This document shows, piece by piece, positions 1 to 34,298 of a DNA stretch of 34,298 nucleotides. Positions within the stretch are counted from its first letter, which is position 1; the number at the start of each line of letters is the position of its first letter. The DNA is from Patescibacteria group bacterium (GTDB lineage: Bacteria; Patescibacteriota; Patescibacteriia; Magasanikbacterales; GWA2-37-8). A program made the translations under genes and the position numbers. The notes below the pieces were generated by a model. It was not told the DNA's origin. It saw only the letters and a list, made by a program, of their open reading frames with translations, and ran no database searches. The stretch spans positions 1-34,298 of the forward strand of contig JBAZUP010000003.1 of the NCBI GenBank assembly GCA_041661385.1. The letters run 5' to 3'.

Positions 1-2
1 TA

Positions 3-914
3 GCGCCATCGATAGAAAACAAAATATCAGCACATTTGAAATCAACAGCTTTAATTTACAACATCTTGCCAATCGCTAAAACAATTGTTGAAGTAGCCAA
101 CTTTGATATTCAAAAAATCAACAATCCAAACATACAAGGCAAAGAATATCAACAGGGCAATCAGTTAAATTTTTGGAACGTCCGCGAATACGTTTTATTC
201 CGTGATAAACACAAATGCAAAGGAAAACGCGGTTGCACCAACAAAATATTAAATGTCCATCATATAGAAACACGAAAGACCGGCGGCAATAGCCCAGACA
301 ACTTAATAACGCTTTGCAAAGACTGCCACTCCGATTATCATCGAGGCAAACTAAAACTATCACTAAAGCGCAACGCAACATTTCGAGACGCGACCTTCAT
401 GGGAATAATGCGTTGGGCGTTCTACAATAAATTAAAATCATTATATCCAAACGTTTCATTGACTTTCGGCTATTTAACAAAAAACACCAGAATAACAAAT
501 AAGTTATCAAAAGAACATGTTATTGATGCCCGTTGTATCAGTGGTAATCCATTAGCAGTACCATCATTAAACAATTACCTTTCGAAAAGAGTCAGAACGC
601 AAAACAGGCAATTACACAAAGCCACAATTAATAAAGGAGGCACGAGAAAGAGAAACAAATCACCAAAATATGTTAACGGGTTCCAATTGTTTGATAAAGT
701 CCTCTACCAAAACCAAGAATGTTTTATCTTTGGAAGAAGAGCTACTGGAAGTTTTGACGTTCGAACTCTTGCGGGTTTAAAACTATCTGCAGGAACACCA
801 AGCAAGCGACTAAAATTATTAGAAAAAGCCAACTCCACATTAATAGAAAGGAAAAAAACACACTTCGTATCTGTCTTATTAAAGCCAGAGTCGTCTGTGT
901 GTAACTATTTTTGA
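3..914 (+). CDS. iscB: IscB-like (RRXRR/HNH/RuvC, OMEGA-type) nuclease, C-terminal ~300 aa; the 5' end lies outside the window
   Basis: The reading frame is open from nt 3 with no in-frame stop, so the TTG at 36 is probably not the start. Motif order: VEVANFD (RuvC-II Glu), the Cys/His HNH block CKGKRGC..NVHHIETRKTGGNSPDNLITLCKDCHSDYH, KEHVIDARC (RuvC-III His/Asp), then a basic linker and GFQLFDKV..GRRATGSFDVRTL. This matches the IscB domain order. Confidence 0.6.
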   Translation, partial: APSIENKISAHLKSTALIYNILPIAKTIVEVANFDIQKINNPNIQGKEYQQGNQLNFWNVREYVLFRDKHKCKGKRGCTNKILNVHHIETRKTGGNSPDNLITLCKDCHSDYHRGKLKLSLKRNATFRDATFMGIMRWAFYNKLKSLYPNVSLTFGYLTKNTRITNKLSKEHVIDARCISGNPLAVPSLNNYLSKRVRTQNRQLHKATINKGGTRKRNKSPKYVNGFQLFDKVLYQNQECFIFGRRATGSFDVRTLAGLKLSAGTPSKRLKLLEKANSTLIERKKTHFVSVLLKPESSVCNYF

Positions 915-1843
915 TGAAATTTTATGCAATCAACCTGTTGCCCAACAAAACCCAAATCGCAGAAATACACTATAAAAACGGTTTGGCGAAAATCGAAAAC
1001 GTTTTTGAAGAAACATCATTGTTTCCACTCGAAAACAACGACAATCTTTTACACGGAATAAGAAGAATTGGCCGGCAAATTAACAAAAATGCAGAATGCT
1101 ACCTTACTTTGCCAACCAACCTGTTAACAAGAATGGACTGTAATGCTACAAAATATCTGTTATTTGATGAATATAACGAAGAACAAGTAGATATCCAATT
1201 AAAAATCTGGATTAAACAACTTTTAGAAAACACAATACCTGTTGACTTAAAAACCAACTACACAGCATCGCCACTAATAGTACGTCAAGACAGCAAAGTT
1301 TCAATCACAGCCGCAGCAATCCAGTCGATATACATTAATGTACTTTGTAAAGCGTTTGACGAATGCGGATTACAGCTTGTATCTATCGAAACTGCAAATA
1401 TTGCGTTAACAAGATACATTGATGATTTTGATAAAACAAAATGCATTATTGAACTAGACAACGTAATTAGTTTAACGGGTTACGATGCAAAATTGGGAAT
1501 GTTTTATCAACCGCAACCAAACATGCCGATTGAAAGCATTATTAATGCAAATGACGGCACAAATTTAGCTACACTTATCAGCGCTTTTGATATCGCAGCA
1601 GCATCTTCATATGAGGGGAACTATAACCCTGATGAATGCGATATTTACATATCTACGAAAAACAACAGATTTTCTGATAAACTCGAAAAATTTCCGGAAC
1701 TAAAAGCACGTCTAAAACCAATGCCGCTCAGCAACAACGATGTTTTTATTCCAAATTCGCTGGAATTTAATAATACCGGAATTATTCAACTGACAACAAT
1801 TTTTGGAACGGCATTAAAACCAAAGTACGAAGAGGAAAAGTAA
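914..1843 (+). CDS. pilM: PilM-like pilus assembly protein (actin-like fold inferred)
   Basis: 309-aa cytoplasmic protein immediately upstream of the PilN/O/P/Q-like genes. Its ATG at 914 overlaps the iscB stop (TGATG). The assignment is mainly positional and sequence motifs are weak. Confidence 0.45.
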   Translation: MKFYAINLLPNKTQIAEIHYKNGLAKIENVFEETSLFPLENNDNLLHGIRRIGRQINKNAECYLTLPTNLLTRMDCNATKYLLFDEYNEEQVDIQLKIWIKQLLENTIPVDLKTNYTASPLIVRQDSKVSITAAAIQSIYINVLCKAFDECGLQLVSIETANIALTRYIDDFDKTKCIIELDNVISLTGYDAKLGMFYQPQPNMPIESIINANDGTNLATLISAFDIAAASSYEGNYNPDECDIYISTKNNRFSDKLEKFPELKARLKPMPLSNNDVFIPNSLEFNNTGIIQLTTIFGTALKPKYEEEK

Positions 1844-1844
1844 T

Positions 1845-2369
1845 ATGAAAAAAGTTCCGACTCTGAATTTTATTCCTAAAAAATATTTAGACAATAAAAT
1901 CTTCGCCAAACAAATGAAAATCGTTAAATACGCACTGAGATCTTTTTCATTAATATTGTTGGGATTGCTGGTTTTCAACATTGTCGGTATAAGTGTAAAC
2001 GCTATTGGTTATAACGCAACTTTATCACCGGAAATCGAAAAAAAATACAACGAAACAAAAATCAAAGTAGTTGAATTGAAAATAAAAAAAGATTCGATGG
2101 AAAAAGCTGAATACGAATATTTTCAATATGACCAAATTCTGGATATGATCAATAATGCCAAACCCGACGATATAAAATTTACAAAAATTGATATCAAATG
2201 GGATAAAGTAACGATAAACGGCGTTGGAGAACACGTACAATCATTCAACAGATTCGCCGAAAATTTGCAAAAACAAGGCAAAATGTTTGAAAAAGTGATG
2301 GTAGACAGAATGGAATCTGAAAAAACCGGCAATCAAAAAACATTCACATTATCGACAACATTAAAATAG
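1845..2369 (+). CDS. pilN: PilN-like bitopic pilus alignment protein
   Basis: N-terminal LNFIPKKY motif (compare the PilN INLLP motif), followed by a single TM (FSLILLGLLVFNIVGI) and a periplasmic coiled-coil-rich domain. RBS GAGGAAAAG upstream. Confidence 0.55.
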   Translation: MKKVPTLNFIPKKYLDNKIFAKQMKIVKYALRSFSLILLGLLVFNIVGISVNAIGYNATLSPEIEKKYNETKIKVVELKIKKDSMEKAEYEYFQYDQILDMINNAKPDDIKFTKIDIKWDKVTINGVGEHVQSFNRFAENLQKQGKMFEKVMVDRMESEKTGNQKTFTLSTTLK

Positions 2370-2382
2370 AAAGGAGAATACG

Positions 2383-2928
2383 GTGAATTTAAAAAAATTT
2401 AACAGCGAAGTTGATGCACATCCGGAAGCAAAAAGAATTATAAAAATACAAGGATTGATCATCACGATATTAATTATCGGCGTAATGTTTTCTTCTTTTT
2501 ATAAATCCAGTCAGGCAAATTCAATAAACACAACAAGCTACAAATTAAAAGAAATAAACAATTATATCGCTGATTATGACAAATCCCGCGAAGCTTTTGA
2601 ACAAACAACAGCTACAAAACGAATGCCGGTAGCAATTCAAGACCTGGATAAATTACAAAATGACATCTTACGGCTAATGCAATCATATAACTTGCACATA
2701 ATCGGTATGACCGCCACCGCGCCGGCCGACAATCAAGATATAAAAAGCTATGAATACAAAATCTTTTATAACGGCGAATGGCGAGACATAATGAATTTTC
2801 TGAAAAATTCATCAACATACAGGTTTAAGGGTAAGTTGGTATTGGTAAATTACAAAGACGTTTATTTGGAAGCAACCGAAACCACCAAACTCAACGGACA
2901 GCTTTCATACAAAACGTTCGTAGAATAG
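2383..2928 (+). CDS. pilO: PilO-like bitopic pilus alignment protein
   Basis: GTG start 8 nt after AAAGGAGAA. One N-terminal TM (IIKIQGLIITILIIGVMF), then a coiled-coil and an alpha/beta domain. Sits between the PilN-like and PilP-like genes. Confidence 0.45.
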   Translation: MNLKKFNSEVDAHPEAKRIIKIQGLIITILIIGVMFSSFYKSSQANSINTTSYKLKEINNYIADYDKSREAFEQTTATKRMPVAIQDLDKLQNDILRLMQSYNLHIIGMTATAPADNQDIKSYEYKIFYNGEWRDIMNFLKNSSTYRFKGKLVLVNYKDVYLEATETTKLNGQLSYKTFVE

Positions 2929-2937
2929 GAGCCACTT

Positions 2938-3612
2938 ATGAGTAAAAAATTCAAATATTTAATCGTTGTAATGTTGTTTATAGCGGCAATCTTTCTTGGT
3001 TGGATATTATTCGCAACAAAAACGCCGCCAAAACAAACACCGAAAATAACGGCTGTACCTAAATTTACCGCTCCGGTGGAAGTAAAAATAGAAAGCATAA
3101 AACCTTCACCATTTACTCAACTGATATCGTTAAACAACGAAAACAAAACAACACCAAGCGCAAACCCGATACCCAATATGCCACCAATTCCTAATGGAAC
3201 ATTCCCGGTAAATCAAGAAATGCCGGTTATGCCAAAATTTGACACAAAATCCAATTCACTACCACAAATCCAAGCAATAATCATCGACAGCGGTCAAACA
3301 CTGGCAATACTATCAGACGGAACTAAAACCGCAACAGTAACAAAAGGTTTTGAAAGCCCATGGGGAACAATAGATAACATAACCAACGAAGGCGTTAGTA
3401 TTAACGGGAGTTTTATTGCGGTATCACGGCAAATGCGAACCGAACAAACTGAAAGACAAAAACAAGAATCAAACAAACCGGCGCCAATGCTTGATCCGAC
3501 TGGCAACAGTATAAGTTTCAATAATACCACTAATAATTTCACACCACCAGGCACAATTGTTACACCGGAAGGCACTTTTTCTCCACCGCCAATTAAAAAT
3601 CAAACAAAATAA
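2938..3612 (+). CDS. PilP-like periplasmic protein (signal anchor, Pro-rich linker, small beta domain)
   Basis: N-terminal hydrophobic anchor and Pro-rich linkers. Core QAIIIDSGQTLAILSDGTKTATVTKGFESPWGTIDNITNEGVSING resembles the PilP/GspC-HR beta domain. Lies directly upstream of the secretin. Confidence 0.45.
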   Translation: MSKKFKYLIVVMLFIAAIFLGWILFATKTPPKQTPKITAVPKFTAPVEVKIESIKPSPFTQLISLNNENKTTPSANPIPNMPPIPNGTFPVNQEMPVMPKFDTKSNSLPQIQAIIIDSGQTLAILSDGTKTATVTKGFESPWGTIDNITNEGVSINGSFIAVSRQMRTEQTERQKQESNKPAPMLDPTGNSISFNNTTNNFTPPGTIVTPEGTFSPPPIKNQTK

Positions 3613-3626
3613 GGAGCGCATTTTTA

Positions 3627-5033
3627 ATGAAAAGATTTTTAGCTTTCATTCTGACCATAATAATTTTCACAGCGCCAATTATCAGTTATGCCGAACACTC
3701 AGATGTTATAAACATTGATATGATGCAAGATACCCGGCTAAGCGACGTATTATATTCTATCGCATACAGCAGTGGACGCAGCATAGTTATCAATGCAAAA
3801 CTTGATAATTATATAAAAGGCAGTATAAAAGGCAAAGACATCTACAGTGTACTTGATTATCTTGCCTACACCAATAATTTCAACTACGAAGTATTGCCAG
3901 ACGGAACAATTTTGGTAAGTCCGGCCGACACAATGACCACAAATAAATCGTTCAAATTAATATACGCTAATCTTGAAGACGCAAAAAAACAATTAATGTC
4001 TTTTGTCGATGAAAAGAAAATTCAGATAGATATAGAACAAAACACAATAGCAATAGACGGCACAGCGTTACAAATAAGAAAAGCCGCGCAAAAATTAAAA
4101 GAAATGGATTTTCCTGCCAAACAAATTCTCCTGGAAGTCCAATTGGTTGAAGTAAGTAAAGATACTGGCCGCGATTTGGGAATTGCTTATCAAATGCCCG
4201 GATATAACAGCACAACCGGACCATTAAACGCAGACAATATATCCTGGGCAGTAACAACTTACGCAAACGACATCATTGGTTCCGGAAAAGTATTGGCGCG
4301 TCCATCAATGGTCACACAAAACGGCAGAAAAGCCACTGTCAAAATGATTGATAAAGTGCCAATTCTTACAGTAAATATTTCAAATTCCGGTGACCGTCAA
4401 ACACAAGTCGCTTATGAAGATGTCGGAATCACATTCATTGGAACCCCAAGAGTAAATTTTGAAAATGGCGAAGAACAAGTAACTATGGACATCCACCCAA
4501 CAGCCAGCGCAATTACAAAATGGGTGACAAACGGCGATACAAAAGCGCCACAAATAGCTTCCCGCGAAGCTGAAACCGTCGTCAGGGTAAAATCCGGCGA
4601 AACAATTATCATCGGCGGTTTATTAAAAGATGAAGAAATTGAAGCATTAAATGAAGTGCCATATTTATCGCAACTACCGATTCTCGGCGGATTATTCAAA
4701 TACTATCAAACCGCCAAAGGCAACAGCGAAGTATTTATTTTTGTAACACCAACTGTCTTAAACGCTGATGGCAGCCTGCCAAAAAACACAAAAAGCAAAT
4801 TACAAACTACGGGTATCCCGGAAAAAGACCAAAATATCACAATTTTAGATGATTTAAAAAAGACTGAAATACCAGCACCGGAAATTCAACAACCAAAAGT
4901 ATCGTCAACATACCAGGATCAAAACACCAAAGAAACCGCAAAAACCGGACAAGAAACAACGACACAACCAACACCGTCAAAAACAACGGCAACCCAACGA
5001 ATTAATAACATCCTCAATGAATACCCGGAATAA
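3627..5033 (+). CDS. pilQ: Secretin (PilQ/GspD family) with Thr/Gln/Pro-rich C-terminal extension
   Basis: Signal peptide, secretin N-domains and the C-terminal secretin signature: VLARPSMVTQNGRKATVKMIDKVPI, VGITFIGTPRVN, APQIASREAETVVRVKSGETIIIGGLLKDEE, VPYLSQLPILGGLFK, SEVFIFVTPTVL. Confidence 0.9.
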   Translation: MKRFLAFILTIIIFTAPIISYAEHSDVINIDMMQDTRLSDVLYSIAYSSGRSIVINAKLDNYIKGSIKGKDIYSVLDYLAYTNNFNYEVLPDGTILVSPADTMTTNKSFKLIYANLEDAKKQLMSFVDEKKIQIDIEQNTIAIDGTALQIRKAAQKLKEMDFPAKQILLEVQLVEVSKDTGRDLGIAYQMPGYNSTTGPLNADNISWAVTTYANDIIGSGKVLARPSMVTQNGRKATVKMIDKVPILTVNISNSGDRQTQVAYEDVGITFIGTPRVNFENGEEQVTMDIHPTASAITKWVTNGDTKAPQIASREAETVVRVKSGETIIIGGLLKDEEIEALNEVPYLSQLPILGGLFKYYQTAKGNSEVFIFVTPTVLNADGSLPKNTKSKLQTTGIPEKDQNITILDDLKKTEIPAPEIQQPKVSSTYQDQNTKETAKTGQETTTQPTPSKTTATQRINNILNEYPE

Positions 5034-5077
5034 CAACACTTAAATAACTTCTAAATTTTAACAGGAGAACGCTAAAA

Positions 5078-5111
5078 GCCGTTTTCTATGAAAAAAAACA
5101 TAGAAAACGGC
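5078..5111 (+). promoter_or_regulatory. Perfect 13-bp inverted repeat (GCCGTTTTCTATG-A8-CATAGAAAACGGC) enclosing the first ATG of the ATPase ORF
   Basis: Read directly: left arm 5078-5090, A8 loop 5091-5098, right arm 5099-5111. The ATG at 5088-5090 lies inside the left arm. Confidence 0.6.
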
Positions 5112-6710
5112 AAGCGAAAATTTATGACAAACGAAGCTAAATTTTCTTTAACATATTATGAAGACTTGTCAAAAATATCAATAAACCACGACGTTATTAA
5201 TAAAATATCTCCAGATCAAGCCGTAAAATACCAAATAATACCGATAAATTACAAAGATGGAAAATTAACACTGATTACAGCCGACGGCAATAATTTCAAA
5301 CTCCAAAATGAATTAGAAAAAAAGTTTGGACCAATAACACTAAAAATAACCACACCACAAAACCTGGAAGCAGGCATTAACCGAATTTATGACGACGGTT
5401 ACAAATTCGAACAACGTGACGCACTAAAAGACTTTGAAACACAACAAACAAACACTAAAGCCGCGGCATCCTCGGACCTTGCACAAATGGTAGATGCAAT
5501 AATTCGTGATGCAGCACTAAAAAACGCCTCAGATATTCATATTATACCAACCGAAAAAGACACACGGGTTATGTTTAGAATACATGGCAAGTTTTTAAAT
5601 GTAACCGATATTCACCATATTAAAAGCGGTTCACACGAAAAAGTAGTAAACCGGATAAAAACAATGTGCAAACCATCATTAGACATTTCTAAAAAGGAAA
5701 TATTTCAAGACGGAAGTTTTAGCGTGTCCCTTGATGAAAACAATAATAATAATTTTCACTGCCGAGTTAACGTTGGTCCGACAGCCCTAAAAAACGAAGG
5801 TATTGTTATTCGGATTCACGATTCTAAAAAAGCCGCAAAAAAACCCGACGAACTGGGATTCACTAAAGAAGACCTGATTTGGTTAAAAAAACTACTCAAA
5901 GTTTCCGCAGGCATGATTTTAATCGCCGGACCTACATCAAGCGGTAAATCAACAACCATTCAATCGTTATTAAGTGAATATAACGCTGATGAATTTAAAT
6001 ACAAAATAGTAACAGCAGAAGATCCGGTTGAGGTGAAATGTTCCGACGGAACAATAATTCAAACAGAAATCAAAAAAGCTGAAAATGAAGCAGTTTCCAT
6101 AGGCTATGCCGATATCATAAAAGCTTTTTTACGACAGGATCCGGATATTATCATGGTTGGTGAAATTCGCGATAACTTAGTAGCTACTGCGGCATTGCAA
6201 GCCGCCGAAACCGGCCACGTCCTTTATTCAACAGTCCACGCCAACAGCGCCAGTGCCACAATGGGCAGGATGTTTAATATGGGAATTGAAAAATTTGATT
6301 TACTACAAAATATCGCCTGCATTATCGCCCAAAGGTTAATCGCTACAAATTGCGAATATTGCGCCGAACCACATATTTTAACTGAAGATGAAAAACAATG
6401 GTTAACGCCGCAAGAAATTGAAGACTTAAAAAGCGGAACATTAAAAAGCAGCACAGGTTGTGAAAAGTGCAACTACAAAGGAGTAGGCGGCCGTATAGTA
6501 GTTGCTGAATTCATCCCGTTCAACAATAAAATCAGAGACTACTTCATGCAAGAACACTCAGCAACCGAAGTATTAAAGTTTTTGCAAACAGAAGCAGGAT
6601 TTATCTCAATGTGGGAAAAGGGTATAGAACACGCAAAATCCGGGAAAATAACTATTGCCGAATTAGGTGAGGCGCTGGGCGATGAACGAATCATCGCAGC
6701 AAGTCTCTAA
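5088..6710 (+). CDS. pilB: Type IV pilus / T2SS assembly ATPase (PilB/GspE family)
   Basis: GSPII_E N-domain-like region; Walker A GPTSSGKST; Walker B DPDIIMVGEIRD; His box GHVLYSTVHAN; tetracysteine motif CEYC..CEKC. The start is ambiguous (ATG 5088 lies inside a hairpin; alternative ATG at 5124). Confidence 0.92.
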   Translation: MKKNIENGKRKFMTNEAKFSLTYYEDLSKISINHDVINKISPDQAVKYQIIPINYKDGKLTLITADGNNFKLQNELEKKFGPITLKITTPQNLEAGINRIYDDGYKFEQRDALKDFETQQTNTKAAASSDLAQMVDAIIRDAALKNASDIHIIPTEKDTRVMFRIHGKFLNVTDIHHIKSGSHEKVVNRIKTMCKPSLDISKKEIFQDGSFSVSLDENNNNNFHCRVNVGPTALKNEGIVIRIHDSKKAAKKPDELGFTKEDLIWLKKLLKVSAGMILIAGPTSSGKSTTIQSLLSEYNADEFKYKIVTAEDPVEVKCSDGTIIQTEIKKAENEAVSIGYADIIKAFLRQDPDIIMVGEIRDNLVATAALQAAETGHVLYSTVHANSASATMGRMFNMGIEKFDLLQNIACIIAQRLIATNCEYCAEPHILTEDEKQWLTPQEIEDLKSGTLKSSTGCEKCNYKGVGGRIVVAEFIPFNNKIRDYFMQEHSATEVLKFLQTEAGFISMWEKGIEHAKSGKITIAELGEALGDERIIAASL

Positions 6711-6726
6711 TTCAAAGGAGAATACC

Positions 6727-7815
6727 ATGAACGACAACACCAGCACTATAGAAAAATTAAACAGACTTGTTGCTAGCAACCCAAGCAACGAAGAATGGTT
6801 TTTATTTTTCACCAATCTGCATGCGTTTCACAGAAGTGGGATGGGATTATCGATAGCGCTTGATACCATTGCCGCAGAATCTACAAACCTGAAATTAAAA
6901 GAATGCCTTTTTTCAATGGCAGTAATGATTAAAGACGAAGGAATACAACTAGCGGAAGCTATGGAACGACAAAAAATCTTTCCAACGCTGGCAGTATTCA
7001 CCATCCGCGCCGGTGAAAAAAGCGGCAATTTAGAAAAAGCAATGGAAGAATTAACCCAACAAATTGAACGACAAGGAAACATTACGCAAAAAATCAAAAC
7101 AGCGCTATTACCTGTTTATATTTCCTACGCGTTTCTTTCAATCGCAGCCGTAATCGTTTTTGCGTTTCTTATTCCAAAATTTCAGGTTATCTACAAAGAA
7201 AGAAACATGGACTTACCGGCATTTACAAAAATGACTTTTGCGGTATTGGACTTTATCAAAAATCAGTGGTATATCATTGCGTTAATCGCTATTGCTATAG
7301 GTTGCGCAATTTATTACATAAAAAAACATAAACAACACTGGTTAGATAAATTATGGCTAAAAACACCGGTAATAAAAAGCTTGGTATATTACCAGCTTCA
7401 ATATCGGATAAGCACAAATTTCGCAATGTTTGCAGCTTCCAACAGCAATCATATTGATACGCTGGAAGAATTAGCCAGTATTTCCGGAAACACAATTGCG
7501 GCAGACGCACTACGAAAAACCGCAATAAAAATTATGAACGGTAATTCGTTGTCCAGCTCAATGAAAGAAAACAACGAAGAAAAAATCTTCGATTACATTC
7601 TGATGAATATGGTAAGAAGCGGCGAAGATAACGGAAGCTTGCCTTATCAACTTGGTATAGCGGCAGAAGTATATCGAAAAAAAGTTTTGGCGATTATTGA
7701 AAATTTTGGAACAAAAATTACCACAGTTACACTTATCCCAATAGCAATTGTATTTGTATTCATTATGGTAAGCCTCTACTACCCGATGCTAATGATCAGC
7801 CAGGTGAAACATTGA
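6727..7815 (+). CDS. pilC: Inner-membrane platform protein (PilC/GspF family)
   Basis: ATG at 6727 lies 6 nt after AAGGAG (6715-6720) and just after the pilB stop. Has GspF-type repeats (FPTLAVFTIRAGEKSGNLEKAMEEL; MNMVRSGEDNGSLPYQL) and 3 TM segments. Confidence 0.85.
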   Translation: MNDNTSTIEKLNRLVASNPSNEEWFLFFTNLHAFHRSGMGLSIALDTIAAESTNLKLKECLFSMAVMIKDEGIQLAEAMERQKIFPTLAVFTIRAGEKSGNLEKAMEELTQQIERQGNITQKIKTALLPVYISYAFLSIAAVIVFAFLIPKFQVIYKERNMDLPAFTKMTFAVLDFIKNQWYIIALIAIAIGCAIYYIKKHKQHWLDKLWLKTPVIKSLVYYQLQYRISTNFAMFAASNSNHIDTLEELASISGNTIAADALRKTAIKIMNGNSLSSSMKENNEEKIFDYILMNMVRSGEDNGSLPYQLGIAAEVYRKKVLAIIENFGTKITTVTLIPIAIVFVFIMVSLYYPMLMISQVKH

Positions 7816-8228
7816 AGCGCGCGGGATTTACGCTTATTGAACTAAGTTTGTGTGCAATTGTAGTAGGAATACTTGTTGCCGGCGGCGTATATGCCTTCAA
7901 ATCAAGCATCGATAGCGCCAGAAACGCCCAGGCAATGACAGTTTGCACACAAATAGCAAGCGCAATAAGTCAATATAAATACGAAAACAAAGCATATCCT
8001 GCTACGCTGGCAAATTTATTAACAGTTAGCCCAAAATCAGGAAACGCTTATCTCAGCGGACTGCCAGCAGCCGACCCCTGGGGAACAACAATTGAATCCT
8101 ATGGCTATTTATACAGAGTGAACAACAATGTTTTCATGGTGTTTAGTTACGGACAAGACAAAATAATACAAAGCTCTTCCACGCCGCCAACTATAAGCGG
8201 CGATGACGTCGGCGTAGTAAGCAAATAA
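7812..8228 (+). CDS. GspG-like pseudopilin/pilin
   Basis: Prepilin signal KRAG|FTLIELSL with Glu at +5. C-terminal DPWGTTIESYGYLYRVNNNVFMVFSYGQDK matches the T2SS GspG signature (DPWG..Y.Y....SxGxD). The TTG start overlaps the pilC stop. Confidence 0.8.
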   Translation: MKRAGFTLIELSLCAIVVGILVAGGVYAFKSSIDSARNAQAMTVCTQIASAISQYKYENKAYPATLANLLTVSPKSGNAYLSGLPAADPWGTTIESYGYLYRVNNNVFMVFSYGQDKIIQSSSTPPTISGDDVGVVSK

Positions 8229-8533
8229 CCCTAATCTCACACCCCCGCTGAAGCTTTGCAGCTCAAGTCCCCTTTGAAGCTTTAAAACCCTTTCAATCGC
8301 AACAGGAGCGTCCTGTTAACGATATATCACACACCAATCAAACGATGTACATCAAACAGCTAGCCCAACGATTAGGCCAATCAGCGGGCAAAACGAAAAA
8401 AGGAGAGATTTTATTGGAAGATTATCCCAACACAAAACGTTATAACAATTTTCCCGTTAACTAAAGGAGGCACACAATATAACAATTTTGAGTGCATCAC
8501 CACAAAAAATCTAAAAATCGAAAGAGGTAAAAA

Positions 8534-8956
8534 ATGCAACTATTCAATAAAATGCTGGCTAAAAAACGTTCAGGTTTCACAATGATCGAGTTAACAATCG
8601 TAATGATTATCCTGGCAATCTTGATTGGTGGCGGTATCTACGCCATGAACGCACAATCCGATAACGCAAAAAACACGATTACCGTCCAGGATTTGGATTT
8701 GCTCGGTGGCGCATGCGGACAATATGCCGCATTCTCCAAAGACGGCAAACCACCTGTATCGCTATATGATGTAGTAACCGGAGTAACAGCCACAAACAGC
8801 GTAACCGGCAAAGCATCAGGACCATTGGTAGCTAATTCAAAATGGACAAGTGCTGCAACAATGGTAGACGGTTGGGGAACTGCATTTACCTATGATGCAA
8901 GCGCACGTACAATTACCAGCGCTGGTAACGGAACGCCGATAGTTAAAAGCTTCTAA
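8534..8956 (+). CDS. Major pilin/pseudopilin, paralogue 1
   Basis: Strong RBS AAAGAGG. Prepilin signal KKRSG|FTMIELTIVMIILAIL with Glu at +5. DGWG..F.YD C-terminal motif. Preceded by a 305-nt leader and followed by a hairpin. Confidence 0.85.
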   Translation: MQLFNKMLAKKRSGFTMIELTIVMIILAILIGGGIYAMNAQSDNAKNTITVQDLDLLGGACGQYAAFSKDGKPPVSLYDVVTGVTATNSVTGKASGPLVANSKWTSAATMVDGWGTAFTYDASARTITSAGNGTPIVKSF

Positions 8957-8975
8957 TCCAAACTTTTCACAAATA

Positions 8976-9002
8976 AGCGTGGCGGCATTAACTCGCCACG
9001 CT
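8976..9002 (+). terminator. Stem-loop after pilin 1 (AGCGTGGCG-9 nt-CGCCACGCT), no U-tract
   Basis: 9-bp perfect stem read directly. It lacks a T-run, so it may be a partial terminator or mRNA stabiliser rather than a canonical intrinsic terminator. Confidence 0.4.
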
Positions 9003-9040
9003 CCTTAACCATAATTCGAAATTAAAAAATAGGAGAGCAA

Positions 9041-9466
9041 ATGACAATATTCAATAAAATGCTGACTAAAAAACGTTCAGGTTTCACAATGATCGAGTTA
9101 ACAATCGTAATGATTATCCTGGCAATTTTGATTGGTGGCGGTATCTATGCTATGAACGCTCAATCCGATAACGCAAAAAACACAATTACCGTCCAGGATT
9201 TGGATTTGCTCGGTGGCGCATGCGGACAATATGCCGCATTCTCCAAAGACGGCAAACCACCTGTATCAATATTTGACCTATTAACCGGAGTAACGGCCGG
9301 AAATAGCGTAACCGGCAAAGCATCAGGACCGTTGGTAGCTAACTCAAAATGGACAAGTGCTGCAACAATGGTAGATGGTTGGGGTAACGCCTTCGTTTAT
9401 GATGCAGCAGCACGCACCATTACCAGTACTAATAACGGCGGCACGGCAATAGTTAAAGGATTCTAA
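9041..9466 (+). CDS. Major pilin/pseudopilin, paralogue 2
   Basis: RBS TAGGAGAG. Residues 4-76 differ from paralogue 1 only at residue 9 (Ala vs Thr). About 15 substitutions overall, mostly in the C-terminal part. Confidence 0.85.
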   Translation: MTIFNKMLTKKRSGFTMIELTIVMIILAILIGGGIYAMNAQSDNAKNTITVQDLDLLGGACGQYAAFSKDGKPPVSIFDLLTGVTAGNSVTGKASGPLVANSKWTSAATMVDGWGNAFVYDAAARTITSTNNGGTAIVKGF

Positions 9467-9477
9467 TTAAATCAATA

Positions 9478-9504
9478 ATGCGTGGCGGTAAACCCGCCAC
9501 GCAT
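9478..9504 (+). terminator. Stem-loop after pilin 2 (ATGCGTGGCGG-5 nt-CCGCCACGCAT), no U-tract
   Basis: 11-bp perfect stem read directly. It shares the GCGTGGCGG core with the hairpin after pilin 1. Confidence 0.4.
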
Positions 9505-9534
9505 CTAATACAACCCAAATCAAAAGAGGTTAAC

Positions 9535-10539
9535 ATGCACAAAATTAATTTTAAGAAAAGACATGGCGGCGTATTGTTATTAGAAGCCGCAATCGCCTCA
9601 ATAATACTTGCGCTCATATCCTACGGGGTAGTGCAAGTTAACTCAGCAATGTTCACCGGGCTTAGCGCCAGTGAAAACGGTTACCAAGCCCAATTTTTAG
9701 CTATGGGCAAAGCCAATGAAATAAACGCAACTGCCTATACAGCGCTCACGGGGTTACCACGTGCGGCAATATCCGGAACAAGCTTCGAACGCGAAGTAAT
9801 AGTAGGCGCAGAAACCGACATAGGCGGGGGCGTATTACAAAAAAATGTAAATGTAAATGTATACACACCTGGAGTAGCAACGCCCACCTACTCCCTGTTA
9901 TTGCAGCCAACCAATAAAGGCACAGCAGCAAACGCAGTACCAATGGGTACAATAGTAATGTGGTCTGGTTCATCAATACCAGCCGGGTGGCAAGTATGCA
10001 ACGGAACCAACGGCACACCAGATATGCGCAACAGATTCCCAATCGGCGCTGGCGAAAGAATGGTAGGAGTCAGCTATGGCACAAGTTGGGTTATTCCGGC
10101 CCAAACTGTTTCAACCTACGGGCATCAACATACTGCAACAACTTCAATGACTGATACAAACCACAATCATTATGTTGATTTATCAGGAAGCACACTAGGC
10201 CATATATTAACAATACCCGAAATGCCCAGTCATAATCATGCAATGCCTATAACAAACGAAGGCAAATTTGGCGGTGGATGGCCAACAGGGGGATCCCAAT
10301 CTCGATTATCTTATAACGCTACCGAATACGCTGGCGGCAGTGGTGGTGTTACACAACCACACTCCCACCCCCTCAACGGAACCGTAGTATCCCGAAGACA
10401 AGACGAAAGTCCGCTTAACAACGGCCACGCCCACGCCCACAACTTAACCACTACCGCCGATTACCACAACCACACCACCTCGGCGCATCAATTCAACCCT
10501 CCACTAACCGCCATATATTTCATCATGAAAATGAGTTAA
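9535..10539 (+). CDS. Minor pilin-like protein fused to a phage tail-collar / HxH-rich fibre-like domain
   Basis: ATG at 9535 after AAAGAGG; the track start at 9478 lies in the hairpin. Prepilin signal KRHGG|VLLLEAAIA with Glu at +5. GTIVMWSGSSIPAGWQVCNGTNGTPDMRNRFPIGAG and LTIPEMPSHNH resemble the PF07484/COG4675 signature. Six HxH sites in the C-terminal third. Confidence 0.75.
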   Translation: MHKINFKKRHGGVLLLEAAIASIILALISYGVVQVNSAMFTGLSASENGYQAQFLAMGKANEINATAYTALTGLPRAAISGTSFEREVIVGAETDIGGGVLQKNVNVNVYTPGVATPTYSLLLQPTNKGTAANAVPMGTIVMWSGSSIPAGWQVCNGTNGTPDMRNRFPIGAGERMVGVSYGTSWVIPAQTVSTYGHQHTATTSMTDTNHNHYVDLSGSTLGHILTIPEMPSHNHAMPITNEGKFGGGWPTGGSQSRLSYNATEYAGGSGGVTQPHSHPLNGTVVSRRQDESPLNNGHAHAHNLTTTADYHNHTTSAHQFNPPLTAIYFIMKMS

Positions 10540-10541
10540 TT

Positions 10542-10934
10542 ATGCTTAAAAAAAGAAACGGTACATCGTTCGTCGAATTATCTATCTACATAATCATATT
10601 AACATTAATACTAACCGGTTCTGTTGCGGTTATCCGTAACCCAACACAAATAGCCGATGATGCCGATCTAAAAAACACTTTAATGGTACTAGATATGGCG
10701 CTAGCGAAATATCAAGAAACACATTTAAAAAACTTACCAGAAAACTCGGATTGGAAAACAAAACTAACCGAATTAAAATACATTGACGATAATCTATTCG
10801 ATAAATACACTAACGCCGGAATAAGTTTCAATTATACAAAACTAATTATTACCGGAAATGTTCAAAAATATACCTTGTCAGTAACAAATAAACAGGGAAT
10901 AACGCTCACCTCAATCGGTAGTTATATTCCTTAA
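10542..10934 (+). CDS. Minor pilin/pseudopilin
   Basis: Prepilin signal KKRNG|TSFVELSIYIIILTL with Glu at +5. Small 130-aa protein starting 2 nt after the preceding stop. Confidence 0.65.
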   Translation: MLKKRNGTSFVELSIYIIILTLILTGSVAVIRNPTQIADDADLKNTLMVLDMALAKYQETHLKNLPENSDWKTKLTELKYIDDNLFDKYTNAGISFNYTKLIITGNVQKYTLSVTNKQGITLTSIGSYIP

Positions 10935-10941
10935 GGAAATT

Positions 10942-11442
10942 ATGTTTACATTAACTATAATCGCAAAAATCGCGATCGCAATTTATTTGCTCGTAATTGC
11001 TTACATAGACTATAAAACCATGACAATCGACGACAAAATGGTATTAATCGGCGTTATTACAATAACGCCGATATACCTGATTACCAACAATTTTGACTGG
11101 CGTTACTCGCTTTTCGGAGCAATACTCGCCTTAATCTGCACCGGAACAACCTATCTAACCGCTAAACTACTCTTAAAAAAACCAGGCTTCGGACTAGGCG
11201 ACGTAACGCTATCGATACTGATCGGAATAATCGTCGGCTGGAAATGCTTTATCTTAGTGTTTTTCTTAGCGCACTTCATCCACATGGCGTTTTATTTAAT
11301 AATAATCCTGATAAAAAGAAAAAAATTCAAAGCAACCGACACACTGCCGTTCGCGCCAGCTTTCGTAACAGCAACAATAATTAACTTAACAATGACACAG
11401 GGAATATACCCGGTTTTCGAACGTATAATATTATCAAAATAA
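10942..11442 (+). CDS. pilD: Prepilin peptidase, A24 family, minimal form without the N-terminal methyltransferase/Cys-rich domain
   Basis: 166-aa polytopic membrane protein with the two Asp motifs AYIDYKTMTIDD and GFGLGDVTLSILIG. Last gene of the pilus set. Confidence 0.75.
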   Translation: MFTLTIIAKIAIAIYLLVIAYIDYKTMTIDDKMVLIGVITITPIYLITNNFDWRYSLFGAILALICTGTTYLTAKLLLKKPGFGLGDVTLSILIGIIVGWKCFILVFFLAHFIHMAFYLIIILIKRKKFKATDTLPFAPAFVTATIINLTMTQGIYPVFERIILSK

Positions 11443-11486
11443 TCACCATAAATATCAAAATTACAAACAAGGAGAAAATCCCGAAA

Positions 11487-11981
11487 ATGAACAATAAAGC
11501 AGCAAAATGTGTCAACTTAATTCTGGACGGTAAAGACAAAATATCAACAGTAAAACAAAACGAAAAAACCGCAAAAAAAGAACTCGAAGAAATCATGAAG
11601 AAAAGAGGCGTCACTATACTCGAAACAGAATTCGCTACCGTTACGTATACCGTTGCCATGGACAAAAAAACTGGTAATCCAAAAACAAAAAAAGTTTTTG
11701 ATAAAAAAGCATTTAAAGAAGAAATGCCCGACATTTATAAACAATATTGGCTTAAAAATCCGGATTTTGATATTGAAAAAACCGAAACATATGAAGAATA
11801 TAAAAACGAACTCCAAATTTTTAGTAATGCAACAAAAACCGCCTGGAAACAAATCAACGAAATCGATCTCAATACAAAAGCAGCACTACTTGGTATACCG
11901 GGTAATACGGTATTAACTCAATATATTCTCCTTTTAGAAGCCCGTGTGCGAGAAATTGAAACAAAATTATCGACGATATAA
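11487..11981 (+). CDS. Hypothetical Lys/Glu-rich coiled-coil protein; weak resemblance to the siphovirus Gp157 family
   Basis: RBS AAGGAGAA. N-terminal coiled-coil, then TEFATVTYTV..KKVFDKKAFKEEMPDIYKQY. The family call is by eye only. Confidence 0.4.
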   Translation: MNNKAAKCVNLILDGKDKISTVKQNEKTAKKELEEIMKKRGVTILETEFATVTYTVAMDKKTGNPKTKKVFDKKAFKEEMPDIYKQYWLKNPDFDIEKTETYEEYKNELQIFSNATKTAWKQINEIDLNTKAALLGIPGNTVLTQYILLLEARVREIETKLSTI

Positions 11982-12044
11982 GCGGGCTTAAACGCCGTCA
12001 ATAACCCGTTGCGACTATATGATATTGACGGCTTATTGCCCGCT
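11981..12044 (+). terminator. Long imperfect hairpin closing the pilus transcription unit
   Basis: AGCGGGC (11981-11987) pairs with GCCCGCT (12038-12044), and the inner GCCGTCAATA (11994-12003) pairs with TATTGACGGC (12023-12032). No clear U-tract. Confidence 0.45.
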
Positions 12045-12115
12045 TAAAGAAATATACATATAACTTTTATATTGTTGTATAATAAGGGTTAAGAAAACTT
12101 AAGGAGAACATCCGA

Positions 12116-15100
12116 ATGTTCACTCAAAGCTCAAAAACAGTAAGTATAATCTTGCTGATCGTATTCCTGTTCACCCAATTCGCCGGGGCAGCCGCTAACA
12201 ACGAAATACCAATGGCCAATACCAGCACCCCTGCGACAAACGCCTCCGGTGTTCCTGCGGCAAACAACAGTGTTCAAAATTCCATCACCGCCGGGAACAA
12301 CCTGATGAACTACTACATATCACAATGGCTAACCGGTGGACCAGCCTGGTTAAAACGCATTCAAGTCTCCGGAAGTTTCGAAAACAACCAGGCAATTTGG
12401 CAAGCCAGTACTATTCAGCCAATATTTAATTACGACGAAAGCCTGGAAGATGTCTTGTTCTGGCAAGCCAGCTACGCCAGCTTAAACAATACCGGAAACA
12501 TCGGTTTAGGTTTCCGCGATTTATCCGACAGCCACAAATCAATTTACGGCATCAACGCCTTCTACGATCATCAATTCACCGTAACCGCGCTGGACGGCTC
12601 TAACGCCGGCGCACACCAACGTGTAGGATTAGGCCTGGAATGGTTCTACGGACCGCTGGAAGCCCGCGCCAACGCCTATTACGGCATAAGCAACGACGTC
12701 TTCCTTGGCAACTCTGGTGATTGGGCCTATTGGGAACGTGTAATGAACGGATTTGACGCTTCATTAATCACTAATATGTCCTTCGTGTCCGCACCCTGGC
12801 TAAAACTCGGTGTCGTCGGCTCGAATTACTTGGCAACCCAGGCAATGTTAGGTATTGCCAACCCCAACGTGTCAAATATCGCCGCTGTTGCAAGTTTGCA
12901 AATATTCCCGCAACTAAGCATCAACGCCGCCTATAATATGCAAAACACCGGCGCCAACAACGCTACAATCGGCTTTGCCTTCAATCTGTTAGCGCCGCCG
13001 GTACCGGCAATGCTTTGTGGCAACGAAATCATCAACGATAACGCGTCGAACGATATCAGCTACAAAATGCTGCAACAAGTACAACGCAACAATACCATTC
13101 AAACAGAGCGATATACACTGTCCCGTGTCGGCGACGTAAATATAACAGTAATGGCCGGAACTACGCCGGTTTCCGACGCACTGGTAACGATTTATGACAA
13201 CAACAACGTCCAGGTAGCTCAATCGAGCAGCGGCGTTAGCGGCGTCTATAATTTCGGACACCTTATTGCCGGAACAAATTACCAGGCAACAGTAACAAAA
13301 CAACCCTATGACAACGCCGCGGCTAATTTTACCGTCGCAGTTGGCAAAACTACCGCCGTTACAATCAATTTAGAAACTACCGCAGTAGCGATAACGGTTG
13401 TATATACCAACCAGGCGCCAGTAGCCAACCAAACAGTTACGTTAACAAACAGCAGCGGCAACGCAATATTAACCGCCGTTACCAATACCAGCGGCGTTGC
13501 TAATTTTTATCAAGTAACCCCGGGCACTTATAATATTAGCGCAGTCATCAATGGCGCAGCTTATGGCGGCTTAAAAACTAATTTTGCCGTAGTCAAAGGC
13601 TTAACGCAAACCGAATTAATCATCGGGCCGCAACAACCGGGAGCCGGAAACGCCAATATTACTTTAACCGATAATAACGACAATCCAATCTCCGGAGTTA
13701 CGGTACAAATATATTCCGGTATCGACCAAAGCCAAACCGCAATAAGTAACGGAAGCGGTATCGCCGCATTTACCAACTTGCCGCTTGGCAGCTATATTTT
13801 TTCAGCAGTTTCTTCCGGACTGGTACGCTACTCAAACAGCGTAGCAATCAGCAACGGAACGACTACTACCAGCGCCATAAGTTTTTCCACAAGCACTTTC
13901 GGGAACATCAATCTAACAGTGAAAACTAATGATGGAACACCGATCGGCAATGTAAACACTTATTTAACGACATTAAGCGGACAACAGACCGGCTATAGCG
14001 CCACTAGCAATACCAGCGGCGTAGCCGCATATACCGGCGTCCCGGCTGATTCATATATTGCCAACGCAACCTATGAAAACAATCAATATACCAGTAACCC
14101 GTTTAGTGTTTCAGCGGCAACGGCCGCAACTCCGTCAATCACCGTAGGCGCAACCGCGCCGCTGTACGTTATCGTAAAAGATAACGGTGTAGCCGTAACC
14201 GGAACAGTTGTTAACCTGCAACCAGGAAATATGCAAACAGTTACCGACAGTAACGGCAACGCCTATTTTAACAACGCCCCAATCGGAATATTAACCGCTT
14301 CAGTATATACCCAGGTTGTTACCCAAAAAACAGTTAATGTCACTTACGGACAAACAAATTTCAGCACAATCAACTTAAATACTAAAGCAAGTGCCGAAAT
14401 CACCGTACTAGATATTAACAGCGTACCAATAGTTAACAGCACCGTGCAAATGACTGGAACAAATAACGTTTCAGCAACTACCAACGCCAGCGGTATCGCC
14501 GCCTTTACGGGCTTAACCGCCGTTAACCAGCAACAACTATACGCCGTAATCAACGGTAATGTAATATCCGGACAACTAAACTTAATGGCCGGGGCTGTTA
14601 ACCAATACGTCCTGAAAGCCGGAACCGGCAACCTGCAAACTCAAGTGGTTGACGCATCTGGCGCCGGAATTAACGGCGTGCTGGTAAACGCAACAAACTT
14701 CAATAATTCCGCAACAATAAGCGGAACAACCGACAGCGCCGGAAACGTCAATATCCCGCTGGCCAGCGGTCTCTGGACCGTAGCCGCAATATATAACGGC
14801 AACGCCTATGCTTATAGCAACAACGGCGATACCAACGTCGAAATACTGGCTAATTCGGTAAAAACCATTCAAATAACCGCAGCCGCAATTTCACCGTCCG
14901 TAAAAGTTGTCGATAATGCCGGTGCAACCGTATTCGGCGCGTTAGTATATTACAACAGCGAAAAGAAAATGGTAACAACGAATATGTCCGGCGTCGCCCA
15001 ATTAACCGGTGCAACGAACGGAACCCAGCAAATACTGGTCTATCCAAACGGACGAACACAATCTTATCATTACACTTATAACACCAGCCTGCAAAACGGC

Positions 15101-16132
15101 GCAGCAATCCAAACGTTGCAAAACAAAACCGGAACAATGCGAATACATGTAATTGATAGCAACGGCAATCCAATCATTGGAACTAACGTCCAAATAACCA
15201 ACCCGGTGGATGGCAACGAAGCTGGTCAGTATGCCGCAACAAACAGCGCTGGTTATGCTGATTTTATCGTACCTATCGGCTGCACCTACACTGCAATAGC
15301 TAGTAACGGTACCGAGCCCTTTTACCCAACAGTTAATCCGGTTATTACCAACAACGCAATTACTGATACCTATATAAAAGTATCAACGCTGCCAACGGCA
15401 AATGTAACAGTTACCGTTAATGGAACGCCAGTGTCGGGAGCAACAGTTACCCCTTACCTGAATTCAAAGCAAATACAAAACGGAACGACAAACGGGAACG
15501 GCGTAGTAAGCTTCGCAAATTTAGAAACTGGTAATTACGAATTCCGAACATTTTTTACGTATAACGGCAACAGTTATATCACAAGCGTACAAGCAACGTT
15601 GATAAATGGTACATATCCGATAACTATAAATTGTTCAACAACCGCTACCGGCACTGCAACAGTACTTGTACTTGACGCACACAACACGCCGTTGTCCGGA
15701 GTAGTTGTTAGTGGCGGCACCGGGCCAATCATTACAACAAACGCCCAAGGTTATGCAACAATAACAAACCTTCAAACTGGCAACGCCACTTTCTCTGTTC
15801 AAAATTATGGAACAAATATAAATATTTACCACGTTACGACAAACATCGTTGCTAACCAAACAACCAATGTAACTTTAAAAGAAGCTGTTGGCACAATAAA
15901 CGTCACAGTTTACGACGTTAACAATAATCCAGTAGCCGGAGCCACGGTTGAGACCTATGAAAACAACAGCACATACAGAACAGTGGTTACAAACGCCAGC
16001 GGCGTAGCATCCTTCGAAAACCTGCCAATTTGGGAAAAATTCAACTTCATTAATGGCGTTTCGCCAACCCTCTGGGGCGTAACAGTCTACGACGGACAAA
16101 CAACCCAAGTTGACATGCACGCAGTGCAATAA
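12116..16132 (+). CDS. Inverse autotransporter (intimin/invasin-type beta-barrel) adhesin with about 12 tandem CarboxypepD_reg-like domains
   Basis: Signal peptide ..FTQFAGA|AANN. N-terminal barrel with the alternating aromatic pattern GLGFRDL, GINAFYDH, GLGLEWFYG, ARANAYYG, GFDASL, typical of the PF11924 inverse-autotransporter beta domain. The passenger is built of ~80-90-aa Asn/Thr/Val-rich repeats. RBS AAGGAG at 12101. Confidence 0.85.
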   Translation: MFTQSSKTVSIILLIVFLFTQFAGAAANNEIPMANTSTPATNASGVPAANNSVQNSITAGNNLMNYYISQWLTGGPAWLKRIQVSGSFENNQAIWQASTIQPIFNYDESLEDVLFWQASYASLNNTGNIGLGFRDLSDSHKSIYGINAFYDHQFTVTALDGSNAGAHQRVGLGLEWFYGPLEARANAYYGISNDVFLGNSGDWAYWERVMNGFDASLITNMSFVSAPWLKLGVVGSNYLATQAMLGIANPNVSNIAAVASLQIFPQLSINAAYNMQNTGANNATIGFAFNLLAPPVPAMLCGNEIINDNASNDISYKMLQQVQRNNTIQTERYTLSRVGDVNITVMAGTTPVSDALVTIYDNNNVQVAQSSSGVSGVYNFGHLIAGTNYQATVTKQPYDNAAANFTVAVGKTTAVTINLETTAVAITVVYTNQAPVANQTVTLTNSSGNAILTAVTNTSGVANFYQVTPGTYNISAVINGAAYGGLKTNFAVVKGLTQTELIIGPQQPGAGNANITLTDNNDNPISGVTVQIYSGIDQSQTAISNGSGIAAFTNLPLGSYIFSAVSSGLVRYSNSVAISNGTTTTSAISFSTSTFGNINLTVKTNDGTPIGNVNTYLTTLSGQQTGYSATSNTSGVAAYTGVPADSYIANATYENNQYTSNPFSVSAATAATPSITVGATAPLYVIVKDNGVAVTGTVVNLQPGNMQTVTDSNGNAYFNNAPIGILTASVYTQVVTQKTVNVTYGQTNFSTINLNTKASAEITVLDINSVPIVNSTVQMTGTNNVSATTNASGIAAFTGLTAVNQQQLYAVINGNVISGQLNLMAGAVNQYVLKAGTGNLQTQVVDASGAGINGVLVNATNFNNSATISGTTDSAGNVNIPLASGLWTVAAIYNGNAYAYSNNGDTNVEILANSVKTIQITAAAISPSVKVVDNAGATVFGALVYYNSEKKMVTTNMSGVAQLTGATNGTQQILVYPNGRTQSYHYTYNTSLQNGAAIQTLQNKTGTMRIHVIDSNGNPIIGTNVQITNPVDGNEAGQYAATNSAGYADFIVPIGCTYTAIASNGTEPFYPTVNPVITNNAITDTYIKVSTLPTANVTVTVNGTPVSGATVTPYLNSKQIQNGTTNGNGVVSFANLETGNYEFRTFFTYNGNSYITSVQATLINGTYPITINCSTTATGTATVLVLDAHNTPLSGVVVSGGTGPIITTNAQGYATITNLQTGNATFSVQNYGTNINIYHVTTNIVANQTTNVTLKEAVGTINVTVYDVNNNPVAGATVETYENNSTYRTVVTNASGVASFENLPIWEKFNFINGVSPTLWGVTVYDGQTTQVDMHAVQ
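13133..16129 (+). repeat. About 12 tandem degenerate domain repeats (~80-90 codons each) in the adhesin passenger
   Basis: Recurrent pattern (I/V)x(V/L)x(V/D)xxxxP(I/V)xGAxVx...T(T/N)xxGxAxFxxLxxGxYxxxA, for example TVTDSNGNAYFNNAPIG, TNASGIAAFTGL, TNASGVASFENLP. Confidence 0.75.
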
Positions 16133-16141
16133 CCAATCACA

Positions 16142-16179
16142 AGCCAAGCCTGCTCGTGTTTACACGGGTGGGTTTGGCT
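16142..16179 (+). terminator. Hairpin downstream of the adhesin gene (AGCCAAGCC...GGTTTGGCT with inner CTCGTG/CACGGG), no U-tract
   Basis: Read directly; contains G-U pairs. Followed by GGGAG and the ATG at 16193. Confidence 0.35.
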
Positions 16180-16192
16180 CCCGGGAGTAATC

Positions 16193-16516
16193 ATGTATGA
16201 TTCAGAAATAAAATTAAAAATTTCCGGCAATGAAACATTAGTACATTACCATTCAAAGTATACAAATGATATTGCTGCTAAAATGATTGCCGAAAAATTT
16301 ATAAATGAAAACCCTCACTACGCAGGATATGAAGAAATTAACATACTTTCCGTTAATAAAGACGATGCAGAAATAGAATATATACCACGCAGCATCATTA
16401 TGCGCATAAGAAGAATAACTGGATATTTATCAGTAATTGATAACTTTAATAGTGCAAAAAAAGCCGAAGAAAAAGACAGAACTAGTCATTATATTGAAAC
16501 TAATATTACTAACTAA
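16193..16516 (+). CDS. Stand-alone protein with a NrdD-type C-terminal glycyl-radical motif
   Basis: RIRRITGYLSVIDNFNSAKKAEEKDRTSH aligns with the E. coli NrdD C-terminus as I recall it (RRVCGYLGSPDARPFNAGKQEEVKRRVKH), including the radical Gly in xGYL. It lacks an RNR barrel and the Zn-Cys motif. Confidence 0.6.
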   Translation: MYDSEIKLKISGNETLVHYHSKYTNDIAAKMIAEKFINENPHYAGYEEINILSVNKDDAEIEYIPRSIIMRIRRITGYLSVIDNFNSAKKAEEKDRTSHYIETNITN

Positions 16517-16550
16517 ACTTACTAAATAATATTATTAAAAGGAACTTTAT

Positions 16551-16997
16551 ATGATAATAAAAGCACTAGAAACTATTATAGCTACAACTTTAACAACAAC
16601 TTTAACGTATAAAGCATTAACAAAAACCTATAAACCAGAAATACCTACTATGAAAAAAGTGTTATACGTTATAATAGCTTTAATGGTTGTAATTCCAACG
16701 TTTTGGATTTTTATTTATATACCAAAACCTGATTTATCACAGCGTTTATTTTTTATTCAACTAACAATCACGATGTTAATGGCAACAAGTCCACTTGTAT
16801 ATAAAAACTTTAATAAAAAAATCACCACTGATTTATTTTTTTTCATAATCATCACTATTATATCAATAATGATTTTACGCACAGAACAAAATTCGTCAGC
16901 AAATATCATGATGATGTATGTCTTATATGTAATAACATTTAGATGTTTGATATTTAAAAAACTATTCAAACGGATAAAATTAATTTTTACTAACTGA
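16551..16997 (+). CDS. Small polytopic membrane protein, function unknown
   Basis: About 4 hydrophobic segments, very AT-rich codon usage, no recognisable motif. Confidence 0.55.
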   Translation: MIIKALETIIATTLTTTLTYKALTKTYKPEIPTMKKVLYVIIALMVVIPTFWIFIYIPKPDLSQRLFFIQLTITMLMATSPLVYKNFNKKITTDLFFFIIITIISIMILRTEQNSSANIMMMYVLYVITFRCLIFKKLFKRIKLIFTN

Positions 16998-17046
16998 TTT
17001 CAAACATTTTCCGCTAAAAAAAGAAAGAGAATAATAAATTTTAATT

Positions 17047-17988
17047 ATGTCAACATTAGGAAATAGATTAAAATTACTAAGAGAAGCAAAGAATTGTACA
17101 CAAAAAACAATAGCGGATCGTTTAGGTATATGCAGAGAAGGTTACACTTATTATGAACTAAACAATCGCGAACCTAACATCAAAACCATAATAAAATTAG
17201 CGGAATTTTTCAATTGCACTACTGATTACTTATTGTGTAATAGCAATAACTCTAATATGCCATTTTTAAAAAACAATAATATTGATACAAATATAACACT
17301 AGGAAACCGACTAAAAAAATTACGCTATAAACTAGATAAAAATAAAAACCAAGCTGAAACAGCACGGAAACTAGGCATATCGCCAATAAATTATAATCGC
17401 TTCGAACACGATGTAGCGGAACCAAGCTATAAAATTCTGTTAAATATAGCAAAATTTCATAATTGTACAACAGATGATCTATTCGGCATAACAAACACAA
17501 TCAACAATATTATCGTTATTGAACCAGAACCAAAAAATAACAATAACATAATCAAAATACTCCGTAAAAAGAAAAATGTGACACAAAAACAACTTGCGAA
17601 AGAAATCTCCGTAACGAAGGGAACTGTTTCCAGTTGGGAAAACAACCAAAGCGTTCCACCTTTGGTCTATCTTGAAAGACTTTCAAAATACTTTTCTGTC
17701 ACAGCGGATCTACTACTTGAAATAATAAACACATCCACTGATGTAAAAAACAACATAATTAAATCACTTCGACAAAAAAAATACTTAACACAAAAACAAC
17801 TTGCGAAAGAAATTTCTACAACACAGGCTATAACAACACAGGCTATGATTTCTAAATGGGAACTCGGCCAAAATAAAATACCTGCAGTACAGCTTAAAAA
17901 ACTCGCAAAATATTTTTCCGTCACAACAACCTATCTACTTAAACAACTTAAACAACCAACAAACCCTAATAGGAGCAACAATGTTTAA
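17047..17988 (+). CDS. XRE-family DNA-binding protein with four tandem HTH (HTH_3) domains
   Basis: Four ~60-aa units, each with the pattern LGxRLKxLRxxKxxTQxxLAxxLxxSxxxxxxxExxxxxPxxxxLxxLAKxFxxxxDYLL. Units 3 and 4 share a long near-identical nucleotide stretch (ACACAAAAACAACTTGCGAAAGAAAT). Confidence 0.85.
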   Translation: MSTLGNRLKLLREAKNCTQKTIADRLGICREGYTYYELNNREPNIKTIIKLAEFFNCTTDYLLCNSNNSNMPFLKNNNIDTNITLGNRLKKLRYKLDKNKNQAETARKLGISPINYNRFEHDVAEPSYKILLNIAKFHNCTTDDLFGITNTINNIIVIEPEPKNNNNIIKILRKKKNVTQKQLAKEISVTKGTVSSWENNQSVPPLVYLERLSKYFSVTADLLLEIINTSTDVKNNIIKSLRQKKYLTQKQLAKEISTTQAITTQAMISKWELGQNKIPAVQLKKLAKYFSVTTTYLLKQLKQPTNPNRSNNV

Positions 17989-18565
17989 AAAATTAACTTG
18001 CGGTATATTACTGATTATCTTATTAAGTATAAACATCAGTTGTTTTGCAACCGAACAACAAAATATCAATAAACCTGATCCCGACAATGACCGTCTAATC
18101 TTTTGCTACAACTACATTCTTAAAAATTCGAACGTAAACGCTAATACCGCAAATTACATTGCTCGGGCAATTTTATATGGTTGTGGAAAGTATCAAGTAA
18201 ATCCATTACTAATATTGGCTATATTTCAACAAGAATCCGGATTTGAACCAACCTCAGAATCGCCGGTTGGCGCAATTGGCATAGCGCAAATAATGCCGGA
18301 AACGGCGTATGGAATAGGTATAAATCCTAACGACGTTGGACAAAACATCATTGGCGGTATTTATTATATCAGTCAACAATTGCAAAAATTTTCAAATTGC
18401 GGAGAATGGAGTACATCTTATGCGGTTGCCGCATACAATGCTGGTCCGGGCGCGGTACAAGAGTATGGTGGAATACCGCCATACGACGAAACAATAAAAT
18501 ATGTGCGATCAGTTGGTGCAATTTATAATCGATTGCTAAAAATAGCACCACAAGGATTGTTTTAA
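17981..18565 (+). CDS. Secreted lytic transglycosylase (SLT domain)
   Basis: Signal peptide, then LLILAIFQQESGFEP (catalytic Glu), AIGIAQIMPETA and AYNAGPGAV. RBS AGGAG. The start overlaps the preceding stop by 8 nt. Confidence 0.85.
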   Translation: MFKKLTCGILLIILLSINISCFATEQQNINKPDPDNDRLIFCYNYILKNSNVNANTANYIARAILYGCGKYQVNPLLILAIFQQESGFEPTSESPVGAIGIAQIMPETAYGIGINPNDVGQNIIGGIYYISQQLQKFSNCGEWSTSYAVAAYNAGPGAVQEYGGIPPYDETIKYVRSVGAIYNRLLKIAPQGLF

Positions 18566-18609
18566 CAACCTTCGTACTAAGAGACAAAAAATATATCTAG
18601 GAAAATTTA

Positions 18610-18981
18610 ATGTTGAAGAAAATTATATTAACAATTCTGCCTTTTATCTTTCTTGTTTTCATATTAACACTTACTATTCCCGGTAATGAATATGTTGGCA
18701 AATGGACAAGAGACGTAAACGATAAAAGCTTATTTACTAACAACGTTCATACTATTAACATAACTAAAAACGACAATCAATTTAAAATATTATTTGAGTG
18801 GCCTAAATTCAACACAAATGAAAAATTTGGAAGAGTTGAAGATGGGATTTCTACCACTGAACGAATTGGGCATCTTAACAATTTGAATGTAATAGAATGC
18901 GAGGGAACATTGAATATTATTTATGTCAAAAACGGTGATTATATTAAATATGGAGGCGTTAAATTTATGCGTTCAAAGTAA
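18610..18981 (+). CDS. Small secreted/anchored hypothetical protein
   Basis: N-terminal hydrophobic signal, then a beta-rich domain starting YVGKW. No family recognised. Confidence 0.5.
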   Translation: MLKKIILTILPFIFLVFILTLTIPGNEYVGKWTRDVNDKSLFTNNVHTINITKNDNQFKILFEWPKFNTNEKFGRVEDGISTTERIGHLNNLNVIECEGTLNIIYVKNGDYIKYGGVKFMRSK

Positions 18982-19059
18982 TAATATATAATGCAAATTT
19001 ACTAAAAATAACGCCTCAAAAATACAACACTTATTTTTCAGAAGTATAAGGAGCTTTTC

Positions 19060-19446
19060 ATGGAAATTTTAGGTTTTATTATCGCTTGGGCGATAATTGC
19101 AGTAGTTTATAATCTTTTCAACAAACAAATACACTCGTATATATCAAAAAAATTCAATAAAAAATTCCGGCCAAACATGGTAAATGTTACTGAAACCCAG
19201 CAACCACAAAATTCAATAAAAACCTTTGAAATTAATCATTCGTTACTATGTGATTATTGCCGAAAAGAAATAAAAACCAATGAACATTATATAAACGGTG
19301 AAATGCACATTAAAGATAACGAAACGTTAGTAGTAATAAACGGGAAAGCCGGTTATTTGAATATACATATATCCTGTATTAACGATATATGGCAAAAGAA
19401 AATTAACGCCGAAGCAACTTCTGAAGAAAAGATTGATACTAAATAA
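19060..19446 (+). CDS. Membrane-anchored hypothetical protein with a possible Cys/His metal site
   Basis: RBS AAGGAG. One N-terminal TM. CDYC ... HISC could form a small zinc-binding fold. No family recognised. Confidence 0.5.
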   Translation: MEILGFIIAWAIIAVVYNLFNKQIHSYISKKFNKKFRPNMVNVTETQQPQNSIKTFEINHSLLCDYCRKEIKTNEHYINGEMHIKDNETLVVINGKAGYLNIHISCINDIWQKKINAEATSEEKIDTK

Positions 19447-19451
19447 ACAGC

Positions 19452-19524
19452 AACGTCAAGAAACTTTTGCGGCATAACAGGGAATCCTCGCCCTAGTATT
19501 CCACAGTTTTCTTGACGTTTTTTT
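19452..19524 (+). terminator. Rho-independent-type terminator with an unusually large (44-nt) loop
   Basis: AACGTCAAGAAA (19452-19463) pairs with TTTCTTGACGTT (19508-19519), followed by a T-run. Confidence 0.55.
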
Positions 19525-19540
19525 ATTTTGAATAGACTTA

Positions 19541-20452
19541 ATGGCAAAAATTAAGCAGGTTAAAAAAATGTTAAAGATAATTAGAAGTTTACTATTATTA
19601 GTAAGCGCAACAATAAATGGCGCGTTTTTGTTCTTTTTTCTCGGTATAGTATTTGAAATAACAAAAACAAAAGGCTATGTTACAGATTTAGTAATAATGG
19701 GATTAAAAATCCAAACTACTAATAGTAAGGCAATATATGCGTCAATAATAATAATGATAATTATCGCGCTGATTTCAAAAACTAATTTTGGAGCATACCT
19801 GGTTGTTTGTTTTTCGCTAAATGCACGCAAACCGCTGCAAATAAACAATGAGATAATTAATAAAATACTACCTTCGTTAAACATCGATAAACATTTTGAT
19901 ACAAAAATAATTAAGTTTTTGATTATCGACGAAAAAGATGCTAACGCATGGGCCGTAGGTACTCACTATGTTATATTAAGTACCGGTTTATTAAAAAAAC
20001 CAATTATGCAAATCCGATCGGTCATTTTACATGAAATTGGTCACTTGAACAACAATGACGGCAGCTATTTAATACAACTAATTGCTACCATGATTACTAC
20101 GCGCTGCATAATAAAAATGTGTAGCATAATAATAAACATAACAGGCTGTTTTACAAGGTTACCGATTATTGGATTAATCATATTATTATTATCGTTACCC
20201 TTTACTATAATGGCATATACTTTGATATATGGTTATATCAATCCAATATGTTTTTTGTCGACATTAATCAGTCAAAAATTTGAATATAACGCTGATAAAT
20301 TTGCCGCAGAAAACAACGGCGCCAAAGGAATGTATGAATTTCTTAACGGTTGTTTAGAAAACTATCGTGCACAATCGTTTTTGGAAAAAATAAGTGATTC
20401 CCATCCGTCGCCAATTAAACGGATGTTGAAATTAGAGAAATATTTAGATTAA
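19541..20452 (+). CDS. Membrane M48-family (HtpX/BlaR1-like) zinc metallopeptidase
   Basis: HEIGH zinc motif (VILHEIGHLNNND), downstream EYNADKFA (third ligand region) and C-terminal SHPSPIKRM, with TM segments on both sides. The start is uncertain (alternative ATG at 19568). Confidence 0.8.
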   Translation: MAKIKQVKKMLKIIRSLLLLVSATINGAFLFFFLGIVFEITKTKGYVTDLVIMGLKIQTTNSKAIYASIIIMIIIALISKTNFGAYLVVCFSLNARKPLQINNEIINKILPSLNIDKHFDTKIIKFLIIDEKDANAWAVGTHYVILSTGLLKKPIMQIRSVILHEIGHLNNNDGSYLIQLIATMITTRCIIKMCSIIINITGCFTRLPIIGLIILLLSLPFTIMAYTLIYGYINPICFLSTLISQKFEYNADKFAAENNGAKGMYEFLNGCLENYRAQSFLEKISDSHPSPIKRMLKLEKYLD

Positions 20453-20485
20453 AACCAGCATAACTCATTCAAAAATAAATTAATA

Positions 20486-20514
20486 TTGACTTTATGTATA
20501 TACATATATATACT
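20486..20514 (+). promoter_or_regulatory. Sigma70-like promoter (TTGACT-17 nt-TATACT) with an embedded 14-bp perfect palindrome TATGTATATACATA
   Basis: -35 at 20486-20491, -10 at 20509-20514, palindrome at 20493-20506. About 130 nt upstream of mazE. Confidence 0.5.
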
Positions 20515-20644
20515 ATTGACGAAAAGTAAATATGAAAGGGTTATGCTTTTTGAATTAATGTGATACGATTTTTTTGGCTTTCTTAACATAAAACCATAAT
20601 AATTTAGTAAACCAAAAAACGAAAACCGAAAGAGGTGGAGGAAA

Positions 20645-20878
20645 ATGAATACGAAAGTGCAACAATGGGGTGGTAGCCAGGGTGTTAGAATTCCAAAAAA
20701 CATTCTGGAAACAATTGGATTGCACATCAACGATTTAGTTGAAATTGTGGCAGGAAAAGATAGTTTAATAATCCGAAAGCCAAAAAAATATGATATCAAA
20801 ACATTATTCGCCCACTACAAAGGTGAGTACCAACCAGAAGATGTTTGGGGATCATCTGTAGGACAAGAGGCCTTATAA
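20645..20878 (+). CDS. mazE: MazE-like antitoxin (AbrB/SpoVT fold)
   Basis: VQQWGGSQGVRIPKNILETIGLHINDLVEIV matches the MazE swapped-hairpin motif. RBS GGTGGAGG. The stop lies 2 nt before the toxin ATG. Confidence 0.85.
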   Translation: MNTKVQQWGGSQGVRIPKNILETIGLHINDLVEIVAGKDSLIIRKPKKYDIKTLFAHYKGEYQPEDVWGSSVGQEAL

Positions 20879-20880
20879 CT

Positions 20881-21216
20881 ATGGTTAAGAAAGCGCGTCC
20901 AAAACAGGGTGACATATTTTATGTTGATCTGGAACCAAAAAAAGGACATGAACAAGGGGAAACACGCCCGGTAATAGTCATAAGCAATAACGACTATAAC
21001 AACCGAGTACCACTTCCAATTGTTTGCCCTGTTACTACAACAGACAATGGATTTCCATTGCACCTTGCGTTACCAAGTGGTTTAAAAACTACCGGATATG
21101 CTATGATAGAACATTGCCGTACTATTGATTACAAAGCAAGAGGATGGCGATATGTCGAATCCGCACCAATACCATTTGTTGAAGACGTAAATCAGTTATT
21201 ATTTTCTTGCTTATAA
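20881..21216 (+). CDS. mazF: MazF/PemK-family endoribonuclease toxin
   Basis: ATG at 20881 (MVKKARPKQGDIFYVDLEPKKGHEQGETRPVIVISNN..PIVCPVTT) is the canonical MazF N-terminus. The longer track ORF from 20845 overlaps mazE and is unlikely. Confidence 0.9.
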   Translation: MVKKARPKQGDIFYVDLEPKKGHEQGETRPVIVISNNDYNNRVPLPIVCPVTTTDNGFPLHLALPSGLKTTGYAMIEHCRTIDYKARGWRYVESAPIPFVEDVNQLLFSCL

Positions 21217-21230
21217 TCCAAAACTCCCCA

Positions 21231-21260
21231 AAAGACAGGTATAGATGCCTGTCTTTTTTT
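21231..21260 (+). terminator. Rho-independent terminator after mazF
   Basis: AAAGACAGG-loop-CCTGTCTTT followed by TTTTTTT. Confidence 0.7.
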
Positions 21261-21399
21261 ATTTTAAAATAGAAAAAACAAGCTAACAAAAAAATAATTT
21301 CAATAAATAAAAATATTTTTTCAAAAACCCTCAAAATGTAACAGGAATGTAACAAAAAATTGATATAATTTAAACAAAGACAATAATAAAGGAGCGAAA

Positions 21400-23805
21400 A
21401 TGTTAAAAACAACGCAGTACGAACTCAACCAAATTATATCAAGACACACCAATCAAATGCCGGCAGATTTATCCAACCGCGATTTATCCGGATTAAATTT
21501 CAACCGTGCAAAAATACCCGGTGCAAATTTTGAAGGCAGCGACCTGCGCAGAGCCAATATGTACAACTGCGACATATCTAAAGCCAACATGAATAACACG
21601 CTCATGTACGGCATAAATATGTGGTACGCCAACGCCAAAGAAGTAAGCTTAAACAACGCAAATCTAAACTACGTAAAATTAAACGAAGTAAACCTCGAAG
21701 GATTTACCGGAATAGACGTTAAATTAAAAAACACATCTTTTGAAAACTGTGATTTAGATAATGGTACATTAAAAGCCGATCTGCGTGACATTGTTCTAAA
21801 TCGAAACAATAGCGCAGCTAATTTAACATTGGCCGGATCAACAATTTCCTCAGCCGACGTTGCAAGTGGAATTTTTAAAGCATTAGACGTAAATGACAAA
21901 GATGTTAAACACGCCGAAAGCACTCGAAATAACATCCTGGATATTATCAAAAATGAAATTCATGAATTCAAACAAGGACGCCCGTCACCCACAACCGGAA
22001 AGGTTATTTCCCCGGAATATATCAAAGAATTTATACTAAACATCGAAGCCAAACATTCAAACCGTTATGAATCCAGCGGCTACAACGATTTAAACAATAT
22101 AAGCAACGGTGATTACCTGGAAGCAAAAGAACACCGCGACCTGAACTCCAATCGCGCCGAACAGCGTGGTATTGCCTACGAATTTACAACCGAAGAAAAA
22201 ATTACCGCCGAAAAACTATTAAACCACGTCAAAGAACTAGTAAAAGATTTGCCGGATAAACAAGATAAATGGTATGCCGAGCGTGTAAACGGCAAAACAC
22301 AATATTTTCGTTCGAAAGATGAAGCAAAAGCATATAAAGCTGAACACGAACCTAAAGAAAGATTATTAACCAGAGAAGAAATTATGGCCGGATTAAATGC
22401 CGCGAGAATGCGTAAATTAGGCGCTAATTTACGCCCAATTCCCGAAGACATAGCAATTGCCATAAAAGAACATCGCTTATGGTTAAACAGTAAAGAAACG
22501 CAAGGAAAGCAACTTGAATTAAAAAACATAGACCTAAGAAATACTGATTTATCGAAAATCAACTTTTTTTCCGCAAAAATTATCGATTGTGATCTGTCTG
22601 GATGCAAACTTGATTCTACTAATTTCCGAAAAGCAGACGTTTCAGGAACAAAATTTATTAAAAGCATGGGTATAAATTGTGATTTTACTGATACGAAAAT
22701 GATTAACATCAACGCATCGATGTCGAACTTTTCTAATTCAGTATTCAGAAATGCAATTATACCAAAAGGTGATTTTACCCAAAGCAAATTAACTAACTGT
22801 AATTTCAAACACGTCCAGGCAACCGGTATTGACTTTAGCTTCAGCGCTATAGACAAAGTTGAATTTAATAAAGCGTCACTCCCTTATATGAAATTTGAAA
22901 ATACCAATGTAAGAGAAAGTGTTTTCAACCAAGCTTCGATGGAATATGGAACGACCGAAAGCAGCAATTTTAAAGACTCAAAATTCATTGAAACAAATAT
23001 GAGTAATAATCAGATTTTAGAATCAAATTACGAGTATTGCAAAATGACAGAAATAAACATGCGTTATGGTGATTATGAAAAATCAAGTTTTGTAAATTGC
23101 GAATTTATTAATGCAAAAATTGACGAAGTAAACCTAAATGAAATTTCTTTTATCGATTCAAACTTTGAAAAAGCCAGTTTCTACAATACTTCATTAGATA
23201 AAACCGAATTAACTGGCTCGAATATTGAAGGAATAAATCTAACCAACAACTTTGAACGCGAAACGGAACCGTCGTTAACAAACAGAACGTTAGATAATTT
23301 TAGATTAAACAACGACAAAAATATCATTGACCAACCCGAATTAATTCAAAACACAATAAACATTGCTGATGAAAAAAACCAGGCAATGATCGAGCAAATG
23401 AAAGAAATCGACAATAACAAAGCAGATTTAAAAATGTTTAAAGCTTTCGTTAACGTATACAACAATCAAGAAACTGCGTTAACAGCAGAGGGCGAAGCAG
23501 AACGCGTATCAAGATTAACAGTATACAAACAAAGAGTATTAGATACCGAAACTAAAATTAAACAAGCCCGGGAAAAAATAACCACTTTACAAACCGAAAT
23601 ATCCCAACTGCCGACATTCGAAATTACCAAAACTCCGGACAAAGAAATCCAAAACAGTAAGCTCCATTTAGTAGAAAAAAATCAAACTATCAAAACAATC
23701 GAAAAAACACAAACTAAACTCGAAAACACTAAATCAAAAGAAGAAAAACAACTATCAACCACCACAAAAACTGTCACTAAAAAAACCAAAGGAATGGAAC
23801 GTTAA
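21400..23805 (+). CDS. Large pentapeptide-repeat protein (two repeat blocks, central unique region, C-terminal coiled-coil and Lys/Thr-rich tail)
   Basis: A(D/N)LxX-type pentads, for example DLSGLNFNRAKIPGANFEGSDLRRANMYNCDISKANMNN (aa ~25-150), and again in aa ~375-620 (NIDLRNTDLSKINFFSAKIIDCDLSGCKLDSTNFRKADVSG...). RBS AAAGGAG. Confidence 0.9.
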   Translation: MLKTTQYELNQIISRHTNQMPADLSNRDLSGLNFNRAKIPGANFEGSDLRRANMYNCDISKANMNNTLMYGINMWYANAKEVSLNNANLNYVKLNEVNLEGFTGIDVKLKNTSFENCDLDNGTLKADLRDIVLNRNNSAANLTLAGSTISSADVASGIFKALDVNDKDVKHAESTRNNILDIIKNEIHEFKQGRPSPTTGKVISPEYIKEFILNIEAKHSNRYESSGYNDLNNISNGDYLEAKEHRDLNSNRAEQRGIAYEFTTEEKITAEKLLNHVKELVKDLPDKQDKWYAERVNGKTQYFRSKDEAKAYKAEHEPKERLLTREEIMAGLNAARMRKLGANLRPIPEDIAIAIKEHRLWLNSKETQGKQLELKNIDLRNTDLSKINFFSAKIIDCDLSGCKLDSTNFRKADVSGTKFIKSMGINCDFTDTKMININASMSNFSNSVFRNAIIPKGDFTQSKLTNCNFKHVQATGIDFSFSAIDKVEFNKASLPYMKFENTNVRESVFNQASMEYGTTESSNFKDSKFIETNMSNNQILESNYEYCKMTEINMRYGDYEKSSFVNCEFINAKIDEVNLNEISFIDSNFEKASFYNTSLDKTELTGSNIEGINLTNNFERETEPSLTNRTLDNFRLNNDKNIIDQPELIQNTINIADEKNQAMIEQMKEIDNNKADLKMFKAFVNVYNNQETALTAEGEAERVSRLTVYKQRVLDTETKIKQAREKITTLQTEISQLPTFEITKTPDKEIQNSKLHLVEKNQTIKTIEKTQTKLENTKSKEEKQLSTTTKTVTKKTKGMER

Positions 23806-23859
23806 TCCAAACTACTGAGCACTTTCTTTTTCAGAAGTTAAATATAGTTGGAGGTTGAC

Positions 23860-25335
23860 ATGACCGAAGAAAACCGAAAAATATTAAACAAATTACTTAA
23901 CGCGGAAACCAGAGATTTAACAATTTTAAGTGACAAATTAAGAAATGATAAAGAATTTATGTTGGAAATGGTTAAAGATGGTTGGCCGACAATCGATTTT
24001 ATTGGCAACAATTTATTAAATGATCGCGATATATTTCTTGAAGCAGTTAAACAAAATGGAATGTTGTTAGAAATGGCTGGCGAAGAAATTTGTAGCGATA
24101 AAGAAATAGTAATGAAAGCAGTAAATAACGTTGGATATGCACTGGCTTTGGCAAACCCTGCACTCCAAAACGATCGGGATATTGTCTCGGCAGCTGTCAC
24201 TAAAAACGGTGCTGCATTACAATACGCAAGTGATAATCTACGTGCCGATCCAATAATTATCGAATTAGCAGGTGAAAACGGCAAAGATTATACAATCACA
24301 ATGCCAACAGATGAAGAAATAAAACGCGAAGCAAAAGCTGAATTATTATACGAAATAAATTTCACCGAACACTACGGACTGTCCTTAAAAGACCAACCAA
24401 ACGAATGGAAAAACGACAAAGAAATAGTTATAGCATTTGTTGCACAAAACGGCTACGAATTAGAATATGCAAGCACGGAACTACGCAATAACCGTGAAAT
24501 CGTAATGGCAGCAATCAACGAAAACGGCGCCGCACTTAAATATGCAAGTACTGAACTCAAAAACGATAAAACCATAGCAATGACAGCAGTTTCAAACGAC
24601 GGTTACGCTCTAGAATTTGCAAGTCCAGAATTACGTAACAACCATGAAGTAGTTTTAACTGCTATAACTGGAAGCGAATTTGCATTAGAATATGCAAGTT
24701 TAAAAGTAACTATAGATATAGTAAAACACAACGGTTGGAACTTAGAATACGTAAACGACGCATTTAAAAACAACCACGATGTTGTTATGGCAGCAGTCTC
24801 TAGATATGGATATGCTCTTAAATATGCCAGCCCTGAGCTCCAAAATGACCGTAATATTGTTCTACGAGCAGTAGCGCAAGATGGCACATCGCTAGAATTC
24901 GCAAGCCAGGAGCTCCGCAACGATCACGACGTTGTTATGACGGCTGTAACAAAAAACGGTTACGCATTAAAATACGTAAATCCAACACTTCAAAATGACC
25001 GTGAAATAGTCTTGGCGGCAGTTAAACAAAATGGATTTGCGTTTGAATTTGTAAACGACCAATTGAAAACTGATCCTGAAGTAATTCGTACAGTTGATAA
25101 CGATATGGCGATTCAACAATATGAAGCAACAGAACTTGGTATAGAAAAAGACAATAATTATATTAATAAACCAATTTCTGACATACCCCAATCCCATAAA
25201 CCCTACCAACCACCATCCGTTGAGCAACTAGCCGCGTTAAAACAATCCTCTGAGCAAAAAATGGGGACAACAAGCATAACAAAAGAACCTGCGCAACGAA
25301 TAATAAACCAACAATCAAAAGGATTAAGCCGCTAA
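23860..25335 (+). CDS. DUF4116-type repeat protein (about 12 tandem ~30-aa repeats)
   Basis: ATG at 23860, 5 nt after GGAGG. Recurrent unit L(R/K)ND(R/K)EIV(L/M)(A/T)AV(K/T)QNGYAL(K/E)YAS, as in Pfam DUF4116. Confidence 0.8.
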   Translation: MTEENRKILNKLLNAETRDLTILSDKLRNDKEFMLEMVKDGWPTIDFIGNNLLNDRDIFLEAVKQNGMLLEMAGEEICSDKEIVMKAVNNVGYALALANPALQNDRDIVSAAVTKNGAALQYASDNLRADPIIIELAGENGKDYTITMPTDEEIKREAKAELLYEINFTEHYGLSLKDQPNEWKNDKEIVIAFVAQNGYELEYASTELRNNREIVMAAINENGAALKYASTELKNDKTIAMTAVSNDGYALEFASPELRNNHEVVLTAITGSEFALEYASLKVTIDIVKHNGWNLEYVNDAFKNNHDVVMAAVSRYGYALKYASPELQNDRNIVLRAVAQDGTSLEFASQELRNDHDVVMTAVTKNGYALKYVNPTLQNDREIVLAAVKQNGFAFEFVNDQLKTDPEVIRTVDNDMAIQQYEATELGIEKDNNYINKPISDIPQSHKPYQPPSVEQLAALKQSSEQKMGTTSITKEPAQRIINQQSKGLSR

Positions 25336-25357
25336 ATAAAATTAAGGAAAGGAAATC

Positions 25358-25730
25358 ATGAACAGAGTAACATTAATCGGTAATCTTACTCGTGATCCGG
25401 AAGTCAAATACACCGCAAAAGAAAACAAAGCAATTTCAACATTCACGTTGGCCGTAAACACAGGTTACGGCGAAAAACGAAAAACTGATTATATCTACGT
25501 AGTTTGTTGGCAAAAACTAGCCGAAATTGTTGGTAAAAGGCGCACGTATTCTCGCTGAAGGACGATTAAATGTAAAAGTATGGGAAGATAACGAGGGAAA
25601 CAGGCATACAACTTACCAAGTTGTAGCCAACCACATCGAGTTTTTATCGCCAAAATCAAACAACCAGGAAATACCGGCTGAAACAATAGCTTCTGAACCA
25701 GAGTTATCCGAAGACGATATCATCATTTAA
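25358..25730 (+). pseudogene. ssb: Single-stranded DNA-binding protein gene interrupted by a frameshift
   Basis: Frame 1 gives MNRVTLIGNLTRDPEVKYT...YIYVVCWQKLAEIVGK and then stops. The +1 frame continues LVKGARILAEGRLNVKVWEDNEGNRHTTYQVVANHIEFL and ends in the acidic tail SEDDIII. Together they make one canonical OB-fold SSB. Confidence 0.85.
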
Positions 25731-25734
25731 AGAA

Positions 25735-25764
25735 GAAAGACCAACCGAATACGGTTGGTCTTTC
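25735..25764. terminator. Bidirectional terminator between the convergent ssb and MFS genes
   Basis: GAAAGACCAACC-GAATAC-GGTTGGTCTTTC, a 12-bp perfect stem flanked by A-rich and T-rich runs. Confidence 0.75.
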
Positions 25765-25775
25765 TTTATCTACAG

Positions 25776-27014
25776 CTATATCGTTTTAGCTTTTAATACC
25801 ACTGGCAGCGCAATTAAACAAATAACCGCTAAGATTGCTACCGGAATTAATTCTAGTTGAAATTTGTAAATCAAGTAAGTACACAACGTCGGCAAACATC
25901 CGCCAAATATAGCGGTGGGAAAGACGAACGCTACACACATTCCAATGCCGCGTATAGATGGTTCGAAACTGCGCGAGAGAATATGCCATATTACGCCGTC
26001 AGTACACGCTAAACAGGCTGCAAAAACGATTTGAACCATAAATATATACTGCACGCCATGTTTGAATAACAAAAAGCCTGGATAAGTTAAAAACAACAAT
26101 GACAAGATGCTGAAGATAACCATTTTCTTGTGCTGACCGTTTTTTGTAAACCAGCCAACGAGTAAAGTAAATGCAACCAAGAAAAACAATCCGGTTGTGT
26201 TACTGGCCAGTGCAATGCTTTTATTAATCCCCAAAAAAGTTGTTAGATACGTCGGCAACCATACAAATAATAAGTAATAAGATGATTGGACAAATATATA
26301 CACAACCATTATCTGCAAAACAACTTTGACGTTGCTTTTATCTTTCGAAAAAAAGGTTTTAACTACATCACGAACGCTATTGTGGACCGGCTGATACTCT
26401 TTGCTTTCTTCGATGTTGTTGCGAACGTAGAGGATAAACAAAAATAGAATAAATCCGATAAAAAACGGAATACGCCAAGCATAATCCAATATTTCTTTTT
26501 CAGTAAAAATTGTATATATGCAATACCCGGACAAAGAACCGAGCAGTGTACCTAGCATGGAACTCGCTGCAGCAAAGCTGGAAAAGAAATTTTTTTTATG
26601 CGTTGAAGATACTTCGTAAATGTAGCAGGCTGATATCGGCAACTCGCCGCCTGAAGCAAATCCCTGAATTAATCTGAGTAATATTAACAAGAAAGTCGCA
26701 GTCATTCCAATTGAGTCATAAACCGGCAGTAAACCGATTCCGATTGTCGGAAGCGCCATGAGTATGATTGTCCACTGCAAAGCCTTTTTACGGCCAAAGC
26801 GGTCCGCAAAATAGCCGAAGATAATTGCACCGATTGGGCGGATTAAATAACTGACAGAGAACAGAAAGAAAATCTTTAGAATTTCAAGCACCGGACTTTG
26901 TGAAGCAAAGAATAAGGCGCCGATCGCGCCGCCGAGAAAAACATAAATTGAAAAATCGTACCATTCCGCAATGTTTGCAAAAAAGCCAATCAATACAAGT
27001 TTTTTTGTGTTCAT
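25776..27014 (-). CDS. MFS transporter, metabolite:H+ symporter (MHS, ProP/KgtP-like) family
   Basis: N-terminal AEWYDFSIY signature of the MHS family, DRFGRKKAL loop 2-3 motif, 12 predicted TM segments. Confidence 0.9.
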   Translation of the reverse strand: MNTKKLVLIGFFANIAEWYDFSIYVFLGGAIGALFFASQSPVLEILKIFFLFSVSYLIRPIGAIIFGYFADRFGRKKALQWTIILMALPTIGIGLLPVYDSIGMTATFLLILLRLIQGFASGGELPISACYIYEVSSTHKKNFFSSFAAASSMLGTLLGSLSGYCIYTIFTEKEILDYAWRIPFFIGFILFLFILYVRNNIEESKEYQPVHNSVRDVVKTFFSKDKSNVKVVLQIMVVYIFVQSSYYLLFVWLPTYLTTFLGINKSIALASNTTGLFFLVAFTLLVGWFTKNGQHKKMVIFSILSLLFLTYPGFLLFKHGVQYIFMVQIVFAACLACTDGVIWHILSRSFEPSIRGIGMCVAFVFPTAIFGGCLPTLCTYLIYKFQLELIPVAILAVICLIALPVVLKAKTI

Positions 27015-27085
27015 CTAACCGTAGCACGGATACCGCCTGCTTTAGCTGTGCGAAGGAAGTGCGGCTTCGTGCGTTCTCCTTCTGT

Positions 27086-27114
27086 TTGAAATATTTAATC
27101 AAATGTAGTATAAT
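27086..27114 (+). promoter_or_regulatory. Sigma70-like promoter upstream of tnpB (TTGAAA-17 nt-TATAAT)
   Basis: -35 at 27086-27091, -10 at 27109-27114. RBS AGGAGG 6 nt before the ATG at 27132. Confidence 0.5.
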
Positions 27115-27131
27115 GTTGGCAGGAGGTTTGT

Positions 27132-28214
27132 ATGCTACTTACGCTCAAAATCAAACTACTGCCAACCAATGAACAACGCGAAAAGTTACTCAAAACAATG
27201 CGAGCGTTTAATGCCGCTTGCGATTATATTAGTCAAAAAGCATTTTCTACCTCTACTTTCCACCAATCAGGCGTTCACCGATTGACTTACTACGAAGCGC
27301 GCGAGAAGTTTTTGCTATCCTCGCAAATGGCCGTTCGTGCCGTTGGCAAGGTTTGCGACAGCTACAAGCTGGACAAAAAAACTTTACGAACATTTCAACC
27401 GCTTGGCGCAATTGTTTACGACCAGCGTATTTTGTCTTTCAACGGTTTAGAAACGGCATCTATCCTAACTCTCGACGGCAGGATTAAAGTCCCTATGGTA
27501 TTCGCCGAATATCACGACGGGCTTGTTAAGGGCAATCACGTTCGCGGACAAGCTGACTTGTGCTATATCGACGGTGAATTTTACTTAATGCTTGTCGTTG
27601 ATATTCCAAACGCTCCGAAAGGCAAACCGATTGAATATCTCGGCGTTGACTTCGGCATAGTACAGATAGCGAGTACTTCTGACGGCGATAGTTTCTGCGG
27701 CAAGGCTGTTCGCAACGTCCGTTACCGCAACCAAAAGTTACGCAAGAAGTTACAGGCTAAACAAACAAAGTCGGCAAAACGGTTGCTCAAGAAACGCCGG
27801 AGAAAAGAACAACGATTTTCAACATGGGTTAATCACAACATTTCTAAAAAGATAGTCAATGTTGCTAAAGACACTCAACGCGGTATCGCTATCGAAGATT
27901 TGAACGGTATTCGCGAACGAGTTAATACGGTTAGAAAAGCACAACGAATTGCACTATCTAATTGGGCGTTCTATCAACTTCGCCAATTCTTGACCTACAA
28001 AGCATTTCTAAATGGCGTTGAATTGGTTGCTGTTGACCCTCGAAACACTTCTAGGACTTGCCCTAAGTGCGGTAATATCGACAAAAAGAATCGCAAAACA
28101 CAATCTAAATTTCAATGCACTGCCTGTGGTTTCGTTGCCAATGCAGACATTAACGCGGCTGGCAATATTGCTAGTCGGGCTGTTGTAAACCAGCCATACG
28201 CGGAAGTTGCCTAG
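27132..28214 (+). CDS. tnpB: TnpB RNA-guided endonuclease (OrfB_IS605 / OrfB_Zn_ribbon)
   Basis: N-terminal LKIKLLPTNEQREKLLKTMRAFNAACDY. RuvC triad present: GVDFGI (Asp), IAIEDLNGI (Glu), ANADINAAGNIA (Asp). Zinc ribbon CPKCG..CTACG. Confidence 0.92.
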   Translation: MLLTLKIKLLPTNEQREKLLKTMRAFNAACDYISQKAFSTSTFHQSGVHRLTYYEAREKFLLSSQMAVRAVGKVCDSYKLDKKTLRTFQPLGAIVYDQRILSFNGLETASILTLDGRIKVPMVFAEYHDGLVKGNHVRGQADLCYIDGEFYLMLVVDIPNAPKGKPIEYLGVDFGIVQIASTSDGDSFCGKAVRNVRYRNQKLRKKLQAKQTKSAKRLLKKRRRKEQRFSTWVNHNISKKIVNVAKDTQRGIAIEDLNGIRERVNTVRKAQRIALSNWAFYQLRQFLTYKAFLNGVELVAVDPRNTSRTCPKCGNIDKKNRKTQSKFQCTACGFVANADINAAGNIASRAVVNQPYAEVA

Positions 28215-28262
28215 CGTAGATAATTATCTGCAAAGCCCCTGCCTTTAGGCATGGGGTGGTTT
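28060..28262 (+). ncRNA. Predicted omega/reRNA scaffold overlapping the tnpB 3' end and right end (boundaries approximate)
   Basis: By analogy with characterised TnpB elements, where the guide RNA derives from the 3' end of tnpB plus the right end. Only the terminal hairpins (28218-28256) are directly visible. Confidence 0.3.
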
Positions 28263-28266
28263 ACTT

Positions 28267-28974
28267 CTATACTCCTCGTAAATGTTTAACAACACTATCA
28301 ATATTACCATAAATTAATTTACTTTTGATATTTGAAACATGCGCTTCAATTGTTTTTATAGTAACACCTATATTAACGGCCATATTTATCCTGACATCAT
28401 CATTTTTAGCATGTAACAGGCACATTAATTCTTTTTCAGTCAAAGGTTCGTAAAAAAACTTCTTTAAATCAAGATATTCCATAAACATAGCCAGCGCCCG
28501 CGGTTTACTGGCATATATTCCTAAATAAGACCTCAACAAAGTTATTAAATCAACTTTCTTTGTATAATCGTCGCTATTTGTAAGAATAGCGATGATTTTT
28601 TTTGAATTACTACGGCTGGCAAACGGTATCTTGTACATATTTTGATAATGAACAAACCCGGTTTTATCGAGAAAAACACGTTGTTTATCATGGACAAATT
28701 TTCCGGAACTAACTACTAATTTATCCATTTCATTTACTTTATCAACAAACGCATTACCCCAAAACGGCCGCATGAAGATATCCAACTCACTCAAAGTTAA
28801 ACCAATTATCTCTTTAATATTGTTTAACTTATATATCTCTAAATTAGCTTGATTACTAACGATGTATTTCCCGGTATTCGCGTTTTTTACATGAACGCTA
28901 ACCGGCAACGTGGCAATCATCTTTAACATATTGTCGATTGATACATTATATAAATTTTGATAGATATTAATCAT
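28267..28974 (-). CDS. LuxR-family transcription regulator with an N-terminal PAS-like sensor domain
   Basis: C-terminal GerE/LuxR HTH: LTEKELMCLLHAKNDDVRINMAVNIGVTIKTIEAHVSNIKSKL. The N-terminal ~130 aa have a PAS-like pattern. The start overlaps the upstream stop (ATGA). Confidence 0.8.
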   Translation of the reverse strand: MINIYQNLYNVSIDNMLKMIATLPVSVHVKNANTGKYIVSNQANLEIYKLNNIKEIIGLTLSELDIFMRPFWGNAFVDKVNEMDKLVVSSGKFVHDKQRVFLDKTGFVHYQNMYKIPFASRSNSKKIIAILTNSDDYTKKVDLITLLRSYLGIYASKPRALAMFMEYLDLKKFFYEPLTEKELMCLLHAKNDDVRINMAVNIGVTIKTIEAHVSNIKSKLIYGNIDSVVKHLRGV

Positions 28975-29723
28975 AAGTTAACATTCATTTTCTTTGCATA
29001 AACAATTACACCACCCATCATGTTTTTCTGCAAATTTGTAACAATTTCATGATAAGTATCATAAGTACTGTTAAAAGCCGATTCACCAAACGTATTGATA
29101 ATGTCGTTTTTACCAGCTTCAATTTTATTCATTAGTGTTTCATACCAAGTTAAAAACTTTTCATTCATATTGACAATGCTGGAAATATTCCAGTTAGTAC
29201 GAGCCAGCATTTTAGCAATCTCACCTTGTTTTATTGGTAAAAAGGGGTTTTCGTCAAATCTGAATATTGACGGGAAATACTGTTCTCTGTCGGAATAATC
29301 AAAAATCATGATTTCACCGTTATTTTCGGTGATTTTATTCAATGAATAAAGCGCTTTCTCCTGATCCACAAACGCATAAAAGGTAGTAAATAGGCATAAT
29401 AAGTCAAATTTTGTATTAATTACACTATCGACATTATGCACATCAGAAACATAGAAACTAACATCTGGATAAGTCTGTTTTGCATACATAACCGATTCTT
29501 TTTCGATATCAAATCCGGACACAGCGCCCCAATGTTTTTTTTGGATATAATCTGCGGTTTTACCAAGCCCGCAACCAACATCAAGTATTTTTCTATTCAC
29601 GTCTTTTTTATAAGGAGATAACGCAATATCGATTGCTTTATCTTCACCAGGATGCGCATAATCACCGCCTCTAATTTGTGATAATAACTGTTTACCTTGA
29701 AACCACCGCATAAATTCCATCAA
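28971..29723 (-). CDS. Class I SAM-dependent methyltransferase, phosphoethanolamine N-methyltransferase-like
   Basis: SAM motif I ILDVGCGLGKTADY, post-I FDIE, motif II FDLLCLFTTF. The C-terminal half (DYS...FLTWYETL...GGVIVYAKK) resembles PMT-type enzymes by eye. The start could be the ATG at 29720. Confidence 0.8.
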   Translation of the reverse strand: MMEFMRWFQGKQLLSQIRGGDYAHPGEDKAIDIALSPYKKDVNRKILDVGCGLGKTADYIQKKHWGAVSGFDIEKESVMYAKQTYPDVSFYVSDVHNVDSVINTKFDLLCLFTTFYAFVDQEKALYSLNKITENNGEIMIFDYSDREQYFPSIFRFDENPFLPIKQGEIAKMLARTNWNISSIVNMNEKFLTWYETLMNKIEAGKNDIINTFGESAFNSTYDTYHEIVTNLQKNMMGGVIVYAKKMNVNL

Positions 29724-29844
29724 TTTTTCTTTTATCCTCCGTTATTTAATATATTTAAATGCAAACTTAGGGTTTTTCCTTATAAAGGTATTTCCGCAAT
29801 TGATATATATTATTAATAAAGCAAAGCATTCAGCGAGTATTGTA

Positions 29845-29881
29845 TAAAAAATCGCGAAAGGTAAATAAAACCCTTCGCGAT
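29845..29881 (-). terminator. Rho-independent terminator for the CI-like repressor gene
   Basis: On the minus strand, ATCGCGAAGGG-loop-CCTTTCGCGAT followed by TTTTTT. Confidence 0.7.
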
Positions 29882-29887
29882 CGATTA

Positions 29888-30535
29888 TCACGTAACAATA
29901 TTATTTTTTGGAATACGCAACCATGGTTGCAAAGTTTCTTGAGCAAGAATACGCGAAAACGACACTACTTCACCAATAATACTAACTTCATTTACCTTAT
30001 AGCTTTGCTTCTCATATTTCCGGAAATTTGTCGGCAATAATACTACCTCGTCATTACACATAAAACAATACGCAAAAACTGCTTGCTGCTTCGCTACAAA
30101 TAAACCAATACAACTTTCAACCATGTCGTTGGTTCTGCGTAATAACAGATTATCGTCCTTTTCAATTTGCGGGGACAGGGAATTGTCCGGCATTGTTATA
30201 AAAAAATACTCATAAGCAGAATTTATATAACCCGGCAACGGTTCATACCGCACTGGTTTTTGTTTTTCAAAAGACATACCTGGATCATATGAATAAAACA
30301 ACGGCGCATAAGGAATTTTTTCTTCATTTAACTGGCAATCCATGCCGACGAGCTTATCAAGAGACATGTTATAAAACTTAGCTAACTTTTGTAAATCCGG
30401 CAAAGACAGATTGCCCTTATTTGTTTCTATCCGACAATAAGTTGCTTCGCCTATATCCAATAGCTTCGCTATTTCTTTTTGCTTAAGTTTTTTCATTACA
30501 CGTAATTCTCTAAGAAAGTCTCCGAACATTTGCAC
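29888..30535 (-). CDS. CI/LexA-like repressor (XRE HTH plus S24 peptidase-like C-terminal domain)
   Basis: N-terminal LRELRVMKKLKQKEIAKLLDIGEATYCRIETNKGNLSLPDLQKLAKFYNMSLDKLVG. The C-terminal domain has a degenerate Ser motif PDNSLSP and a downstream Lys (FVAK). Confidence 0.75.
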   Translation of the reverse strand: MQMFGDFLRELRVMKKLKQKEIAKLLDIGEATYCRIETNKGNLSLPDLQKLAKFYNMSLDKLVGMDCQLNEEKIPYAPLFYSYDPGMSFEKQKPVRYEPLPGYINSAYEYFFITMPDNSLSPQIEKDDNLLLRRTNDMVESCIGLFVAKQQAVFAYCFMCNDEVVLLPTNFRKYEKQSYKVNEVSIIGEVVSFSRILAQETLQPWLRIPKNNIVT

Positions 30536-30635
30536 CTCGAAAATGTTTTACTGAATTAAAACAATTATAACAGAATCCGCATAAACATTTACCATTTCAG
30601 CTATAATAGGTAATTGCTATATATGGAATTAAGCG

Positions 30636-30664
30636 TTGACAATTCCACAAATAACAACTAAAAT
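30636..30664 (+). promoter_or_regulatory. Sigma70-like promoter for the Cro-like gene (TTGACA-17 nt-TAAAAT) with a flanking inverted repeat TGGAATT/AATTCCA
   Basis: -35 at 30636-30641, -10 at 30659-30664. The inverted repeat (30624-30630 and 30641-30647) brackets the -35. Confidence 0.5.
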
Positions 30665-30712
30665 GTAACTAAAACATATCAGAATTAGATATGAAAAGGA
30701 AGTAAATGCTAA

Positions 30713-30943
30713 ATGGAAGAAACTCTTGGTGCACGAATAAAAAAACTACGAATAAAAAAAGAAATTTCTGGTAAATATATGCAAGAAAAACTGGGCTTCG
30801 CAATATATAAATCATATTGGATGATTGAAAAAGATATGGTAAAAGTTGACCATGAACAATTAATAAAAATTGCAGAAACATTAAACGTAGACATGAACAC
30901 TTTGTTAAAAGGAATAAAAAATGCAACCAAAAAACCAAACTGA
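30713..30943 (+). CDS. Small XRE-family (Cro-like) HTH protein
   Basis: LGARIKKLRIKKEISGKYMQEKLGF..YWMIEKDMVKVDHEQLIKIAETLNVDMNTLL. Divergent from the CI-like gene. Confidence 0.75.
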   Translation: MEETLGARIKKLRIKKEISGKYMQEKLGFAIYKSYWMIEKDMVKVDHEQLIKIAETLNVDMNTLLKGIKNATKKPN

Positions 30944-31469
30944 ATTACATTATTTGTTGTGCTGCAAAGCGAGAGAATGGTTGTACCAACATAATTATCA
31001 ACTTGTCGCCCGTGAAGTTTGGCAGTTTTTTTCTCCGGGTTACACTGAAAACATTAAAAAAAACGGTAACAGAAGAGATATTGTTGATGTTGCCGGCGTA
31101 AAATTTATAAAAAAATGGGAAAGCAACGTAGGTTATAAAACAGTCGATCATAAATGCGCAACAATCGAAGCAAAAGCCAGTATTGAAGATTTCAAAGCCG
31201 GATATTGCAGGCATGATTATGGCGCAGAATACATTATCACACCACAAGGAATGTTGACAGCAGAAATGATACCAAAAGGCATTGGACTATTAGAGCTAAC
31301 TCCAAAAGGAGTATTTTGCGTTAAACCGGCCAGACATAAAGGAAAACAATTTTCAGATATGTTGTTGCCCTGGATCTGCGCAAGAGCAACTAGTGAGTTA
31401 TTGAAAATCACTTGTCCGGAACATAAAGATATGTTCGAAAAAGCAAAGATAATTAACGGCATAAAATAG
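30921..31469 (+). CDS. PD-(D/E)XK nuclease-fold protein, MmcB-like
   Basis: RRDIVDVAGV ... ATIEAKASIEDFKAG gives a D...ExK arrangement, followed by GAEYIITPQG and IPKGIGLLEL as in the MmcB family (recognised by eye). Confidence 0.5.
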   Translation: MQPKNQTELHYLLCCKAREWLYQHNYQLVAREVWQFFSPGYTENIKKNGNRRDIVDVAGVKFIKKWESNVGYKTVDHKCATIEAKASIEDFKAGYCRHDYGAEYIITPQGMLTAEMIPKGIGLLELTPKGVFCVKPARHKGKQFSDMLLPWICARATSELLKITCPEHKDMFEKAKIINGIK

Positions 31470-31498
31470 ATTTGTTTTTTAGGAAAAGGAAAAAAGAA

Positions 31499-33280
31499 AT
31501 GGAAATAATAGACAATTTCAAAAAAAACCGACAAAACTATTTAAGACTTATACTCACACCATTGGCCATAATAGCAATACTGTTACTCTGCAACACGTTT
31601 AATTTACAAAAAAACATAACCGATAATGCTGTTTTGTCGAATGAAACCTTAAATAATGATGTAATTAAAATTAATGGCAACTGGAAATTTTATCCCGGAG
31701 AAACAAAATTACCAATTGCGAAAAATACAGCATATCAATTAAAAGCTCCGCCAAGTGCTTTCAATAATATCTGGCAAACAAAAGCTGCCGGCATTTATAC
31801 GCTAAATATTAGTACCGAAAACAAAGAAAACAACCATTTGTCCATATACACAAAAGATTTATCAGACAATGTAAAAATTATAGTCAACGGAAAAATGCTC
31901 AATAAACACCACAAACACATTTTTGGCGCCTACGATCTTAACCGGTACGATTTTTATGCAAAAGACAATATCGAGATTTCACTCTTGATAACTAAATCCG
32001 ATAACAACTATGTAGCGCCAATATACCTTGGGAAAATCGAAAATATAGCCAACGTCATCACAATAGAAACGTGTATCAACATTATCGTAATTGCAATCGC
32101 GTTTTTAATAATCGCTATTTTGATTATTCAACGATATAACCTCAACCGCGAAAAAACATTGGTCATTTTAACAATCTTCGTAACATTAAATTTGCTTTAT
32201 TTTTGTGCAGCGCTGGCCAACTTATCGAGTTGGTTTATAAAAAACATTTCTTTCGAATATTTAGTTAAATTTTTCAATATCTGGATGGTTCTAAATTGTT
32301 TATATCTAAATAGGTTTTTGTGGGAAAACTCAAAAAACAAACACGAAAAATTAATGCTTTATACAACTATTTTAATCACAGCAGCGTCTTTAATAGCCTT
32401 AATTTTACCAACTTTCCTGTCATTTTTACTGTTTTCAATAATTATCATATCAACACTAACGCTATCTTTGCTTATGCTATACGATTCATTCAAAAGAAAA
32501 GTGAAAAGCATGGTTTACCTGACATATAGTACCAGTTTCTTAATTTGTATCGTTAGTTTGAATTATCTTTGGCAATGCAACGTCAATCCACCGGCGTGGA
32601 TAACTGCACTATGCACAATAATGTTTATAACCACACAAATGTTATACATTACAGACAAGCACAAACAAAATTGGGAAAAAGAACGCAACAGCGCATTAGA
32701 ACAAGCATATTTACGTGCTCAAATAAGCCCGCACTTCATTAATAACGTATTAACGTCTATTGTCACACTAATAGATAAAGATCCGGGAAACGGCCGCGCA
32801 TACCTGCAAAAATTCGCAATATATCTTAGAGAAATGTTTAAAACTGATCAAACTAAAAAACAGATACCATTAATAGAAGAAATTGAGCTAATTGACAGAT
32901 ATTTATCACTCGAACAAATCCGCTACAAAAACAATATGTCTTACATAATCCAAATAAATCCCGAACACAACCAGGTATTAATTCCCCCGTACACTATTCA
33001 ACCGATTATCGAAAACTCAATAAAACACGGTAATTTAGCCGCCGGATTACCAGATATTTTTACAATCGCCTCAATCAAAGAAGGAAATTATGTGAAAATT
33101 CAAATATCAGAAACCGGCGAAGGTATTGAAAATAAACAACTGGATGTTATATTGAAAAACCAAAAAGGCGTTGGATTAGGCAACGTTATCAATCGCGTAA
33201 AAGCATTCAAAGGATATGTGACGTTTAAACAATCACCCAATAAATTTTGTATAAATCTATTTTTAAGGAGTAGCAAATGA
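31499..33280 (+). CDS. Sensor histidine kinase, LytS/YehU type (His_kinase PF06580 + HATPase_c) with a 7TMR-DISM-like N-terminus
   Basis: Extracellular INGNWKFYPGE domain, about 7 TM segments, LRAQISPHFINNVLTSI (phospho-His region), IQPIIENSIKHG (N box), GVGLGNV (G box). The ATG at 31499 is preferred over the TTG at 31472. Confidence 0.88.
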   Translation: MEIIDNFKKNRQNYLRLILTPLAIIAILLLCNTFNLQKNITDNAVLSNETLNNDVIKINGNWKFYPGETKLPIAKNTAYQLKAPPSAFNNIWQTKAAGIYTLNISTENKENNHLSIYTKDLSDNVKIIVNGKMLNKHHKHIFGAYDLNRYDFYAKDNIEISLLITKSDNNYVAPIYLGKIENIANVITIETCINIIVIAIAFLIIAILIIQRYNLNREKTLVILTIFVTLNLLYFCAALANLSSWFIKNISFEYLVKFFNIWMVLNCLYLNRFLWENSKNKHEKLMLYTTILITAASLIALILPTFLSFLLFSIIIISTLTLSLLMLYDSFKRKVKSMVYLTYSTSFLICIVSLNYLWQCNVNPPAWITALCTIMFITTQMLYITDKHKQNWEKERNSALEQAYLRAQISPHFINNVLTSIVTLIDKDPGNGRAYLQKFAIYLREMFKTDQTKKQIPLIEEIELIDRYLSLEQIRYKNNMSYIIQINPEHNQVLIPPYTIQPIIENSIKHGNLAAGLPDIFTIASIKEGNYVKIQISETGEGIENKQLDVILKNQKGVGLGNVINRVKAFKGYVTFKQSPNKFCINLFLRSSK

Positions 33281-34140
33281 ACGCAATTATCGTTGACGAC
33301 GAACCATTAGTAGGCGAATATTTACGAAAAGAGTTGGAATATTTTCCCGATATTGAAGTCTTGAAAGTAATTGATTGTCCGTTGCAAGCATTGGAATTTT
33401 TAAAAGAAAACAATGTCGATATTGTTTTCACCGATATACGTATGCCTAAACTTAATGGTATGGAATTAGCAGAAGAAATATATTCGATAGCGCCAAACGC
33501 GGAAATTGTATTTGTAACGGGATACGCAGATTATGCAGTAAACGCTCATGAATTAGACGTCATGGATTTTTTAATGAAACCTGTTGAACAAAAACGATTA
33601 AAAACAACGATTAACAGAATACGAAAAGAAATTGAAATCAACAGATTACTTAAAAACGTCAAAAATGATGTAACGATTAATTTTTTTGGAAAATTTGAAG
33701 TATTTATTGGTGATACAAAATTGCTGTTCAAAGGGAAAAAACAAGAAGAGTTTCTTGCGCTTTTGGCCCATTATGAAAACGGTGTAAAAAAAGAAACCAT
33801 AGAAGAAACATTATGGCCCAATTTGGACTCGGCGCGTGCCGGAACAATAATGCGTGTAACTATTTATCGATTAAGAAATATTTTGAAAAATTCAAATATT
33901 TCCATTGAAAACGGTAAATCGTTATGTTGTCAATTAATTTATCCATATTGGAATAGTGACGTAAACATTTTGGAGAAAATGTTATCCTCATCAGAACCAA
34001 TAACCAAAGAACAAATAACAAAAATGCAAAAAATATATAAAGACGGTTATATGGCTATTAATGCATACGATTGGGCAAGAGATAAAAGAGCGGAATGGAA
34101 TAGACGTGTCGCAAAATATATAGATGTAGAAAACCTATGA
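33277..34140 (+). CDS. Response regulator: REC domain fused to a SARP/BTAD-type winged-helix output (COG3947-like)
   Basis: REC: IIVDDEP, FTDIRMP (phospho-Asp), LMKP (Lys). Output: FFGKFEVFIGD..LFKGKKQEEFLALLA..ETLWPNLD..RVTIYRLRNIL. The start overlaps the kinase stop (ATGA). Confidence 0.88.
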   Translation: MNAIIVDDEPLVGEYLRKELEYFPDIEVLKVIDCPLQALEFLKENNVDIVFTDIRMPKLNGMELAEEIYSIAPNAEIVFVTGYADYAVNAHELDVMDFLMKPVEQKRLKTTINRIRKEIEINRLLKNVKNDVTINFFGKFEVFIGDTKLLFKGKKQEEFLALLAHYENGVKKETIEETLWPNLDSARAGTIMRVTIYRLRNILKNSNISIENGKSLCCQLIYPYWNSDVNILEKMLSSSEPITKEQITKMQKIYKDGYMAINAYDWARDKRAEWNRRVAKYIDVENL

Positions 34141-34298
34141 TAAAACAAATCAAACTTTCAATCTTAACGGCTTTCTTGATTATATTTTTATCTCAACTTG
34201 TTTCATCTGAAACACCAACAATTTACGAAATAACCGACGCCCATAATCACTATACCGATATATTGCAAAACTCAAACGGTATAAATGCGTATATTAAG
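34137..34298 (+). CDS. 5' fragment of a secreted protein; possible amidohydrolase-type DxHxH motif
   Basis: The ATG overlaps the regulator stop (ATGA). MIKQIKLSILTAFLIIFLSQLVSSE is a signal peptide, followed by ITDAHNHY. The ORF runs out of the window. Confidence 0.4.
   Translation, partial: MIKQIKLSILTAFLIIFLSQLVSSETPTIYEITDAHNHYTDILQNSNGINAYIK

Follow-up and report, generated by a model that had tools for sequence, protein, structure and literature searches.

The gene at 9535..10539 (+ strand, stop included) of the 34,298-nucleotide stretch of DNA analysed here (the window) encodes a 334-aa protein in which a predicted pilin module is joined to a C-terminal domain related to the tips of phage fibres, as read from its translation, its Shine-Dalgarno sequence and the ~50 family clusters in which its N-terminal module (N-module) recurs. 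We consider it, with a probability of roughly 0.6, to be a minor pilin, present in small amounts in a type IVa/T2SS-like pilus which a mobile element probably bears, and its likeliest role to be the recognition of partner or recipient cells. The family to which it belongs appears to be a previously uncharacterised one of mobile-element pili with swapped tips, probably serving the choice of the cells to which they stick. This type of fusion is not unprecedented, since fusions of a pilin with a tail-collar domain have already been noted twice in the literature.

The translation of the ORF agrees exactly with the protein quoted in an earlier, sequence-only reading of the same DNA, and both the motif GTIVMWSGSSIPAGWQVCNGTNGTPDMRNRFPIGAG (residues 138-173) and the six HxH sites to which that reading had drawn attention are present in it. 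Although a longer ORF begins at ATG 9478, position 9535 is the better start, because AAAGAGG (Shine-Dalgarno) lies 6 nt 5' of its ATG and the leaders of the N-module family are 6-22 aa long. The protein consists of four parts, namely a leader, a hydrophobic helix, a pilin fold and a C-terminal fibre-tip domain, and all genes and protein segments described below lie on the + strand. The leader MHKINFKKRHGG (9535..9570) is of class III type, basic and 12 aa long with a Gly-Gly end, as judged by reading the sequence and from the family consensus, K(K/R)RKG followed by ~20 hydrophobic residues. It is directly followed by VLLLEAAIASIILALISYGVVQ, in which Glu takes position +5 provided that cleavage occurs after the second Gly. 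A short basic leader that ends in Gly and precedes ~20 hydrophobic residues is found in the target and in most N-module proteins with a complete N-terminus, and the family profile aligns this stretch to the leader and cleavage site of a Geobacter pilin (E=0.011). Hence, of the class III signal with Glu+5 that had been proposed, the leader, the hydrophobic stretch and the Glu of the target itself stand, whereas the prepilin HMMs PF07963 and TIGR02532 have no match in the target at E<=0.1 (PF07963 is matched by only 1-2 family members) and Glu+5 lacks conservation across the family, where the position is mostly occupied by V, I or L. Glu+5 is also absent from tip pilins such as GspK.

The pilin module (residues 13-130, 9571..9924) is confidently predicted by AF2 and Foldseek to adopt a pilin fold that is closest to GspI/EpsI. 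In the AF2 model, residues 11-130 have a pLDDT >90 and form a 55-residue helix (11-65, of which the part up to residue 65 is the α1 helix of the module) and a four-stranded sheet (74-78, 85-95, 101-110 and 119-123). The best Foldseek matches of the module are the minor pseudopilins EpsI/GspI (2ret, TMt 0.72-0.79) and XcpV (5bw0), with TM values of 0.59-0.79 on the target length and a match that covers residues ~30-125; the ~130 aa of pilin-like sequence seen at first are thereby supported at the level of predicted structure. The likeness to GspI is structural only, because the GspI models of NCBIfam find no sequence match in the target. GspI-type pilins normally build heterotrimeric tips with GspJ and GspK. 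By comparison, no GspJ/GspK partner is recognisable at this locus, where the GspJ/GspK models of Pfam and NCBIfam match none of the scanned neighbouring pilin ORFs. Furthermore, GspI, EpsI and XcpV have no C-terminal extension, whereas the target carries a fibre tip and belongs to a family in which Glu+5 varies.

Beyond a junction or linker, QPTNKGTAANAV (9904..9939), which joins the two modules, residues 131-334 are homologous, by sequence comparison, to the trimeric fibre tips of phages and injection systems. A phmmer search of the PDB with the single target sequence finds the tail fibre 9qgo at E=2e-8 over residues 134-333, and the family profile finds, among solved structures, 9qgo (2e-29), 9nxk (3e-28), 6ov6 (1e-24) and T4 gp12 (1pdi, 5e-6). 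In addition, PHROGs tail families are matched at 7e-17 and 7.5e-13, and an exhaustive search gives 10,605 matches at E<=1e-3. The proposal that a phage receptor-binding module has been joined to a pilin is upheld by this homology of the C-terminal ~200 residues. Its identification as a PF07484 tail collar holds in part: the homology to fibre tips (9qgo, PHROGs) is significant, whereas the direct Pfam match is marginal, since its 23.5 bits lie just below the curated cut-off of 24 and it covers only model positions 1-21 of 57 (residues 138-158). The conserved collar core, PMGTIVMWSG…CNGTNGTPDMRNRFPIGAGE (9940..10059), is confidently modelled by AF2 and has nearly invariant columns at W143, G145, P149, G151, W152, C155, T161 and P162.

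The homologues over residues 131-334 are Pvc13 (9QGO), Pa223 gp60 (9NXK), Bizionia phage C24 (6OV6), T4 gp12 (1OCY/1PDI) and the gp37 tip, which share with the target the IVMWSG…CDGTNGTPD core, PSHxH, further HxH sites and a C-terminal PPYYALxFIMK strand. This closing strand, FNPPLTAIYFIMKMS in the target (10492..10536), fits the (N)xPPYYALxYIMK ending that is typical of the family, and in the alignment with 9qgo it pairs with the C-terminus of that protein. All of these homologues are trimeric receptor-binding tips mounted on coiled or beta-helical shafts on baseplates, whereas the target has a pilin module in place of the fibre shaft. The six HxH sites (197-199 HQH, 210-212 HNH, 233-235 PSHNH, 276-278 HSH, 298-302 HAHAH and 311-313 HNH) lie in a variable Gly/His-rich region (residues 183-315, 10081..10479). 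Three of them, at 233, 298 and 311, line up with HxH in a pairwise alignment with Pvc13, but only PSHNH (H233 and H235, at least 90% conserved in homologues) is positionally kept across the family. The remaining sites fall where the length of the sequence varies; homologues have between 0 and 21 HxH motifs, and the window copy is the most HxH-rich of the family. Since the fibre-tip homologues are trimeric, the target tip domain would be trimeric as well, and its HxH sites may bind metal. The monomer AF2 model has a pLDDT <50 at 183-211, 215-220 and 244-315, as is expected when an intertwined oligomer is modelled as a monomer.

The fusion gene is part of a complete pilus operon, which contains PilN, a secretin, an ATPase, PilC, three pilins, the fusion, a small pilin and an A24 peptidase. 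The machinery genes (911..7815, identified with Pfam and NCBIfam) are an unannotated 310-aa ORF, PilN, two unknown ORFs, the secretin, a PilB/GspE-type ATPase and a PilC/GspF platform; they score about equally as T2SS (GspE, GspF, GspD, GspG) and T4aP, and the operon has no retraction ATPase. Upstream of the fusion gene lie a GspG-like pilin of 138 aa (7812..8228; PF08334 T2SSG, 2.9e-9) and two tandem paralogous pilin genes (8534..9466, that is, 8534-8956 and 9041-9466), which have the leader KKRSG/FTMIE and N_methyl/TIGR02532 matches. The tandem pilins, 89% identical and forming a 300-nt direct repeat, are probably the major pilins. A hairpin search located a 12-bp GC-rich hairpin at 9477..9505, in the gap that separates the second pilin gene from the fusion gene, and a similar hairpin lies 3' of the first pilin gene (~8976-9002). 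The hairpin at 9477..9505 may lower read-through and thereby keep the minor pilin scarce.

Downstream, the fusion gene is followed by a gene for a small pilin-like partner of 130 aa (10542..10934, leader KKRNG/TSFVE), whose start overlaps the target stop codon region, and then, two genes from the target, by a gene for an A24 prepilin peptidase of 166 aa that consists of the peptidase domain only (10942..11442; PF01478, 9.5e-14). This order of fusion, small pilin and A24 peptidase is retained in relatives. Homologues of the 130-aa partner are located directly 3' of the fusion in loci L004 and L007 (E 9e-9 and 1.5e-7), and in L013 and L016 its position is taken by comparably sized ORFs whose N-terminal segment is hydrophobic, a match in size and position rather than a sequence comparison; an A24 peptidase occupies the equivalent position in L004, L005/L006, L013 and L016. 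Other genes in the window encode an SLT protein (50% identical to the SLT of L005), MazF, an HNH endonuclease, a CI-like repressor and TnpB, and no type IV secretion gene, relaxase or replication gene is visible in its 34 kb. Proteins with DUF4116 and with pentapeptide repeats are encoded near the operon.

Of 188 proteins that were collected, 51 carry the N-module, and all 51 rank within the top 150 representative clusters from the exhaustive search. In these ~50 clusters the N-module always lies 5' of a tip domain, and the C-terminal tips differ: among 45 family members, Collar is found in 16 (at E<=0.001; best 3.8e-16), Gp10_C in 11 and Gly_rich_2 in two. A survey for the fusion beside pilus operons, as the sequence-only reading had suggested, shows that it recurs with its gene order retained in related loci (L013, L014, L015, L016 and L017), and the succession of GspG-like pilin, pilin and fusion is found again in L015, L016 and L017. 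The window operon is syntenic with, and 21-38% identical to, the operons of L013 and of the Sporomusa plasmid pSSP59. Some relatives are orphans away from pilus operons, such as P0047 in L008. P0017 and P0024, canonical prepilins (GFSLIE/GFSLAE) with the same tip, were considered as orthologues and rejected; they have no N-module and represent independent fusions, and P0024 (locus L002) has a coiled-coil-like stalk and is an orphan without pilus context.

Further searches delimit the distribution of the module. In tblastn searches of plasmids and phages, the N-module of the target found nothing and a consensus-like N-module found pSSP59 only; among 50,697 phage records, none contains the N-module. 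A search of viral contigs with the target gave only short unrelated collar matches, a contig search for related operons with the window ATPase gave one unrelated Pararhodobacter match, and a word-indexed search with a profile of the aligned N-modules gave only two short pilins.

Several relatives are linked to mobile elements. In pSSP59, which has a cultured host, TrbI, TrbB, VirB3 and TrbG adjoin the pilus operon; VirB9/CagX and a Rep_3 initiator are located beside the operon of L013, a RepB primase is found in L007, and a topoisomerase, SSB and a nuclease in L016. For the window itself, the genes that point towards a mobile element are those for SLT, MazF and HNH. Moreover, the tips of pSSP59 are exchanged by a shufflon: a 25-nt site within the 3' end of the N-module gene recurs five times in inverted orientation before promoterless cassettes, and a tyrosine recombinase is encoded nearby. 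An alternative cassette bracketed by a 23-nt inverted repeat is present in L012, and L016 has nine tandem paralogues of the fusion gene. It is the shufflon recombination site that, in relatives, codes for the junction (…SSQGSG… / …TAQENG…). In the window, no inverted repeats at the junction, no hidden or extra cassettes (tblastn) and no sfx-like site were found, and a shufflon was rejected here after inverted and direct repeat, tblastn cassette and sfx-like consensus searches were all negative; the window has just one, fixed variant. The family thus behaves as a pilin carrier that is diversified in several modes, namely shufflon inversion, tandem paralogues and single fixed variants. The earlier suggestion of a pilus-tip adhesin is strengthened by these relatives with shufflon-exchanged or tandem-multiplied tip modules.

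We propose that the co-encoded A24 peptidase would cut off the 12-aa leader, and that the target together with the adjacent small pilin-like protein would prime filament assembly, which would place it at the tip of the pilus. There, the fibre-tip domain, probably as a homotrimer that metal ions staple together at the HxH sites, would bind a receptor on another cell, for which LPS, a glycan or a protein are candidates. The family would combine a conserved pilin "carrier" with exchangeable tips, after the PilV logic of IncI conjugative plasmids, and by this logic would serve partner or recipient recognition for the element that bears the pilus. A role of the window copy in conjugation is extrapolated from relatives with only 29-43% identity to it, because no T4SS, relaxase or replication gene is visible in the 34 kb.

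Conceivably, the protein adheres to a host instead of a recipient, because the device to which Pvc13 belongs is proposed to target eukaryotic cells and an inverse autotransporter is encoded next door. The same architecture would then act in colonisation, with a tip that binds a eukaryotic host cell or a surface, whether abiotic or biotic, and would form an adhesion island together with the neighbouring autotransporter. Among solved structures, the best homologue of the tip is Pvc13, which is part of a Photorhabdus PVC with this proposed eukaryotic target; the autotransporter, of 1338 aa with at least seven CarboxypepD_reg repeats, is located 1.6 kb downstream; DUF4116 and pentapeptide-repeat proteins are nearby, and type IV secretion genes are lacking in the window. 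However, the GC content of the autotransporter is distinctly higher (0.45-0.47 vs ~0.38) and it lies outside the conserved synteny, the relatives with readable context adjoin T4SS, Rep, primase or topoisomerase genes, and shufflon-style tip switching is a hallmark of recipient-range adhesins. We therefore regard colonisation as an unlikely role, and recognition of partner or recipient cells as the preferred one.

Less likely still is that the class III-type N-terminus serves membrane insertion or export only, and that the protein is an anchored surface or periplasmic fibre or part of a pseudopilus without an extended pilus. The near-equal T2SS and T4aP scores of the machinery, the missing retraction ATPase, the GspI-like pilin module and the lack of a prepilin HMM match are all compatible with such an arrangement. 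Nevertheless, the near-identical tandem pilins, both with a hairpin behind them, may indicate a filament subunit made in large amounts, a receptor-binding tip of 200 residues would make little sense within the periplasm, and the diversification of the tips points to selection by an external ligand. Finally, a degenerate or chimeric tail-fibre gene of a prophage, whose N-terminus is merely signal-like and which has no function in a pilus, might be considered in view of a C-terminal domain typical of phage fibres and of the HNH endonuclease, CI-like repressor and TnpB in the window. This is very improbable, and family and synteny together essentially refute it: there are no further tail or capsid genes in the vicinity, the N-module occurs in ~50 clusters, always before a tip domain, and is absent from the phage records, and relatives retain the synteny with pilins and the A24 peptidase. 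A minor pilin for the recognition of partner or recipient cells is thus the reading that we retain.

Among known systems, PilV of the IncI1/IncI2 thin pilus (R64, TP114) has exchangeable C-terminal segments, subject to the Rci shufflon, that set LPS specificity (PMC12282955). PilV and the target, which we propose to be mobile-borne, are both minor pilins of a mobile-element pilus with a constant N-terminal pilin part, and the relatives in pSSP59 and L012 follow the same inversion logic. In contrast, the pilus of PilV is of type IVb and PilV itself has Shufflon_N (PF04917), whereas the target locus has PilB/GspE, PilC and secretin machinery; the tips of the target family are phage-fibre domains, unlike those of PilV, and the window copy has no shufflon. 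Membership of the PilV Shufflon_N family was rejected, as PF04917 matches neither the target nor 28 family N-modules at E<=1. A fusion of Shufflon-PilV (PF04917) with a tail collar (PF07484), UCP91044.1, has been reported by Milman et al. (2023; PMC9881135), whose hypothesis is that its phage domain took on a new use in recipient specificity; this fusion, too, adjoins pilus operons. That protein, a single locus mentioned in passing without structural analysis, has the PF04917 pilin at its N-terminus, whereas the target has a new GspI-like module, and the present N-module family is not described in that paper (PMC9881135).

Modular pilins are also known from S. sanguinis, in which PilB carries a vWA module and PilC a lectin module (Raynaud et al. 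2021, PMC8179133). Like the target, they combine a small pilin module, a short linker and a grafted module that is proposed to be tip-exposed. However, their modules are monomeric vWA and lectin domains, whereas the target has a putatively trimer-forming phage fibre tip, in a family with systematic tip exchange. The tail-collar entry, as we take it, is IPR011083. In the catalogue of 1,219 modular pilins, two architectures contain IPR011083 (PMC8179133). How a trimeric module could fit on a pilin had not seemed obvious in the sequence-only reading, but a published precedent exists in CofB: CofB and TcpB are minor pilins that form homotrimers at the tips of type IVb pili and have C-terminal beta-rich ligand-binding domains (cited in PMC8179133). 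They set a precedent for three copies of a minor pilin at a tip, with no sequence relationship to the target and in another pilus class.

More tentatively, and with rather less than even odds, the family could represent an undescribed class of mobile-element pilus, in which a homotrimer of GspI-like pilins forms the tip and the fused C-termini form a metal-stapled phage-fibre needle, so that a pilus would in effect bear the tip of a phage tail fibre. A single pool of receptor-binding modules, exchanged horizontally, would in that case supply plasmids, phages and injection systems alike and set their host or recipient range, with shufflon, tandem arrays and fixed variants as three interchangeable modes of diversification acting on one carrier.

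If the tip sets the cells that are bound, the choice of recipients by PilV and its shufflon would extend from the IncI plasmids of enterobacteria to another class of pilus and to other lineages, including the plasmid of the diderm Firmicute Sporomusa. Conjugative and other mobile elements would thereby borrow the receptor-binding modules of phages and contractile injection systems, and the 130-aa pilin carrier with its fibre tip would offer a compact, swappable scaffold for studying and engineering cell targeting. In particular, Sporomusa sphaeroides pSSP59 is a cultured system in which the shufflon is directly testable.

The open reading frame at 9535-10539 (+) of the window is intact, with 334 codons and a stop, and the translation quoted for it in the sequence-only reading was reproduced exactly. 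Initiation at an alternative in-frame ATG, 9478, would lengthen the protein by 19 residues, but 9535 was kept as the start because AAAGAGG lies 6 nt upstream of it and the leaders of related proteins measure 6-22 residues. The N terminus reads MHKINFKKRHGG, followed by VLLLEAAIASIILALISYGVVQ, and the Glu claimed at +5 is present if cleavage falls after the second Gly; only few members of the family sharing this N-terminal module (residues ~1-130) have it. No prepilin HMM of Pfam or NCBIfam matches the protein. In an AF2 model built on a 62-sequence alignment, residues 11-130 are predicted at pLDDT >90 to form a 55-residue helix and then four strands, and the best structural matches of the module in the PDB are the minor pseudopilins EpsI/GspI (2ret, 3cfi; TM 0.66-0.79 on target length, probability 1.0) and XcpV (5bw0).

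The C-terminal module (residues 131-334), with its collar motif at residues 138-173, had been read as a phage tail collar domain (Pfam PF07484; we take IPR011083 to be the tail-collar entry). The Pfam Collar model itself is marginal, at 23.5 bits under a cut-off of 24 and over 21 of 57 model positions, but other comparisons leave no doubt, at the sequence level, of homology to fibre tips. Residues 134-333 align by phmmer to the C terminus of 9qgo (E=2e-8), and two tail families of PHROGs match as well, one at 6.6e-17 and the other, which bears the name 'tail collar fiber protein', at 7.5e-13. A profile of the protein and 31 homologues, searched against the PDB, matches the trimeric Pvc13 fibre of a Photorhabdus PVC (9qgo, E 2e-29), gp60 of phage Pa223 (9nxk, E 3e-28), C24 of a Bizionia phage (6ov6, E 1e-24) and T4 gp12 (1pdi and 1ocy, E 5e-6 and 3e-5). 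Published descriptions present the C-terminal region of Pvc13 as a homologue of the host-binding domains in short tail fibres of phages, C24 as the receptor-binding tip of a phage long tail fibre, and the tip of the trimeric Pa223 fibre as one that 'closely resembles' that of T4 gp37.

In gp12 and gp37, His-x-His (HxH) pairs contributed by three chains coordinate Zn and Fe, respectively. For tail needles, too, an HxH region that binds iron has been reported. The six HxH sites claimed for the fusion protein were located at residues 197, 210, 233, 276, 298-302 and 311. In the homologue alignment, conservation is at least 90% for the collar core (W143, G145, P149, G151, W152, C155, T161, P162) and for PSHNH (P231, H233, H235). 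The HxH sites other than PSHNH fall in a region of variable length, with 0-21 motifs per protein. Three of the six sites align with HxH in Pvc13. The AF2 monomer prediction is mostly of low confidence at residues 183-315, as would be expected of an intertwined trimeric needle, though this is no proof of one.

Pfam and NCBIfam scans place the gene within a single co-directional operon. An unannotated 310-aa ORF (911-1843), PilN (1845-2369) and two unknown ORFs are followed by a secretin (3627-5033), a PilB/GspE-type ATPase with an MshEN domain (5088-6710), a PilC/GspF platform protein (6667-7815), a GspG-like pilin (7812-8228) and two tandem pilin paralogues of 89% amino-acid identity (8534-8956 and 9041-9466), whose duplication is a 300-nt repeat at 93% identity (8534-9466). 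After the second paralogue come the fusion gene, a 130-aa pilin-like protein with the leader KKRNG before TSFVE (10542-10934) and a 166-aa A24 prepilin peptidase (10942-11442). The machinery proteins all score far under the equivalog cut-offs for T2SS and T4aP alike, and the pilus system is therefore divergent. A GC-rich hairpin with no clear T-tract follows each pilin paralogue (~8976-9002 and 9477-9505); we infer that these would suit plentiful pilins with a minor pilin of low abundance after them, and they could be attenuators setting the major/minor ratio.

Several other genes of the window deserve mention in their own right. Directly after the peptidase, a 164-aa ORF (11487-11981), overlapped by a 117-aa antisense ORF, matches phrog_6244 (unknown function, 2.7e-10) and, weakly, part of a RecE-like exonuclease family. 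The last ~30 residues of a 107-aa ORF (16193-16516) match the C-terminal end of the anaerobic ribonucleotide reductase NrdD, presumably its glycyl-radical region; this ORF may encode a glycyl-radical protein of the 'spare-part' kind or may be the remnant of a gene, and a full NrdD is present in a related locus, L005. An 801-aa pentapeptide-repeat protein and, after it, a 495-aa protein of twelve DUF4116 repeats occupy 21400-25335, and a TnpB/Cas12f-like protein (OrfB_IS605 and TNB domains) with no adjacent TnpA visible lies at 27132-28214.

A word-indexed search returned only C-terminal homologues of the fusion, plus two unrelated prepilin fusions. An exhaustive search of 1.84 billion cluster representatives gave 10,605 matches at E<=1e-3, and about one-third of the best 150 of these align from query residue ~5. 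An HMM of the N-terminal module recovers 51 of the 188 proteins collected; its consensus starts with K(K/R)RKG and a hydrophobic helix and continues …AQQxAxxKAxEI…Y…R..I.G..FxREVIVGxExDLGGGNKQRxxTVNVYKxGE..PR.SL…SSQGSG. Differing C-terminal modules come after it: the type described here (IVMWSG…PSHNH…PPYYALxYIMK), a classical gp12/MdpB type ending …ETRPxNxAL..CIK, and a glycine-rich domain (Pfam Gly_rich_2). HxH sites number 0-1 in most members, and the window protein is the richest with seven (overlapping count). The two unrelated proteins, P0017 (locus L001) and P0024 (locus L002), carry canonical prepilin N termini, GFSLIE and GFSLAE, on the same fibre-tip type and are independent fusions; P0024 has an Asn/Ala-rich repetitive stalk in place of the pilin globular domain and stands alone in a chromosome-like context.

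Recurrence of the fusion beside pilus genes, which had been proposed as a survey, was found, with gene order kept in the relatives' loci. L004 and L016 likewise carry a gene triple, in which the fusion is joined by a small pilin-like gene (~115-130 aa) and an A24 peptidase; L007 has the small gene and no peptidase in view, and L015 and L017 retain the order GspG-like pilin, pilin, fusion. In L005 and L006 the peptidase lies directly 3' of the fusion, is 292 aa long and carries the A24_N_bact N-terminal domain family, to which the window peptidase has no match. L013, a 49.7-kb bioreactor contig, keeps the window's operon order from a PilN-sized ORF to the peptidase, the other places of the triple being taken by ORFs of matching size and position, and beyond the operon lie VirB9/CagX and a Rep_3 initiator. 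The only match among 72,556 PLSDB plasmids is pSSP59 of Sporomusa sphaeroides (L014, NZ_CP146992.1), in which TrbI/VirB10, TrbB, VirB3 and TrbG lie upstream of a syntenic pilus operon (38% identity to the window for the secretin, 34% for the ATPase, 40% for the pilins) whose last gene encodes a 158-aa N-module protein (E=9e-11 to the window protein).

On this one carrier, tips are diversified in three modes: shufflon, tandem paralogues and fixed variant. In pSSP59, a 25-nt site (…CTGCCCAAGAAAACGGTAA…) inside the 3' end of the 158-aa gene recurs five times in inverse orientation before promoterless cassettes (L014 10400-13600, record ~25.4-28.6 kb), which hold both collar types and, at the nucleotide level, a repetitive GGT-rich stretch. 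A tyrosine recombinase and an IS21 lie near the cassettes, and T4SS genes at the opposite end of the pilus operon. This array is a shufflon, apparently unannotated, as the record labels the cassettes only 'phage tail protein' or 'hypothetical protein'; L012 is built in the same way, a 23-nt inverted repeat flanking its one alternative cassette. In L016, nine tandem full-length fusion paralogues (5425-13608) of two tip types separate the pilins from the small pilin and the A24 peptidase, with N-modules 33-89% and C-modules 26-79% identical, and a topoisomerase, SSB and nuclease come after the pilus genes. Repeat, tblastn and site-consensus searches of the window found no recombination site, extra cassettes or recombinase near the fusion gene; its copy is a fixed variant.

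Sequence either demonstrates or predicts the arrangement of the domains, the homology of both halves, the operon and its conservation, and the exchangeability of the tip. In the mechanism that we propose, the A24 peptidase would remove the leader, and the protein, with its small pilin-like partner, would prime assembly and sit at the pilus tip, where three copies would join their C termini into a metal-stapled trimer, like the solved homologues, and bind a surface receptor. How a trimer-forming module fits on a pilin had seemed puzzling; a precedent is CofB, a homotrimeric minor pilin and proposed tip former of the ETEC type IVb pilus (PMC8179133). The diversification pattern is the same as that of PilV in R64 and TP114, whose adhesins select recipients by LPS binding (PMC12282955). 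Because of this PilV-like pattern, and because conjugation or plasmid genes lie in physical linkage with several of the relatives, our preferred reading is that the fusion recognises a partner or recipient cell on behalf of a mobile element, which for the window copy is an extrapolation.

A serious rival is that the fusion serves instead as an adhesin to a host or surface, since an inverse autotransporter (12116-16132; 1338 aa, IAT_beta domain, at least seven CarboxypepD_reg/Ig-like repeats) adjoins the pilus operon. Its GC of 0.45-0.47, against ~0.31-0.39 in the flanks, points to a possible separate acquisition. Within the 34-kb window, no integrase, relaxase or replication gene was found, and hints of a mobile element are confined to an HNH/RRXRR endonuclease (36-914), a MazF-type toxin (20845-21216), an HTH+S24 (LexA/CI-like) repressor (29888-30535) and, at 17047-18565, a regulator with four Cro/C1-type HTH domains that overlaps the start of an SLT lytic transglycosylase, itself 50% identical to the SLT of L005, which also has a fusion homologue. 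Recipient recognition remains the favoured role; the sequence-only observation of the fusion is confirmed, and its interpretation supported.

Modular pilins are an established concept, and a 2021 catalogue (n=1,219) has two IPR011083 architectures (PMC8179133). A 2023 survey of programmed inversions reported one fusion of a shufflon PilV (PF04917) to a phage tail collar beside pilus genes, and put forward the idea that recipient specificity is a role for which the phage domain had been co-opted (PMC9881135). In contrast to that fusion, the present family has a GspI-like carrier rather than PF04917, pilus machinery of T4a/T2SS type, a conserved gene triple and the three diversification modes on one carrier; no description of it was found in the literature searched. 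A cultured system for tests exists in pSSP59, and in this family the receptor-binding repertoires of phages and injection systems meet those of mobile-element pili.

Follow-up and report, generated by a model that had tools for sequence, protein, structure and literature searches.

Spare parts of glycyl radical enzymes

Glycyl radical enzymes are cut irreversibly by oxygen at the radical glycine. To our knowledge, the only repair of an enzyme damaged in this way is that of pyruvate formate-lyase (PFL) by the small protein GrcA/YfiD. Many strict anaerobes, gut and rumen bacteria among them, depend for their dNTPs on class III (anaerobic) ribonucleotide reductase (RNR) with the glycyl radical protein NrdD. 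GrcA/YfiD of E. coli and Y06I (vs.6) of phage T4 are small stand-alone proteins which copy the C-terminal radical loop of a large enzyme. Their genes usually lie apart from the enzyme gene, and mobile copies occur, as in T4. The loop of GrcA/YfiD closely tracks that of its cognate enzyme. It belongs to the PFL type (PF01228, IPR011140), and rescue has been demonstrated for this protein, whose N-terminus is disordered (PMC13450708). According to a 2021 paper and a review of June 2026, validated spare parts are confined to pyruvate formate-lyase and formate lyases, and the case of other glycyl radical enzymes was left undetermined there.

One-piece NrdD is known from several solved structures (8P23 from Prevotella copri, 1H78/1H7A from phage T4 and 4U3E from T. 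maritima). In the P. copri enzyme Gly711 is the radical residue and the neighbouring Tyr712 is a conserved contact (PMC11226230). The radical domain of the solved structures is a mobile, largely rigid body (PMC11226230), which is compatible with a detachable version.

The window, that is the whole stretch of 34,298 nucleotides analysed here, contains a short gene for a protein which has the loop motif of one-piece NrdD, including Gly, Tyr, the helix that follows and the tail. It differs from the enzyme by the lack of the barrel, the ATP cone and the zinc ribbon, and the region before the loop is unrelated. This gene belongs to a large family which resembles GrcA/YfiD and Y06I in several respects. 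The proteins are small copies of a C-terminal radical loop, their genes usually stand apart from the enzyme gene, mobile copies are found on a plasmid and in phages, and in one operon (L014) the loop follows that of the neighbouring enzyme. In contrast to GrcA, the loop is NrdD-type (PF13597 C-terminus), the N-terminal part is predicted to be folded (beta-alpha-beta-beta), and rescue is a predicted function.

In the literature searched, which was incomplete and had most subscription journals outside its scope, neither a spare part for NrdD nor a stand-alone NrdD-type radical protein nor a split NrdD is described. Together with the June 2026 review, this fits the belief of an earlier sequence-only reading of the window that no such module had been characterised for class III RNR. 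New here are the family with the zinc-free N-domain as such, its link to NrdR and the copy on a conjugative plasmid. Among glycyl radical enzymes, the family provides for the first time a concrete candidate for a spare part outside pyruvate formate-lyase.

The gene and its protein

The features of the locus are as follows (coordinates are those of the window).

16142..16179, no strand: imperfect inverted repeat AGCCAA...TTGGCT with an inner CGTG/CACG pair, between the stop codon of the autotransporter gene and the ribosome-binding site (read from the sequence)
16183..16187, + strand: Shine-Dalgarno sequence GGGAG, 5 nt before the ATG (read from the sequence)
16193..16516, + strand: gene for the stand-alone NrdD-type glycyl-radical protein P0001 (ORF list, sequence and matches to NrdD C-termini)
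16193..16387, + strand: N-terminal region, residues 1-65, with 0 cysteines, in the place of the NrdD zinc ribbon (AlphaFold2, low confidence)
16388..16498, + strand: glycyl-radical segment, residues 66-102, PRSIIMRIRRITGYLSVIDNFNSAKKAEEKDRTSHYIE, a loop with Gly77 and Tyr78 followed by a helix (aligns to the last ~30-36 NrdD model positions)
16421..16423, + strand: codon GGA of Gly77, the predicted radical site (invariant column in the alignments)

The open reading frame starts with the ATG at 16193 and ends with the TAA at 16514-16516 on the + strand (ORF list and sequence). It encodes P0001, a protein of 107 aa, whose residues 71-99 read RIRRITGYLSVIDNFNSAKKAEEKDRTSH. The only report of a terminator scan around the ORF was a minus-strand hairpin at 16138-16158. 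Promoter-like matches around the ORF were no commoner than in shuffled sequence, and none upstream of it was convincing. The identical protein is encoded on 4 contigs of public assemblies, and the DNA of the ORF is present in groundwater metagenome runs from two studies.

The sequence-only reading had aligned the C-terminus of P0001 with the radical segment of NrdD, including the radical Gly, and had proposed a search against the Pfam NRDD profile. This search gave a match of amino acids 69-99 to the final profile positions (PF13597, 533-562/562) with an E value of 4.4e-6 and 26.1 bits (gathering score 26.2). The alignment is borne out by further comparisons. NCBIfam NF005497 matched amino acids 66-100 with its positions 709-744/746 (E 6.3e-9), TIGR02487 matched with E 1.2e-7 and the NrdD-like phrog_487 with E 1.8e-4. 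In BLASTP the C-terminus of Clostridioides difficile NrdD was 44% identical over 61 alignment columns (E 9e-11), and hhalign with the family profile described below also places the loop. The scores of P0001 (26-35 bits) are set against curated cut-offs of 326-764 bits for the NCBIfam NrdD equivalogs, and the matches comprise the last ~30-36 model positions only. The alignments to NrdD C-termini are significant, and they confirm, at the level of sequence comparison, that the ORF ends in an NrdD-type glycyl-radical loop whose similarity to the NrdD models is limited to their extreme C-terminus. At E ≤ 10 the Pfam scan of P0001 returned NRDD alone, and the PFL-type Gly_radical domain (PF01228) was not found. 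Six typical family members, scanned at E ≤ 0.01, likewise matched NRDD alone and not Gly_radical.

A comparison of the family profile with solved structures identified residues 696-739 of P. copri NrdD (8P23, E 1.9e-12) and also matched phage T4 NrdD (1H78). The Gly column of the family, which is Gly77 in P0001, falls on Gly711 of 8P23 and on the position of G580A in 1H78.

As had been read from the letters, P0001 contains neither the catalytic barrel nor the zinc-binding cysteines. With its 107 aa it lacks the ten-stranded alpha/beta barrel with the catalytic cysteine loop, and with 0 cysteines the zinc site of four cysteines before the radical loop is absent. The zinc site of one-piece NrdD is reported to be necessary for radical generation, and its absence from P0001 counts against the reading as a radical module. 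AlphaFold2 predicted for P0001 (pLDDT 65) strands at residues 7-10, 46-54 and 59-65 and helices at 14-22 and 27-39, followed by a loop (66-86) and a helix (87-105), with block-mean pLDDT values of 79-82 over residues 81-100. The N-terminal region would be composed of a strand, two helices and a beta-hairpin, a prediction of low confidence.

Taken together with the family data described in the following, the ORF is probably an accessory gene of a conjugative plasmid whose product serves class III (anaerobic) RNR as an autonomous glycyl-radical module. We hold this reading with fair but limited confidence.

Location on a conjugative plasmid

The contig (ENA ERZ27249449 k141_1704730, 105,912 bp) was walked by exact-protein look-ups. 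On one side of the window it encodes a Rep_3 initiator, ParA, a beta clamp, a primase, a MobA/MobL relaxase, a topoisomerase and a Trb/VirB-type secretion system with VirB3, B4, B8, B9, B10, B11, TrbC, TrbL and a coupling protein. The secretion genes are followed by an IscB-like gene, a type IV pilus operon with secretin and an autotransporter adhesin, and then by ORF 16193-16516. Past the ORF lie genes for a four-fold XRE protein, a lytic transglycosylase, an M48 peptidase, MazEF and proteins with pentapeptide and DUF4116 repeats. Further on, genes for SSB, TnpB, a LexA-like repressor, RadC, DUF4942, an NAD ligase and a resolvase are found. The contig is a conjugative plasmid, because Rep_3, ParA, the MobA/MobL relaxase and the Trb/VirB-type secretion system are all present, and the earlier guess of a mobile element as the carrier was correct.

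The secretin and the inverse autotransporter encoded by the plasmid suggest that its host has an outer membrane. The best relatives of its proteins for PilB/GspE are 33-35% identical and taxonomically scattered.

A decayed remnant of a once full-length nrdD had been considered as an alternative origin of the short ORF. An intact inverse-autotransporter gene (1,338 aa) stops 60 nt upstream of the ORF, and a 148-aa ORF with no Pfam match begins 35 nt downstream of it. Searches by tblastn with two NrdD cores, two full NrdDs and one NrdG gave no other match in the window and five further contig pieces, which together cover ~85% of the 105,912 bp. With intact, unrelated flanking ORFs and no remnant of NrdD or NrdG on this part of the contig, a decayed nrdD was ruled out.

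A large family of NrdD-loop proteins without zinc cysteines

Seven short proteins of 85-103 aa, which have the same loop and lack zinc cysteines, were identified in a search with a single sequence. Two 72-aa proteins from the same search, P0008 and P0009, have kept the zinc-ribbon cysteines. A profile built from eight short homologues matched at least 7,997 short proteins at E ≤ 1e-3 among the 8,000 candidates scored. After clustering at 50% identity, 2,562 clusters matched the family profile at E ≤ 1e-3 and 1,444 at E ≤ 1e-10. The best 150 cluster representatives are 84-236 aa long, and nearly all of them match almost the whole profile.

The radical Gly might have been variable among the short homologues, which would have spoken against a radical function. 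It is kept in all of the 148 diverse representatives, which also share the motif RRITGY, and a double CxxC upstream of the loop occurs in 0/148. Both the Gly and the following Tyr are invariant columns in the family alignments. In a typical member a beta-strand, a helix and a beta-hairpin are followed by (F/I)xRIRRITGYL(V/S)...(F/W)NxxKxAExxDRxKH, and AlphaFold2 predicted a beta-alpha-beta-beta N-domain for such a protein (pLDDT 75). Judged from these alignments and predictions, this is a large family which combines a small alpha/beta domain with an NrdD-type loop and has no zinc cysteines. Its dN/dS is about 0.5 in the N-domain and about 0.09 in the loop, a crude estimate with dS ~1.2 near saturation and of qualitative use only.

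No dedicated model for the family was found in Pfam or NCBIfam. In the databases its members are named hypothetical protein or, wrongly, anaerobic ribonucleoside-triphosphate reductase or its activating protein. In the PDB, Foldseek identified no match at E ≤ 0.001 for either of the structure models. An HPF- or S3-like fold of the N-domain was considered and rejected, as the weak Foldseek matches represent generic small alpha/beta folds.

A survey of the distribution of similar short ORFs, as suggested in the sequence-only reading, revealed at least 596 family loci in species-representative genomes and further members in viral contigs. The best 80 of these at least 596 loci belong to Ruminococcus, Oscillospiraceae, other Clostridia, Coriobacteriia, Erysipelotrichaceae, Selenomonadales and Christensenellales. 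Cultured carriers among these best 80 loci are Ruminococcus flavefaciens FD-1 and ATCC 19208. A family member (SRRS_53790) is also encoded in the complete genome of Sporomusa rhizae.

P0001 resembles the ~90-aa family, for example SRRS_53790 and the R. flavefaciens proteins, in its length class, its lack of zinc cysteines, the invariant residues, the beta-hairpin and the stand-alone gene. It differs in its first ~50 residues, which are not recognisably homologous, in its location on a plasmid, in the missing NrdR site and in its 'GYLS..DNFN' loop. With a family profile built without P0001, hhalign aligned residues 52-103, which comprise the hairpin and the loop, with a probability of 99.3% (E 4e-20). 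By these comparisons P0001 is a divergent family member, an outlier in the first ~50 residues.

This divergence raises the question of a non-functional, drifting copy. The N-terminal half of a family member might have diverged past recognition after its acquisition by the plasmid. Residues 1-69 alone do not match the family profile (hhalign probability 2.5%). Close relatives over the whole length were not found in phage records, viral contigs, metagenome contigs and genome collections, where the matches are at the level of the loop, the best at about residues 52-99. Moreover, P0001 reads DRTSH where the family has DRVKH, so that K98 is replaced by Ser, and the near-invariant Glu column of the family is occupied by Tyr19 in the MAFFT alignment. 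On the other hand, the frame is intact and preceded by a good ribosome-binding site, and all of the 12 invariant family positions are kept (R71, R73, R74, I75, T76, G77, Y78, L79, K89, E92, R96 and H99). The occurrence of the identical protein on 4 contigs and in runs from two studies also argues against drift. The same can be said of the N-terminal part, whose predicted order of secondary-structure elements resembles that of typical members (AlphaFold2, low to moderate confidence), and of the BLASTP alignments, which are colinear with P0013 (residues 17-99) and P0002 (residues 33-100) and in the first case begin as early as residue 17. Finally, the loop of P0001 equals a subtype of real NrdDs. 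It is the one-residue-shorter 'GYLS-x-x-DNFN' variant, which is also present in full-length NrdDs of ~670-680 aa (L184, L240 and L248) and in L171. As this shorter loop occurs in P0001 as well as in full-length NrdDs, loop subtypes are common to the small proteins and the enzymes. A drifting copy is considered unlikely on this evidence, and a functional radical module is the reading that we follow.

Operons with nrdD and nrdG

Although most family genes stand alone, in several loci they are linked to genes of class III RNR. Among the genome loci, the small gene was not adjacent to nrdD or nrdG in 76/78. The linked loci can be divided into three types.

Type A (L014 and L196): full-length nrdD with its own zinc ribbon and loop, the small gene, nrdG
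Type B (L052, L092, L096, L114, L116 and L213): NrdD stops just after the zinc ribbon and has no loop, and the gene of the family protein follows
Type C (L208, L221, L225 and L245): the same split of NrdD, with the small ORF encoding a 50-76-aa loop-only protein without N-domain

In L014 the order is nrdD, small gene, nrdG and an NrdR-like gene. Over 32 residues the small protein and the neighbouring NrdD have the same loop at the protein level, and 8 of the 34 codons compared differ synonymously. Because the codons differ synonymously while the protein loop is identical, the identity is kept by selection and does not result from recent copying. Type A operons fit a spare part in the sense of GrcA.

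In type B no radical loop other than that of the small protein was seen in the locus, and therefore this loop would have to act in trans. Similarity to NrdG was detected nearby in four of the six loci (L052, L114, L116 and L213). The split layout is not a sequencing error, since it recurs in diverged form in L116 and L213. Read in this way, a protein of this kind could be the regular radical subunit in type B operons. P0001 has in common with the split operons that the radical loop is placed on a polypeptide of its own, and the protein in question in type B belongs to the same family. In the split operons, however, the small gene lies beside its enzyme and is presumably obligatory, whereas the P0001 gene is unlinked and located on a plasmid.

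The proposal of a module for class III RNR is supported at the family level by the position in operons, by natural NrdDs without loop and by the enrichment of NrdR boxes which is described below. A further-reaching model, which we put forward tentatively and regard as possible rather than likely, is that class III RNR is a two-component enzyme in many lineages. A free cartridge of ~50-110 aa would be activated off the enzyme by NrdG, plug into the NrdD barrel and be replaced after cleavage by oxygen. Chromosomal extra copies would be under the control of NrdR, plasmids and phages would bring their own, and the zinc-free N-domain would be a new docking module.

NrdR sites upstream of family genes

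NrdR is the dedicated RNR repressor. It binds at two 16-bp boxes with conserved C4, A6, A8, T9, T11 and G13 and a spacing of 15-16 bp (PMC13584703). These sites are regarded as specific to RNR operons (PMC13584703). The published two-box architecture was scanned for in the 300 nt upstream of each gene, with ≤ 1 mismatch in the 12 core positions.

Chromosomal stand-alone small genes: two-box NrdR site in 27/77
Other ORFs of the same loci (control): two-box NrdR site in 3/993
Full-length nrdD, mixed viral and metagenome set: two-box NrdR site in 8/65
Viral-contig small genes: two-box NrdR site in 0/32

The difference between the small genes and the control ORFs is highly significant (Fisher p 4e-30, odds ratio 178), and scans with a single-box consensus agree with the two-box result. 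Because two-box sites are enriched upstream of them in this way, the chromosomal family members appear to belong to the NrdR regulon. No NrdR box was identified upstream of ORF 16193-16516, even with relaxed settings. The copies on mobile elements, including the P0001 gene, appear to stand outside the regulon.

These data also bear on the question whether P0001 is a decoy or regulator. It can be imagined that the protein mimics the NrdD loop, binds NrdG or the NrdD barrel and modulates the dNTP synthesis of the host, be it as radical sink, activase chaperone or plasmid brake on host replication. A binding mimic would likewise need the conserved loop residues. It would also suit a gene which lies on a mobile element without nrd genes of its own (~85% of the contig) and which is free of the NrdR control seen for chromosomal members. 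The invariance of the radical Gly and the next Tyr is less easily explained, as a mimic that only binds could tolerate an exchange of Gly for Ala. Repression by NrdR alongside the RNR genes suits a component of the enzyme better than an inhibitor. In addition, the six operons with a loop-less NrdD, in which the family protein provides the only loop, make sense only if this protein is catalytically competent. A role as decoy is improbable in view of these findings.

Even less probable, and in our opinion hardly to be expected, is a partner other than NrdD. The loop might serve another glycyl radical enzyme or barrel protein, or a radical chemistry of the small protein itself. This would be in line with the large majority of genes that are not beside nrdD or nrdG (76 of the 78 in the genome sample) and with two members which have HD-GYP-type neighbours. 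The loop, however, is of the NrdD type and not of the PFL type, with NRDD as the only Pfam match, and it can be equal to the loop of the adjacent NrdD itself. The enrichment upstream of family members of sites which are regarded as RNR-specific (PMC13584703) also argues for RNR as the partner.

Proposed function of the module

For an autonomous module of class III RNR the following sequence of events can be proposed. The radical-SAM activase NrdG of the host would recognise the RIRRITGYL loop and abstract hydrogen from Gly77. The radical loop and the following helix would then enter the alpha/beta barrel of a host NrdD, whose own loop may have been destroyed by oxygen cleavage or which may naturally be made without one. 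There the Gly radical would generate the catalytic thiyl radical, and ribonucleotide reduction could resume. The N-terminal alpha/beta part may be a docking handle, which would replace the covalent tether through the zinc ribbon of one-piece NrdD. NrdD that was cleaved by oxygen retains its zinc ribbon and a stump of the loop, and these could impede docking. The benefit for the plasmid would be a secured dNTP supply in anaerobic or micro-oxic hosts, comparable to the GrcA homologue of phage T4 for pyruvate formate-lyase.

The family is widespread, linked to NrdR, present in cultured species and accompanied by operons with loop-less NrdD, so that the question of a spare part can be tested by standard anaerobic enzymology. 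If the proposal is true, it would change the view of oxygen tolerance in anaerobes and of how plasmids and phages secure the nucleotide supply of their hosts. The annotation of RNR genes would change as well, with respect to short genes that are now hypothetical or mislabelled as NrdD or NrdG.

Occurrence on other mobile elements

In the plasmid database, 0/55 matching records cover ≥ 80% of the family query. Such matches had been considered as stand-alone members, but those inspected (small 'plasmids' of C. difficile and Monoglobus) are full-length nrdD and were rejected. In viral contigs, ~30 of the best 80 loci carry short zinc-free versions. Two unannotated human-gut records named 'Bacteriophage sp.' match 97% and 84% of a typical-member query. 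In one viral locus (L095) the family member is located immediately upstream of the genes for the terminase small and large subunits, the portal and head morphogenesis.

Split class III ribonucleotide reductase operons and free radical pieces

In six of the compared loci, the class III ribonucleotide reductase NrdD ends directly past its zinc ribbon, and the sole radical loop of the operon is located on a separate protein of ~90 aa.

L052, 3683-6267: class III RNR operon with loop-less NrdD and small radical protein
L092, L096, L114, L116 and L213: same split layout, with NrdD ending after the zinc ribbon and a small radical protein

Similarity to the activase NrdG was identified nearby in four of these six operons. 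The C-terminal tail of the L052 NrdD reads '...VIPRIHCGL*' and looks like the remnant stump of a former radical loop. P0008 and P0009, two short homologues found by the single-sequence search with P0001, are 72-aa proteins which start with 'MKKQNVGYGSINHPVDRC...' and contain both the zinc-ribbon cysteines and the radical loop. Both resemble the smaller part of an NrdD split at yet another point, upstream of the zinc ribbon. A comparable piece of 89 aa is present in L115.

A second type of free radical piece is minimal (50-76 aa): it consists of just '...G-x-G-V-x-F-E-R-I-R-R-I-T-G-Y-L...' and lacks the N-domain. Some of these pieces follow a loop-less nrdD, others are solitary on viral contigs. 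In the two L111 copies, the radical loop is N-terminal within longer ORFs (91 and 145 aa).

L208, L221, L225, L245, L131, L160, L167 and L169: minimal free radical pieces
L111, 5396-5833 and 7774-8049: two further copies

Regulation and neighbourhood of the chromosomal small genes

Two-box NrdR operator sites precede about one third of the chromosomal family members (small genes in L019-L090), through which the NrdR regulon would gain a gene that does not encode an enzyme. Directly beside the stand-alone small gene, both Sporomusa rhizae and an unrelated metagenomic contig encode an HD-GYP-type (HD_5) protein, which could reflect chance or a signalling link.

L002, 6408-7664, and L007, 6348-7400: stand-alone small gene adjoining an HD-GYP-type (HD_5) protein gene

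Gene content of the plasmid

The plasmid carries an IscB-like gene and a TnpB gene, of which the IscB-like one lies between the conjugation genes and a pilus operon. One pilin of this operon bears a phage tail-collar motif. The autotransporter gene downstream has a GC content of ~46% vs ~30% in the genes after it. Pilus operon and inverse autotransporter probably serve the plasmid in mating or adhesion.

Window 3-914: IscB-like gene (RRXRR and HNH; its product is 425 aa long when read on the full contig)
Window 911-11442: type IV pilus/T2SS-like operon with secretin
Window 12116-16132: inverse autotransporter (1,338 aa) with CarboxypepD_reg repeats
Window 17047-17988: one protein with four HTH_3/XRE domains
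Window 20645-21216: MazE/MazF (PemK) pair
Window 21400-25335: pentapeptide-repeat protein (801 aa), then a DUF4116 protein (495 aa, 12 repeats)
Window 27132-28214: full-length TnpB (OrfB_IS605 and Cas12f1-like TNB)
Plasmid record (L254/L256), ~4.9-34.6 kb: long array of ~50 small ORFs that share one orientation and have no Pfam hits

Besides the ORF array, this stretch encodes RadC, an NAD-dependent DNA ligase, DUF4942 and DUF4326; as a whole it is reminiscent of a conjugative plasmid's leading or establishment region.
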